A stretch of 62,255 nucleotides of DNA, the filler included. It is 7 parts of 7 records of this genome, joined end to end, with 100 filler letters (N's around TTAATTAATTAA, not from the genome) between each part and the next. Parts side by side here need not be neighbours in the genome. Positions count along the whole stretch, not along the records: positions 34,487 to 40,485 come from SRR31147125_26882; 6 more parts are not named here. One strand, 5' to 3'. The notes under the pieces are model-generated. The model ran no database searches, was not told where the DNA came from, and saw nothing but the letters and a program-made list of their open reading frames with translations. The position numbers were made by a program, and so were the translations under genes. Position 1 is the stretch's first letter. The number at the start of each line of letters is the position of its first letter. Below are positions 1 to 62,255 of this stretch, piece by piece.

Positions 1-2
1 TT

Positions 3-29
3 TTGGCACAAGCTGCACGCTTGCGCCAA
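3..29. repeat. REP-like palindrome
   Basis: TTGGCACAAGC-TGCAC-GCTTGCGCCAA, an 11-bp stem with one mismatch, downstream of the GH144 gene. Resembles short Bacteroidota intergenic palindromes. Confidence 0.45.
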
Positions 30-69
30 TGAGAGATTTTTGTTTTTATGCATACTATAAAAACAAAGT

Positions 70-1473
70 TTATTCATATGTAAACCCAAGTTTTTCAAGT
101 CCGTTTCTTACATCTTTATTGCGCATGAAATATTCCCAGAGCAAACCTGAACGGTGATTTTCAATCATCACAACAATGGGTCCCTGGTCAATTGCCAGGT
201 ATTTTTTCGGAAACCAATTGTATTGTTCGCTAAAAGCATCGTAAAAACCAAAATCACCCAAAAGCCTGTCTCCCAGCTTTTCATAGAAATACCGTGCTAC
301 CTGCATTGACTCTTCCGGTGTATAAGGAAAGGAGGATAAGGCAGCGGTTGGCGATATAACAGACAAATCCCTCTCCGGTTTATGACCTGCATATCCTACA
401 TCAGGGTCTTGTCCTTCAAAATCCGGAATTTCAACTTCCCCGGAAGCTATTTTTTGATAATTCCTGATTGAATAACTCGATGTTAATCCCCAGCAATCTT
501 CACCATAACCTTTAAAACCATTTGGATTTTCAATGCAATATTGCCTGTTGATCAATGTGTGATTTTGATTGTGACGCCAGTAGTCGCCATATCGGTCTTT
601 TAAATTACGCGGATTTAAACCTAAATAAGAATAATGCGCCCAGAATAAAGGGCCTCCTTTTTTTGTATTTCTGTGTTCCAGTTCGAATGGCATCTCATAA
701 TACATTTCATCTGTTTTAATATCTCCACCCCGTGCCCATCCGTTGTGATAAGCTTCTGGAGATATGGGATGAGTAGGCGAAGAAGCTGCCATTACGTAGG
801 TTATTAAACATTCATTGTATCCCGTTATCCGGTGGTTCATTTCCCAATTATATTCCGGTGACCAATGCCAGAAAAGAACATCCTCTCCATTTTGATACCA
901 GTCCCATTCTATTTCTTCCCACATTTTATTCAACCGTTCGATTAAGTGCTTTTCCCGCTCATTGCCATTTTTGAAATATTCAATTACCGCAATCATTCCC
1001 TGGGCAAGGAAGGAAGTTTCAACAATATCCCCTCCATTATCTTTCTTGCTAAAAGGTTTTACTTTTCCAGTCTCTCCATTAAGCCAGTGCGGCCAAACTC
1101 CATGAAACCTATCAGCACTTTCGAGAAAAGATGTAATTTTTTCAAATCTTTCAACAGCTTGTTCACGAGTTATAAAGCCTCGTTCAATTCCGGTTAAAAT
1201 AGCCATTAATCCAAATCCGGAACCACCAGATGTCACTATATTTTTATCATTTTCAGGATACACACCATTCACATGATACCTTTCCCTAGCCATGCCAGAG
1301 TTGGGTTCAGCCCCATCCCAGAAATATTGGAATGTATTATACTGTATCAATGTGAGGAGTGAATCATTAGAAATTGATTCACCTGTTGTATCACCATTAT
1401 TAGAAATGTTTTTGCATTGCGTGATAATCAATGTGAAAATCAACAATGCTGTGATATTTATATATTTCTTCAT
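70..1473 (-). CDS. GH144 (DUF3131/glucoamylase-like) beta-1,2-glucanase, lipoprotein
   Basis: Motifs TFQYFWDGAEPNSGMARER, SGGSGFG, RFHGVWPHW, DNGGDIVET, GGPLFWAHY, YLAIDQGP. Signal peptide ends in Cys (IITQC). Confidence 0.85.
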   Translation of the reverse strand: MKKYINITALLIFTLIITQCKNISNNGDTTGESISNDSLLTLIQYNTFQYFWDGAEPNSGMARERYHVNGVYPENDKNIVTSGGSGFGLMAILTGIERGFITREQAVERFEKITSFLESADRFHGVWPHWLNGETGKVKPFSKKDNGGDIVETSFLAQGMIAVIEYFKNGNEREKHLIERLNKMWEEIEWDWYQNGEDVLFWHWSPEYNWEMNHRITGYNECLITYVMAASSPTHPISPEAYHNGWARGGDIKTDEMYYEMPFELEHRNTKKGGPLFWAHYSYLGLNPRNLKDRYGDYWRHNQNHTLINRQYCIENPNGFKGYGEDCWGLTSSYSIRNYQKIASGEVEIPDFEGQDPDVGYAGHKPERDLSVISPTAALSSFPYTPEESMQVARYFYEKLGDRLLGDFGFYDAFSEQYNWFPKKYLAIDQGPIVVMIENHRSGLLWEYFMRNKDVRNGLEKLGFTYE

Positions 1474-1490
1474 TTTTCCCTTTTTAATAA

Positions 1491-3437
1491 TTAATAGGTA
1501 AAACCAAGTTTTGTAAGCGCACTTTGTACCTCAGGCGCTGACATAAATAAATCCCATAACAATCCGGATCTATAATTTTCAATCATCAAAATAATTGGGC
1601 CCTGGTCTATTGCAATATAGGAAGATGCGTACCAATTTTCTGTGATGTTGAACGCATCATAAAATCCATACTCTCCCCAAAGTCTGTCACCCAGCATGTA
1701 ATAAAAATGACTTATTGCATCCATCGATTCTTCGGGTGTATAAGCAATGGACGATATGGCTGCGGTCGGTGTAATTACGCCCCTGTCGTTGTTAGGTGCA
1801 TGCGCTGAATATCCATCATTTCCATCGCTGGCAGTTAACCCCCAGCAATTCTCAGAATAGCCCACATAGTTTAACGGGTTGTTAGCACAGTATGCCCTGT
1901 TGATAAGGGTGTGATTCGTTGCCTGTTCCCAATAATTAGCATATTTATCGACCAGATTTCGCGGATCGAGTCCGGTGAATGTATAATGTTCAAAAAACAA
2001 GGGGCCTCCATAATCCCGTCCAAGAGGCAATGAAATATTGTAAAATTGTTTGCCATTAGCCATATTCGTTCCTCCGGCCCATCCTTCTTCGTATACTGTT
2101 TTTGTAATTGTGTGTGTATCTGAAGCTGCCGCCATCACATAGGTAATTAATGCCTCATTCCATCCCCGTATCTTCATGTTCATTTCAAATTCATAATCCG
2201 GGGACCAGTGCCATGTTAATGAATTTTCTCCCTGTGTATACCAGTCCCATTCAATTTCGCCGAGAAGAATATTTATTTTATCTATCATTGAATTTTCCTG
2301 TGCAACACCCGAATTAAGGTATTGACGGACGGTTATCAGTCCCATAGCAACATAGGACGTCTCCACCAGATCGCCACCGTTATCTTTTGTGCTGAATGGT
2401 TTTGCATCACCCGTATTACCATCCAACCAATGCGGCCAGGCTCCATGAAACCGTTCAGATTGCCCCAGAAAATCTATCATGGTTTCAAGCCTTTCAATTC
2501 CTTCCTGGTGTGTTATAAATTCTCTTTCAATTCCAACAAGAACAGCCATCAAACCAAAACCTGAACCTCCTGAGGCAACTGTGTTCCCGGAAGTATTTCG
2601 TTCTCTTGTCAGTCCACTTGTCGGATGGGCAAAATCCCAGAAATATTTAAATGTTTGTTTTTGAATTAGCGTAAGTAATTCTTCATCTGTGATTTGAGGG
2701 AATTTTAAGGTTTTGTCTAATTCGGCAAATAGGGTTATCGCATAATTGGAAAAAGACTCCCCTTCAACACCTCTTAATTCGTTAGACAGGCTAAGTTCAT
2801 ACTTGTAATAATAATTAAGAAGGGTAGAAGCCGAAATTAAAAATGATTTTCCCTCATTGAAGGAAACAAAAGTTAATGATGGAGCATTTGTTCCTTGAAA
2901 ACTTAATGCTTTTCTAAATGATTCTTCATTTACTGAATTTGAGAAATTGAAAGTTGCTTCAAAATTAAGTGGAACATCAGTTAACTTATTTTTCTCAACC
3001 ACATTTTCTTCATTGATGATTACAGAAACAAGTTCTAAATCTCCAATAACAGTTTTAAAACTTACTTCTGTTGATTTTATTTTTTCTCCTTTTGCCCCTT
3101 TTAATCCATCTGATATTTCAATCGTATATGTTGTATTGTTCTCTAAACCACCTGCAGGATATATAACAACAGTTTTATCATCGGAGACAAAACTGAGGCT
3201 TGCATCAACCAATTCTTCATTGGATTTTAGAAAAATAGAATTCTTTGCCGATTCCTGGTTTAAGGCTGATGAAAATAGAATTGAAATGCTTTTGTCAATC
3301 GATAGATTGTCTGATATTTCTCCCTCAAGATTTATTTCTGTATTGCCTACGAATATTTTTTGCAAGGTTAGGTTTCCGACTTCTTCTTCGCAGCTTACAA
3401 ATATCAGCAATAGTAATATGGCAGTAGTGTATTTCAT
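1491..3437 (-). CDS. GH144 beta-1,2-glucanase with two N-terminal Ig-like (SbsA/Big_5-type) domains, lipoprotein
   Basis: Lipobox FVSC; two ~110-aa Ig-like repeats; then TFKYFWDFAHPTSGL, RFHGAWPHW, DNGGDLVET, YIAIDQGP. Confidence 0.85.
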   Translation of the reverse strand: MKYTTAILLLLIFVSCEEEVGNLTLQKIFVGNTEINLEGEISDNLSIDKSISILFSSALNQESAKNSIFLKSNEELVDASLSFVSDDKTVVIYPAGGLENNTTYTIEISDGLKGAKGEKIKSTEVSFKTVIGDLELVSVIINEENVVEKNKLTDVPLNFEATFNFSNSVNEESFRKALSFQGTNAPSLTFVSFNEGKSFLISASTLLNYYYKYELSLSNELRGVEGESFSNYAITLFAELDKTLKFPQITDEELLTLIQKQTFKYFWDFAHPTSGLTRERNTSGNTVASGGSGFGLMAVLVGIEREFITHQEGIERLETMIDFLGQSERFHGAWPHWLDGNTGDAKPFSTKDNGGDLVETSYVAMGLITVRQYLNSGVAQENSMIDKINILLGEIEWDWYTQGENSLTWHWSPDYEFEMNMKIRGWNEALITYVMAAASDTHTITKTVYEEGWAGGTNMANGKQFYNISLPLGRDYGGPLFFEHYTFTGLDPRNLVDKYANYWEQATNHTLINRAYCANNPLNYVGYSENCWGLTASDGNDGYSAHAPNNDRGVITPTAAISSIAYTPEESMDAISHFYYMLGDRLWGEYGFYDAFNITENWYASSYIAIDQGPIILMIENYRSGLLWDLFMSAPEVQSALTKLGFTY

Positions 3438-3458
3438 TCTCTAGCAGGCAAAGGAATC

Positions 3459-3546
3459 AAAAAAATGAAGCAGTCCATCTAATCATGAATTTTTACTTAA
3501 TCATATCATGCAATCAAGATAATCTTTTTGTGGACTGCCTCATTTT
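3459..3546 (-). terminator. Long-loop stem with U-tract inside the PUL
   Basis: 16-bp inverted repeat 3462-3477 / 3531-3546 (one mismatch) with a 53-nt loop. On the minus strand the 3' arm runs into a T7 tract (3459-3465). Confidence 0.5.
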
Positions 3547-3566
3547 ATAATTTCAATTATTAATTA

Positions 3567-5357
3567 CTAATTTGACTCTGCATCAATTATCGTCTGTATT
3601 TCTGACTGCGAAAGTGTCTTGTTGAACAATCTCAATTCATCCATATAGCTTTCATCAGACAAGTGGTTCCATTCTGTAAACCTTGGAGCCCCGGACATAA
3701 TTGTTAGCACATCGCAGCCTGTCCAGTCGATTCCGGTGAAATCACTTTGTTTTACTACTTCACCATCAATATAAACCGTTGCGGCAGTGCCTGAAATTGT
3801 AAATGCCATGTGAACCCATTCATCAACAGCAGGATCAATATCTGCTGCTTCAGCGCCGTCAACCCAAGTATCGGCAGTTCCATCGCCAACATTTAATTTA
3901 AATCGTTGATTGCCCGAAGCATCTTCCCTAAAGAAACGGAATCCGCTGGAACGTAAATTTTGTACATCAGGATAACCTGCATTCTCCGAGTCTTCGGGAC
4001 CCATTGTTAAAATACCTGCTCTGTTTGGTTCTGCATTAACCTTGTACCAGAATACCGCACTAAAAGCTGTGTCTTGTAAGCCATCTGTAGCGAATGTAAG
4101 GTAAGAATCGGCTGCCCCGGCAAAAGCATCATCACCTACAACACCGGTGCCGGCAAAACCGGGAGTTCCGACTATTGTTGCTTCTGTTCCGCTAACCATT
4201 TCCTTGTTGTCCCCATCAAATGGCATGTAGAATATTTCTCCGTCATATTTAGGTTGATAACCAATAACCTTACCCGATTCTTCTTCAATTATCCCTTGTA
4301 TCTCAGATTGAGATAAAGCTCTGGTAAACAGCCTTAATTCATCCATATAACTTTCATCGGATAAGTGATTCCACCCTGAAAAACGTGGAGCTCCCGACAT
4401 GATTGAAAGGATATCGCAGCCTGTCCAATCTATTCCTGAGAATTCACCTTGTTTTACAACTTGTCCATCAATATAAACAACTGCTTCTGTACTTGAAATG
4501 GTAAATGCAAAATGAACCCACTCACCTGTTGTCGGGTCAACATCTGCTGCTTCACCGCCATCGAACCATGAGTCGGCAGTTCCATTACCGGCATTCAATT
4601 TGAATCGTTGCATATCATTTGCATTTTCACGGAAAAAACGGAAACCTGAGGTTCTGTTGTTCATGGCTGTTGGATTATCCGCATCTTCCGGTCCCATAAC
4701 CAGAATACCGGCCCTGTCTGGAGTAGCATTAATTTTCATCCAGAATATGGCACTAAATTCAGTGCCCTGTAAACCATCGGTTGGAAAAGTAAGGTATGCA
4801 TCTGTAGCTCCCGCATAGGCATTTAAACCCTGGATACTTTCACCTGCAAAACCAGGACTACCAACAACAGTAGCATTTTCGAATGAGATTAAATCCATGT
4901 AATCACCATCAAAAGCAAGGTAAAGAACTTCTCCATCATACTTTGGTGTGTAAGGGGGTACTTTTTCAAATTCAACAGATTCTGTTGTTGTCTTTCCTTC
5001 TATATCAGTAGCTGTAATAGCTAAAGTGTGTGTGCCGTTTGTAACATTCTCGTACAAATATTCTTCGAGTGCCCTCCTGTAATCTTTAAAATCAGTGAAG
5101 GATGCTATTTCAGTTCCATCAAGGGCAACAGAAATTGATTTTATTTCGATATCGTCAGTTACTTCAAACTGTATATTGATTGATGTAACAAGCTCTGGCA
5201 CCTGTATCTGAGTCCCTTCTGCCGGATATTTTATTGTTACAACGGGAGCGGACTCATCAGCTCCGGGATCAACAGCAGTAATATCATCAATTCCTTCGTT
5301 ACAGGCTACGGCAAGAACGAGGATAAGTATGCTAAAAATATGCTTTATTATTTTCAT
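3567..5357 (-). CDS. Surface glycan-binding lipoprotein: Ig-like domain plus two tandem LamG/ConA-like domains
   Basis: Lipobox AVAC; duplicated ~230-aa unit (Y.PKYDGE..Y..FDG ... WVH.AFTIS ... YIDG ... MDELRLF); follows SusD. Confidence 0.8.
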   Translation of the reverse strand: MKIIKHIFSILILVLAVACNEGIDDITAVDPGADESAPVVTIKYPAEGTQIQVPELVTSINIQFEVTDDIEIKSISVALDGTEIASFTDFKDYRRALEEYLYENVTNGTHTLAITATDIEGKTTTESVEFEKVPPYTPKYDGEVLYLAFDGDYMDLISFENATVVGSPGFAGESIQGLNAYAGATDAYLTFPTDGLQGTEFSAIFWMKINATPDRAGILVMGPEDADNPTAMNNRTSGFRFFRENANDMQRFKLNAGNGTADSWFDGGEAADVDPTTGEWVHFAFTISSTEAVVYIDGQVVKQGEFSGIDWTGCDILSIMSGAPRFSGWNHLSDESYMDELRLFTRALSQSEIQGIIEEESGKVIGYQPKYDGEIFYMPFDGDNKEMVSGTEATIVGTPGFAGTGVVGDDAFAGAADSYLTFATDGLQDTAFSAVFWYKVNAEPNRAGILTMGPEDSENAGYPDVQNLRSSGFRFFREDASGNQRFKLNVGDGTADTWVDGAEAADIDPAVDEWVHMAFTISGTAATVYIDGEVVKQSDFTGIDWTGCDVLTIMSGAPRFTEWNHLSDESYMDELRLFNKTLSQSEIQTIIDAESN

Positions 5358-5384
5358 TGTTTCTTTCCTTTTAATTATTAATAA

Positions 5385-6453
5385 TTACTGGTTTAAACCC
5401 AAAGCAGGAAGTTGATCCACCTGATTTTGAGGATACGGCAAATACATATCACTTTCTGTAAAAGTCCTTCCGTCATAGCTTAATTCATCGAACTCTCCAA
5501 GCCTTACCATATCGTAATATCGAGTTCCCCATTCCATGGCCAATTCTGCAAATTTTTCGTCCATTACCTGGTCGTTTGTTACACCGGAAAGATTGGATAA
5601 ACCGGCACGTGCCCTTACGGCATTAACAGCAGCATCGGCAGTCATCGTAGAACTGCTTGCCCCTTGTGTTAATGCTTCTGCATGCATTAATAATATTTCT
5701 GCATACCTGATACAGGTAAAGTTTTTATTATTGCCGTAACTGGTTCTTCCTTCAGTAAGTTGGTCAGAAGGTAAATAATGTTTTCCACTGGCAAACATTG
5801 CCCTGGCATAATCGTTAATAACATCTCCTGATGGAGTTGTATTTGAAATCCAATCCGGTAGGGTTGCGTAATTAGGGTCTGTTTTAATTTCGGCGATACC
5901 GCGATCGGTAAAAAGCACACTTGTTTCCAGACGGGTTTGTTCACCCCTGTCTAGCATAAACTTAATCCATTTAATACTAGGTTCGTAAAAACCCCAGCCA
6001 CTGCCTGCGCCAGAAACCTTTGGTGTCCATCCCTGCGGGCCAAAGAAAGCAAAGAGGTAACTTTTTTGGTCTCCGGATCCTTGTCCAAAATCAGAATACT
6101 GTAGTTCCAGGATATTTTCATTGTTAAGCTTTCCCTGAATTTTGAACAGCTCATAAAAATCAGGTTCCAGCGTAAACTCTCCCGAACCAATAATTTCTGA
6201 AGTGGCATCTGCAACAGCCTGGTAATTTTTCAATTCGAGGTTAGCCAAGGCTTGCATTGCAAGTGCAGTGTATTTCGTAACACCACCTGTAATATCAGTT
6301 CGTTCGTTGGGGTGCATATCCGGCAATAAACCTTTCACCTCATCCATTTCGTCGGAAATGTGTTGCATAACCTCATCTTTTGTCGCTACAGGTGCAACAA
6401 GAAGATCAGACGGATCGGAACTTGTTGGGATAAAGATGTCTCCCCATACCCTG
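5385..6453 (-). CDS. susD: RagB/SusD family lipoprotein (5' truncated by contig end)
   Basis: Frame is open to the contig edge (RVWGDIFIP...). C-terminal motifs IRYAEILLMHAEA, NAVRARAGL, ELAMEWGTRYYDMVR, LPYPQ. Confidence 0.9.
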
Positions 6454-6553
6454 NNNNNNNNNNNNNNNNNNNNNNNNNNNNNNNNNNNNNNNNNNNNTTA
6501 ATTAATTAANNNNNNNNNNNNNNNNNNNNNNNNNNNNNNNNNNNNNNNNNNNN
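6454..6553. other. Artificial contig spacer
   Basis: 44 N + TTAATTAATTAA (stops in all six frames) + 44 N; composition changes across it. Confidence 0.98.
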
Positions 6554-6565
6554 AAAAGATAAACA

Positions 6566-8710
6566 ATGATGAAAAAACACCTGAGGATTTTTCAGTTCTT
6601 CACTATTTTTCTGGCTGTCACGGTCCCTGGGCCTGCGATCTGCGGCCAGGCCCTTCCCCAAACATCAATTGAGTCGACCATTGTGACGGCTCAGAAAAGG
6701 CGCCAGGATGTTCAGGATATCCCGGACAGCATCACCGTTTTAAATACCACCCAAATTGAAGATGCCAGGATCAAAAGCCTGGAAGACCTGTCCCACCATG
6801 TTCCCGACCTTGAATTCCATAATTTCGGGGGCCGCCGCCACAGCATGACCTTTATGCGGGGGATCAAAAGCCTTCATGCAGGGGAACCTGCCATCGGTTT
6901 TTACGTTGACGGGGTCAATTATTCCAAATCCTATATGTTTGATTTTCCCCTTTTTGATGTGGAACGGATTGAAGTCCTTAAAGGCCCCCAGGGGACCCTT
7001 TACGGCAGAAACACCATGGCAGGGGTCATCAATGTCTATACGGCAAAGCCTGATAATGAAACAAAAAGCGCGCTGGGGGTTACAGTGGGCAGCGAGGATC
7101 TGGCAGAAATGACCGGATTCCTGAGAACCCCCATTATAAAGGACAAGCTCTTTTTAGGCCTGGCCGGAATGGCAAAAAAGCGTGACGGGTACATGGAAAA
7201 CGATACCCCTGCAGACGGGGAAGAAGGGCGCCATGCCGAAGGGGGCGCAGGCCGGCTCAAGCTCAGATATCTTCCCTCTGATATTCTGGATATCAGTCTC
7301 AGTATTGACGGACAGACCTTTGACGAAGGGGTGTTTCCCTTCCGCAGGACATCCAGAAATGCATTTGTCAAAAAAGGGATTCTTGCGGCAGATGAGGTCT
7401 ACCACTATTCCCATGATTTTGAAGGCACGGCCGAGAGTGATTTCTGGGGCATGTCCCTGAATATGGAGTGCAAACTTCCCATGGGTACCCTGACCTCCAT
7501 TACCGGATACCGCGACTATCTTGTGGATGAATGGGTGGACTCGGATTTCAGCCCCATGGACATGATGCGCAATAATTACAACCAGGATGAAAAAAACATC
7601 ACCCAGGAAATCCGCCTGGCCTCCCTGGAATCGGACTCCCCCTGGCAGTGGCTGGTGGGGCTCTATTATTTTAATAATGATTCTGAAAACCGTTCCATCC
7701 TTGAGTATAGATCGGCCATGGCAAAGCATCCCAAAAACCCCTTCAGGGTCGGTACAGGCCAGCAATTGACCATTTCCCAGGGCGAGCGTGAGGGCATGGC
7801 CGTGTTTGGCCAGACCACCTACCGGTTTTTGAAAAAATTCGATCTCACCCTGGGACTCCGGTATGAGTATGAAGATGCACAAATGAACTGGACCCAGGTG
7901 GATACCCCTGACGGCGGCAGTTCCAGCACCCGGAACCTGCCTTCCGCCTCCAGCGATTTTGATGCCCTGCTGCCCAAACTGAGCCTGGCCTGGCATATGA
8001 GTGAAGACCACATGGCCTATACCACTGTTTCCGCAGGGCACCGCAGCGGCGGGTTCAATAAATATGCGCCTGAAGGCAGTTCCGCCTATGAAGAGGAAAC
8101 CAGCTGGATGTACGAGGCCGGAGTGAAACTGGATTTTCCGGACCAGGATCTGAGACTCAACCTGTCAGGATTTTACATGGAAATTGAAGACGAACAGATC
8201 GGGATGTTTGATAAAAGCCTGAACCGGCCCTTTATCCGGAATGCCGGCGAGTCCCACCGCTTAGGGCTGGAAGCGGAGCTTGCCTACACCCCTTGTCCCG
8301 GACTTGATTTTAATGCCGGACTTGTTGTCATGAAAGCGGAATACGATAAATACGGCGATCCGATCCGGGGTACGGATTTTTCGGGTAAACAGGTGAGCAT
8401 CGTGCCTGAATATTCCGTGAATTTAGGGGCCCAGTACAGACGCCCCCTCTGGGGACAATGGAATTTTCTGGGCCGTATTGATTTTACCGGATACGGAAAG
8501 CGGTATTTTGATGACGCCAATACCGTTGAAGCCAAACCCTATGGCCTGGTCAATGCCAAAGCAGGCATAGAAGGCGACCATCTGGACATTTATTTCTGGT
8601 CAAAAAATCTGCTTGACCGCCATTATGTCATATTGGAAAACACCAGCAAGGGAATTGCAGAGGATGGAGAGCCCCTGACCATCGGGTTTACCATCAATTA
8701 TCGTTTTTAA
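6566..8710 (+). CDS. TonB-dependent outer-membrane receptor (siderophore/FyuA-like)
   Basis: Signal peptide, TonB-box-like TIVTAQKR, plug motif ERIEVLKGPQGTLYGRN, C-terminal YRF. Confidence 0.9.
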   Translation: MMKKHLRIFQFFTIFLAVTVPGPAICGQALPQTSIESTIVTAQKRRQDVQDIPDSITVLNTTQIEDARIKSLEDLSHHVPDLEFHNFGGRRHSMTFMRGIKSLHAGEPAIGFYVDGVNYSKSYMFDFPLFDVERIEVLKGPQGTLYGRNTMAGVINVYTAKPDNETKSALGVTVGSEDLAEMTGFLRTPIIKDKLFLGLAGMAKKRDGYMENDTPADGEEGRHAEGGAGRLKLRYLPSDILDISLSIDGQTFDEGVFPFRRTSRNAFVKKGILAADEVYHYSHDFEGTAESDFWGMSLNMECKLPMGTLTSITGYRDYLVDEWVDSDFSPMDMMRNNYNQDEKNITQEIRLASLESDSPWQWLVGLYYFNNDSENRSILEYRSAMAKHPKNPFRVGTGQQLTISQGEREGMAVFGQTTYRFLKKFDLTLGLRYEYEDAQMNWTQVDTPDGGSSSTRNLPSASSDFDALLPKLSLAWHMSEDHMAYTTVSAGHRSGGFNKYAPEGSSAYEEETSWMYEAGVKLDFPDQDLRLNLSGFYMEIEDEQIGMFDKSLNRPFIRNAGESHRLGLEAELAYTPCPGLDFNAGLVVMKAEYDKYGDPIRGTDFSGKQVSIVPEYSVNLGAQYRRPLWGQWNFLGRIDFTGYGKRYFDDANTVEAKPYGLVNAKAGIEGDHLDIYFWSKNLLDRHYVILENTSKGIAEDGEPLTIGFTINYRF

Positions 8711-8721
8711 GTTTTAATTTC

Positions 8722-8752
8722 AGGGGAAATCCGGCTTGCCCGGGTTTCCCTT
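8722..8752 (+). terminator. Putative terminator hairpin
   Basis: GGGAAATCCGG...CCGGGTTTCCC just after the receptor stop; U-tract is weak. Confidence 0.45.
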
Positions 8753-8912
8753 CCAGGAAAAAGGGTATCGGGTTGATTCGAATCTTGATCCTAATTATTG
8801 GTATCCCATTGGAAATAGAAAATAAGCCTTGATTGGCATGGACAAGCCATGAATCCCTGTGATAAATTGATCCATCCTAAATTTTTGAACCCCATTTAGC
8901 AAAGGTTGCAAT

Positions 8913-10004
8913 ATGACGGAAAAACTGGATCTCCTCATTGTGGGCGCAGGCCCCGGGGGCATGGCCGCAGGCATTCTGGCCCAGAAAGCGGGCCAATCCT
9001 ATCTGATTCTTGAAAAGGGCAAAAATCCCATGCAGGGCATTATCGATACCTACCCCAAGGGAAAAAAGGTCTATCCCACCATTCCCAAGCGGTATACGGA
9101 TCCTTTTCCTGTGGACGAGGTCAGGCCGCCGGATTCCCGCATCCCGGTGGAGGCCTATATAGACCAGGCCCGGGCCGCGGCCGGAAACCTGAACATACAT
9201 TATGATGAAGAGTTTGTTGCCATTGAGGGCCAGTATCCTGACTATCTGGTAAAAACCGCTTCAGCCACCTACCTTGCCCGTCATATTATCCTGGCATTCG
9301 GGAGCAATATCCCCAATGACCTGGGGATTTACGGGGAGGCAAAGACCGTGGCCAGGAATATTGAAAACGGGGAAGATTATATCGGGATCAATGTCCTGGT
9401 TATCGGCGGGGGGAATGCGGCCGCAGACGTGGTGGCCTCCCTGTCCAGGATCAAGCGGGAAGCCGATGATGAAACCTCAGTCTATTGGGCCCATATCAAG
9501 GAAACATTCGAAATCAACAAGGACACGGCCAGGGACCTGGGGGAAGAGGTTCTGCTGGGGGGGCATATCAAGATCCTCCAGCGGGCCGTTCCCAAAATCG
9601 GGGAGGTGGATGCCGACGGGATTGACCGGCTCTATATCCACCAGACCTCAGGCGCATCCATGGGCTACGACCTTTACCTCTACCAGGGCATGAGCTTTCC
9701 CATGAAAAACGTCATTGCCTGTATCGGCCACCACGGCCCGTCCGCCATTTTTGACGGCCTGGACCTCCAGCAGATCACCTGCACCGGCGCCATCTGTAAA
9801 ATCGCCAAGGAAGGGGAGCGGCTCCTCATGCTCTCGGACACCCTGGAAACAAGCCGCAAGGGGATTTTTGCCATAGGCGGTGCCGTGAGCCCTTCCTACA
9901 TGGAAATAGACAGCCAGGGGGTTATCAAGGAAAAGCGCCATTCCAACCTCATCTATACGGCCGTCCTGGATGCTAAAATCGTTATTGACCATTTATTTCA
10001 TTAA
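8913..10004 (+). CDS. NAD(P)/FAD-dependent oxidoreductase, thioredoxin-reductase-like fold
   Basis: GAGPGG FAD motif, VIGGGNAA NAD(P)H motif, ETSRKGIFAIGG. No canonical CxxC. Confidence 0.8.
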   Translation: MTEKLDLLIVGAGPGGMAAGILAQKAGQSYLILEKGKNPMQGIIDTYPKGKKVYPTIPKRYTDPFPVDEVRPPDSRIPVEAYIDQARAAAGNLNIHYDEEFVAIEGQYPDYLVKTASATYLARHIILAFGSNIPNDLGIYGEAKTVARNIENGEDYIGINVLVIGGGNAAADVVASLSRIKREADDETSVYWAHIKETFEINKDTARDLGEEVLLGGHIKILQRAVPKIGEVDADGIDRLYIHQTSGASMGYDLYLYQGMSFPMKNVIACIGHHGPSAIFDGLDLQQITCTGAICKIAKEGERLLMLSDTLETSRKGIFAIGGAVSPSYMEIDSQGVIKEKRHSNLIYTAVLDAKIVIDHLFH

Positions 10005-10028
10005 ATTTGATGCCGTATGGCCGTGATG

Positions 10029-10061
10029 AAAAAACCCCGGCAGGAAAGGACCTGCCGGGGT
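10029..10061 (-). terminator. Rho-independent terminator of the porin gene
   Basis: 11-bp perfect stem ACCCCGGCAGG/CCTGCCGGGGT followed by a T-run on the minus strand. Confidence 0.85.
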
Positions 10062-10099
10062 ATATATTCAGATGGCATGAATTTATAAAATTTTTTTAA

Positions 10100-11122
10100 C
10101 TAGAAATTAATCTGCCATTTAGCGCCGTAGTAGACGATTTCAGACTGTTCTTTTCCGTCAAGATCGTTTTTATGATCAATCATGCCGATTTCAGGAATAA
10201 TGAAGACACCCGGTGCAAGGGTGATTTTTGTCTGGGCATATAAACAGTCAACAGCATCTTCCTGGGAATCTGCCTTGTCGAGTTCTGCTTCTGTGTGGCT
10301 GTAACCTGCTTCAACGGAAAACATATCATTGATCTTCGCACCGGCCACGAGAAGAAAACCATAGGACTCGTTGTCTATGACCTTGGTGCCGTCCAATACA
10401 GGATCGCAGTCCACTTTGGTGGCCATTTTATAGGGGCCCATGTTCTGTGCCAAGAAGGCGAGTCCACGAATATAGACATTGGCAAATTTTACGCCGGCAC
10501 CCAATGCCCCAATATAAGAGTCAATATCATAGGACGCTGCACCGCCATTGATTTCATAGCTCTGATAACCGGCACCGAAATCGACAAATACATTTTTCAT
10601 ATCCAGTCTGTAGCTGGCTTCGACCTTGGGAAGGGAAACTTCTGTGGTGCCTTGGCCAAAGTCTTTGGCTTCGGGCCTGACTGCGGCAATTTTGAGGTTG
10701 CCGAAAGTCAGCCTGAGCATGGCGCGACGTCCTGTGTTCATTCCGCCATAATCAAATGAGTTATTATCGTTACCATATACCTGATTGCCGTAGAACCAGG
10801 TAAGGGGGGTGCTTGTCTGACCGACCAGGAATTTACCGGCACCGAAATTCCATTCTCCATAGAGATGACGGATATTGGCATACCCATTGGCTGAACCATA
10901 TTCAAAACGGCCGTTTAATTCATCACTGACCTTAACCCTGGCACCGATCCGTGCGTTGCTCTGAAGGCCCTGGGAAAGGGTGGTGGTGTCCGGATTGTCA
11001 GTATCCGTTACAAATGTTGAAACACGGGCGGAACCATAGAAGTTCCAGTCAGCTGAAAATGCTGACATTGTACATACAGCAACCATTGCAAGGGCAATAG
11101 CCGTAATTTTTGCAAGTTTCAA
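10100..11122 (-). CDS. Outer-membrane porin-like beta-barrel protein (Desulfobacteraceae type)
   Basis: Signal peptide ending AFSA-DWNFYGSAR, amphipathic strands, C-terminal WQINF. A TTG start at 11122 after an AAGGAG RBS is preferred over 11149. Confidence 0.75.
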   Translation of the reverse strand: MKLAKITAIALAMVAVCTMSAFSADWNFYGSARVSTFVTDTDNPDTTTLSQGLQSNARIGARVKVSDELNGRFEYGSANGYANIRHLYGEWNFGAGKFLVGQTSTPLTWFYGNQVYGNDNNSFDYGGMNTGRRAMLRLTFGNLKIAAVRPEAKDFGQGTTEVSLPKVEASYRLDMKNVFVDFGAGYQSYEINGGAASYDIDSYIGALGAGVKFANVYIRGLAFLAQNMGPYKMATKVDCDPVLDGTKVIDNESYGFLLVAGAKINDMFSVEAGYSHTEAELDKADSQEDAVDCLYAQTKITLAPGVFIIPEIGMIDHKNDLDGKEQSEIVYYGAKWQINF

Positions 11123-11276
11123 TTTTTCTCCTTTTTTAACTAAAGTCATACCATCTGCAAATCAAGGCTGAAAAACATGGGTTTCAACATGTTTCTCTTG
11201 GATAAAAACATCGGCCTTTATTCCTTTTGTGTCCGGGCGTTCCTTATGGGCGCACCCTTATTTTACCAAAGCCTAT

Positions 11277-11292
11277 ATCAATTTTTATGCCA
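11277..11292 (-). promoter_or_regulatory. Putative sigma54 -24/-12 promoter for the porin
   Basis: TGGCATAAAAATTGAT = GG-N10-GA (-12 variant), ~155 bp upstream of the start. Confidence 0.5.
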
Positions 11293-11795
11293 GTCATCTT
11301 CCTTGTCCTAACCCTCTGGTTCCTTGGTGTTTTTGCAAATGCTGTGAATATTTTCTCCGAAAAGGAATATGTCACATATGACAGAGCGTTTTGATTTTTG
11401 TCGTATACAGCTATCGGATTGTCGCCCGCAGCATATTTCCCAGCATTGCAATGCCGGGGCAACATTTTCAGGCCAGGTTTTAAGGGGTTTGACAATATGG
11501 AGTTGAAACGGTAAAGGTGCATGGTCCGATATTCAAAAACGGCGTTATAGGGCATTGAGCGTATCCAGGGATTGGGGCGGTGGGCAGCATCCCCTTGCCG
11601 GATTGACCAGGGGCGCCTGAAAATCGACTGGGGATCTGTAACGATCATAGGAACCAAATAGAAAAGATGACATGTATTGTGTCGCCTGTAATGGCCTGTG
11701 GTTGGGCATGTCTGCAGATATTTATGACGACCTATGGATATACTGGACCGCCTTTAAGCATCCGGACGGCCTGGAATAAATAAAAGGAAGGTAAT

Positions 11796-13175
11796 ATGTT
11801 TCCACTCAGAAAAAGCGGCATTATCATCATTGTATTGACCAGCCTTATGCTCACAGGCTGTGCATATAAAACCCATATCAAGCAGGGCGATGCCTATCTG
11901 GCAGCGGGCAATGCGGAACTTGCCGCCGGGGAGTATGAAAAATCTCTCAGCCTTAAATCAGATCAGCCTCAAACCAGAAAAAGATAGAATCAGCCCAACG
12001 CATGATAAAGGCGTGGCGATCCGACCTGATCCATCGGGCAAGGGAGGCGGAAATCCGTAAACTCCATGGTCTGGCTCTGATCCTGTACACCAAGGCAAAC
12101 CGAATCGAAAAGAGCGGCAGCCTTGAGGTAAAGGCCGGTCTTCTCCGGGGCCTTCTGGCGGACACGTATGGTTTTAAGGCGGGGTTTGTCATACGGAAAA
12201 GTGAATTTCCACAATTAAATCGGGATATAAAAACGTCCTTCAACTATGTGGCGGCGGCGTTTCAAAACAGACCGGTTTATATAGAGCTGGTTGAAAACAA
12301 AACAGACCTGAAAGACGGATACTATACCCTTTCTTTTAAAAGGCCAGAATTTCGGAAGAGCATCCATGAAATCACCCGCACAGACGACTATGTTTCCGGA
12401 AGCGTTTCCGTGGAGAATCCCGAATATCTAAGATGCCTCGACACCATCCACCACAAATGGGAGGACATGGCTTATCTTAAAAGGAAAAAACGGGCGGTAA
12501 AAGAAAAAATAGTCTACTACAGGAACCGTGTTAAGGGGGAAAAACCTTCCCCCGACAGTGAAACCTGGGCCGAACATCAGTTAAGAGAATCAAGGGCACG
12601 CCTTGAGGTCCTGTTTGATGAGATGGACGAACTTTACGACGATATCCACCGCCAGGAACAAAGGCTGAGGAAAATACCCCAAACCGTCATGGAAACAGTC
12701 TACGATACCTGGAGCTATCCTGTAAAACAGCATACAAAGGCCGCGCAGATGAATATGACCGTTATAAAAGAGAATGCCGCCAGGTTCAATGGGGATCTCA
12801 AGGTCTCTTACCTTGATGAGGAACATGGGCCCCAGCCCGTTATGGATCTGCCCGGGGACCCACTCAGCCTTCCTTCAGATAATGAGATGCAAAAAGACCT
12901 TGGGGCAGCGGCCAGGAGAAAAATTCGAAATAATTGTCCAAGAAGACTTCAACCATTACCGGGAAAGGTTTAGATTAAAGGTTCCCAAAGAGGCGTCAAG
13001 GGAGAAACGCGCAAATCAGCTTGTGATTTACGCACTCCTGGACATTCTCCATATCCCGGAAGATATCTGCATGGAACTGACATCCGTCATGAAAGAATTG
13101 GTTGGCCCTACAGGTGTCATCGGTCCGGATATTTTAAAACAGGGGCCGGTATCGCCATGCCCCCTGACACCGTAA
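11796..13175 (+). CDS. Hypothetical lipoprotein with N-terminal TPR and central coiled coil (split by two homopolymer indels)
   Basis: RBS AGGAAGG, lipobox LTGC, TPR-like GDAYLAAGNAELAAGEYEKSLSLKSD. The three ORFs join at A5 runs 11978-11982 and 12919-12923. Confidence 0.7.
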
Positions 13176-13451
13176 AAAAACAATAATTCGCGGACTGCGG
13201 GGGGGCGGTGTAGCCGCCTGGGATACCCCCTGACACGTATCTGAACTGTGGCTTGAACCTGGGGATGCATTCAGACCCGTCTTTCCAAGCTGCATGACAT
13301 TTTTTGGAGCGGCATTGATTTCTGCCCGGTGGATACGTCGGCAGGTGATAATAGAGGAAATGGTCGAAACGATGAGCGCAATGGGCATGATAATGCCGGC
13401 AATCCGGAAGGAGGGACTTACTATCATCAGGGCGATCCTTTGAGCTCATAA

Positions 13452-13607
13452 ATGACCTTGGTGTTCTTTTTTAAATCCCTGGCGGTCACCCGGCTGAATA
13501 ACCGTCATCTGTTTGAAACGGCGCTGACCCAGGAGGTTTAGCGGACCCATCTCAGCAAGCAGCCCTTGGCCTTGTTTGTGATCGATATCTATTGTTTTAT
13601 TGGCTGA
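13452..13607 (+). pseudogene. Degenerate GGDEF (diguanylate cyclase) N-terminal fragment
   Basis: KSLAVTRLNNRHLFETALTQEV*RTHLSKQPLALFVIDIYCF resembles the LA.TD.LTGL.NRR.F...L..E..R......PL.L..IDID.FK consensus. In-frame TAG at 13539; rest of the domain absent. Confidence 0.6.
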
Positions 13608-13719
13608 TCAGGCCCAATAAACGGAACTGCATTGACATAGATTGAATTCTTAACCGGGTGATTCTTACAATCCGGAAAGAATTTGTGGCACCCCCATGGC
13701 GGCAGGTGCCGGGGTTTAA

Positions 13720-14556
13720 TTATTTCCGGGCTGTGCAGAAGATCAGTTCCTCTGCCCCGCATAGGTCGCTTGGGGGCAGAAGCCCTTCCTTAAACATGAC
13801 AGATTCAAAGCCTCCGGCCGATACCATGGCCTCAAGGCCGCCATGTGAAAAGACATGGGTGTAGAACCGGTAGACTTCAATGCCCCCCTTTTCATCCAGA
13901 ACCATATGTTGATTCAGGACCACGTTTTCATGGGGATAGGAAAAGCTTTCCGACAGGGCCAGGTAGGGGCTGTTTTTCCAGAATCCTTTTTGGGCGGCCT
14001 CCCAGGACCGGGTCAGGGGGTGGCGGGTCAGCCAGCCGGTATTCAGCACATCAAATATGAATCGGCCCCCCGGTTTTAAGGCCCGGTAAATCCTGCCAAG
14101 CAGATCTTTTCTCTGGTCCGGGAAAAGCACCCCGAAATCCGTGAATATCATCATGACCAGGTCGTACCGGTTTTCATGGTCCAGGGAGAGGTAGTCCTGG
14201 TTCAGATAGGTGATCCCAAGATGCTGCCGGGCTGCGCTCTGCCTGGCATGGTCAATGGACCGGGGGGAAAAATCCACGCCTGTGATCTCATGGCCCATGG
14301 AGGCCAGGCGTTCGGCATAGAGGCCTGGACCGCATCCCAGATCCAGGATGGCGGCGGGTTTCCCGGTCAGGCCGCCTGAAATCCAGTCAATGGTGGCGGT
14401 AATGGCCGGCGCTTTCCTTGAGGCCAGATCCGTCTCCTGGCTCAGGTGGATCCTAAGCAATTGTTCTGAAATATGGGGGTCGGTCCACATAACGGCCGTA
14501 CCCGGGGTGTAAATGGGTGGTTTTTCACTTGCCTGAATCAATGCATTTAGGTTCAT
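13720..14556 (-). CDS. Class I SAM-dependent methyltransferase
   Basis: ILDLGCGPGLY motif I, GVDFS, ALKPGGRFIFD. Confidence 0.9.
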   Translation of the reverse strand: MNLNALIQASEKPPIYTPGTAVMWTDPHISEQLLRIHLSQETDLASRKAPAITATIDWISGGLTGKPAAILDLGCGPGLYAERLASMGHEITGVDFSPRSIDHARQSAARQHLGITYLNQDYLSLDHENRYDLVMMIFTDFGVLFPDQRKDLLGRIYRALKPGGRFIFDVLNTGWLTRHPLTRSWEAAQKGFWKNSPYLALSESFSYPHENVVLNQHMVLDEKGGIEVYRFYTHVFSHGGLEAMVSAGGFESVMFKEGLLPPSDLCGAEELIFCTARK

Positions 14557-14709
14557 GACAGATCCTTTTGTTTCTTTGGGTATAGCAGTGTCCCATTCCT
14601 GAACAGGGACAGGATATACCAGTGGTGTAAATGGAATTTTTGATAAATGGACGGCCTGCCCAGGGGCATGGCGTAAAAGGATATGTGAGTGATCAGTTCA
14701 TGGGCCGGT

Positions 14710-14738
14710 CTTATACCCCATTCCCCATTTCGGGTCAA
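14710..14738 (-). promoter_or_regulatory. Putative sigma70 promoter of the methyltransferase
   Basis: TTGACC-N17-TATAAG on the minus strand, ~150 nt upstream of the ATG. Confidence 0.5.
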
Positions 14739-14975
14739 GTTTGAATCCGGCCGGGGGATCTCTGAAACCGTTGGGGGTGGAGAATGGGGCAAAACGACCA
14801 TAATGTATGTAAAAAATGGAATAATATTACTCAATATTATGAAATAAATGTAATATTTTTTTTGGTTTGCATAAAACTGCAGGATCCTGGTTTTTTCAAC
14901 AGAAATATTAAATGGAGTCTAAGTCTGGAATAAAAAAAGGAATCCTTTGTTCGTGGCCTGACCTCCGGTATGGGA

Positions 14976-14991
14976 AGGCATGATACTTGCT
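14976..14991 (+). promoter_or_regulatory. sigma54 -24/-12 promoter
   Basis: AGGCATGATACTTGCT = GG-N10-GC, ~90 bp upstream of the repeat-protein gene. Confidence 0.65.
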
Positions 14992-15078
14992 GTAACTGCC
15001 CCCGGAAAAACACACAAGCGGACTTGAACTTGAGATTGAACTGCGGGACTGATGCGCCATTATTCTGAAAGGGATGCT

Positions 15079-18000
15079 ATGACACGAAATACGGCTGGAA
15101 ACCGGTTAATACACGGATTCTTATTTTTTTATGCATGCTGCTGCCCCCCTCCAGGGGACCCATGCAGCAGAATTTTATTACAACCCTTCAAACCAGGATG
15201 ACGGCTTCCATTATATGGATGAAAACATCTGGACCTCACCGGATGCGGTTTCTTCGCCCAACGGCCATATCGCCCCCCTCTCCGGTGCGGATATTTACCT
15301 GGATTCGGGCACCAATACACAGGCGCAGATCTATTTTCGGTATATGGAAGGGAGCCCCTACAGCTATATCCCTCAATTCAATAAACTGGTCATTGGCACA
15401 GACGTGGACTCCCAGGGCCAGGTTGAACTCTGGTCTTCCAGGAATGTGTCCAACCCGGTCCTTTCCACCAGCGTCACCAATATCGCCGACTGGGGAAAAG
15501 TACTTTTTAAATTGCGCCGTGGCGCCACCCATCAAGTCAGTAAGTATTTGTATCTGGCCATGGGTAGCAGCAGCCAGGGCGTTTATGATATGGAAGCCGG
15601 GACGCTCTATTCGGCAGACGGCGGATTTGATCTGGTTGCCGGAGGATTGGGCACAGGCGAGTTCAAGCAGTCCGGGGGGCGGGTTGACCTGGGCCAGGGC
15701 AGCCTGACCCTGGGCCTTGCACGGGGGCATTCATACGTAGGCAACGGCATCTATACCCTTTCGGGCCCGGGCACACTGACGGCCAGAGAACAGATCGTCG
15801 GCAGTGAGGGGAATGGTCAATTCACCCAGACCGGCGGTGAAAACAAGGTGGCCGAAAGCCTGGCCATCGCAGCAGTTGAAGGCGGTAACGGCACCTACAC
15901 CATGTCGGGGGGACTCCTGACCCATACCCAGACTGCGGACGGGTTTGATTTAACCATTGGGGCTGAAGGTACCGGTAGTTTTATCCATACCGGCGGCACC
16001 GTGGATCTGGGTAACGGCCGTCTGGAATTGGGCGGAGGAGGTGCCTCATCTTACGGGTCCTACCGTCTTTCCGGTGCCGGAACCTCCCTGACGGCCTTTG
16101 TCGAAGATATCGGATCCACCCGGGGAGAGGGGGTGTTTTACCAGGACGGCGGGATGAATAGGATAGAAAATTGTATGGTAATAGGCAATGCCTCCCCTGC
16201 CACCGGCACCTATTATATGCAGGGGGGACACTGGGGGCAACGGACAGCGGGTTTGTGTTAACTGCCGGATACCGGGGCAAAGGCAGTTTTGAACAGACCG
16301 GGGGCACCGTTGACCTTGGCGTCGACCGTTTTGAACTGGGGGTCAGTGAGGGCAGCCAGGGCAGCTATACCCTTTCAGGGGATACCTCGTCTCTTCTGGC
16401 AGGCAATATGTATGTGGGGAAGACGGGCTCAGGGACCGTGAACCAGTCCGGGGGCGATGTCCGTTTAAAAGAGGCGCTTAGCCTGGGGAAGGCAACGGGG
16501 GGCAGCGGCACCTACACCATGAATGGCGGCAGCCTTGGGGCCAGTGATGGCGGATTTTATCTATATGTCGGCTACTCCGGCACGGGACTGTTTGATCACA
16601 AGGGCGGCAGTGTCGATCTTGGGTCAAACAATAACGCTGTACTCTTTCTTGGAGAGACTCTCGGCAGCAAGGGGTATTACAATCTTTCCGGGGCGGATGC
16701 CTCTTTGACAGCCGTTGCCGAGCATATCGGACGGGCAGGCGGTGAGGGCCATTTTGCCCACAGCAGCGGTGAAAACAGGATTGAACGCATGATGGCTATG
16801 GGCAGCTCATTGAGTTCCAAGGGGACCTATACCATGAGCGGCGGTATCCTGAAGGCCTCCGATGGCGGATGCGATATCACGGTTGCAGGAATGGGAACAG
16901 GGACGTTTAAGCAGGACGGCGGTACAGTAGATCTGGGGTACGGCAGCTTGATAATGGGAAAATTTTCAACCGGCAAAGGGACGTATACCCTTTCCAAGGA
17001 AGGATCGTCCTTAAAAGCGCATAGAATAACCGTGGGAGAATCCGGAACCGGCCTGTTCACCCAGACAGGCGGAGAGGTCCATGCACAAACCACCCTTATT
17101 CTGGGTGATAAAACCGGCAGCAGCGGGACCTATGATCTTTCAGGATCAGGACAATTGCACACAGCCAATGAAGCCATCGGCCTGGATGGTACGGGATCCT
17201 TTAATCAGACCGGCGGCACCCACACCGTAAGCCAGACCATGACCATCGCAGGCCAGGGCGACAGCTTTGGAAATTATAATTTAAGTGATGGGACCCTGTC
17301 CGCCGCCCTTATCGACAATCGGGGCAGTTTTTCCCAGTCCGGGGGATCCCTTGATGGGACCGTCTTCCACAACCGGGGATCATTTGACTATTCCGGCGGC
17401 ACCTTTGACTCCCATCTGCACCTTCACGGGGGAAGTTCGTTCAGTTTCTATGCCCCCGAGTTCACCGCAGGCCGCGGGATGACCAATGATTCCGATTTTA
17501 TGCTCTATAACCACGACAGCACCTTGAATGCGAACGGTCCTGGCCTGGTGAACAATAATAAATTTACATTTTACGGCAGCACCCTCGGGGGGACCGGTGC
17601 ACTGGTCAACGCCGGCATGATGTCGGCTTCTGGGACCATCGCAGGTTCCGGCGGATTCTTGAACGAGGGGATCTTTGAGCAGAACGGCACCCTTGAGATC
17701 AGCAATACAGGGATCAATGAAAACCGGATGCTGTTTACCTTGAGCCCGGCCGATACCGGTGTGCTCAACCTCACCGGGGGCAGTTTGGAAAACAGCGGCA
17801 CCATGGTTATGAATACCGCCATGATTACGGGAACAGCCCGGCTGATCAACAGGGCCGGGGGCACCATTAAGGGCGACGGCCTGATTGGTTCAGGGTTTGC
17901 CAATGAGGGGCGCCTCCTGGTATCCGGCAATACCGGCATTTCCCGGGACTTTACCAATGCCGGGGTCATTGAACTGGATCATTCCGGGGCCGATCTGTCC

Positions 18001-19083
18001 GGCGGGGCCATCACCAATACGGGAAGTATCCACGGCCGGGGCCAGGTGGCCAATGCCGTCACCAATACGGGCACCATCGAAGCCTTTGGGGGGATTCTGA
18101 CCCTGGGGGGGAAAATCGCCAATGCAGATGGCGGCCGGATGGCGGCCGTATCCGGCAATAAACTTCTGGTCACCCGGGGACTTTCGGACAACCAGGGGCT
18201 TATTTCGGTTCAAGGGGGCATCTTTGACAATAACGGCCAAACCATGACCAACGGGGGCAGCATTTCAGGTTACGGTACGGTTCGGACCGGGGGGCTGACC
18301 AATGGGGGGGGCATACTCCTTGCCGGCGGCACCAGCACCGTGGACGGCAGTGTTGCCAATGGGATCCAGGGCCAGATCGAAGTGGCCCACGGCCATGCCA
18401 CATTTAATGGTGATGTGGAGAACTTTGGCCTGTTTAAAACCACAGAGGCCACGGTCTCCTTTGCCGGCAGTTTTACCAATAACGGCACCTATTTCAGTGA
18501 TCCCTCCACCCAGACCTTTGGGGATCTCATTGTCAATGAGGACGGGGTCCTCATCGGCCAGGAGGCAGGGGATATCTTCCAGGTCCGGGGGGATTTTCTC
18601 AATGCCAGTACCCGGCATATGGACTGGGACACCACCCGGGCCGGGCTTGAATTCGTGAGCAACGGCGGGGATAATGTCCACAACATGGATCTTGCAGGCA
18701 GGGACCTGGGGGGTGAACTGACAGGGTTTCTGGACAATTTTGCCTGGGGCCGCATGGATATTTCAGGCAACGCCCTGAATCTGTTTGACGGCAACTCCCA
18801 GGCCGGCGGGGGATTTTATGTGGGCATCCTGACCGGGCTGGAGATAGATGCCGGGCTGATCAGTAATATTACCGGCAGTGAGGGCCTGAACCTTTATTAT
18901 CTGGCCGGCCTTGATGAAAACGCCTACCTGGGCGGCCTCTCCTATGACCTTTTCCAGGGCGGGCGGCTCATTGCCGTGGGCGGCGATGCCATGCCCACCC
19001 CGATCCCCGGGGGGCTGTGGCTCATGTGCTCCGGGCTGATCTGTCTGGCAGGGATCGGCCGACTGAGGCCCTGGCGCCCATAA
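15079..19083 (+). CDS. Large Gly-rich beta-solenoid repeat surface protein with PEP-CTERM/VPLPA-CTERM-like tail (~1330 aa; split by homopolymer indels near 15124-15150 and 16222-16227)
   Basis: ATG at 15079 with signal-peptide-like start; five ~103-aa repeats (GTYTM.GG.L...D.GF.L..G..G.G.F...GG.VDLG); C-terminal PTPIPGGLWLMCSGLICLAGIGRLR. Confidence 0.75.
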
Positions 19084-19153
19084 GGTTTATTCCGGGGTTC
19101 CCCCCTTTATTTGAGATTGAAAAATCGGGTAAAGCCTGATAGAGGGGGGACCC

Positions 19154-20298
19154 ATGAAACCCATTGCCCTGGAAATGGCGGTATGTGCCCTGGTCACGGC
19201 CGCCTTTACAAATATTTATATTACCCAGCCCATTCTGCCGGTGCTGGAGGCGGAATTCGGCGTCTCCACGGTATCGGTCTCCCTGACCGTTTCCCTGGTC
19301 ATTCTGGGCATTGTCCTTTCCAACCTTTTTTTCGGCTATCTTTCCGACCGAATGGCCATCCATCCCATCCTCTGCACAGGGGGGCTGTTTGTGGCGGCCG
19401 GCGGCCTGGTCTGCGCCCTGACCCATGATTTTTATATCCTTGCAGGGGCCCGCCTGGTTCAGGGCCTGTTTCTGCCGGCCCTGACCACCAGCCTGGCGGC
19501 CTGGCTGGCCAAGAACCTGCCCCAGGAAAAGCTGGGGGTGGTCATGGGGACCTATGTGGCGGCCACGGTATTGGGCGGCCTTGGGGGCGGCTTCTGGGGG
19601 GATGGATCCATCCTCCCCTCCACTGGCGGTATGCATTTTTTTCCGCTGCCGGATTCATTGCAGGGGCCACCCTTTTGGCGGTCTTTGTTCTGCCCCGGCC
19701 CAGGCCTTCCCAAGGAAGGCCCACAGGGGAACGCCTGGGATTTTTCGCCCTGGTCCGGAAAAAGGATCTTTTATGGCTGTTCGGTGTGGGCGCGTCCGGA
19801 CTGTTTGTTTTTTCCCCGGTGTTCAATTATCTGCCCTATAGGCTTTCAGGGCCGCCTTTCGGGTATTCCACCGAAATGATCACCCTGGTTTACCTGGTCT
19901 ATATCCTGGGCATTATTCTCGGACCGGTTGCCGGCCGGGTTTCCCGGACCCTGGGGGGCGGCAATACCCTGATTCTGGGCAGCCTGGCCCTGGGCGCCGG
20001 ACTGGGACTGCTTTTAATCCCTGCGGTCTGGGCCGTGATGGCCGGTCTTTTGACGGTATGTGCCGGATTCTTCACCATCCACGCCACAGCCGTGGGGCTG
20101 TTAAACCAGAAATTGAGCCACAGCCAGGGCCGTGCCAATGCCCTTTATGTGCTTTTTTATTATATCGGGGGATGGCTGGGCATTACCGGGGCCGGGTTCG
20201 CCTATGAGGCCTCAGGGTGGGCCGGGATGGTGGCCGGGGTGGCCCTGGGGCTAGGGTTCCCATTGGCCGCAGGCATACGGGAGCGCAAAAGATCCTGA
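19154..20298 (+). CDS. MFS transporter, YnfM-like (frameshift at G5, 19583-19587)
   Basis: IYITQPILP, FGYLSDR, ARLVQGLFLP. Adding one G restores GGLGGRLLGGWI and joins the two halves. Confidence 0.85.
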
Positions 20299-20306
20299 AA
20301 TCCGGC

Positions 20307-20987
20307 CTAACCCATGAGGATGCGCCCAAGGCCGGGTTCATCCTTGATGAGAATGGTTCTTTTGTGAACAGCGATGATATCCTCTGCGGCCAGCTTGGCC
20401 AGTTCCCTTGAAAGGGAGGGCCGTGATACGTTCATATATTCGGCCCAGTCCTTTTTGGAAAAGGGAAGCTCAATGGTAAGGGACCGGTTCTGCCGGGCCG
20501 ACCGGAGCAGGAAGTCGGCAATCCGTTCCTGGATGCCGTTAAGGGAGAGGTTGGCGATTTTCTCTTTCAATGTGATCATGGCGTTGGAGACCGAGGCCAG
20601 GAAATTGACCATGATTTCCCGGTCCTGGGCAAACAGGGTGACCAGTTCATCCCGGTGCAGGGTCAGGACCCGGCAGGGGGTGCGGGCCGCAAGGGTGGCC
20701 GGGTAATGGGGGGCGTGGGCAAAGAGGGCGGGCGCAGCCAGAAGATCCGGCGCCTCTTTTTTGTCGATGATCACCATTTTTCCGTTGGGAAACAGCTTCT
20801 GGGCATGGGCTCTGCCGGATAAGAGAATGCCCAGGGTGTCGGCAGCCATGTCCGGGGAAAATATGATTTCGTTTCTTTTAAACCCTTTTATCCTGTATCG
20901 GATCCCATCCAAAAGGGCGTCAATCTCATCCAGGGTTTTATTTTTAAAAAGATCTGACTGATCAAGGCCGGTCAATTGGTGGTCCAT
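20307..20987 (-). CDS. Crp/Fnr-family transcriptional regulator (HcpR-like)
   Basis: cNMP-binding-like domain; C-terminal HTH WAEYMNVSRPSLSRELAKL. Confidence 0.9.
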   Translation of the reverse strand: MDHQLTGLDQSDLFKNKTLDEIDALLDGIRYRIKGFKRNEIIFSPDMAADTLGILLSGRAHAQKLFPNGKMVIIDKKEAPDLLAAPALFAHAPHYPATLAARTPCRVLTLHRDELVTLFAQDREIMVNFLASVSNAMITLKEKIANLSLNGIQERIADFLLRSARQNRSLTIELPFSKKDWAEYMNVSRPSLSRELAKLAAEDIIAVHKRTILIKDEPGLGRILMG

Positions 20988-21339
20988 ATCTCCTTATATC
21001 CGGATTTTATGAGTGTGACATAAAATGTTTTTCATGCCATACTATATAGTCTATTCTGGGATAAAAACAAGCGGGGTTGAAAATCAATGGATATTTTTTC
21101 ACCTTGCCGTCCCCTCCCTATACCCGGATCTCGGAATAGAGCCGCGTATTGACACGGCTTTATTCAGGATTTAAATTTTGTGGAATATGTGAAGCAAATT
21201 TAACAGTTCCGTCAAAGTCTGTCAGGTGAACAAGACGGCTTTACCAGGGTGTGAAATCGGATGGATAATGGCATTTTGCGCATACAGCCGGCGGTCCATG
21301 ACGGTTTACCCCTAAAATGCCATAAGGAGGGAAGGGCTC

Positions 21340-22032
21340 ATGAAACGGTTCCTGCTCTGGGGTGTGGTTCTCATATCAGGGCTCATCTGTTTGATCGTTT
21401 TGTTTGCATGCGCATCCAGGGATAAGGCCCTGTTTTCTGAAACAGGCTGGCAAGAGGCCGTGGACGCGACCCGCATCCGGGACCTCTACGCTCCCCATGT
21501 ATCCGGAGGCCGGTTTTTCGCCCCGTGGATGAATATGCCGGACAAACGCTTTTTGGATGTACTGGGGTGGAAGCTATTTCCCGATACCCGCTATACCCGG
21601 GAGCAGAAAGCCTTTCTCCCCCGGGTGCTGCCGGATACGGCCCAAAGGCTGGCCAGGGCAAAGGGGGATTTTATCCTCTGGATCGGCCACAATACCTTTC
21701 TGGTCAGGGTCTGCGGCCGGTACTGGCTCACGGATCCCATTTTTTCCAAACGGGCCCTGCTGCCGGCCAGGAAAACACTGCCGGCGCTCACCCTTGCCCA
21801 GCTTAACACCCTGGTCCCGGCCCCTAATATTATTATTTCCCACAACCATTACGACCACCTGGACAAAGATTCCATGACCCGGCTGCCCCGGGCCTCCCGG
21901 GTATTTGTCCCCCTGGGGCTCAAAACCTTTGTCGAAAAAATGAACAAGCCCCATGTGAGGGAAATGGACTGGTGGGACCAAACAGACCTGGGAGACGGGG
22001 TGAAACTGGTCTGCCTGCCGGCCCAGCACTGG
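21340..22032 (+). CDS. MBL-fold metallo-hydrolase, RomA/NAPE-PLD-like (3' truncated)
   Basis: WIGHNT, LTDPIFS, SHNHYDHLD, PAQHW; N-terminal hydrophobic segment. Confidence 0.85.
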
Positions 22033-22132
22033 NNNNNNNNNNNNNNNNNNNNNNNNNNNNNNNNNNNNNNNNNNNNTTAATTAATTAANNNNNNNNNNNN
22101 NNNNNNNNNNNNNNNNNNNNNNNNNNNNNNNN
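22033..22132. other. Artificial contig spacer
   Basis: 44 N + TTAATTAATTAA + 44 N. Confidence 0.98.
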
Positions 22133-22846
22133 GGTGGCAGTATTTTCTGTAAATGTCTTGCGGGACAGTTTATAAAGGTTCTTAGTGATATTGGTGGTAT
22201 GGATATTGACGGGGTTGTTATTGAAGCAAGTGGAATCGCCAACCCTAAAGTGGCAAACGATATGTTTATTGAAACAAAACTTGATGAAGTCTTTGCTATA
22301 ACCTCGATTATAGCAGTTGTTGATCCACGTTCATTTCTCAAGCTCTGCAGAACCCTTCCTAACATCAAAGAACAGGTTGCTGCTGCTACTGATATTATCA
22401 TCAATAAGATAGATCTATTTGCCTCTGAGAAGGTTGAGGAGACAGAGAAGGCGGTACTTGAGATAAACAGTACTGCTGTGCTTACCAGAGCTTCTTTCTG
22501 TGAAGTTGATGTGGATGTGTTTGCTCAGAATACTGAGGTGACTGTCAGCGGTGAATATGCTGAATGTAAGGATCCTAATTTCTGTCAGGTTGTTATGCAG
22601 GTTGAGGGAAATGAGAAATGGGAGCTGCTTCAGCGGAAACTTGCTCTGCTTGGCGATGATCTTTACAGAGTAAAAGGAAGTATCAAACTATCTGAACAGG
22701 GGCTCATCAGGGTTGATTTTGATGGTGGGAAGTGGTATTCAGAAGAGGATAAAAGTGCTGCTGCGGGGCATGCAGGAGAGGTGGTTGTTATTGCTTCCGG
22801 GTTCAAGGAGGATATGCTCAAGTCTATTAGAAACCTGATTGCCTGA
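22133..22846 (+). CDS. CobW/P47K (COG0523) GTPase metallochaperone (5' truncated)
   Basis: Frame is open from the contig edge: GGSIFCKC, IEASGIANP, IIINKID, YRVKG. Confidence 0.85.
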   Translation, partial: GGSIFCKCLAGQFIKVLSDIGGMDIDGVVIEASGIANPKVANDMFIETKLDEVFAITSIIAVVDPRSFLKLCRTLPNIKEQVAAATDIIINKIDLFASEKVEETEKAVLEINSTAVLTRASFCEVDVDVFAQNTEVTVSGEYAECKDPNFCQVVMQVEGNEKWELLQRKLALLGDDLYRVKGSIKLSEQGLIRVDFDGGKWYSEEDKSAAAGHAGEVVVIASGFKEDMLKSIRNLIA

Positions 22847-23035
22847 GGGGCAGATGGTTCTTTACAGATTATATCTGTGTAGGTGTTTTAGCGGTAAAGC
22901 TGTTATTAAAAATGTATTATCGTTTGGATAATTTTTTTATATATCAGAGTGGATTATGGTGTTTGAGAGAGCTGTTTATGATAAATAGTTAACATTATAG
23001 TCTTGGAGATTAGAGAGAAAGAGAGAGAAGAGATT

Positions 23036-23665
23036 ATGGCTGAATTAGCTGAATTGACTGCTGCAGTTGAGAGTGGTAAGAGAAAAATTGTTAAGAAGAT
23101 TGTACCTGAATTTATCGATGCAAAGTTGGATCCTAGTGAAATCCTTGATGCTATGCTTGTTGCTATGAACAAGATCGGTGCAAGATTTAAAAAGAATGAA
23201 ATCTTTGTGCCGGAAGTGCTGATTGCTGCCCGTGCTATGAATACAGGAATGGAACTGCTTGAGCCTGTTCTAGTTGCATCAGGTCTTGCTCCAGAACACA
23301 AAATTGTTATCGGTACTGTCAAGGGTGATCTGCATGATATTGGTAAGAACCTTGTTGGCATGATGCTTAAAGGCGCAAACTATGAAGTGGTTGATTTAGG
23401 TAGTGATGTTGCTCCTGAAGAATTTCTTGCCAAAGCTAAAGAGGTCGGTGCTACAGCTGTTGCTCTTTCTGCACTACTTACAACTACCATGCCTGCGATG
23501 ACAGAAACTGTCAAGATCTTTAAGGAAGCTGGAGTTGAGGATATTAAAGTTATGGTTGGTGGTGCGCCGGTTACTCAGGCATTCTGTGACGAAATTGGGG
23601 CTGATGGTTATGCCCCTGATGCTGCAAGTGCTGTTGACTGTCTTCAGAAACTTATTTCTGCATAA
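23036..23665 (+). CDS. Corrinoid (cobalamin-binding) protein of a methyltransferase system, MtaC/MttC-like
   Basis: Cap domain FVPEVLIAARAM, DLHDIGKN, SALLTTTM, VGGAPV; ATG at 23036. Confidence 0.9.
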   Translation: MAELAELTAAVESGKRKIVKKIVPEFIDAKLDPSEILDAMLVAMNKIGARFKKNEIFVPEVLIAARAMNTGMELLEPVLVASGLAPEHKIVIGTVKGDLHDIGKNLVGMMLKGANYEVVDLGSDVAPEEFLAKAKEVGATAVALSALLTTTMPAMTETVKIFKEAGVEDIKVMVGGAPVTQAFCDEIGADGYAPDAASAVDCLQKLISA

Positions 23666-23701
23666 AAAGTATTACTCAAGTTAAAGTATTATATGTTCAA
23701 T

Positions 23702-23732
23702 AAAAGTCAGGCCTTTTTGGTCTGGCTTTTTT
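23702..23732 (+). terminator. Rho-independent terminator
   Basis: AAAAGTCAGGCC-TTTT-TGGTCTGGCTTTTTT. Confidence 0.7.
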
Positions 23733-23752
23733 ATAGTTATTGGTGTTGTTAA

Positions 23753-23786
23753 GAGATCACCACGGCGCTGTGCTTCTCGTGATGAC
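23753..23786 (-). repeat. REP-like element (GTCATTGCGAG...GCAATCTC family)
   Basis: Minus strand reads GTCATCACGAGAAGCACAGCGCCGTGGTGATCTC, between convergent genes. Confidence 0.5.
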
Positions 23787-23820
23787 TAGTATTGTTATTA
23801 ATCTTGAGTATTGTCTGGCT

Positions 23821-25353
23821 TTAGCGCTTGGAAAATATTGCTGGTAGCGGGCGTTTAATCTTGGTGAAAAAGAGCTCTGCCAGTCTTGAAATGCGTCTAT
23901 GCCAGCTTCTGGTTGTGATGAATGCTGTCGCAAAGGTGAGAATATAAATCAGCAGAGCCAGAATAATGTTTGCTAGATCGGACTGGAAAGAAAATATACT
24001 CTGGGCAGCATAGATACCGGTAATCATAAGAAGTGTGAGCGTGAATATTGGGGTAAATGTACCCAGTTGGTCTCTAAAGGAGACACTGCCGGTTCTGGAG
24101 CTATAATAGAGCATGATAGGGGTGCGTATTATGATGGTTGCCAGTGTATAGCTGATACTCATGCCGAGGATGCCGTATTGGAGTCCTATGATAAATGACA
24201 GAGCGGCTAGCAGGGAGGCGGAAAAAGTGAAGTAGAGGAACTCTCTGGCTCTGCCTTGACTCAGAAATAGCCAGCGGGCTGGGCTTGTCCAGGCTGTTGC
24301 AGCGCAGAGAATACAGAACCACGAAAATACTGGTGCTGCTGGCTGCCACTGTGTGCCAAGTAAGAGTGAGAATAGTTCATTGCTATTGAGAAATCCTATA
24401 CCGAAGAATGGTAAGAGAATTATCAATAGTGTCTCCTGAGCGAAAGTATAGTAATTGCGGTAACGCTCTGGCTCATCCTGCAGTTTGCTAAGGGTTGATA
24501 TAGCGAGATTATTGAGTGGATAGGCTATTTTGCGTATTGGGAGTATGGATAGATCAAAAGCTTTGGTGTACTGTCCTAGAAGAGATGAGGATAGATATCT
24601 GCCGATAAGCAGTTTATCCAGATTATTGGAGAGGTATTCACAGAAATTTGAACCTGTCAGAAAGCCACCGAAACTTAGCAGGTGAGAAGTCTTTATGGTT
24701 CTGTCTGGTAGACTCGGTATCCATGGGCAGTAGCAGAATGCCAGCAGGGTTGTACAGACAACACCAGTAAGCTCCATTATCACCAGTGACCAGTAGCCGA
24801 GTCCACTGATTGCGCAGACAAGAACTACTATTATACTGATGCCGATACTCAGAATTTGGATTATGGCAATTTCCTTATACTGTAGTCTGCGCTGTAGCAG
24901 GGCTACATGCTGGATAATCAGTCCTGAGATGGGAAATGTAAGAGATAGAATAAGCGTGATGCCGGAAAGTTCGGGGCGGTTGTAGAAGTGGGTTATCAGA
25001 GGTGCGCTCAAAGCTACAAGTATGCCGAGAATGAGGCTAATCGTGCTGTTATACCAGAATAAATTACTCACCTGCTGATGGGTTATATGCTTGCTCTGCA
25101 CTGTTGCGACATTGAGTCCGATATCTTTGAACATCTGGATGAAATTGGTAAGCACTGCCACCATCGCTACAAGACCATAGTCCGCAGGGGTCAGTAGGCG
25201 AGCCAGGATAATAATTGAGAGTATTCTCAGGGAATGCCCGCCGAATTGTCCGGCTATTATCCATATGCCGCTGCCAAGAGATTTTTCTTTCAGATTGCTT
25301 TCAGGTGTATTATCCTGAAAAAATTTGCTGTAACGTTTTGCTTTACTGCTCAT
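23821..25353 (-). CDS. Polysaccharide flippase, Wzx/WzxC-like (PST family)
   Basis: ILARLLTPADYGLVAM, many TM helices, NLDKLLIGRY...LGQY. ATG at 25353 preferred (ORF extends to 25386). Confidence 0.85.
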   Translation of the reverse strand: MSSKAKRYSKFFQDNTPESNLKEKSLGSGIWIIAGQFGGHSLRILSIIILARLLTPADYGLVAMVAVLTNFIQMFKDIGLNVATVQSKHITHQQVSNLFWYNSTISLILGILVALSAPLITHFYNRPELSGITLILSLTFPISGLIIQHVALLQRRLQYKEIAIIQILSIGISIIVVLVCAISGLGYWSLVIMELTGVVCTTLLAFCYCPWIPSLPDRTIKTSHLLSFGGFLTGSNFCEYLSNNLDKLLIGRYLSSSLLGQYTKAFDLSILPIRKIAYPLNNLAISTLSKLQDEPERYRNYYTFAQETLLIILLPFFGIGFLNSNELFSLLLGTQWQPAAPVFSWFCILCAATAWTSPARWLFLSQGRAREFLYFTFSASLLAALSFIIGLQYGILGMSISYTLATIIIRTPIMLYYSSRTGSVSFRDQLGTFTPIFTLTLLMITGIYAAQSIFSFQSDLANIILALLIYILTFATAFITTRSWHRRISRLAELFFTKIKRPLPAIFSKR

Positions 25354-25887
25354 TATGTGGTGAAACCTTTCTGAGCTAAATTTCAATTTTTATATAATTA
25401 AGAAAAATTATGTCTCTATCATAATCATATAATCTCACCCTGCAAGCTTTTACTTGTTGATAATTACCCAGTTATTTAAGAAATCATGGCTGCTGTTTAT
25501 CTTGAAAACTCTGCTTATTATCATATCATTTATATCAGTAATTATGATGTGTTGTAATTATACTGTAGTATAAAGTACAATGTTGTCAAAATACAGTTTG
25601 CAGTAAGTGGCATGTGTTTTTGTAGTTCTGTAATGCTACGGATAAGTTATGATTGTTATTTACTAATTCTTTGCTGTGTGTGAGTAATATTTGGTATTAT
25701 TGTTTGGTTTTATTTGGAAAAGATTATTTTTTTTATAAAATAAATGTTTTATTTGATTTTTTGTAAACATGGTATTATTCGTAAAATTATGGATAATATT
25801 TTTTATATTGTATTATTTGGGTGCTTTTGACTTGTGATATTTGCATCAGTTGATTTGACTAAATAAAAAATGTCAGGTATACTTCAG

Positions 25888-25912
25888 TCAGTACAGTACA
25901 GCACAGTACTGA
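25888..25912. promoter_or_regulatory. Putative GntR operator
   Basis: TCAGTAC-N11-GTACTGA palindrome built from CAGTA pentamer repeats, ~40 bp upstream of the GntR ATG. Confidence 0.55.
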
Positions 25913-25952
25913 TGGCGAGAGTTTGATTAGCAGAATAGAAAGAAAGATACCA

Positions 25953-26990
25953 ATGGGTGATAATGAATTTTTAGCGACTCTCGATCTTTTCAGAGCAGTT
26001 TCCAATGAACCAAAATATAAGCAGATTGTAGAAGCAGTAGTGCAGGGGGTTCGAGCCAATAAGTTTCATAATAGTGACAAATTGCCATCTATCAATATGA
26101 TGAGCAAGCATTATTCAATATCCAGAGATACTGTGCAGAAGGCATATGAACTGCTTCGTGAGAAAGGTGTTGTGGAGTCTGCTCATGGCAAAGGGTACAC
26201 GATAAGTAATGACAGCTATAATGAGGGTGTCAATGTACTGGTTATCTTTGATGTTCTCAATGCTTACAAAGAGAAGATATATAATGGCATAAAAAATACT
26301 CTTGCCTCTCAGACAGGTTCTACAGCAGTTGTGGATTTTTACTTTCATCATTATAATGATGATCTTCTTGAGCAATTTCTCCAGAACAATATTGGTAAGT
26401 ATGAATACTATGCGGTGATGTTGTTTGAGAATGAAAAAATTAAAGAGTACATTAAGTGTATCGAACCAGAAAAACTTCTTGCAGTTGATAGGTGTGTGGA
26501 TTATGCAGTTGAAGGGGCTTCGCGTATTGCTCAGGATCACTACAGTGAATTGATAAAAGTTCTTCGTCAGGGAAGGGATCTGATCAAAAAATATGATAAT
26601 TTTGTTCTCTGCTTTCCAAGGGGTTGTTATATTCCTGAGGTTATAAAAGACGGTTATCGTTTGTTCTGCAAAGAGAATGACTTCAAACCACAAATTATAG
26701 AGGACTTCAGTAATAAGGATGTGACAAAAGGAAGTGCTTATCTGGTGATTGAAGATTCTGATCTGGTGACACTGGTGAAATCTGCTAGAGAGAAAGAGCT
26801 GAAAGTGGGACAGGATCTTGGAGTGCTTTCATATAATGATACTCCTCTCAAGGAGATTATTGAAGGTGGAGTTACTGTTATCAGTATCGACTTCTATCAT
26901 ATGGGAGAGCTGGTTGCTGAGCAGATATTGAATCATAATATTGACTATGAATTAGTGCCGACCGAGCTGATAGAGCGTAATACTTTGTAG
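25953..26990 (+). CDS. GntR-family regulator with LacI-type sugar-binding domain
   Basis: PKYKQIV...KLPSIN...ISRDTVQKAY...GKGY wHTH; C-terminal GVLSYNDTPLK. Confidence 0.88.
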   Translation: MGDNEFLATLDLFRAVSNEPKYKQIVEAVVQGVRANKFHNSDKLPSINMMSKHYSISRDTVQKAYELLREKGVVESAHGKGYTISNDSYNEGVNVLVIFDVLNAYKEKIYNGIKNTLASQTGSTAVVDFYFHHYNDDLLEQFLQNNIGKYEYYAVMLFENEKIKEYIKCIEPEKLLAVDRCVDYAVEGASRIAQDHYSELIKVLRQGRDLIKKYDNFVLCFPRGCYIPEVIKDGYRLFCKENDFKPQIIEDFSNKDVTKGSAYLVIEDSDLVTLVKSAREKELKVGQDLGVLSYNDTPLKEIIEGGVTVISIDFYHMGELVAEQILNHNIDYELVPTELIERNTL

Positions 26991-27156
26991 GAGCCTTTTG
27001 GGGCAGCTCTTAGTACGGCTCTGTTTTATCATAAATTTCATCACAAATAATAATACTATTTTAGAAATGGGATGCCTCATTTCCGAGGGGAGTATTGTCT
27101 AATTTTTCAAGGTTTGTCTGTTGATAAGGGATATTTAGAAAAAGGTAAATTGTTAA

Positions 27157-27677
27157 ATGGCAAGTAAAGAGAGAGAGAAAACAGGAAGTTCAAAATTACA
27201 GCGGATTCTGCATTCAAAAGAATTGATGGTCTTTATGGTGCTGGCAGGTTTGTTTATTATCATGTCTATAGCCAGTCCGTATTTTCTTAAGAGCAGAAAT
27301 CTTTTCAACCTTATGCGTAACATGTCGACTATTGCCGTGGTAGGTATCGGTATGACGATGGTGTTGGTTACTGCTGGTGTTGATCTGTCTGTAGGTTCGC
27401 TGGTTGCTGTCACGTCCATGTTGATTGCGAGGCTGATGTGGATGGGATGGAATCCGGTTGTGGCAATAATTATTGGTTTTGCCTTTGGCGTTGTGCTGGG
27501 GATGATCAATGGTTTTCTTATTGCCAAGATCAAGGTTCCTCCTTTTATAACTACGCTCGGGATGATGAGTATTGCTAGAGGGATAACCTTCTTTCTGGCT
27601 ACCGGAATCAAAGGGGCTGTGGCAAGTAATATCTCTATTGAGTTTGGTTTTATCAAGTGGCTCGGCGGTGGCTATGT
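27157..27677 (+). CDS. Sugar ABC transporter permease, RbsC-like (3' truncated)
   Basis: GMTMVLVTAGVDLSVGS, KVPPFITTLGM. Confidence 0.9.
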
Positions 27678-27777
27678 NNNNNNNNNNNNNNNNNNNNNNN
27701 NNNNNNNNNNNNNNNNNNNNNTTAATTAATTAANNNNNNNNNNNNNNNNNNNNNNNNNNNNNNNNNNNNNNNNNNNN
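27678..27777. other. Artificial contig spacer
   Basis: 44 N + TTAATTAATTAA + 44 N. Confidence 0.98.
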
Positions 27778-27982
27778 TCCCGAGTGCTCGTATCGGGAAT
27801 CCAGGGGCGGGGGAGTTACAATGTTGCGTCAATGGTAAAAGTTTGTGTGTGGTAGGAAATGGCTTAAAATGCGTCGTACTCAAATGGGCCATTTAACGTA
27901 TTTTAAGGTGGGCTGCATTGATTTAAGGGAATTATTCGTAGCTTGTGCAATGGATTCCCGCTGAGAACGTGCGGGAATGGCA
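27778..27982. repeat. Inverted pair of ATTCCCG..CGGGAAT REP-like palindromes
   Basis: TCCCGAGTGCTCGTATCGGGAATCCAG at 27778 (truncated) and the oppositely oriented TGGATTCCCGCTGAGAACGTGCGGGAATGGCA at 27951-27982. Confidence 0.6.
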
Positions 27983-28008
27983 TGTTGGGTGCTTGCGAAC
28001 AGATCAGT

Positions 28009-28056
28009 CGAGGCGGAGCCTCGGGGCTGTATTCCCAGCGGGACGCTGGGAACGAG
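28009..28056. repeat. Second REP-like family (double hairpin ending GGGAACGAG)
   Basis: CGAGGCGGAGCCTCG followed by TTCCCAGCG-GGA-CGCTGGGAACGAG. Confidence 0.55.
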
Positions 28057-28064
28057 ATAATATT

Positions 28065-29161
28065 CTAAACTGCTTTCATCACAATCAAAGTCAAGTCATC
28101 ATGGGGAGGTGTGAGGCCGCGAAAGTTGGCGATGCCGGTGAGGATGTGTTCCTGGATCTTTTGTGCCGGTTCGTTGGAGACAGGCGGGATGAGTTGTTTA
28201 AGCAGGTTTTCACCGAATTCTTCTTTATCCTTGTTCATGGTTTCTGTCAGGCCATCGGAATAAAAGACCATAACATCACCTGGTTCGGGTTTGATTATTG
28301 TTTCCTCCAGACATTTGGCAAACGTTTCATTTTCCGTCAGGCCAATGCCTATTCCGTGTGGGATGATATCCTGGCATTCTTTCGTTTTGGACGAATAATG
28401 TATAACTGGCAGATGTCCAGCCCGGCACAGTCGAATAGCACCATCGTTGCTCAATTCTGCCAGGGTTACGGTGAAAAATATTTTTGACGGCAGGATGGTA
28501 TTCATTTTTTTGTTCATTTCAATGAGCATATCTTTTAAATCAAAAGAACCATTAAAAGAATGCATGATGGCCTGCACCTGTACCATATGCAGGGCGGCAG
28601 CCATACCTTTGCCGGAAATGTCACCAATAGCCACAGTCATGGAATCTGACTGGCCATCATGTTGTAAAAAGTCATAAAAGTCACCGCCCACTTCTCTTGC
28701 TGTTTCATTAAAAAAAGCAAGTTCGTAATGGGAATGTTTGGGCGCATTCTTGGGCATGAGTCCCAGCTGGATAGTTCGTGCTATTTCCAGCTCATCTTTG
28801 GCTGTTATTTTATCCGCCAGTTCAAAGGCGAGCAAAATGTTCAGCAAAACAAATCCGCCAAAAAGATAAATGGGTCTTAATGAAATAAGGCCCTCGAAAA
28901 AGAAGTATAGAGCAATCAGGTAAACGACACGCCGGGCTGGAGTTAATTTTTTCAAAAAAGCGATGAATAAATTTTTAAGGAGTACAATTCCCCTGATGAG
29001 CCGATTTTTTTATCAGTGGTTTTTTCAATGTCCTGTGTATAAAACTGAAAAATACTCGGCGCATCGCTTTTAATGAGGCGCTCAATTTCACCGGAACTGA
29101 GTTCACTGGTGAAGATTTTATAGTTTCTTTTGACTTTATTGAACCATTTTGGGGAGCCCAT
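28065..29161 (-). CDS. Membrane-anchored PP2C/SpoIIE (RsbU-like) phosphatase (frameshift at T7, 29005-29011)
   Basis: VGGDFYD, IGDISGKG, YSDGLTE, DDLT. Adding one A joins the 77-aa ORF (DKKNRLIRGIVLLKNLFIAFLKKLTPARR). Start 29161 or 29185. Confidence 0.85.
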
Positions 29162-29310
29162 TTTTCCCTCTTTTTGTTCATTCATAAATACACAAAATTT
29201 TTGCTAATAATAAAAACAAGTGCCTTAAGAAAAACGTGCACCTGTCTGCAAAATAAGAGTTGGTTTTTTCTTGCAGACAGGTCATTTAGTGTAAGAATAT
29301 TTTTGCTATA

Positions 29311-31728
29311 TTATTTTTTTGGAACCTCTGTTTTCTCTTTTGATTTTACTTTTCCGTTTGACCCGTCTGTAGAGATGTTTTCCGTAGACTTTTTCAATTC
29401 CTCTGTGTGTTTGTAGAATTCATCCAGAGTCATTTTGTGCAGGTAAATCAGACCGTGGGCGCCACGCAGTCTGGGATGTTCATTTTCATTAAAATACTCA
29501 CGACCCAGACATGTTTTCAGATGTTGATATTGTTCCACCATAATTTTTTGTGCCAGGCGTGAAAAAGGCCCGTCCAGTTCATAACTTGGGAATGAGGCGT
29601 CTCTTTGGGAACCAAATGCCTTATCAAAGGAACTTTCGAGTATGGCCATCGAATTGAGTGAAGCGGGGACAACGATATTAGCTTCGGATTGGTGAAAACG
29701 AAACCACACATTACGATAACCCCAAACTTCAATATTGTCTCTACCTGTTTCCTCCTGATAGAGCTTTAACGCTTTGGAGATGGCTTGCAGTACTTTATAA
29801 TGTGTATCAGGTCCACTGGCTTCAGGATCAAGGGCAACTGTCACAATGGTGGGATTAATCCTGCGCATCAAATCCAGAACAGGCATAACATCTCTGGTCA
29901 CTTCAGGTTCTTCGGTAAAAATATCACCTTTGTAAAAGCCCAGGCGGAGGTGATTGATGTTTTTACTGTTGAAACCAAGATATCCCCACAGAATATCTGC
30001 TTCCCATTCGCGGATCATGCCTTTTATTTGTTGAATATAAGCCAGGTCTTTTTTGCCGGGATATTGGGTGTTGAAATAGAGGAGCAATTCTGCAATGCGA
30101 TTTTTTAATTGTGACAAATTACTCTCTTCAAAAAGAAAGATGAGGTTACGCAGCATTCTTCGGGCATCACCCTCCTGCTTCATGGAGCGGCTATGAGCTG
30201 CCACGCCATCCAGATATTGATAGACATCCCGATTACGGCCCAGGTCATTGTACGGATCGAAATATCCTTCATTCAATAACTTTTGAAAAAGTGAGCTGTC
30301 CACATGTTTTTGTAAATTTTCTAACATGTTTCGTGCGTAGGTGTTGGTTACGGCATTGAAACCGCTGGTCATATAATTAAAATGATGCTGGTTACGTGGT
30401 GATCTGACAAGATGAACGATATAGGGATAGTAGCCTAACATGATATCATCATGATGGGGGGCTGTGTGCATAAATGTCTGATCTTCAATCGGCTCAAGGC
30501 CTTTGTGGATTTTAGCAATGATCTGCTGGCGAATCTTTTGTGTGACCGCTTTTGGAGTTGAATTTGTTCTTTTCAGTACTAACTTTGAGGAACGAATAGA
30601 GTCAAAGTCATCTTTGGTTAAGTGATGCAATCTTTTATTTTTATATTGAGCGAGATCTACCACAATTCTTTCAATTTCACTATCCGGTAAGGGATCAAGG
30701 GCTTTGACATCTTCGTACTTTCTTTCCACCAATAATTTAGCTGCCCCTTTGGTCACGTAAAAGCGGGCATTTTTCAGTTTCTGCAGAGCTGTAGCAGGAT
30801 ATACATTGGAGGGTTCTTTTTCAATAGCGTCTTTAACCACTTTGGCTTTTGCTTCTCCGGCAGCCAGGATAATCGCTACAGCCTCCGGATTCAACGTGAT
30901 TGTTGATAAGCCGATGGTAATAACCAGCCGATTTCGTGCGACTTCAATGCCGCCAAGATCAGAAGCAGCCGCGGCCTGGGTTTCATAGTTGGTTTGTATC
31001 AGACGTGTTGTTGAATACCGGTCCGAACTTTTGATGTTAAAAGCAATGTGTCCATCCGGTCCGATACCGCCAAGAAAGAAACCGATTCCTCCCAGTTCAC
31101 GGATCCGGTTTTCATATTCCGTACAATACTGATCTACATCATATATGACTTTTTCCTGCAATCTTTCGAGTTTGTCGTTTCCGAATCGTGTGCGCAGGGA
31201 AAGATCAACAAAGCCTTCCGGAAAAACGTCATTTGGGGTCATTCCCTTTGGCATACCGACGTTCCAGGCATTGATCAAAAGGGCCTTGTTTGGATCCAGG
31301 CCAAATTCGCGGATGTAAAATTTATTGATGTAATAATGAAAACTATTGTTTTGAGTTGGATTAATGGGATAGAATTCATCGATCTGAACAAAGGATAAGG
31401 ATTTCATATTGGGCTTTTTGGCCGGATCAATACCATTTTCTTCCAGGTCTTTTCTGGTAGCCGGTAATTGCCAGTTTATAAGGTAATGTTTGACCCATTT
31501 TATGAAATGTTCAGGCGTTTTACCTGTGGGCAGTGAAATTGTTCCTTCCGGATTTTGCTGCACCCATTCCAAAAACCGAAGTGCTGTCAGTTTCCCTAAT
31601 GACGGGAAATTATCTACTTCGATAACAGCAATTTTTTCTGTTGGCTCGTAGATGAATTTTCTGTTGCTGTGAAGCAACGCCCTTTTTTCTACCTGTGATT
31701 CCGTTGATTTTTCTGTTTTTGTACTCAT
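29311..31728 (-). CDS. nagB: Glucosamine-6-phosphate deaminase fused to a PIG-L/LmbE-like deacetylase domain
   Basis: LPTGKTP, IDEFYP, GGIGPDGHIAFN; C-terminal APHHDD and DPEASGPDTH. Confidence 0.85.
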   Translation of the reverse strand: MSTKTEKSTESQVEKRALLHSNRKFIYEPTEKIAVIEVDNFPSLGKLTALRFLEWVQQNPEGTISLPTGKTPEHFIKWVKHYLINWQLPATRKDLEENGIDPAKKPNMKSLSFVQIDEFYPINPTQNNSFHYYINKFYIREFGLDPNKALLINAWNVGMPKGMTPNDVFPEGFVDLSLRTRFGNDKLERLQEKVIYDVDQYCTEYENRIRELGGIGFFLGGIGPDGHIAFNIKSSDRYSTTRLIQTNYETQAAAASDLGGIEVARNRLVITIGLSTITLNPEAVAIILAAGEAKAKVVKDAIEKEPSNVYPATALQKLKNARFYVTKGAAKLLVERKYEDVKALDPLPDSEIERIVVDLAQYKNKRLHHLTKDDFDSIRSSKLVLKRTNSTPKAVTQKIRQQIIAKIHKGLEPIEDQTFMHTAPHHDDIMLGYYPYIVHLVRSPRNQHHFNYMTSGFNAVTNTYARNMLENLQKHVDSSLFQKLLNEGYFDPYNDLGRNRDVYQYLDGVAAHSRSMKQEGDARRMLRNLIFLFEESNLSQLKNRIAELLLYFNTQYPGKKDLAYIQQIKGMIREWEADILWGYLGFNSKNINHLRLGFYKGDIFTEEPEVTRDVMPVLDLMRRINPTIVTVALDPEASGPDTHYKVLQAISKALKLYQEETGRDNIEVWGYRNVWFRFHQSEANIVVPASLNSMAILESSFDKAFGSQRDASFPSYELDGPFSRLAQKIMVEQYQHLKTCLGREYFNENEHPRLRGAHGLIYLHKMTLDEFYKHTEELKKSTENISTDGSNGKVKSKEKTEVPKK

Positions 31729-32205
31729 GACTCGTGTCCTGTTTATAATAATAGCGTATTCGAAAGAAATCGTCTTTTGACTTTTGCTTGATGATTACAT
31801 TTGGGGAAATGTGATAGTTGCGGGCATTTCTTTTCCAAGTAAATAATTTAAGTTTAAATAAATTAAAATGCAAGAATCTATTATATGCGCTATTATTAAA
31901 ATTGCTCCATCTTACTATTTGATACGTAAAAAACACCCTAAAAGTTTTAAGAAGTTATTCTATTACCCCAAAATGTGGTATAAAAAAAATGCGTGTTGCC
32001 GGGCAATATCAAAAGTTAAAAATAGAGTACTATCAGCACAAATTGAAAGGATAGACAGGTCTATACCAGGCGATTATAAATTTTTGAATCTTTAAAAGTG
32101 TGCCAATATTCGTGCTTTTTATCTCAACTTTTGATACAGCCTTGCAACTTTTTGAATTGACCGAGTGAGGGCAGAGATCAGTCCAGATTATTTATAGTAA
32201 GACAA

Positions 32206-33801
32206 TTACTGGTTATATCGTGACTTGTACATGGATCGAAGTTTCTCAGCTTCTTCCGGGCTAAGGCCTTTAAGCCACATATGCTCGTCTTTGGCAAGTA
32301 AGAGTGCCACTATTTGTTCGTATTTTTCTTTCATGATTGGGCTTTTTGTGCCGGCAGCTGTGACAACGTGTGGTAAAAATTTCAGATAAAAATGTTTGGC
32401 AACTTCATACATGCCATGCCAGTGAGTATAATCCGGTCCCATCATGCTGGCTCCATGTCTGGCGCGACGACCTTCATGGTGCCACAGTTCCCAGAAATCC
32501 CATTGAACCTGATGCTCAAAAGGAGCATTCGGATTAAGTACTTCATCTGCTATCAGCTGATTTATCAGGTCCTGAGATGGTTTGGCAAATTTTTCATTAT
32601 ACAATACAACCAAATTGTCAAACTGATGATAAAAATTATCGACATAGGTGTTGCTGTGGCAATTATGACAGGCTCCTTTCATTTGTTCGCGTCTTTGTTT
32701 CCATGTGACAATCCTTGCCACCGTCCGGTTTCTTTTTTTACTGACAAGTTTTTCGTTTTCAACCACTTTTTCAGTAGTCTCCACCTGTTCGCCAATGTCA
32801 GGCAGTGTGCGAGTTTCCGGATAATCCTCTTTAAAACCATCATTGTAAATGACCAGATTCAGTTTTGAGCTCTTTACGGGTCTCAAGGTCCAGCTGATAC
32901 GTTCGCCAACGTCGTGGCTGTTGGCCGAATAAACACCTTCCGGAGTCATATAGCTGCTTATGTGACACGTAGCACATGTTGGTGCGGCCGAGTAATCCAG
33001 GCCCAAAACCCAGTTTCCTTCTTTCTCCAGTGCGAGTTGGTCCCTATTGGCATAAAAAGCAATACCATGTTTTGATTCATTGTATATTTCGATTTGCGGA
33101 TGATCCGGTCCCATATGACACTTGCCACAATTTTCCGGTGAGCGGGATAATTTAGCCTGGAACCGGTGACGTGAGTGACAGGCATGGCAGGAGCCTTTTG
33201 AACCATCGGGATTTAAGCGCCCCATACCACTGTTAGGCCAGGTGTCAGGATCGAGAACCGGTTTGTTTTCCGTTCCGGTTTTTACAATGCCTCCTTCTGC
33301 ATCACGTTGGAATTTAATAATACTTCCATGACATTGCCAGCAGCCGTTCACAGCATCGGCGATATTTCCCGGCATTCCAGCCGCTTTTTCTGCCAGCACA
33401 TTATCCAGACTGGCTAGAATTTCACCTGCTTTTGCATGATGACTTGCCGTAAATTCTTCGTATTCGCGATCATGACAGTTGGCGCACTCTTTAGGAGTGA
33501 CCAGTACAGAGATGGTAAATCCTTGATGTTTCCAGGCGTCAATTTCATTGTTTTCGGCATAGTGACATTCGATGCAACCCACTTCATTCCGGGCATGTCG
33601 TGATTCTTTCCATTCCATTACCAGGGCCGGATTGTTTCTGGTATGGCACTCTATACAATTTTTATTTTCCTCGGATATTTCCAGTTCCATACTCTGGCTG
33701 GCAACCGGTTGTTTTATCTCCTGCCTGGCTATGAGGTGAGATGTTATTAGAAACAGGAAAGAGAATAAAACCACATGATTTTTTGTGCAGGCTAAAATCA
33801 T
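32206..33801 (-). CDS. Octaheme cytochrome c, hydroxylamine oxidoreductase (HAO) family, reductive/epsilon-Hao-like
   Basis: Eight CxxCH motifs (CIECH x2, CANCH, CWQCH, CHACH, CGKCH, CATCH, CHNCH); GPDHPQIEIYNESKHG; WHHEGRRARHGASMMGPDYTHWHG; signal peptide. Confidence 0.88.
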   Translation of the reverse strand: MILACTKNHVVLFSFLFLITSHLIARQEIKQPVASQSMELEISEENKNCIECHTRNNPALVMEWKESRHARNEVGCIECHYAENNEIDAWKHQGFTISVLVTPKECANCHDREYEEFTASHHAKAGEILASLDNVLAEKAAGMPGNIADAVNGCWQCHGSIIKFQRDAEGGIVKTGTENKPVLDPDTWPNSGMGRLNPDGSKGSCHACHSRHRFQAKLSRSPENCGKCHMGPDHPQIEIYNESKHGIAFYANRDQLALEKEGNWVLGLDYSAAPTCATCHISSYMTPEGVYSANSHDVGERISWTLRPVKSSKLNLVIYNDGFKEDYPETRTLPDIGEQVETTEKVVENEKLVSKKRNRTVARIVTWKQRREQMKGACHNCHSNTYVDNFYHQFDNLVVLYNEKFAKPSQDLINQLIADEVLNPNAPFEHQVQWDFWELWHHEGRRARHGASMMGPDYTHWHGMYEVAKHFYLKFLPHVVTAAGTKSPIMKEKYEQIVALLLAKDEHMWLKGLSPEEAEKLRSMYKSRYNQ

Positions 33802-34386
33802 TACAATACTCCTCTGCTAAAATGAATAAAGCATTGGTTACATGTTCGTTTTTGGGATTTATCTGGATAAAAAAATAAAGCGATACTGACTGGTTTGTCT
33901 TTTGTGATATAGTTTGTATACCACATTCATAAAAATACCAAGTGAGTTGTTTGAAAAGCGAAATTTTGTACAAATGGTTCCTGATCTAAAAAAAATGGTC
34001 GCCGGATTGAGTGCGTTCACATAATAAAGCAGATGGATGGAAATTGTGTGTTATTTACGTCATGAAAAATTTTAGAAATAACAGTTTTAATCCCGAAAAT
34101 ACAGGATTTGGGAGTGGTGAAATAGAATTCTCATACCAGATTTTCATCAATTACATAATTTAACATCTCGAAGTTGCTGTTTCTTTCCAAAAAATGAGAG
34201 GTTTTTGCTTCTCGTACTAGCGGATAGTGATAAATTGTTTCCGGTTGTAATGATAATTTACACAGAAAGAGATTAAATAGTGATTTTTTAGACGAACATA
34301 TTGTCTTTTATAAATTTAATATTTACATTTCAAAGCATATTTGCATTTACAAAAGTTGAAAAATAATTTATCTAGGGGGATTTTTT

Positions 34387-34486
34387 NNNNNNNNNNNNNN
34401 NNNNNNNNNNNNNNNNNNNNNNNNNNNNNNTTAATTAATTAANNNNNNNNNNNNNNNNNNNNNNNNNNNNNNNNNNNNNNNNNNNN
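34387..34486. other. Artificial contig spacer
   Basis: 44 N + TTAATTAATTAA + 44 N. Confidence 0.98.
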
Positions 34487-34997
34487 AAAAGAGTATCAAA
34501 AAGCCGAATCATTTTTTACATCGATTCTAGAGAAAAGCAAGGATCCAACCATTCAAAGTATTGCCCGATATAACCTTGCCTGCACAAAACTGAGTCGGCA
34601 TGAAACCGAAGCTGATGTTGAAAAAGCAATGAAGTTATTTCGCCAGTGGCATCTATCGGAACCGGCGAATACTATGGGTGCGAATCATCTGCTGTTGATA
34701 CGGAGTCTCCGGGAATTGGTGGATGTAAAAAAACAAAATCAATCTGATTACGTTAAAATAAAACGGAAGTTGACGAAACGTTTGAAGCGGCAGAAAGGAA
34801 AAATGGAGACGCTTTATAAACAACAGAAAGGAAAAAATCAACAACAAGAAGAAATAATAAAACAACAGGAAGAAACAATTATCCAACAAGAAGAAACAAT
34901 CTTCGAGTTGGTAGACATGATAGAAACCCTTCAGTATCAAATTTCTGAACTTGAAAATTTAGATCAGGAGATTCAAGAAAAGAGGAAAGCAAATTGA
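34487..34997 (+). CDS. TPR/coiled-coil protein, QseG(YfhG)-like (5' truncated)
   Basis: Frame is open from the edge (KEYQKAESFF...ARYNLACTKL); heptad coiled coil; C-terminus LENLDQEIQEKRK; overlaps the response-regulator start (TTGA). Confidence 0.55.
34842..34904 (+). repeat. 3 x 21-bp in-frame tandem repeat (heptads QQEEIIK/QQEETII/QQEETIF)
   Basis: CAACARGAAGAAAYAAT units at 34842, 34863 and 34884. Confidence 0.8.
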
Positions 34998-36349
34998 ATG
35001 GACAGAAGAATATATTGATCGTCGATGATGATCCCAACATCCTTGAAGTCCTCGATGCCAGACTGACGGCAGCTGGATTCCAGGTTCAAAAAACGAGCAA
35101 TGCAAAAGCAGCCATTCAATTGCTCGACAAAGAACCGATTTCTCTCATGATTTCGGATATGAAAATGCCGGCTATGAACGGTATGGATCTTCTTTCTGAA
35201 GTAAAACGGAAATGGCCTGATCTTCCTGTTATCTTTTTGACGGCATACGGCACCATTCCCGGTGCTGTAGACGCATTGAAAGAAGGCGCTGTCGATTACA
35301 TTTCAAAACCATTTGACGGAAGGGAGCTGATTTCTAAAATCAATGACATTTTTCTCAAGAATCCATCCATAATCAGGGCTTCCGAGTCCTCCACCATAGA
35401 AGATGATTTTTATTGGGGGAAAAGCCCGGCCATGCAATCGCTTTTTCAGACGGTCAAAAAAGTGGCCGTAACCCATGCAAATGTCCTGATCCTTGGGGAG
35501 AGCGGCGTCGGCAAGGAACTCATTGCAAAATACATTCATCGCCATAGTTTAAAAAAGGATCATCCCTATATTGTCGTTGACTGTGGATCCACCCCTGCAG
35601 GGATTTTGGAAAGCGAACTTTTCGGACATATGAAAGGCGCGTTTACCAATGCGGTGCAGGACAAAAAAGGGCTTATTGAAGCGGCAGATAAAGGGACTTT
35701 GTTTTTGGATGAAATCGGGAATATCTCACAGGATATGCAAAGCCGGCTGTTAAGGTTTCTTGAAGATAAAAAGATACGACGGGTCGGCGCCATAAAAGAG
35801 ATCGATGTGGATTGCAGAGTGTTGTCGGCAACGAATGCAGACCTTCTCGCCGAGATCGAGGAAGGAAAGTTTCGCCAGGATCTTTACTACAGGCTGAAGG
35901 TGGTTACGCTTATCATTCCCCCATTGAGGGAACGGAAAGAAGATATTCTTGACCTGGCTCGTTTTTTGGCAGAAAAATATACTTTGAAAAATGCCTTCCC
36001 AAGAGTTGAATTTACACCTGACACAATCGAATTGATAGAAAACTACGATTGGCCCGGCAATGTTAGAGAGCTGAAGAATGCTTTGGAAGCCGGTATTATT
36101 TTGTGTAAAAACAACAAAATAGAACCAACCGATCTGCAATTGGAAACGACCCGGGAAGAAGCAACACCCATTTCCGATAACAACGCCGAATTTTCTATTG
36201 GGGATAGTGAAAAAAACACCATTATGCGTGCTCTTAAAGAGACCAATGGCGTTCAGAAAAGGGCGGCGGATCTTTTGAACATCAGCAGGCGGTCCATTCA
36301 TTACAAAATTAAAAAATACAATATTGACGTATCTGAATTTAAAAGTTGA
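34994..36349 (+). CDS. sigma54-dependent response regulator (NtrC family, GlrR/QseF-like)
   Basis: REC (VDDD, D-MKMP, LTAYGTIP, KP); AAA+ GESGVGKE, ESELFGHMKGAFTNA, LDEIG, FRQDLYYRL, WPGNVREL; Fis HTH. Confidence 0.92.
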   Translation: MNGQKNILIVDDDPNILEVLDARLTAAGFQVQKTSNAKAAIQLLDKEPISLMISDMKMPAMNGMDLLSEVKRKWPDLPVIFLTAYGTIPGAVDALKEGAVDYISKPFDGRELISKINDIFLKNPSIIRASESSTIEDDFYWGKSPAMQSLFQTVKKVAVTHANVLILGESGVGKELIAKYIHRHSLKKDHPYIVVDCGSTPAGILESELFGHMKGAFTNAVQDKKGLIEAADKGTLFLDEIGNISQDMQSRLLRFLEDKKIRRVGAIKEIDVDCRVLSATNADLLAEIEEGKFRQDLYYRLKVVTLIIPPLRERKEDILDLARFLAEKYTLKNAFPRVEFTPDTIELIENYDWPGNVRELKNALEAGIILCKNNKIEPTDLQLETTREEATPISDNNAEFSIGDSEKNTIMRALKETNGVQKRAADLLNISRRSIHYKIKKYNIDVSEFKS

Positions 36350-36474
36350 GTAGAGGGTGATCTAAGTCGGCCATTGTAGGAATCCCTTGCAGGTAGGCAA
36401 TATTTGGCAATCGTAAGGGATTCTCCCTACAAAAAAGGGGCCGAAAATTGAATTAAAGCCTGTTGGGTAAGAAT

Positions 36475-36513
36475 AAAAAAAGGGAGACGAGTATATTTTG
36501 TTACTCCCCTCCC
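36475..36513 (-). terminator. Rho-independent terminator after the IS1634-derived gene
   Basis: Minus strand reads GGGAGGGGAGTA-loop-TACTCGTCTCCC-T7, ~27 nt after the stop at 36540. Confidence 0.65.
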
Positions 36514-36539
36514 CCGCTGATGCCTTAATATGAACGGGC

Positions 36540-37576
36540 CTATTGCCTTCGCGTATATGGCACAATCTGGTAAAAGCATGAAACTGAATCACCCAATAAT
36601 GAGAGTACGTTTCTTCGCAGATCATTAAGGTCTTCGCCCTCCATTAAAACTTTTATTTGTTGCCCCTTTTTGATTGAAACATGGTTGATGCCTTCCAGCA
36701 TTTTAAAAACCTGTCTCATCGAGTGGCGTTCTGAGAGTTGCTTTCCTTGATTAGGAATTGTTTCATCCAGCCCTTCCAACGCTTTTCGAAATCGCCTTTG
36801 TACCGTGGAATAAACAAGCAATGACAGTGTCATGACCAGTATCAGCCCTTCTATGCGGCTTGTTTTTTCAAGAAAGAATGAAGAAGCAAAACATAAGGGG
36901 CTGTTCAAAAAGCCAAACCCCTTCTCAATATTTTCCTTCACCACATAACGAGGACCGTCCAGCTCGCTCCAAACTTCCATGATCGGTTTCGACGGATTTT
37001 TGGAAATACTGTTTTCATCATTATTTTCAGTCAGGAACCTCATCAAAAGTGGGATTCCGCCATCTTGAGACAGCATTAATTCCAATCCCACCCGGTTTTG
37101 ATCCGACGGGTGATCTTTCGAATAACCATTGGTAATGGCAACGGTTTGAGTGTCTTCATCAAGATGATACTGACCTGTCAAAGAAAACGTGCGGCTATCT
37201 TTACAAGCAGAATCACAATCCACTTGTTCCTTTCGGCAAGTTGACGCTGCCAATGTCTCAAACAGTTTCTCACATCCGAAAGAGGAAACTGCATCCAGAG
37301 TACGCGTTAAATTCACTTGATTGAAATGCTCTGCCCTTATGCCCGGTCTAAATAGAATGTCCAGTGGTTTGTTTTCAAAAAAACGGGGGTCAAAGAAAGC
37401 GTTCGATCCGTAAATCCAAGCGCATTTAGAATCATACCGGCAAGCACTTCACCGTGACTGATCTTGGCTGTCTTCTTTGTGCCTAAGAGAGTATCGATTT
37501 GTTCTATCAGTTTAAGATCTTTTATGATACCGGAGACAACACCGAAATGATCTAATCGGCTAATTTTAAGATCCAT
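36540..37576 (-). mobile_element. IS1634-family transposase derivative (DUF4277 N-terminus), internally deleted, ~345 aa after repairing one homopolymer indel near 37377-37389
   Basis: RLDHFGVVSGII, GMILNALGF.DR.LSLTP, GYSKDH, SQDGGIPL, EKGFGFL.SP..FASS.FL.K..RIEGL..VMTLSLLVYS. Central region is missing at the PRYVV|KENIE junction (~36938). No terminal repeats seen. Confidence 0.85.
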
Positions 37577-37830
37577 CGCCCTTTTTCTATTTTTTTAGCT
37601 AATTTGGGGTTTGGATAAGAGGAGATACCGTCGTTTTTTAAATTAAAGGATCTGTGCAATGAGGGAAGAAATTGTCGTGCAAACCCGTGGATGCCCATTT
37701 TATCGAAGTCAGCCTGATTGCTGTTCTCATCGGTTTCCAATTGAGTCATTTCCTCATTGGTCAACTGAAACTCCGGCAGATGGGTTAAACCGTAAAAAAA
37801 TAGAGTTGTTGCAAGTGCTTCCATGATCAT
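37552..37830 (-). CDS. Hypothetical 92-aa protein, possibly the N-terminus of the IS1634-derived protein
   Basis: AAGGA RBS before ATG 37830; overlaps the transposase-like start. One extra A at 37582-37586 or 37590-37596 would fuse the two frames. Confidence 0.5.
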   Translation of the reverse strand: MIMEALATTLFFYGLTHLPEFQLTNEEMTQLETDENSNQADFDKMGIHGFARQFLPSLHRSFNLKNDGISSYPNPKLAKKIEKGRWILKLAD

Positions 37831-37952
37831 TGATCCTTTTTAAAATTAGAAACTTATTATCAAATCAAACTATTTGTAAATTTTATGCCGATGAGAATAC
37901 CGATCCACAGTATGGAAATGGATATGTGATCTCTGCTTTTGCGTACTATTAA

Positions 37953-37968
37953 CGCAATGATTGTGCCT
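37953..37968 (-). promoter_or_regulatory. sigma54 -24/-12 promoter
   Basis: Minus strand reads AGGCACAATCATTGCG = GG-N10-GC with TTGC, ~120 bp upstream of ORF 37830. Confidence 0.7.
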
Positions 37969-38034
37969 GTTTTTTTAAGCGATTGAAATAACAATAAAAA
38001 TCAATATATAGTGGTGGTATGAAAAGAGTGCTCG

Positions 38035-38071
38035 TTACAAGAATTTCACACTGGATTACAATTCTTGCACA
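38035..38071 (-). promoter_or_regulatory. Tandem enhancer-like sites for a sigma54 activator
   Basis: TTACAAGAATTTCACA (38035-38050) and TTACAATTCTTGCACA (38056-38071), 21-bp spacing. An IHF-like AATCAATATATAG near 38000 lies between them and the promoter. Confidence 0.55.
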
Positions 38072-38191
38072 TAGTACACTGCCTTACCGAAACTGAAAAA
38101 AATAAAATTGAGGATTAGATCATGCCGCGTGTTTTGTGATGGATTCCCTAGGGACTGATAATCGGAGTTATCGTGTGCTCTTTTGCGCTGC

Positions 38192-38221
38192 TTGACAAAA
38201 AACGGAATTCCATGCTAAGAC
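38192..38221 (+). promoter_or_regulatory. Putative sigma70 promoter of the thi operon
   Basis: TTGACA-N18-TAAGAC with an extended -10 TG, just upstream of the riboswitch. Confidence 0.45.
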
Positions 38222-38247
38222 CGCCGCAACAGTGCAATTTTGCATTG

Positions 38248-38346
38248 ATGGACTGGGGGAGCCGAGGGAAAATCGGCTGAGAGGAAACGTCAATCCGTTT
38301 CGACCCCTTGAACCTGATCCAGGTCGTGCTGGCGTAGGGAAGTCAA
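38248..38346 (+). ncRNA. TPP riboswitch (THI element)
   Basis: GGGGGAGCC...GGCTGAGA...ACCCCTTGAACCTGATC...GCGTAGGGAAG, upstream of thiM. Confidence 0.95.
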
Positions 38347-38555
38347 CGGTATCCTCATTTCTCTTCCTTATCATTTGTTACACCACCTGCCATTAGTGTT
38401 AATCATCAATCAAACAAGCTGTTCAATGGTTCATGCATTGTTCATGTACTAAAATGAACTCCCATAACGGGGTTCCATTTTCATGGTTGATTCAAGTGAT
38501 CAACGCTCGCGTCTAAAACTGCCTTGCCGGAGTAATAAAATTATGGAGAGTTGCA

Positions 38556-39403
38556 ATGAGTATCCAACCATCAGAGATATTTAAAGATATTCAAAATATC
38601 AGAAAAACCGCCCCCTTGGTTCACAACATCACCAATTACGTGGTGATGAATAATACAGCAAACGCGTTACTGGCCATTGGGGCATCACCGGTCATGGCCC
38701 ACGCCGTTCCGGAAGTTGAAGATATGGCGGGCATTGCCGGATCCCTGGTGATCAACATCGGCACTTTGAGCGAACAGTGGGTCAAAGCCATGTTCAAAGC
38801 GGCTGAGGTGGCAAAAAAAGGGAAATACCCATTGTCATCGATCCGGTTGGGGTGGGGGCAACTCCGTACAGAACCGAAACCGCCAAGGCATTGATCTTGG
38901 AGACAGCACCAACGATCATTCGGGGAAATGGCTCGGAAATCATGGCGTTGTGGGGCGCCTTGGAAACGAGCTTGCCATCTGAATCCGACAAAGTGAGCGA
39001 CACGTCAGAGGGGATTTCCACCAAAGGGGTGGACAGTAGCAGTGGATCGGACCAGGCCGTTGAGAGCGCAAAAGTCCTTGCAGAAAAAATTGGATGCACG
39101 GTCTGCATTTCCGGAGAGACGGATTATATCGTTTCATCTCATGGAATTCATTCCATCAAAAACGGCCATACCATGATGCCCAAAGTGACGGGACTCGGCT
39201 GTACCGCCACGGCCTTTTGTGGTGCTTTTGCCGCAGTCAACACCGATTTTGACGCTGCAACGGCCCATGCCATGGCTGTCATGGGAATTGCCGGTGAGAT
39301 TGCCGCTGAAACCGCACCCGGCCCGGGAACACTTCAGCTCAATTTCATTGATGCCTTATACGGATTATCCGAATCGGATGTCGATACTCGTTTCAAAAGA
39401 TAA
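38556..39403 (+). CDS. thiM: Hydroxyethylthiazole kinase (frameshift at A7, 38813-38819)
   Basis: [47 protein letters not shown]. Adding one A restores [14 protein letters not shown]. Confidence 0.92.
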
Positions 39404-39466
39404 TCCGATATCAACAACTTAAAAAAATGAATCGGATCTTCTCACCGTCAACTTGGGAGATTGAAC

Positions 39467-40273
39467 ATGAAATCATATTTTAAAGCCCTGACCATTGCAG
39501 GATCGGACAGCGGCGGAGGTGCAGGCATTCAGGCCGATCTCAAAGCCTTTTCCGCCCTTGGGTGTTTTGGCATGTCCGCCATCACCGCACTGACCGCCCA
39601 AAATACAACCACCGTTACGGCCATCCATCCGGTTCCGCCGGAGTTTATCGGTGATCAGATTGACGCCGTAATGGATGATATCGGCACCGATGCCGTAAAA
39701 ATCGGGATGCTTCACTCGCCTGAAGTGATCGAAATGGTGGCGAAGAAGCTGGAACAATGGCAATGCAAAAATATCGTTCTCGATCCGGTAATGATTTCCA
39801 AAAGCGGCAACAAGCTGCTTCTGGACGATGCCGTTCAGGCATTGACGTCAACACTGATTCCCCTTGCCACCGTTATTACGCCGAATCTCCCTGAGGCGTC
39901 GGTGCTGCTGGGACGAGAAATCACTACCATGGAGGATATGGATCCGGCAACTAGGGAGCTTTCCGATCTGGGATGCAATAACATTCTGCTGAAAGGCGGG
40001 CATCTGGAGCAAAAAGAGAGTTGCGACCTTCTCTATATGAAAGAGAGTAGCAGCCTGACAAGATTTCCCGGTACACGCATCGACACTCCCAACTCCCACG
40101 GTACCGGATGCACGTTGTCTTCGGCTCTTTGTGCCAATCTTGCAAAAGGTCTCGATCTTGTCACCGCAGTGGAAAATGCGAAATCATACATCACCCATGC
40201 CTTGAAATCCGGGGCTGAGTACAAAACCGGAAAGGGGCATGGGCCGGTGAAACACTTCTACCGATTCTGGTAG
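39467..40273 (+). CDS. thiD: Hydroxymethylpyrimidine/phosphomethylpyrimidine kinase
   Basis: LTIAGSDSGGGAGIQADLK, VKIGML, TPNLPEA, KGGH, HGTGCTLSS, GHGPV. Confidence 0.95.
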   Translation: MKSYFKALTIAGSDSGGGAGIQADLKAFSALGCFGMSAITALTAQNTTTVTAIHPVPPEFIGDQIDAVMDDIGTDAVKIGMLHSPEVIEMVAKKLEQWQCKNIVLDPVMISKSGNKLLLDDAVQALTSTLIPLATVITPNLPEASVLLGREITTMEDMDPATRELSDLGCNNILLKGGHLEQKESCDLLYMKESSSLTRFPGTRIDTPNSHGTGCTLSSALCANLAKGLDLVTAVENAKSYITHALKSGAEYKTGKGHGPVKHFYRFW

Positions 40274-40485
40274 ACTTTATTTGAGTTCATTTATAAGTTG
40301 GTCAAAAAAAATGGGTGCAAGAAGGGATCGACTTGATATCGAATCAATTCTGTAATGTATTAAAAATATATGTATTGTCAACCTATTTTAAGATTCGAAA
40401 TAGATTGATTTTTGAAAAAATATATATAAAAACTCAAAATATTGACTCATAAACGAATCGCTTTGAGAATTTGTTTGATCCCCCC

Positions 40486-40585
40486 NNNNNNNNNNNNNNN
40501 NNNNNNNNNNNNNNNNNNNNNNNNNNNNNTTAATTAATTAANNNNNNNNNNNNNNNNNNNNNNNNNNNNNNNNNNNNNNNNNNNN
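40486..40585. other. Artificial contig spacer
   Basis: 44 N + TTAATTAATTAA + 44 N. Confidence 0.98.
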
Positions 40586-40643
40586 TTTTTTGTATTATTG
40601 CGTAATATTTACGGATTATATTAATGAGAAAAATTATTAAATC

Positions 40644-41021
40644 ATGAAAAGAACAATTAACACTTTTTTAGTTTTTACTATTGCATTGGTTTTTAGTACA
40701 GTATCAACACAGGCTCAAGACATAACCGAAGAGGAGTTTTTTCTGGGTAAATGGAAAATAATGGCGTCTGAATTACCACAGGGCGATACCGAAATGATTT
40801 TTGTTATTGAAAAGAAAGATGGTAAACTAGGAGGTCAGATGGAAGCTGGTGGTGAAACTGTTCTCTTTACTAAGATTGAATCTGGAGAAAACAAAATAAC
40901 TATCTATTTCAATTCTCAAGGGTTTGATGTTTACAATGTACTTGAAAAGGTGGATGAAGATAATGTAAAAGGAACAATGATGGATATGTTTAATTTGGAA
41001 GGAACGCGAATTGATGAATAA
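40644..41021 (+). CDS. Secreted small beta-barrel hypothetical protein
   Basis: Signal peptide (TQA-Q), FLGKW motif, followed by a terminator. Confidence 0.7.
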   Translation: MKRTINTFLVFTIALVFSTVSTQAQDITEEEFFLGKWKIMASELPQGDTEMIFVIEKKDGKLGGQMEAGGETVLFTKIESGENKITIYFNSQGFDVYNVLEKVDEDNVKGTMMDMFNLEGTRIDE

Positions 41022-41041
41022 CATAGTTTAGTTTAGTTGAG

Positions 41042-41073
41042 AGCTCCCGGGAATTAGTTTTCGGGAGTTTTTT
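41042..41073 (+). terminator. Rho-independent terminator
   Basis: AGCTCCCGGGAA-TTAG-TTTTCGGGAGTT followed by a T-run. Confidence 0.75.
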
Positions 41074-41132
41074 CTTTGAATAATTACAACATGTCACTCG
41101 ATTAAACATAAAAAATTATTATCAAATAGGTA

Positions 41133-42578
41133 ATGAAAGCAGAAAACAGAAAAACAGTATTTCTTACTGGTGCCAGTGGAAATATGGGGCGTGAGGGATT
41201 GAAACAGTTGTTGGAACGTCGCAACAGATTCAATATTACTATATTGATTTTGCCTACTAAAAAAGAAAAGAAATTTATTGAACCATACCGTCATATAAAA
41301 GAATTGAAAATTATTTATGGGGATTTAACTAATTATCAAGATGTATTAAAATGTGTCAGAGGCAGCGACTTCATTTTACATGTGGGAGGTATGGTTTCTC
41401 CAACTGCGGATTATTTTCCGGAGTTAACCACAAAAGTAAATATTAGCGCTGCTAAAAATATTGTTAAGGCAATAAAAGCCCAATCAAATTCTAATCAAAT
41501 AAAATTAGTTTATATAGGAACAGTTGCACAAACAGGTGATCGTAATCCGCCAGTTCATTGGGGGCGAACAGGAGATCCGATTAAAATAAGCACTTATGAT
41601 AATTATGCACTATCAAAAATTATTTCTGAGCGCGAAATAATAGATTCAGGTTTAAATTACTGGGTGTCACTTAGACAAACTGGTATGTTATATCCAGAGT
41701 TATTAGGAAAATTAGATCCGATAATGTTTCATGAGCCTATAAATGGCGTTTTTGAATGGATTACAGCTGAAGATTCAGGAAGGCTTCTTGCCAATGTTTG
41801 TGAGCCTGATGTGCCGGAAGAGTTTTGGTGTCGAATCTATAATATTGGAGGAGGTGAAAAATATAGAACAATGAATTGGGAATTTATGCAAATGACTATA
41901 AAACTAATTGGTGTTCATGATTTCAGAAAAGTTTGGGAAAGCAATTGGTTTGCAACTCAGAATTTTCATGGACAATGGTTTATTGATTCCGATGTTCTTG
42001 AAAATTATCTTCATTTTAGAAGTGGTTCAATCTCTGGTTTTGTTGAAGAAATGAAAAGCCGAGTTTCCTGGATTACAAGAATGGTAGCATTTTTACCTGC
42101 ATGGATTATTAAAAAATTTATTTTCAAGAAGGTTGCAGAAAAACCTTTAGGTACTCTTTATTGGATAAATAATAACGATAGAGAGCGTATTGCTGCATAT
42201 TTTGGAAGCTTTAAAGAATGGAGGAATTTACCTCATTGGAATGAATATAAACTAATAAATGCTTCAAAAACACCTAAAAAATTAGATCATGGCTACAATG
42301 AAAACAAACCATTGCCTGAACTTACTATTGAGGATATGAGACAAGTTGCAAAGTTCCGTGGTGGAGAATGTTTGTCAGAATCAATGATTATTGGTGACAT
42401 GAAAACCAAATTAAAATGGAAATGTGCCTATGGTGATAAATTTGAAGCAAGTCCTAACTTGATTATTTTAGGTGGACATTGGTGCCCCGAATGTGTACAA
42501 CTAACATGGAATTACGAAGAAGAGATTAAATTTAACAGGTTTCTAGCACAGGTATATTCGTTTAATTTCAACAAATAG
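41133..42578 (+). CDS. Extended SDR (NAD-dependent epimerase/dehydratase) with C-terminal zinc-ribbon-like domain
   Basis: TGASGNMG, YALSK catalytic motif; C-terminal WKCAYGD...GHWCPEC. Confidence 0.8.
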   Translation: MKAENRKTVFLTGASGNMGREGLKQLLERRNRFNITILILPTKKEKKFIEPYRHIKELKIIYGDLTNYQDVLKCVRGSDFILHVGGMVSPTADYFPELTTKVNISAAKNIVKAIKAQSNSNQIKLVYIGTVAQTGDRNPPVHWGRTGDPIKISTYDNYALSKIISEREIIDSGLNYWVSLRQTGMLYPELLGKLDPIMFHEPINGVFEWITAEDSGRLLANVCEPDVPEEFWCRIYNIGGGEKYRTMNWEFMQMTIKLIGVHDFRKVWESNWFATQNFHGQWFIDSDVLENYLHFRSGSISGFVEEMKSRVSWITRMVAFLPAWIIKKFIFKKVAEKPLGTLYWINNNDRERIAAYFGSFKEWRNLPHWNEYKLINASKTPKKLDHGYNENKPLPELTIEDMRQVAKFRGGECLSESMIIGDMKTKLKWKCAYGDKFEASPNLIILGGHWCPECVQLTWNYEEEIKFNRFLAQVYSFNFNK

Positions 42579-42710
42579 ATTTTATTGAAATTTGTGATCA
42601 ATTTAAAAAAGTTAAAACAATAGTTTTGTGCCAATAAGAATTAAAATAATCAATTATATCAAAAGAATTATTATTTCTATTTTAGCAAATAATAAAGGTT
42701 CGAATTATAA

Positions 42711-43323
42711 ATGGATAACATAAAAAATAATTCTACTGATAATATATTGTGGCATAAAGTGATGGATGGCGATATAAGGGCAATTGAAGAAATTTATATT
42801 AAATATTCTGAAAGGCTTTATCAATACGGATTAAAATTTATAACAAATATCGAACTTATTGAAGATTGTATTCAGGAATTATTTGTTCGTTTAATAAAAA
42901 ATCATAAAAGTTTAAATGAAGTAAATAATATCGAAACCTATTTGCTAAAGGCTTTTAGAAATAATCTTTTTAGAATGGTTTCCCGAGAAAATAAATATTT
43001 TTTAAGTAATTCTGAAGAAGTTGATTTTAATGTCCATTTTTCCGCTGAAAACAAATTAATTCAAGAAGAAGAAAAAAATAAAACACAAGATCTTGATTGA
43101 TGGTCTTAATAAATTATCTGAACGTCAAAAAGAAGCAATTTATCTCCGTTATACGCAAGGACAAAGTTATGAAGATATTTCATTAATTATGAATATGAGT
43201 GTTGAGTCTTGCAGAAATAGTGTTTACCGGGCAATTAAATCATTAAGATCTAATTTAAATAAATCGGATTTAATTTTTTTATTGTTATTTCAGAAAAAGT
43301 TTCAAATAATAGAAAAAAAGTGA
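42711..43323 (+). CDS. ECF sigma-70 factor (frameshift at A7, 43072-43078)
   Basis: Region 2 EDCIQELFVRL...YLLKAFRN; region 4 LSERQKEAIYLRY..G.SYEDI; precedes FecR. Confidence 0.88.
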
Positions 43324-43372
43324 TGATATAATTTAGGTTTATGTCTCTTATGAGATATAGATTAAAAATTAT

Positions 43373-44559
43373 ATGAAAAAGTACAGATATTTTAGTATCG
43401 AACAATTTGCCACCGACTCCGATTTTATTAAATGGGTAATCGATGCTGATGCTTCTTCTAACAAATTCTGGAAAAAGGTTATAGAAGATTACCCTGAACA
43501 AAAAAGGAATATCGAAGAAGCTGTTAAACTTATTTTATCCATTCAAGCGGTTGAAGAACCAATTTTAAAAGAAAGATTAGATTTAACTTGGGAAAGAATA
43601 AGAAATACCGAAAAAGTTCAACTGCTAAAATTAAATTGCATCAAATTTCATTGCGCTGGGTAGCAGTGATGTTGCTTCTTATAGGCATTTCATTTATTGT
43701 AACTCGTATTGTTATTGTTGATAAATCAAATATCGAAATTGTTGAAACAGAAATACTTCAAATTGAGGATGCAAAAGTTATATTACCTGATGGCTCAGAA
43801 AAGACTATAAATAATAGTGAATCTCAAATTGATGTAAAATCAACAGGTGAGATTATCGTAGACAATGATACTTTAAAAAGTTCTGTTGAGAAAAATAAAA
43901 ATGCAAATTTAGTTAAAGTTATAATGCCTTTTGGAAAGCAGTCAAAACTACTATTACCCGATGGTTCTACTGTATATATCAATGCAGGCAGTCAGTTATC
44001 ATTCCCTTCAGAATTTACAAAAAAAACAAGGGATGTATATTTAATAGGTGAGGCATTTTTTGAAATTGAAAAGAATGAAAATCAACCTTTTGTTGTAAAA
44101 ACTTCTGATGTTGATATAACTGTAACCGGTACAGAATTTAATGTATCTGCTTATTCCGATGATAATATTGTTCAAACTATTCTTGTGGCTGGAGGAGTTA
44201 GTTTATCGAAAAAATCGGCATTTAGTAAAACCATTGAAATTAAACCTGGAGAAGGAGCCTTTTTTAATAAAACAGAAGATAAAATTAGCATCAATAATGT
44301 TGATACCAATAAATATACTGCATGGATAAATGGTTACATAGTTTGTGATCAAGATAAGATGACAGAGATAATTAAGAAAATTGAACGGTTTTATAATAAG
44401 GAAATCATTATAGATGAAACAATTCAAGAAATTACCTATTCGGGAAAATTGGATTTAAACAATAGTATTTCCTCCATATTAGAATCATTAACATATACAA
44501 CCCCTTTAGCAATTGAATATAACGATGAAACTATATTAATTAAAAACAAAAACTTATGA
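43373..44559 (+). CDS. FecR-family anti-sigma factor (frameshift at A5, 43611-43615)
   Basis: F.TDSDFIKWV N-terminus, TM helix, LPDGSTVYINAGSQL, GEAFFEI, VTGTEFNV. Confidence 0.9.
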
Positions 44560-44581
44560 AATAATTTATTTATTAAAAAAT

Positions 44582-44614
44582 AACCGGGAAATGTGTAGCA
44601 GACATAACCCGGTT
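44582..44614 (+). promoter_or_regulatory. Hairpin in the fecR-susC leader
   Basis: AACCGGG-AA-ATGT-GTAGCAG-ACAT-AA-CCCGGTT, preceded by an A6 tract. Confidence 0.55.
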
Positions 44615-44668
44615 GTGAGAAAATTTTAACGACCTAAAGGTCAATTATCAATTTTAACATTCAAATTT

Positions 44669-47600
44669 ATGAAAAAAAACGTTGAATCTGGTTCTGTAAT
44701 AGGACTGAAAAAGCTACTATTAATTATGAAGTTAATGTTTATTTTACTGACTTCTTCAATTATTGCAGTAAGTGGGAATTCATATTCTCAAATAACTAAA
44801 CTTTCAATTAATATGAATGAAACATCCATTTTGGATATTTTTGATGTTATTGAGAGTCAAAGTGAGTTTATTTTCTTTTATCAAGATAAAAATGTTGATG
44901 AAAATAGAAAAGTAACCATTGAAGCTAAAAACAAAAGCATTGAAGAAATTCTGCAATTGTTGTTTGAAGGAACAGGTAATACCTATGAAATTAAAGATCG
45001 TCAGGTAATTATTGGTTTTGATGAAACAAAAATTGAAAAATCGAAGAAGGATTTAGAAAAGCCATTCGGTGCAGAAATAGAACAACCACAGGGTAAAACC
45101 ATACAAGGGAAAGTAATTGATAGTAGCGGGCAACCACTGCCTGGTGTAACAGTTATTTTAAAAGAAAACACAGCAGTTGGTACTGTTACAAACTTTGAAG
45201 GATTATACGAGCTACTAATACCCATTGATGCCGAAGTTTTGGTGTTTTCATTTATAGGTTTTGCGAGTCAGGAAATTATTATTGAAGGACGTACATCTAT
45301 AGATGTTATATTGGAAGAAGAGGTTACAGCTCTTGATGATGTTGTAGTCGTTGGGTATGGAACAACCACACGCCGAAACTTTACGGGGTCGGTAACAAAA
45401 CTAAATCTTAACAATTCACCAGTAACAAATAGTTCAAGTGTAAATGCATTAGATTTGTTTAGGGGCATTACTTCAGGAGTTAGTATGACTCAGTCTGGCG
45501 AAGCAGGAGATACGCCTTCTTTAGTAATTCGTGGACAAAAATCAATAAGCGGTGGTAGTGATCCTCTTATAGTTGTTGACGGAGTAATTTTTACTGGTAC
45601 CATTGATATGCTTGATATAAAAAGTATTGAATCAATGAGTGTTTTGAAAGATGCTACATCACTGGCAGCTTATGGTTCTCAGGCAGCAAATGGTGTAATT
45701 ATGGTAACTACAAAAAAGGGATCTCGTGGGAAACCAATGGTTAATTTATCCTCTTTTATAGCAATTTCAGGGCCGAATTTTAAACCTGATATGAGAAATG
45801 GAAATGAATTTATTGAGCTTCTTAATGCTCGCTTTTTATATCCTGCAGACGCTGATCCGGTCTGGATGTCTGAATTAGAGTATAATAATTATAATGTTGG
45901 TAGAACCACAGACTGGTTTGATTATATTACTCGCATAGGAGTTCAACATAATACTGCATTGAGTGTTTCCGGTGGAACTGACAACGTCAATTATTATCTC
46001 GGTGGTTCTTATATTGATAACCAAAACTTTATAAAGGGTGACTCTTATGCAAGAAATACTTTTACTGGAAGGATAAATGCGAAAATAAATGAATATATCT
46101 CGTTAAGTGGAAACTTTGATCAGGCCTTTATGCAAAATGATGGTGTAAGACCAACATATAATGCTGCAGTTACATTATCTCCTTGGGCAGAGCCAGAATT
46201 ACAAGATAGAAGTATTCGTAAATATGTTGATGGAAAAGAAGAAACTACTTTGAATCCTATGTGGGATGTATACAGCGGAATTGATCGGCAAAACCATTCT
46301 AACTCTACTGTATTGGGAGGTAAAATCGAAGTTAAATTTCCTTGGATTGAAGGCTTAAGCTATAAAATAACAGGATCTTATACAAAATACAATACAACCT
46401 TTAAGAATTTTGTACACGAGTCAAATTATGTTAACATTAGTTTGGGAGAAGATGCTTATACTACAGCAGAACAGGATAAATACCTGAGCCAGGCCAGTGG
46501 ATATATTACACAAACACAAAGAACATCATGGGTAATCGATAATATTTTAACATACGCAAGAAACATCAATGATCATTATATTAATACAACACTGGTTTAT
46601 ACCAGAGACTCCAGAGAAGTTGAGGCTAATAGAATGACAGGAACCGATTTTTCTGCAATTGGCAATACTTCTTTAGGTGTTTTTGGACTTGCAAATGCAA
46701 GTGTTCATACAATATCTAATTTTAATTATTCTTTGCACAATGATGTAGGTTATTTGGGTAGAATAAACTATTCCTATAAAAATACTTATCACCTTAATGC
46801 TTCTGTTCGTCATGATGGAAGTTCTGTATTTGGTATTGATCATAAATGGGGCACATTTCCGGCAGTCGGTGTTGCATGGACTCTTTCAAATGAAGAGCTT
46901 ATGAAAAATGCGAACTGGTTAAATAATCTTAAACTTAAAGCTTCCTGGGGCAAAAACGGAAATCAATCACTTCGTCCTTACGGAACTCTCTCAACAATGA
47001 CTATGGGAAGGACTGGGGGTGTTGGTTACTTCTTTGATAATGAGGTTGTTTATGGTCAGTTAGTGTCGGCTTTAGGAAATAGTGAACTAGGCTGGGAGTC
47101 TACAACTTCATATAATTTTGGGCTGGAAACTGATATAATAAACAGTCGTATTCATTTTGAAATTGATGGTTACAAATCAATAACTACCAATCAAATTTTT
47201 AATCGTACAATTCCTGTTATGGGGGCTGGTATTACTTCTCAATCAGCTACTATGGGGCAAGTTGATAACTGGGGAATAGAAGCAATGGTGAATACAACAA
47301 ATATTCAAAATAATAAATTTAGTTGGTCATCATCAGCGGTCTTTACTATTAATCGTAATAGACTTGTTGAATTATATGGTGATGGGAATGACGACGTTTC
47401 AAATACACTTTTTCTTAATCACTCACTTGGTGCAATTTACGGGTATAATTGGATAGGTATTGTTCAGGAAGAAGATACAGAATACATAGCTGCAAATGGT
47501 GTAAAACCAGGAGACGCGATGTATGAAGATCTGAATGGTAATATCGAAATAGATGCCGACGACCGTAAAATTATTGGTTATTCCAAAGAAAATTTTCGGT

Positions 47601-48046
47601 TAAGTATTTCAAATACATTTAATTATGGCAATTTTCAGCTTTACGTAATGTTAAATGGTATTTTTAGTGGCAATGATTATGGTAAGGCTACTAATAATAT
47701 GTCTTACTTGTCATATGAAGGATATGGTTATCGGAATACGCTTGACCATCCTTTCTGGACAGAAGAAAATAAAAGTGAAACATATCCTTCAGTTAATTTT
47801 TCTGATACAAAATTTACAGCACTTCAATCTTATGGTTTTGTAAGATTGCAGGATGTAAATCTTTCATATCAATTTAATAGTGATAAACTTGATAAAATTG
47901 GTATTAGCTCCCTCGAGCTATTCCTTTCGGGAAAGAATCTTTGGTTTTATGCACCAAATTGGACAGGTAGTGATCCAGAGGTTAGAAGTTACTCCTCTGC
48001 GCAATTACCAAGAACATGTACATTGGGCATTAATTTAGGGTTTTAA
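44669..48046 (+). CDS. susC: SusC/RagA TonB-dependent transporter with N-terminal STN signalling domain
   Basis: STN domain, CarboxypepD_reg-like domain, VVVGYG, PLIVVDG, LKDA.S.A.YGS.AANGVI.VTTKKG, C-terminal GINLGF. Confidence 0.95.
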   Translation: MKKNVESGSVIGLKKLLLIMKLMFILLTSSIIAVSGNSYSQITKLSINMNETSILDIFDVIESQSEFIFFYQDKNVDENRKVTIEAKNKSIEEILQLLFEGTGNTYEIKDRQVIIGFDETKIEKSKKDLEKPFGAEIEQPQGKTIQGKVIDSSGQPLPGVTVILKENTAVGTVTNFEGLYELLIPIDAEVLVFSFIGFASQEIIIEGRTSIDVILEEEVTALDDVVVVGYGTTTRRNFTGSVTKLNLNNSPVTNSSSVNALDLFRGITSGVSMTQSGEAGDTPSLVIRGQKSISGGSDPLIVVDGVIFTGTIDMLDIKSIESMSVLKDATSLAAYGSQAANGVIMVTTKKGSRGKPMVNLSSFIAISGPNFKPDMRNGNEFIELLNARFLYPADADPVWMSELEYNNYNVGRTTDWFDYITRIGVQHNTALSVSGGTDNVNYYLGGSYIDNQNFIKGDSYARNTFTGRINAKINEYISLSGNFDQAFMQNDGVRPTYNAAVTLSPWAEPELQDRSIRKYVDGKEETTLNPMWDVYSGIDRQNHSNSTVLGGKIEVKFPWIEGLSYKITGSYTKYNTTFKNFVHESNYVNISLGEDAYTTAEQDKYLSQASGYITQTQRTSWVIDNILTYARNINDHYINTTLVYTRDSREVEANRMTGTDFSAIGNTSLGVFGLANASVHTISNFNYSLHNDVGYLGRINYSYKNTYHLNASVRHDGSSVFGIDHKWGTFPAVGVAWTLSNEELMKNANWLNNLKLKASWGKNGNQSLRPYGTLSTMTMGRTGGVGYFFDNEVVYGQLVSALGNSELGWESTTSYNFGLETDIINSRIHFEIDGYKSITTNQIFNRTIPVMGAGITSQSATMGQVDNWGIEAMVNTTNIQNNKFSWSSSAVFTINRNRLVELYGDGNDDVSNTLFLNHSLGAIYGYNWIGIVQEEDTEYIAANGVKPGDAMYEDLNGNIEIDADDRKIIGYSKENFRLSISNTFNYGNFQLYVMLNGIFSGNDYGKATNNMSYLSYEGYGYRNTLDHPFWTEENKSETYPSVNFSDTKFTALQSYGFVRLQDVNLSYQFNSDKLDKIGISSLELFLSGKNLWFYAPNWTGSDPEVRSYSSAQLPRTCTLGINLGF

Positions 48047-48091
48047 GAATTAAGGATTATGATCATTAAAACAAAATTAAAAAAGGTGATT

Positions 48092-49056
48092 ATGAAAAAT
48101 TTGAAATATAAATTATTATTTCTGGCGTTTATTACAATATTTATTGGTTGTAATGATGACCAGTTTCTCGAAGAACAACCAAAAACTATTTATACAACCA
48201 AAAATGCTTTTGATAAAAGTAGTCAGGTTGATGCACAACTCGTATCTGCATATCAGGTGATGTACACAATGCATGGCTATGGCATGGAATCCACTACTAA
48301 CGCAAGTGTTGCAAACTTTTTAGGTGGTATAGGTTCTGACTATTTTGATATTTACTACGAATTGGCAGGTAACGGTGCTTCCGGCTGGTCAAATTTTGCA
48401 AATTGGACGACTGTTGATGAAAGATTTAATAACCTTTGGAATGCTAATTATAAATTGATAAGCTTTGCAAACCTTGCTTTGTTTGGTGCAGATCAGGTAG
48501 AATGGAATAATATTTCAGATAAAGATTACGCAATTGCGCAGGCTAAATACTTTCGCGGTTATGCTTACCTGCGTCTTGCTGAATGTTTTGGAGGAGTTCC
48601 TTTGGTTGAAGAATTTACAGAAACTTTAAAGTTGGACTATACCCGTGCTTCACGAACCGAAACGTATGAATTTGCTATAAGTGATTTGGAAGATGCCGTG
48701 GCCGGACTTCCCGATTACCCTCTTCAGGATGGACGTGTGGCTAAAGGTGTAGCCGAACACTTTTTGGCTGAAGCTTATCTTGCACAAGGAATTGAATCAG
48801 GAGAAAGTTCATATTATCAGAAAGCTATCGATGCTGCAAAAGAAACTATATCTCTTCATCCATTAATGACTGAACGTTTTGGTGCTCGCGCAAATCCCAA
48901 TGATGGATCCTCAAATAACAGTGTGCCGGCTTACAAATCGGAAGGTAACGTTTTTTATGATTTGTTTCAGATTGGGAATTATGACTTTAGTGAAGGTAAT
49001 ACCGAAGCAGTTTGGACTATTGAATGTGTTGATTATGACGCTTATGTAGAAAGTGG
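48092..49056 (+). CDS. susD: SusD/RagB lipoprotein (3' truncated)
   Basis: Lipobox FIGC, AKYFRGYAY..L...FGGVPL, GRVAKGVA...LA.AYL. Confidence 0.92.
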
Positions 49057-49156
49057 NNNNNNNNNNNNNNNNNNNNNNNNNNNNNNNNNNNNNNNNNNNN
49101 TTAATTAATTAANNNNNNNNNNNNNNNNNNNNNNNNNNNNNNNNNNNNNNNNNNNN
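49057..49156. other. Artificial contig spacer
   Basis: 44 N + TTAATTAATTAA + 44 N. Confidence 0.98.
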
Positions 49157-49312
49157 AAATCCTTCCTGCAAATTATCTTCAGCTTCAGTAGAATCTTTAG
49201 AATACCTCAAGCACACACCAAACATTTTTGGTGAAAAAAGCTCATACACACGAGCCTGAGCCCGCGATTTTCCAGCAGCACATTCTTTTATGAGTTTACC
49301 GAGGTCTTCCAA
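49157..49312 (-). CDS. ECF sigma factor, N-terminal fragment (3' truncated)
   Basis: LIKEC..G...AQ..VYELFS.KMFGVCLRY....EAED.LQEGF. Confidence 0.85.
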
Positions 49313-49402
49313 AATTCTTCAATTGGTCAAGATCAAATTTAAGTTTTTCTGCTGGACAATCTTTACTCTATCGTCCCGTTTTTATTTTAGGTCATAGCCA
49401 TT

Positions 49403-49418
49403 TGGCATTGCTTTTGCT
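49403..49418 (+). promoter_or_regulatory. Putative sigma54 promoter facing the serpin
   Basis: TGGCATTGCTTTTGCT = GG-N10-GC. Confidence 0.45.
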
Positions 49419-49434
49419 TTGGATACCCTGTATC

Positions 49435-49511
49435 AGATGAAAGTTAATCCATAAAGGTTGCGTTCTCATTAATTATTATTCCCACGCAACCTGATGACGA
49501 GTATTTCATCT
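49435..49511. promoter_or_regulatory. Back-to-back ECF-type promoters
   Basis: ACGCAACC-N15-TCATCT on minus (49463-49435, toward the sigma gene) and ACGCAACC-N14-TCATCT on plus (49484-49511, toward the serpin). Confidence 0.65.
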
Positions 49512-49546
49512 ATCACATAAGCCGTATAAACAAACATTATAATGTT

Positions 49547-50788
49547 ATGAAGAATTTTAACATCCTATTATTATTGACCATCATGATTTTTTCTGGCGTT
49601 TCATGTTCAGACGATGAGCCTGAAGCTAGGCTTCCCGGAAATATTCAACTTGATCTTAAATCTGAAAAGATTGTTGAAGCGGACAATCAGTTTGGTCTGG
49701 AACTTTTCCAGCTAATTAACAATGAAGAAGAAGCTGATAAAAACCTAATGATTTCTCCCTTGAGTGTTTCGCTTGCTTTAGCAATGGCTTATAATGGAGC
49801 AGAAGGAGAAACCCGGGAACAAATGGAAGAAATGCTTCATAAACTTGGAATGACTCCTCATGAAATCAATCAATCATATAAATCATTGGTAGACGCACTG
49901 GAAAGTCACGACCCCAAAGTTGAACTTTCCATTGCCAATGCCATTTTTTACCACGATGGATATACAATAAAAAATGACTTTATTTCAACAAATGAATCAT
50001 TTTATAATGCCGAAGTAGATGATCTTGATTTTTCAAATACCTCAGCAACACTTGATCGTGTAAACGGATGGGTAAAAGACAAAACCCGCGATAAGATTGA
50101 GAGTATTATTGAGCAGGTTTCACCAATGGATGTGATGTACCTGATTAATGCTATTTATTTTAATGGCGAATGGACCTCGCGTTTTGACACTGATGATACT
50201 GCTAACCGAATTTTCTTTTTAGACGATGGCAGCGAAATTATGGTGCCAACCATGCAAATTGAAGCAAACTTCAATTATTTAAATACTACTGAATTTGAGT
50301 TATTGGAAATGCCTTACGGGGGTAAAAAGTATTCGATGCTGATTTTCCTCCCCCATGATAATTATTCTGCAGAAGACGTTATCAATGAAATTGATCCAGA
50401 CAAAATTCAAAACTGGATTTCAAACATGGATGGATGGAACAAAAAAGTATTCCTTCCGAAATTTGAATTCGCTTATGAAAATAGCTTGGTGGATAATTTA
50501 AAAGTACTGGGGATGATTGATGCTTTTGATGCAAACAAAAGCAATTTTTCAGGGATTACTGATGACACGAATCTTTTCATTTCAGAAGTAAAACATAAAA
50601 GTTATATTAAAGTTGATGAACGTGGCACTGAAGCTGCCGCTGTAACCGGAATTACTTTTGAAACGACTTCCATTCAACCTTCTCCTGTTTTTGCTGCAGA
50701 TCATCCATTTGTATTTGCTATTCGCGAAAAGGATACAAATTCGATTCTCTTTTTGGGAAAAGTAATGGATCCAACTAAAAAGGAATAA
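49547..50788 (+). CDS. Serpin family lipoprotein (miropin-like)
   Basis: Lipobox GVSC, NLMISPLS, LINAIYFNGEW, hinge DERGTEAAAVT, FAADHPFVF. Confidence 0.95.
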   Translation: MKNFNILLLLTIMIFSGVSCSDDEPEARLPGNIQLDLKSEKIVEADNQFGLELFQLINNEEEADKNLMISPLSVSLALAMAYNGAEGETREQMEEMLHKLGMTPHEINQSYKSLVDALESHDPKVELSIANAIFYHDGYTIKNDFISTNESFYNAEVDDLDFSNTSATLDRVNGWVKDKTRDKIESIIEQVSPMDVMYLINAIYFNGEWTSRFDTDDTANRIFFLDDGSEIMVPTMQIEANFNYLNTTEFELLEMPYGGKKYSMLIFLPHDNYSAEDVINEIDPDKIQNWISNMDGWNKKVFLPKFEFAYENSLVDNLKVLGMIDAFDANKSNFSGITDDTNLFISEVKHKSYIKVDERGTEAAAVTGITFETTSIQPSPVFAADHPFVFAIREKDTNSILFLGKVMDPTKKE

Positions 50789-50790
50789 AG

Positions 50791-51453
50791 ATGTTAAGGG
50801 CAATCGCAATTCTATATCTATTGATTGTTGCAATCTCCTGCAATGATGAAGTGACAAATGACTCGGTCATGTCATCTATAGGAACAGTATCCATAAATGA
50901 GGGATTGTCTGATTGTGATAAAAAAATTGTACTCGATAATGGAGAAACAATCATCCCAACAAACTGGGAGGATTTTAATTTTGTTGCAAATGACCGGGTT
51001 CGTGTTGAGTATGAATTAAAACTAAAAACATCGACTTGCGAAGGTCTGGATTGTCGTTTGTTAAGCTCCGAGCTTGTTGAAGCGATTCCTTATGTTGATT
51101 TATATTTCTTTAACTACGATAGTTTAAAGCGTGATCCTGTTAAAATAAACGAGGTAAGTTTTAATGACAATTCACTTCGCATTAATTTAAGCTATAGTGG
51201 TGGCTGTAAAAACCATATTATTGATTTGGCACGGCTGCATCCCTCTTGTGGAACACCTCCGTTACCACCTCCTACATTCGAAATCAGGCATGATTCCAAT
51301 GGTGATTTATGCGAAGCCTGGCTGACCAAAACCTATTATTTTGATTTATCCCCGCTTAAAGAGGAATTTGACAATACCGTGAAAATTGTTTTCCAGGCAA
51401 ACGAATCTGGAGATAGTTTTTATACCGAAGAACTAACGATAAAGATTGAATAA
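50791..51453 (+). CDS. NigD-like lipoprotein (OB-fold N-domain plus C-domain)
   Basis: Lipobox AISC; LDNG..IIP...RV.V.Y; SYSGGC..H...RHD.NGD.CEA. Confidence 0.6.
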   Translation: MLRAIAILYLLIVAISCNDEVTNDSVMSSIGTVSINEGLSDCDKKIVLDNGETIIPTNWEDFNFVANDRVRVEYELKLKTSTCEGLDCRLLSSELVEAIPYVDLYFFNYDSLKRDPVKINEVSFNDNSLRINLSYSGGCKNHIIDLARLHPSCGTPPLPPPTFEIRHDSNGDLCEAWLTKTYYFDLSPLKEEFDNTVKIVFQANESGDSFYTEELTIKIE

Positions 51454-51454
51454 G

Positions 51455-51991
51455 ATGAAGTATTTGATGGTTATATTATTGGCTTTTATAGTCTCTTGCG
51501 AAGACGTAGAAGATTTTTCAATGGAAAAGGACGTGATTTATTTCCAGTTTGAGTATGTAAATCATGCATGGGGGTATCAACACACTGGGTTTATCATTGA
51601 TGTAGAGGGAAATATTTATGAATATGAACAACCTGTAGATTGGAATTGGAGTGAGGAAGATAAAATTAAACTTACCGATTTTAAAGAAAACCTAAATCAG
51701 GCTGATATTAGCTCAACCACAATCGAAAGTGCTAAATTATATCAAATGCTAAATCTGGCACTAAAAGCTAAAGATGGAAAACTATCAGAGTTTAAATCGG
51801 TAATGGCGGATGGTGGAGGAGAAGGATATTATATTTATACGGCACAGGAAGGTGATGCTAATTTAACCAAGCATTTACTCCAATTAAGAGGTGATAACTA
51901 TCAGAAAAATACAAGCTCAGCCGCAGATGAAATTACAGATTGGCTTATCGAAATAAGAGGAGAAGAAGGCTTCAGCGATGAACACTTCTAA
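51455..51991 (+). CDS. Hypothetical lipoprotein
   Basis: Lipobox IVSC; YVNHAWG motif; coupled to the upstream gene. Confidence 0.7.
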   Translation: MKYLMVILLAFIVSCEDVEDFSMEKDVIYFQFEYVNHAWGYQHTGFIIDVEGNIYEYEQPVDWNWSEEDKIKLTDFKENLNQADISSTTIESAKLYQMLNLALKAKDGKLSEFKSVMADGGGEGYYIYTAQEGDANLTKHLLQLRGDNYQKNTSSAADEITDWLIEIRGEEGFSDEHF

Positions 51992-52000
51992 AAAAAATAC

Positions 52001-52056
52001 AGCTGCCTCAAAAGTCCAAGTTCAGGATGACTTGAGCTTGGATCTTTGAAGCTGCT
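52001..52056. terminator. Long hairpin between convergent genes
   Basis: TCAAAAGTCCAAGTTCAG / CTTGAGCTTGGATCTTTGA imperfect stem. Confidence 0.55.
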
Positions 52057-52075
52057 AATCTATTTATATAACCTA

Positions 52076-53464
52076 TTAAAACATCGGATCCCAAGGTGGT
52101 AATTTAATGGGTTCTTCCTGATAAATATCTAGCACTTTCTGGTTAATATATTTCTTATGAACCACTATCCGAAACATGTACTCACTAAACCACTCATCGG
52201 TAAACGTTAAGTAACCTTTCTCTCCAGTCTTAGCTCCCCAGCTATTTTCAAATTGCCATTTTAGGGGTTTTTCATTTTCACCAAGCTCAACTGCTATAAG
52301 AGCCATTCCGTGACTTGAACCGCTTTCGCTACTTTGAATTCGCTGCGCTTTGTTCATTCCGAATGAAACATCATACACTTCTTCAAAATCAAAATTATCT
52401 ACATCAAGAATCCCAACATCCCGACGCAGCTGCTTGCCAACATCACAGGAAGCATACATGGCTTCGTTGTTTTTGATCGATTCAATGCAGAACTTTTTAA
52501 TCTCTTCATTCGGAAGATTCACATAATGCCAATTCTCACCCTCCTCAACATTTCGGTAATTTTCAATATCGTAATGTTTCCAATACGGACGTGAAGGATC
52601 ATTCATTAACATCACGTAATCAGTCAGTCTAACTTCACCCAAAACTTCCTCCATAAATGATTCAGGAGTGTATGTTTTCGTTTCTGAAAGTTCCCCCAAT
52701 TTGTTTTCATATCGATAGTTAAACTCCACAGGAGGTTCTCCAAGGTTTAAAACCAACATCCGATAGATTTCTTTTAACATCTCTATTTTAGTATCCTGCA
52801 ATGTTTTTATTTTTTTACCTGTAGCTTCTAGTTCTCGAAGTTGTAACCCCTGCTCCCGAAGTTTGCGTTTAAGCAAACGAATCATCCAGGCTGTATTTTC
52901 ACTTGAAAAGGTTTCTTCCATAGCTTCGCGTGGAACCATTCCATACTTGTTTGCCAGGTTTACAAAATTGATCCACTGCCCTCCATCATCAACCGGAGAA
53001 CGGAAATACCAGCGAACTTTCTGATCATCTAAAGACAAATCTGCTGTTTCAATCATATTATTTAGAAACAGGTTCGCTTTTTCAAACAAATCCCAGAAAT
53101 ACAGATAGTTTTCTGAAAACTCAAATGATGAAACATCAAACTTTTCAATTGCCACTGGTCTGAATATATTCAATGATGTAAAGAGCCAGCAACGCCCTGA
53201 TTTCTTCTGATTTGTTATTCCTGAAACATCTACCCGGTAGGTAAAATAATGATCTACGGTTCCATCATTTTCCCGGCTCCACGCTAGTTTGGTTATATCG
53301 TTTGATGAAAGTGCATTTTGCATTCCTTTTGTATAGGCATCTTTCTTTAAAGACGCTCTTATTTCATTTATTCTCTCCATTTCAATTTCCTGGCTTAAGG
53401 CAAACAACGGAATGAATAACAGAAAAATCACCATTAACTTCGGAGTATTCAATTTCATAATCAT
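52076..53464 (-). CDS. pepC: Aminopeptidase C / bleomycin hydrolase (peptidase C1B), exported
   Basis: NQKKSGRCWLF (Cys), HGMALIAV (His), ENSWG (Asn), PPWDPM; signal peptide from ATG 53464. Confidence 0.9.
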   Translation of the reverse strand: MIMKLNTPKLMVIFLLFIPLFALSQEIEMERINEIRASLKKDAYTKGMQNALSSNDITKLAWSRENDGTVDHYFTYRVDVSGITNQKKSGRCWLFTSLNIFRPVAIEKFDVSSFEFSENYLYFWDLFEKANLFLNNMIETADLSLDDQKVRWYFRSPVDDGGQWINFVNLANKYGMVPREAMEETFSSENTAWMIRLLKRKLREQGLQLRELEATGKKIKTLQDTKIEMLKEIYRMLVLNLGEPPVEFNYRYENKLGELSETKTYTPESFMEEVLGEVRLTDYVMLMNDPSRPYWKHYDIENYRNVEEGENWHYVNLPNEEIKKFCIESIKNNEAMYASCDVGKQLRRDVGILDVDNFDFEEVYDVSFGMNKAQRIQSSESGSSHGMALIAVELGENEKPLKWQFENSWGAKTGEKGYLTFTDEWFSEYMFRIVVHKKYINQKVLDIYQEEPIKLPPWDPMF

Positions 53465-53519
53465 TGCGAATTGGATTAATGTAAAGTTGTAATGGCTAAA
53501 ATAAAAAGAATTTAAACCA

Positions 53520-53553
53520 CAAAAAAGGAGCATCCTCACTAGTGCTCCTTTTT
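53520..53553. terminator. Bidirectional-type terminator
   Basis: AAAAAAGGAGCA-loop-TGCTCCTTTTT. Confidence 0.8.
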
Positions 53554-53572
53554 AATATTGATATATGTTTTT

Positions 53573-55170
53573 TTAGAAATGCTATACGCAATACCTACAG
53601 CAATATTTGTTGTTGTTTTACCATATACATCGTTGTAATCACCAACATCTGGATCTGTAAAAGTAACTTCTTCGTCTTTGTAGAAGGTATTTGAAAAACC
53701 AGCATCTAATGTTAAACGATCAGACATTTTCCACATAAAACCAAAAGCTCCAGTATAAGATGGATTACTGAAACTGAAATCACTTTGATATGTATCTGCA
53801 ATACCGGCACGGGAACGCATTCCACCTACACTAATTGCAAACTTCTCGCTAAGGTTGAATTGAAGACCTAAAGCCAATTCAAAATAGTTTTTATCTATTT
53901 CACGCTGTCTTATTTTTGTATCATCAACGCCTTTCCAAATAGCTACATCCCTAACATTTCTTCCCCAATCAACACCTTTGTCAACATATAGAGTATATGA
54001 CACCATTGCTTCAAGCCAATCTGCAGCTTTATAACCTATGCCTAGGCCCATAATGGCAGGAATATCATTTATAGTTTTTCCTCCATCAGGATATAAATTT
54101 AAGTCATCTACTTTTGTATCGTTTGTTAAAGTAAGACTTGTTTTCATTTCATATTTTAATGCAATATCAAGCTTATCACTTGGTGAAATATGAACACCAA
54201 TCATTGGAGTAATTCCAGTTCCTGTTTGTTCTGTATCCACTTCTTTATCTGAGATATCAGCATTTTTAAGATTTTCTATACTTTCTTTAGTGCCATCCAT
54301 AATTACAATAGCCTGTCCATTAGTTACATTATCGTATCCTAATGAACTAAGAGTCAATACTAACTGAGGATCTGCAACATTATCATTCGGGTCGATCAAG
54401 CCCGCATTTATTGCACCCAGTAAACCATTTGATGCAGTTTGTAACGAATTTATCGTACCTTCTAAAACTGGAGAAGCTAATGAAAAGTACTGGTCAGCAG
54501 GGATTAAACCAGAACTTGTTTCAATATTTATATTGTTTATCTCTCCGCTGTAACTATTTTTAGCAGATAAAATTCTAAAACCTGCACTAACAGAAAACAA
54601 ATCACTCAGCTTATAGCTTGCTCCTGCTTGAAACCCTAAAAATACAGAGCGCCCTTCAAAGGATAGGTTTGCATCATACCCAGTATTAACTGCAGCAGGT
54701 ATTTGATATGGAGTTAGTAAAGATGAGATTTTTTTAAACCCTGAACCTAATTTCGTAATTGGGATTTCAAATGATGCAAGTCCTCTGTCGAACTTTGCAA
54801 TACCACCTCCACTATTAGGTCCTATTCCTAATGAAAATGCCCAGTTCTCCTTTTTGTACACTCCAAACAATGATGGAAAAACCGGTACAGTAATATCACC
54901 TTCATAATGTCCATCATTAAGTAATGGAAACTCACTATCTACAATTTTGTTCTGAAATATTGTCTGATTATAAAAGCCGAAATGCCAACCATCATCAATC
55001 TTGATTAATCCTGCAGGATTATAAAAAACGGCATCAATGCCTGTTGAAGCATTTCTTGAAAGAGTTCTAATGTATTGTGCACTTTGATTAGAGTTCGTAA
55101 GCAATCCTCCTGCAAACACATTACTCATAAACATAACACAAACTACAATTAGAAATGATGTTTTCTTCAT
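53573..55170 (-). CDS. OmpP1/FadL-family outer-membrane transporter
   Basis: Signal peptide, GGLLTNSNQS...R.AS...DAVFYNPAG. The true end is probably YSIF* at 53573 (one missing T), just before the terminator. Confidence 0.85.
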
Positions 55171-55296
55171 AATTTAAAGATTAGTTGTGATGAACAAAAG
55201 TAAACTATTTTAAATATGAAAAAGCATTTTCTGTTGTAAATCAGGTATTTATAAACCATTCGAACAATTGAGTTTTATGGTCGTTTATTCATGCAT

Positions 55297-55323
55297 AAAA
55301 AAGCCCTGCAAGTTGCAAGGCTT
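55297..55323 (-). terminator. Terminator of lpdA
   Basis: AAGCCTTGCA-ACT-TGCAGGGCTT plus a T-run on the minus strand. Confidence 0.7.
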
Positions 55324-55347
55324 CTGTATAATAATAACAAGATTAGA

Positions 55348-56739
55348 TTACAAATGAATCACCTCATCATAAGCAGCTGCTGCTGCCTCCATAATTGCCT
55401 CACTCATTGTTGGGTGTGGGTGAATCGACTTAATTAATTCATGCCCGGTAATCTCTAGCTTCTTAGCGACTACCAACTCTGCAATCATTTCGGTAACATT
55501 ACCTCCAATCATGTGAGCACCAAGCAACTCTCCATATTTCGAATCAAAAATTAATTTGATAAACCCTTCTTTTTGACCGGATGCACTGGCTTTACCACTT
55601 GCGGTAAATGGGAATTTTCCTACTTTAACATCAAAACCAGCATCTTTTGCTTGCTTTTCTGTCATACCCAAAGAGGAAACTTCCGGGCTAGTGTAAGTAC
55701 AACCAGGAATATTACCGTAATCTACCGGATCAGGGTTCAAACCTGCAATTTTCTCAACACAAACAATTCCTTCAGCCGAAGCAACATGTGCAAGAGCTGG
55801 TCCATGTACAATGTCTCCAATGGCATAAACGCCATCAACATTTGTTTTATAGAAGTCATCAACTTTAAGCTTGCCATTTTCTAAAACAACACCAAGTTCT
55901 TCAAGTCCAATATTTTCAATATTTGGAGCAATTCCGACAGCTGATAGCACAATTTCGGCTTCAATAACTTCAGTACCCTTTTTTGTTTCTATATTGACTT
56001 TGCAAAGCTTGCCCGCTGTATCAACAGACTCAACTGAAGCATTCGTAAACACCTTCATTTTCTTTTTCTTAAAAGAACGCTCAAGGGTTTTTGCTACTTC
56101 TTCATCTTCATTAGGGACAAGGGTTGGCATGTATTCGACCAAAGTTACTTTAGTGCCAATTGAGTGATAGAAATATGCAAATTCACTTCCAATTGCACCA
56201 GAACCAACAACAACCATAGAGGCTGGCTGACTAAGAAGATTCATTGCCTGACGGTAACCAATAATTTTTTCGCCATCCTGCTTTATATTTGGCAGTTCTC
56301 GTGAACGGGCACCAGTAGCCAAAATAATATTCTTCGCATTATAACTTGTAGTTTTTCCTTTCTCATCAACAACCTCAATGGAATTGTTACCTGTTAGTTT
56401 CCCAAAACCATTGATTAACTCTATTTTGTTCTTTTTGATTAGGTACTGAACGCCTTTACTCATTCCTTCAGCAACATCGCGACTACGTTTAATCATAGCT
56501 CCAAAATCTGCTTTTACTTCACCAGATATTGATACACCATAATCAGATGCATGTTGGGCATATTCAAGCGCCTGTGCACTTTTAAGTAGTGATTTGGTTG
56601 GAATACAGCCCCAGTTTAGGCAAATTCCTCCAATATTTTCACGCTCAACAATACCTACATTCATTCCAAGTTGGGCAGCCCGAATCGCAGCTACATAACC
56701 ACCGGGACCACTACCTATTACTATTAAATCGTAACTCAT
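55348..56739 (-). CDS. lpdA: Dihydrolipoamide dehydrogenase
   Basis: GSGPGGY, GGICLNWGCIPTK, GSGAIG, HPHPTMSE. Confidence 0.96.
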   Translation of the reverse strand: MSYDLIVIGSGPGGYVAAIRAAQLGMNVGIVERENIGGICLNWGCIPTKSLLKSAQALEYAQHASDYGVSISGEVKADFGAMIKRSRDVAEGMSKGVQYLIKKNKIELINGFGKLTGNNSIEVVDEKGKTTSYNAKNIILATGARSRELPNIKQDGEKIIGYRQAMNLLSQPASMVVVGSGAIGSEFAYFYHSIGTKVTLVEYMPTLVPNEDEEVAKTLERSFKKKKMKVFTNASVESVDTAGKLCKVNIETKKGTEVIEAEIVLSAVGIAPNIENIGLEELGVVLENGKLKVDDFYKTNVDGVYAIGDIVHGPALAHVASAEGIVCVEKIAGLNPDPVDYGNIPGCTYTSPEVSSLGMTEKQAKDAGFDVKVGKFPFTASGKASASGQKEGFIKLIFDSKYGELLGAHMIGGNVTEMIAELVVAKKLEITGHELIKSIHPHPTMSEAIMEAAAAAYDEVIHL

Positions 56740-56875
56740 AATTAATGGGATTATCTTTAAAAAACGACTACCATGAAAACAGCCAAACATCTAAAATGTT
56801 TTTACCTATTTCCAATAGTTCAATCCAAACAACTACCATTCAATAGAATAACACATAAAATTCTAAACAAAACGT

Positions 56876-57972
56876 TTATTGTAGAAGTTCGTTTAGCTTA
56901 TCTTCAAGTTGTTTACCGCGAAGATTCTTGGCAATAATTTTACCTTCAGGATCAAGCAAGATGGTATGAGGAATTGAACTCACTCCATACAAACGAGCTA
57001 CTTCATTTTGCCAATATTTCAAATCGGAAACATGGGTCCAACTTAACTTATCATCTTCAATGGCTTTTAACCAAACAGTTTTTTCTCTATCCAACGAAAC
57101 ACCTAAAATGTCAAACCCTTTATCTTTAAACTGATTGTAAACCCGAACAACATTGGGGTTTTCCTGACGGCAAGGGGCACACCATGAAGCCCAAAATCAA
57201 TTAAAAGATATTTCCCTCGGAATGAAGATAGTGTGATTGGGTTTCCTTCTGGATCATTCATGGTAAAGTCTGGAGCTTCAGCTCCTATAGATGAAACAGC
57301 CATTTTATCAGTAATCTTTTTAAGTTCTATCAAATAAATAGACTCATCTAATTCAACCGGAAACAAATCAACTAATTCTTTCAATTCTTCATACTGAAGT
57401 TGTTGAACCAATTGTGAAAGTGTAATAAAAGGAGCAACAACAGAAGTTGAATTATCTCGTACAAAGTTTTTTGCAAAAACCTTCATATTTTCGGAGGTAG
57501 CCTCTAAATCAATTTGCACACGATCAATTTCATCCTGATTTCCTCTCTGCATTGCTGCTGAATATTGCTTTTTAAGATCACTAAATTGATTGCTTAATAA
57601 TTCAAGTTCATCCAAATAAATATTAAAAACATCAGTCTCTGGTGACCCGGCAACTGTTGAATTTCGAAGGCTATCTTTAAAAGTTTCAACTTCAATTTTT
57701 TCATTTTCAAGAAAAAACTGAGCAAAATAATCACGTTCGTTCAACCTTAAATAATGCAATTCGGGTATTTTGGTCTCTCCTGAAAAACTAAATTGTCCAT
57801 CCTCAATATTCGAAGTATCAACTGTTACAGCATTTCCTGCTTCAGCTTTTACCAGATAAACAACACCTGAATCGAGGCCAACAATATTTCCGGAGATTTT
57901 GTAGCTTGTATTATTACTTTGGCAAGCGGCAATAACAACCAAAAGGATAAGCAACAAATTGAGATTTTTCAT
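56876..57972 (-). CDS. TlpA-like thiol:disulfide oxidoreductase lipoprotein with DUF4369 (frameshift at 57193-57196)
   Basis: Lipobox IAAC. Adding one T restores IDFWASWCAPCRQENP and joins the C-terminal WTHVSDL...IPHTILLDPEGKIIA. Confidence 0.88.
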
Positions 57973-59096
57973 TCTTTATTTTTTTGAGATTGATAATAAT
58001 AGTCTAGTAAATTACGGGCAGCTACGAACGAACTTATTTCTTCATTTAAAACCTTTTCTTCAAAATCATCAGTCATAAGTTTTAACTCCTTATTTTGGTA
58101 AAAATTACTTTTTAACTGATCATTAATGGTTTCATACATCCAATATTTAGACTGCTCATTTCTTTTGTGCTGAAAGTAGCCATTTGCTTTTACAAAATCA
58201 AGATATTCTTTTATAGTATCCCATACATCTGAAATTCCTTTCTTTTCAACTGCTGAACAAGTTAGCACCTTTGGTTTCCATCCAGAATCTGTTGGAGGGA
58301 AAAGATGAAGTGCATTCAAATATTGAACACGAGCCATATCTGCTTTTTGAATATTCGAACCGTCGGCCTTGTTGATGGTAATTGTATCAGCCATTTCCAT
58401 AATACCGCGCTTAATCCCTTGCAATTCATCTCCAGCCCCAGCCAACATTAAAAGCAGAAAGAAATCGACCATGGAATGAACAACTGTTTCACTTTGCCCA
58501 ACCCCTACCGTTTCTATAAAGATGTTATCAAAACCGGCAGCTTCACAAAGAATAATCGTTTCTCGGGTTTTACGAGCAACCCCACCCAATGATCCTGCAG
58601 AAGGCGAAGGTCGGATATATGCATTGACATCCGCCGACAATTCTTCCATCCGGGTTTTATCACCCAAAATACTTCCTTTCGATCGTTCACTACTTGGATC
58701 AATTGCCAATACTGCAAGTTTACCACCTTTTCCGGTAATATATTTCCCCAGAGACTCAATAAAGGTACTTTTACCTACTCCGGGAACACCTGTGATTCCT
58801 ATACGTACCGAGTTGCCGCTATGAGGCAGACACTTTAAAATGATTTCCTGCGCCAATTCCTGATGATCTTTTTTAGCACTCTCCACCATTGTAACTGCCT
58901 GGCTCAACAATGTAATGTTTCCATCAAGAATTCCGGTTACATATTCATCGGCTGACAATAACTTCTTTCGCTTATTTTTAAGAAAACGCTGAATTGAATC
59001 TTCATCAAAAGAAGAAGGTTGTTCAACCCCATCATTAACTGATAATCCCTTATATTGATCTTCGTTTTCGATATGTTTTTTCTGTTTTTCTGCCAC
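57969..59096 (-). CDS. meaB: Methylmalonyl-CoA mutase-associated GTPase MeaB
   Basis: GITGVPGVGKST, DPSS..S.GSILGDKTRM, ETVGVGQSE, GDELQGIKRG, NKAD. Confidence 0.93.
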   Translation of the reverse strand: MAEKQKKHIENEDQYKGLSVNDGVEQPSSFDEDSIQRFLKNKRKKLLSADEYVTGILDGNITLLSQAVTMVESAKKDHQELAQEIILKCLPHSGNSVRIGITGVPGVGKSTFIESLGKYITGKGGKLAVLAIDPSSERSKGSILGDKTRMEELSADVNAYIRPSPSAGSLGGVARKTRETIILCEAAGFDNIFIETVGVGQSETVVHSMVDFFLLLMLAGAGDELQGIKRGIMEMADTITINKADGSNIQKADMARVQYLNALHLFPPTDSGWKPKVLTCSAVEKKGISDVWDTIKEYLDFVKANGYFQHKRNEQSKYWMYETINDQLKSNFYQNKELKLMTDDFEEKVLNEEISSFVAARNLLDYYYQSQKNKE

Positions 59097-59137
59097 TTCA
59101 GTATCTTTTTTTACGAAGGTATAACGATTGTATTTAT

Positions 59138-59165
59138 AAAAAAAACCGTCCCAATACGGAACGGT
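59138..59165 (-). terminator. Terminator after the DUF1573 gene
   Basis: ACCGTTCC-loop-GGGACGGT plus a T-run on the minus strand. Confidence 0.7.
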
Positions 59166-59190
59166 CTTTCTTTACTATCTTTTTATGTAG

Positions 59191-60282
59191 TTATCCGGCA
59201 ACCTGTACGTTGGTTGAAACCCTCAAAATTGAAGTTGGGGTTTTAGGATCGTTTGTTATCACGGTAATTGCTTTATTCTGTCTTCCTCTTTTTCCCTTTG
59301 AATTGAAAACAACCTTTAATGGAACCGATTCATTTGGTGCAATTATCTTTTTCTCAGGAGTTACAGCGGTACAGCCACAAGTCGTTTTTACATTTCGAAT
59401 AATTAAATCCCGCTTACCAGAATTTTTCATTGTAAAAGTATGCTCAACTTTGTCTCCTTGCTTAATTTCACCAAAATCAAATGTTTTTTCACTGAAATTA
59501 ACAACAGGCGCATTTTCAAGTTCGGAAGACGTAAGAGCAGAAAAATCTTCTTCGATTGTAGCTGACACACCAATTGAGTTCCGGTAATCAGATTTGCCGT
59601 CAATATCCAAATATATACGATGCATTACAAAACCATAGGTTTTTATTTTAGTCGCATCGTAAGTCACATATATGTACCCCTTTTCTTTAGGCTTTAAAAC
59701 TGAAGGATTAACTGATGCTTTCAAATGCTGAGGTGCTTGCCTAAATTTTAATTCAACAGGATTTTCTGAATTATTTACAATCTCAAGGCTGTCTGTTACC
59801 ACATTATTTTCTCTAATTTTCACAAATGCAATGTGATTTGTTTTTGCAATAACAGAACCTATTTTTCTAGGATATAATTCGGCCAATGTTTTTTCTCTTG
59901 GACTTACATCGCCTTTAATACGTAACACAACTCTTGGATTAGCCGCATTCGAACTTACAGTAATTGTTTTATTAAACTGCCCCGGACGGTTCCTTGGATT
60001 ATAACTCACTTTTATAAATCCTTTTTCTCCAGGAGCAATCGGTTTACGAGTCCACTCTGGGGTTGTACATCCACAAGAAGCTTGAACATTATTCAAAATA
60101 AGTGGTGCTGCACCTGAGTTAGTAAAGTTAAAATTGTACGATTGAATTCCTTTTTCTTCCATAAACGATCCATAATCATGAATCAATTTTTCAAAATCAA
60201 TTTTAGCTTGTGTATTTTGGGCAATTAATTGCGATGGAACAGCCAAAAAAATAATTAGCAAGAAATACAATGTTCTTTTCAT
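59191..60282 (-). CDS. DUF1573 Ig-like domain protein
   Basis: Signal peptide; two F.N.G...LI..V..[ST]CGCT domains. Confidence 0.85.
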   Translation of the reverse strand: MKRTLYFLLIIFLAVPSQLIAQNTQAKIDFEKLIHDYGSFMEEKGIQSYNFNFTNSGAAPLILNNVQASCGCTTPEWTRKPIAPGEKGFIKVSYNPRNRPGQFNKTITVSSNAANPRVVLRIKGDVSPREKTLAELYPRKIGSVIAKTNHIAFVKIRENNVVTDSLEIVNNSENPVELKFRQAPQHLKASVNPSVLKPKEKGYIYVTYDATKIKTYGFVMHRIYLDIDGKSDYRNSIGVSATIEEDFSALTSSELENAPVVNFSEKTFDFGEIKQGDKVEHTFTMKNSGKRDLIIRNVKTTCGCTAVTPEKKIIAPNESVPLKVVFNSKGKRGRQNKAITVITNDPKTPTSILRVSTNVQVAG

Positions 60283-60522
60283 CAGTAACAAGTTTTTAAT
60301 TCTTTCAGTAAATTGTCAAATAGTAATTCTTAACGAAATACTTTTCAAACTTTCGCTCAAAGATAATAATCAATCGCGAAAATGTAATTTTACCTACAAA
60401 TCTAAAAAAACTGGAGCCCTGTTGATGTTAATGCGCACAAACTTTTGTTAATGATTTGTTAAATGAACTTTTTCTCTGAAAAATTCAGTAGTTTCGTGGT
60501 TCTCAAGGGGAAACAAATAAAG

Positions 60523-61887
60523 ATGGGAAGGAATACAATACGGTTTGTAATTGTACTGGCTACATTATCAGTACTGGGGATTTTAATGATTCAGTTTTTC
60601 TTTTTGAAAAACACGGTCGACCTTAATGAAAAGAAATTTCATGAATCAACTACCTGTGCTCTAAAGCAAGTTGCGACACATCTTGTTGACTATAACAACA
60701 AAATATTTAGTCATAAAAACCAACTTGAATTAGACAATACTGTTGAGCAAATATCCAACAATTACTATGTAGTTAATGTAAATGATGTTATCCACCCAGG
60801 ATTGCTTGAACATTTTCTAGTTAAGGAATTTAAGAAGCAGAATCTAAATGTAGACTTTGAATATGCCATTTATGATTGCAATAGCGAGAATATGGTGTTT
60901 GGAAAATATTTGAAAGAAGAAAGTGACAGTTTGCTAAACATCATAAAAAAAGAAAAAATACAAACTGAATGTGATACTGAAGAAGCTGTTTTCGAAGAAC
61001 ATTATAAGATCAAAAAAATTGAAAGCACTTGCCATTTACCCAAATGTAAAAAATACACCTACTATTTTGGGGTTTCATTCCCTAACCGATCAAAATTCTA
61101 CAGTGCACAGGTTAAAGCATGGTATTATATCACCGGGTTTCTATTCATTATAATTTTGTTTTTTGGATATACAATTAGTGTAATTTTAAAACAACGCAAA
61201 CTAAGTGAAATACAAAAAAATTTCATCAATAACCTTACTCACGAATTCAAAACGCCAATAGCATCCATTGATCTTTCTGCCAAAGTACTATCTGATCCTG
61301 GAATTATTGAGCATCCAACTAGACTTACTAGTTATTCAAAAATAATTAGTGAACAAACACAGCGACTCTCTTCGCAAGTTGAAAAGGTACTTCAGATGGC
61401 AACCATTGAAAAGAAGAAGCTTCAACTTGACAAAGAAGAAATCATATTAAATGAGTTTATACCAAAAACGATAGATGAATTTAAAACCAGCCTTAATGGG
61501 CACCAATATAACATTCAGGTTTCCGGATCGGAGCATAGTCTGATCATCATAGCTGATAAGCTTCACTTTTCTAATGTTATTTTTAACATTCTCGATAATG
61601 CATTAAAATATTGCGATACCACCCCAGAAGTAGTAGTTGATATCAGCAGTAATAAACACCATGTTTTTATAAGATTTTCTGATAATGGCATTGGCATTCC
61701 AGAAGAATTTAGGAAGAAAATATTTGGTCGTTTTTTCCGTATACCAACAGGCAACATACATAACGTAAAAGGCTTTGGGCTTGGACTTGATTATGTGAAA
61801 AAAATTGTTGAAAGACACAACTGGAAGATTTCAGTATCGGATAATTCGCCAAAAGGAAGTATTTTTACGTTAACTATTCCAAAATAA
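60523..61887 (+). CDS. Sensor histidine kinase
   Basis: Two TM helices; H-box LTHEFKTPI; N-box NILDNALKY; DNGIGI; FFR; GFGLGL. Confidence 0.93.
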   Translation: MGRNTIRFVIVLATLSVLGILMIQFFFLKNTVDLNEKKFHESTTCALKQVATHLVDYNNKIFSHKNQLELDNTVEQISNNYYVVNVNDVIHPGLLEHFLVKEFKKQNLNVDFEYAIYDCNSENMVFGKYLKEESDSLLNIIKKEKIQTECDTEEAVFEEHYKIKKIESTCHLPKCKKYTYYFGVSFPNRSKFYSAQVKAWYYITGFLFIIILFFGYTISVILKQRKLSEIQKNFINNLTHEFKTPIASIDLSAKVLSDPGIIEHPTRLTSYSKIISEQTQRLSSQVEKVLQMATIEKKKLQLDKEEIILNEFIPKTIDEFKTSLNGHQYNIQVSGSEHSLIIIADKLHFSNVIFNILDNALKYCDTTPEVVVDISSNKHHVFIRFSDNGIGIPEEFRKKIFGRFFRIPTGNIHNVKGFGLGLDYVKKIVERHNWKISVSDNSPKGSIFTLTIPK

Positions 61888-61889
61888 AT

Positions 61890-62255
61890 ATGGATTTTAC
61901 TGGCAAAAAGATTCTTTTAGTAGAAGATGACCAAACTTTAAATTTCATTATCCGTGACAATTTAGAAGAAGCTGGATATGAAGTGAAATCAGCTGAAAAC
62001 GGTGAAGAAGGACTGAAGGTTTTTAATAAAGGCTCCTTCCACCTTTGTTTGTTTGATGTGATGCTTCCCAAAATGGACGGGTTTACTTTGGCTAAAAAAG
62101 TAAGAGAAATAGACCAAAATATTCCCATTCTGTTTTTGACAGCCAAAGCGATGACAGAAGATAAAATTAATGGTCTTACACTTGGTGGTGATGACTATAT
62201 TACCAAGCCATTCAGCATGGAAGAGCTACTTCTTCGAATTAAGGTTTTTTTAAAA
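61890..62255 (+). CDS. OmpR-family response regulator (3' truncated; not in ORF track)
   Basis: MDFTGKKILLVEDD...FDVMLPKMDGF...FLTAK...DDYITKPF, 2 nt after the kinase stop. Confidence 0.92.
   Translation, partial: MDFTGKKILLVEDDQTLNFIIRDNLEEAGYEVKSAENGEEGLKVFNKGSFHLCLFDVMLPKMDGFTLAKKVREIDQNIPILFLTAKAMTEDKINGLTLGGDDYITKPFSMEELLLRIKVFLK

Follow-up and report, generated by a model that had tools for sequence, protein, structure and literature searches.

The window analysed here is a stretch of 62,255 nucleotides in which contigs are chained by N44-TTAATTAATTAA-N44 linkers, and the usable context of the locus is therefore confined to 34487..40485. The features located within it are as follows.

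34994..36349, plus strand: convergent gene for an NtrC-type response regulator (receiver, sigma-54 AAA+ and Fis-type HTH domains; Pfam)
36473..36515, minus strand: intrinsic-terminator-like hairpin (36515..36480) followed by U7 (36479..36473), from folding
36540..37576, minus strand: transposase-derived ORF, 345 codons with the C run 37389..37385 read as C6 (profiles, alignment, X1 contig)
36938..36939, minus strand: junction of a 199-codon in-frame deletion (alignment to full-length relatives)
37590..37596, minus strand: undercalled A run, A7 in the window and A8 in the X1 contig
37650..37665, minus strand: degenerate left terminal repeat, CCCTCATTGCACAGAT, where relatives have CCCACATTGAGCAGGT (collinear alignment)
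37666..37830, minus strand: host-side leader ORF, ~53 non-IS codons running into the left end of the IS (reading frame)
37954..37967, minus strand: predicted sigma-54 type promoter, GGCAC-N5-TTGC, with -24 GG and -12 GC (motif match)
38071..38056 and 38050..38035, minus strand: two tandem activator sites, TGTG-N-TTGTAA (sequence, conservation with locus L001)

The window's assembly is error-prone, with three homopolymer undercalls in 6 kb, more split genes and contigs of unlike organisms chained together. A separately assembled X1 contig of 13,179 nt spans all 5,999 nt of the region with 0 substitutions and three one-base homopolymer insertions, and agrees with the window at the deletion junction too. 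The extra bases lie in the C run 37389..37385 (beside an adjoining T run), in the A run 37596..37590 and in thiM; with these additions the transposase-derived gene and thiM are repaired and the upstream ORF is brought into frame. The frameshift in the window's transposase-derived gene is an assembly error. A stop-free ORF of ~345 aa after one homopolymer repair had been proposed in the original prediction, and the X1 contig confirms it, reading the frame intact with no stops, although the repair itself sits in the C run 37389..37385. The locus also carries a warning that frameshifts in the window's assembly are homopolymer errors. A joint from 36069 to 39137 in the X1 contigs (depth 22.9, side 26 nt, 90% likeness) lay under the trust limit and was discarded.

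The ORF at 36540..37576 retains the DUF4277 N-terminal domain, the region of the first catalytic Asp, the helix of the catalytic Glu and the C-terminal part. As read in the window, the gene is split into 37576..37340 (79 aa, DUF4277 profile positions 2-67) and 37376..36543 (positions 66-108), with Pfam matches to PF14104 at E values of 2.5e-20 and 4.4e-10 over the two pieces; no match to PF01609 was obtained in the gene at E<=0.01. Alignment to full-length relatives of 539-546 aa showed a sole gap, of 199 columns, between PRYVV and KENIEKGFGFL, and the only other indel was a 2-codon insertion, in frame as well. Both the predicted jump from GPRYVV to KENIEKGFGFL near 36938 (junction 36939/36938) and the predicted presence of the second catalytic Asp in the missing block were borne out by this alignment. 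The deletion spans from the second catalytic Asp to just short of the catalytic Glu, taking with it the long N3-C1 spacer as well as Tyr and Gln from the Y-Q-E-K motif, which are given as IS1634 family traits, the spacer marking the family, by De Palmenaer et al. (2008, PMC2266710); the same paper treats IS1634 as an emerging family split from IS4. The altered motifs noticed earlier are real in the alignment, DHRPDLKQ having become DHPSDQNR and GN..D having become EN..E; in addition, Asn now follows the catalytic Glu in place of Lys.

Database searches yielded 85 longer related proteins (best E 4.6e-105) and six of near length, the closest full-length relatives being 57-64% identical to the remnant. 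Some of the relatives of 539-546 aa are named IS1634 family transposase by NCBI. The remnant falls within the IS1634-family clade in the tree (SH-aLRT 87; 100 in an 18-row set) and its ESM Atlas matches were DDE transposase clusters only. Judged from alignment and tree placement, the gene derives from an IS1634-family transposase and is not a working member of that family; on the same alignment, the remnant is catalytically dead. An AlphaFold2 model of the 286-aa piece from 17 alignment rows was unusable (mean pLDDT 40.8), and with the central part of the RNase-H-like fold deleted it is doubtful that the protein folds stably. The GC content of the remnant (0.41-0.44) is similar to that of the regulator gene, so base composition is uninformative.

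The original prediction reported no IS ends. This holds for the right end, but not for the left, where the degenerate repeat at 37665..37650 is collinear with the left ends of relatives across the A-rich leader up to the ATG. The left-end match of 14/22 is the best of the region but not significant alone, with 76 such windows per 124 kb, and it is changed at 3 of 13 positions invariant in three relatives. No match to a right end of at least 14/22 was found in 36200..36540, with only weak, gapped alignments to the 3' parts of relatives. Candidates for a right end or duplication, CTACCTGC at 36396..36389 and a G-rich stretch at ~36521..36506, were unconvincing and were dropped. No target duplication was definable at the locus; an IS1634-family element would be expected to have inverted repeats at both ends and an AT-rich target duplication of 5-6 bp. 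The gene proved as solitary as a recruited one was expected to be: no second copy was found in the 62 kb window by tblastn or blastn, and just one X1 contig bore at least 90% likeness to it. In the searched DNA (window and X1 contigs) the remnant is an immobile single copy with decayed ends.

Upstream of the transposase ATG lies the leader ORF, with possible starts at ATG 37830 and 37824, the latter preceded at 9 nt by AAGGA. The extra base of the X1 contig (behind 37589 on the plus strand) joins the leader ORF in frame to the transposase ATG, giving 430 open codons. In its 92-aa window reading the leader had 0 matches in 1.84 billion representative proteins and no Pfam family. The leader is a candidate coding sequence, and the remnant may bear an 85-codon N-terminal extension. 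At the other end of the gene, the hairpin and U7 at 36515..36473 begin 25 nt beyond the stop codon. The predicted intrinsic terminator is upheld by folding (-28 kcal/mol over 106 nt, z -3.1; 2 of 200 shuffles fold equally well), though a simple terminator pattern scanner detected none there. Among relatives, L082, L083 and L084 showed no such hairpin with U7 in their 3' parts.

The gene lies in sense orientation behind the sigma-54 type promoter and next to a sigma-54 activator gene, as Pfam and motif searches confirmed. The regulator gene is intact, with matches to PF00158 (3.4e-66), PF00072 (8.9e-32) and PF02954 (1.8e-13), and is presumed to encode the activator of the promoter. The GG-N10-GC element predicted at 37953-37968 was recovered as an exact GGCAC-N5-TTGC at 37967..37954, the sole exact match in the 62 kb window; with up to one mismatch there were 17 matches against 11.1 expected. 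The tandem sites predicted at 38035-38071 are likewise present, TGTG-N-TTGTAA occurring twice, ~75-105 nt upstream of the promoter, and are presumed to be binding sites of the adjoining NtrC-type regulator. Less convincing was the IHF-like site, for which matches exist but with one mismatch only (3 in 150 nt against 0.35 expected).

The closest relatives of the regulator were found at L001 (66%) and L002 (61%), with the same coiled-coil lipoprotein-like gene upstream of each. The 33 nt at 38074..38042 are 85% identical to L001 3068..3036, beside the regulator orthologue of genome G001, and L001 carries its tandem-site block and a sigma-54 promoter (TGGCAT-N5-TTGC, at the equivalent position) at a spacing equal to the window's. 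A 21-nt pattern of the tandem sites, with up to one mismatch, occurred in one of 401 genomes, G001, at the equivalent site. The output of the G001 module is an unrelated ORF of 118 aa, small and secreted-looking; the target ORFs of the relative (118 and 132 aa) matched no Pfam family and did not resemble the leader in the window. From this comparison, the promoter and tandem sites are a pre-existing host module of the regulator and not the gene's own, because G001 has the same module, at the same spacing, before an unrelated small gene. The claim that the transposase-derived gene has its own sigma-54 promoter and enhancers consequently fails: the module belongs to the neighbouring regulator and is kept beside its G001 orthologue.

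No orthologue sharing the deletion was found in 802 genomes, in which any match at all occurred in 6 of 401 and 10 of 401, or among the six near-length and 85 longer database proteins. A junction-bearing remnant query (8-mers including the junction) retrieved 0 relatives from metagenome contigs, and an alignment query retrieved 493, of which 80 loci were kept. The deletion was absent in the nine of these 80 that were inspected, their listed match having seemed contiguous (L100, L102, L103, L133, L134, L141, L143, L163 and L166); in seven the ORF was full-length (545-581 aa) and a second alignment was spurious, L100 was a broken copy (282 + 355 aa) and L103 ended at the contig edge. The expectation of orthologues sharing both deletion and synteny was therefore disappointed in genomes, metagenome contigs and the protein database alike, in a test of low power, since the sample reached no nearer than a genome with only 66% identity in the neighbouring regulator. 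The cross-species conservation by which domestication is usually proved is thus missing.

Relative to its own clade's consensus, the remnant is altered at 27 of 108 family-conserved columns (those common to at least 80% of 67 distant family members), compared with 3 and 1 of the same columns in the sister lineage P0023/P0024. Of the 54 columns with at least 95% conservation across all 84 full-length members, 10 are lost in the remnant, the median being 1, and its end branch measures 0.56 versus 0.035-0.18 in 15 clade members. Measured by this divergence, the copy is old. Drift peaks in the core stump, with 12 of 30 conserved columns changed versus 15 of 78 elsewhere (Fisher P 0.045), and identity to the clade consensus is 76% in the N-terminal DUF4277 part, 79% in the C-terminal part and 58% in the core stump. 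The conserved residues that were lost are not significantly clustered in the sequence (7 clusters, permutation P 0.14).

At a neutral change of 0.086-0.13 per site, the probability of no stop over ~343 codons would be ~0.01-0.06, rising to 0.19-0.46 at ~0.02-0.04 per site; these values apply to an ORF that was chosen for being open, and among very many IS relics some are open by chance. The expectation of frameshifting indels under decay depends on an assumed ratio of indels to substitutions of ~0.05-0.2. A gene with no stop and with in-frame indels only, despite 27 of 108 changes, is unlikely under free decay; drift at family-invariant residues in the absence of stops or frameshifts is the pattern expected of a kept, repurposed gene. 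In less conserved columns the replacements had a mean BLOSUM62 of +0.63 and +0.35 versus -0.08 and -0.44 at random (P 0.013 and 0.004), and 85 of 94 hydrophobic columns stayed hydrophobic. In family-conserved columns replacements were near random mutation (-0.44 versus -0.68, P 0.20), and change was almost even over the conservation classes (32, 31, 28, 27 and 22%); such a flat profile and such near-random replacements are what decay would produce too. Synonymous sites are saturated against relatives (pS 0.67-0.79), which together with the lack of an orthologue makes a direct post-deletion dN/dS impossible.

The reading we prefer, to which we would give about an even chance, is that the remnant is an exapted non-catalytic protein. 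Long ago, an IS1634-family element would have inserted in sense orientation at the place of the target gene in a host two-component/sigma-54 module, which comprises the regulator (34994..36349), the tandem sites that it binds and the -24/-12 promoter. Thereafter the element would have shed 199 codons of its catalytic core in frame, its right end and most of its left end, and selection may have maintained the remainder: the DUF4277 DNA-binding head, the RNase-H-like core stump and the helical C-terminal part. Transcription would proceed from the host sigma-54 promoter upon regulator activity and end at the hairpin and U7, and the product might carry the 85-codon extension from ATG 37824 or 37830. 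The protein would most likely bind DNA without cutting it, serving as a regulator or a site-binding protein. The complete proposal, in which a core-less DDE transposase was captured as the output of a two-component/sigma-54 system, fused to a host peptide and turned into a signal-controlled DNA-binding protein, is put forward more tentatively, as a possibility well short of even. For the dead transposase recruited by the host in the original prediction, the ancestry, the dead core, the intact frame and the sense position behind a sigma-54 promoter have stood, while the gene's own promoter and the orthologues have not. As the orthologue test was empty and the promoter is not its own, domestication is a live, undemonstrated reading.

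Decay is nevertheless a weighty competitor, its probability falling somewhat below one half. An IS and a later adjacent deletion would have destroyed the small target gene of the module, leaving promoter and terminator as leftovers of the host unit, and the open frame, the in-frame deletion and the upstream ORF would be matters of luck. Such relics are very common whereas domesticated bacterial DDE transposases are barely documented, and the unshared deletion, the near-flat change over conservation classes, the neutral-looking replacements in conserved columns, the absent PF01609 signal and the lack of a confident fold all sit well with it; moreover, the 118-aa ORF behind the G001 module is unrelated, which makes it probable that the window locus once held a host gene that was displaced. 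A short neutral phase (~0.02-0.04 per site) would readily leave the frame free of stops, but misfits the 27 of 108 conserved columns and 3 of 13 left-end positions that have changed. At 0.09-0.13 per site an open frame becomes improbable and several frameshifting indels would be expected, of which none is present; variable-column replacements are also more conservative than those from mutation alone, and regulator, binding sites and promoter are all intact. Were the locus a relic, it would still illustrate cleanly how an IS can displace the gene that a sigma-54 module targets.

A transposition inhibitor, that is, an end-binding, multimerising, non-cutting protein kept because it poisons or competes with related IS1634-family transposases, is improbable. 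It would suit the loss of the second catalytic Asp and the better preservation of the DUF4277 (76%) and C-terminal (79%) parts compared with the core stump (58%), and has parallels in the Tn5 inhibitor protein and in KP, the internally deleted repressor of the P element. A related active copy was, however, not seen in the window or, at a likeness of at least 90%, in the X1 contigs, the best relatives from any source are only 57-64% identical, the left end to be bound has decayed, and an IS-borne inhibitor would not need to be controlled by the host through sigma-54. The deletion or fusion could also be imagined, from the undercalls, split genes and chained contigs described above, to come from a full-length IS wrongly assembled in a poor draft, but this is exceedingly improbable given that the separate 13,179 nt contig matches the entire 6 kb, junction included, with 0 substitutions.

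Compared with IS1634-family transposases, the remnant is alike in DUF4277, in identity (57-64%), in clade placement, in the Asp and Glu regions and in the resemblance of its left end. It differs in lacking 199 codons, with the second Asp and the N3-C1 spacer, and in lacking PF01609; its 345 codons compare with 539-546 aa in relatives and ~500-600 aa for the family (PMC2266710). Unlike IS1634 elements, it occurs as a single copy, with no right end or target duplication found at the locus.

The Tn5 inhibitor protein and the KP P-element repressor are truncated transposase derivatives that act without catalysis, KP arising through internal in-frame deletion. The remnant resembles them in having lost catalytic parts and kept DNA-binding and/or multimerisation parts. 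Those proteins, however, target active copies of the same element, of which none was seen here in the window and the X1 contigs, and the remnant stands behind a host sigma-54 promoter and not the element's own.

Regulators derived from TnpB that are nuclease-dead are domesticated prokaryotic transposon proteins, and TnpA-REP (RAYT) is termed the first prokaryotic domesticated transposase in PMC8266576. The remnant would share with both that it is single-copy, immobile, transposase-derived and host-controlled; they are of HUH or RuvC type with orthologues in many species, whereas the remnant is of DDE type and from one genome. With NtrC-type sigma-54 modules the locus shares a regulator with receiver, AAA+ and HTH_8 domains, tandem sites and GG-N10-GC in the layout of G001, but the driven gene in the window is an IS remnant and not a small secreted-looking ORF. 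DDE transposases exapted as host proteins are well known from eukaryotes; to our knowledge they have hardly been documented in bacteria, whose IS remnants are usually regarded as junk. If the complete proposal of a captured, host-fused output protein is true, the locus would represent a prokaryotic case of a DDE transposase drawn into a regulatory cascade. If the frame is kept by selection, it would offer a concrete, testable case with a single promoter, activator and protein, and a route by which a bacterial circuit may gain an output gene from an IS.

The transposase-derived gene is read in the window as two pieces:

37576..37337, minus strand, first piece of the ORF, 79 aa
37316..36540, minus strand, second piece of the ORF, 258 aa, in a frame open up to 37448

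A single DUF4277 domain straddles the frame break (Pfam; profile 2-67 in the first piece, 66-108 in the second), and no DDE_Tnp_1 match was found in the gene at E ≤ 0.01. A search for longer proteins yielded 85 relatives, the best of 539-546 aa (E down to 4.6e-105), some carrying the NCBI name IS1634 family transposase. Both ends of the copy aligned collinearly with these relatives and exactly 199 columns were absent, from just past ...PRY(L/V)(I/V) to just before (D/E)(H/N)(V/I)EKGFGF. At the head of the lost block is the second catalytic Asp, within MDS or ADS in relatives; the block also takes in the long N3-C1 spacer, a hallmark of the IS1634 family according to PMC2266710. The first catalytic Asp and the Glu are retained, and the only further indel is a 2-codon insertion. 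The motif changes listed in the original prediction were borne out by alignment with relatives and its description was essentially right, with three details corrected: the repair site, a left-end remnant and an upstream extension.

Public sequencing run X1, assembled separately, contains 97% of the window's sampled words; its independence lies in the assembly and not in the organism, and it may share a sample with the window. A 13,179-nt X1 contig spans all 5,999 bases of the 6-kb contig on which the gene sits (34487..40485), with no substitutions and three one-base insertions, every one in a homopolymer:

37389..37385, C run, extra base in the transposase-derived gene
37596..37590, A run, extra base ahead of the transposase ATG
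ending at 38812, A run, extra base in thiM

Once the three bases are added, 345 codons of the transposase-derived frame read through unbroken and thiM becomes complete. An assembly error accounts for the frameshift; the homopolymer repair originally proposed is real, its site being the C run. An ORF from ATG 37830 or 37824 then enters the transposase ATG in frame, giving 430 open codons to the stop at 36540, and the ORF probably reaches further upstream than predicted. Only one X1 contig covers the gene at a likeness of at least 90%, with no second near-identical copy in X1, and no second copy was found within the window. Another X1 contig links window positions 36069 and 39137, omitting 3,067 bases (depth 22.9, shorter side 26 letters, 90% likeness), and probably represents another organism or a repeat.

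Genes encoding ThiM, an ECF sigma factor and a thioredoxin-like protein are split in the window as the transposase is; for thiM, run X1 shows a homopolymer undercall. Overlapping neighbouring ORFs share out one Pfam profile or a usual domain pair at 38517-39400 (thiM), 42711-43320, 56879-57975, 43361-44556 and 60463-62255. Rather than one piece of a genome, the window consists of separate contigs strung together, since six N44-TTAATTAATTAA-N44 linkers join its parts:

6454-6553, linker
22033-22132, linker
27678-27777, linker
34387-34486, linker
40486-40585, linker
49057-49156, linker

Contigs with SusC/SusD-type genes (5388-8707, 44630-49054) adjoin contigs with multi-haem cytochrome and sigma-54 genes, and the assembly probably mixes organisms.

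The sequence GGCAC-N5-TTGC at 37967..37954 is the sole exact match in the 62 kb window, and 75-105 nt ahead of this promoter there is a pair of direct sites. The product of the convergent gene 34994..36349 is a regulator with receiver, sigma-54 AAA+ and HTH_8 domains (Pfam); its closest relative in the species collection (66% identity) lies at locus L001 of genome G001. At L001 a lipoprotein-like gene precedes the regulator, as in the window, and downstream and convergent lie a 33-nt stretch 85% identical to the window's direct sites and, at equal spacing, a promoter TGGCAT-N5-TTGC; the ORF driven by this module is an unrelated one of 118 aa, hydrophobic at its N-terminus. When up to one mismatch was allowed, the 21-nt site pattern occurred in one of 401 genomes of G001's order, G001 itself, at the same place. 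Sites, spacing and promoter recur beside the regulator's relative; the module therefore predates the insertion, and the IS remnant fills its target-gene slot. The promoter and enhancer-like sites are thus not the transposase's own, as had been claimed, but a host module; putative control by the adjacent sigma-54 activator is well supported by the same comparison. The proposed IHF-like site is weak. A good hairpin with U7 follows the transposase stop codon.

Another stable hairpin (GUAGGGAGAAUCCCUU...AAGGGAUUCCUAC, z -2.7), at 36365-36440 (minus strand), separates the terminator from the stop codon of the regulator gene; no U-run comes after it on either strand. The small, coiled-coil, lipoprotein-like gene slightly overlaps and precedes the regulator in the window (34629-34997, plus strand), in L001 (4-597) and in L002, the locus of the other of the regulator's two closest relatives (5376-5942), with a conserved C-terminal ...DQ(E/K)IxEK(R/K)... 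tail in all three; in L002 a histidine kinase lies further upstream. The module's sensory part probably lies here. A TPP riboswitch (RF00059, 74.8 bits; 38245-38357, plus strand) upstream of thiM and thiD (39461-40273) points away from the sigma-54 unit and has no bearing on the transposase finding.

In a tree, the copy groups within the clade formed by its 15 nearest relatives, on an end branch of 0.56, versus 0.035-0.18 for those members. Its departure from the clade majority residue is nearly flat over five conservation classes (32, 31, 28, 27 and 22%), whereas that of the sister lineage P0023/P0024 drops from 36-44% to 0-4%. Of 108 columns common to at least 80% of 67 distant members, 27 are altered, equivalent to approximately 0.09-0.13 changes per site if mutation were free; at this level about 343 codons stayed without a stop in just 1-6% of simulations. 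Indels arise at approximately 0.05-0.2 per substitution, so free decay of that size should have brought frameshifting indels; both indels observed keep the frame. Replacements were milder than from mutation alone in less conserved columns (P 0.013 and 0.004) and not milder in conserved columns (P 0.20). The greatest drift was in the orphaned core stump. Synonymous sites are saturated against all relatives, which precludes direct dN/dS for the post-deletion period, and the structure model was too poor for use.

These data fit a gene freed of transposase constraints yet keeping an open, protein-like frame, which is what exaptation predicts. A host-controlled, non-catalytic protein is a serious candidate, at slightly under an even chance; the original interpretation is supported in part, its domestication being a candidate reading. 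Alternatively, the gene may be a plain relic whose frame is open by luck, a reading that we regard as only slightly less likely: the ORF was picked for being open, IS relics are very common, no RNA run turned up for the stretch, and domestication of bacterial DDE transposases is almost undocumented (abstract of PMC8266576). Nor were orthologues found in the searched collections. Six near-length matches in the protein database lacked the junction. In the order of genome G002, 6 of 401 genomes matched, five of them in full-length frames (543-560 aa) and the sixth in no more than a 156-aa fragment; in that of G001, 10 of 401 did (identity ≤42%). Metagenomes scanned with the junction-bearing query gave no relatives, and with the alignment query 493 (80 kept, best 55%), none of nine examined having the deletion. 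Taken to the letter, this tells against the original prediction, which looked to orthologues sharing the deletion; the test is weak because the collections contain no close relative of the organism. An inhibitor-type role of the truncated protein, further to the host-controlled reading, is unlikely, and an assembly artefact, given the X1 contig spanning the locus, highly improbable.

Terminal repeats are clear in three full-length relatives and share the core CC(C/G)ACATTGAGCAG. A left-end remnant, CCCTCATTGCACAG, lies in the window at 37665..37652, with an A-rich leader and then the ATG behind it, as in relatives. As a bare 22-mer it matches at 14 of 22 positions, which is not significant; its place and collinearity with relatives make it credible. 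The original view that no IS ends are visible thus holds for the right end, which was searched for at the locus together with a target duplication and neither found, and fails for the left. The 53 codons from ATG 37830 to the IS end had no relatives among 1.84 billion representative proteins. Full-length relatives appear to be flanked by AT-rich repeats of 5-6 bp, TAAAT at locus L083 (about 1160-1164 and 3183-3187) and TTATAA at L082 (1229-1234 and 3327-3332), the latter a palindrome and hence ambiguous. These repeats agree with the target duplications described for the IS1634 family in PMC2266710.
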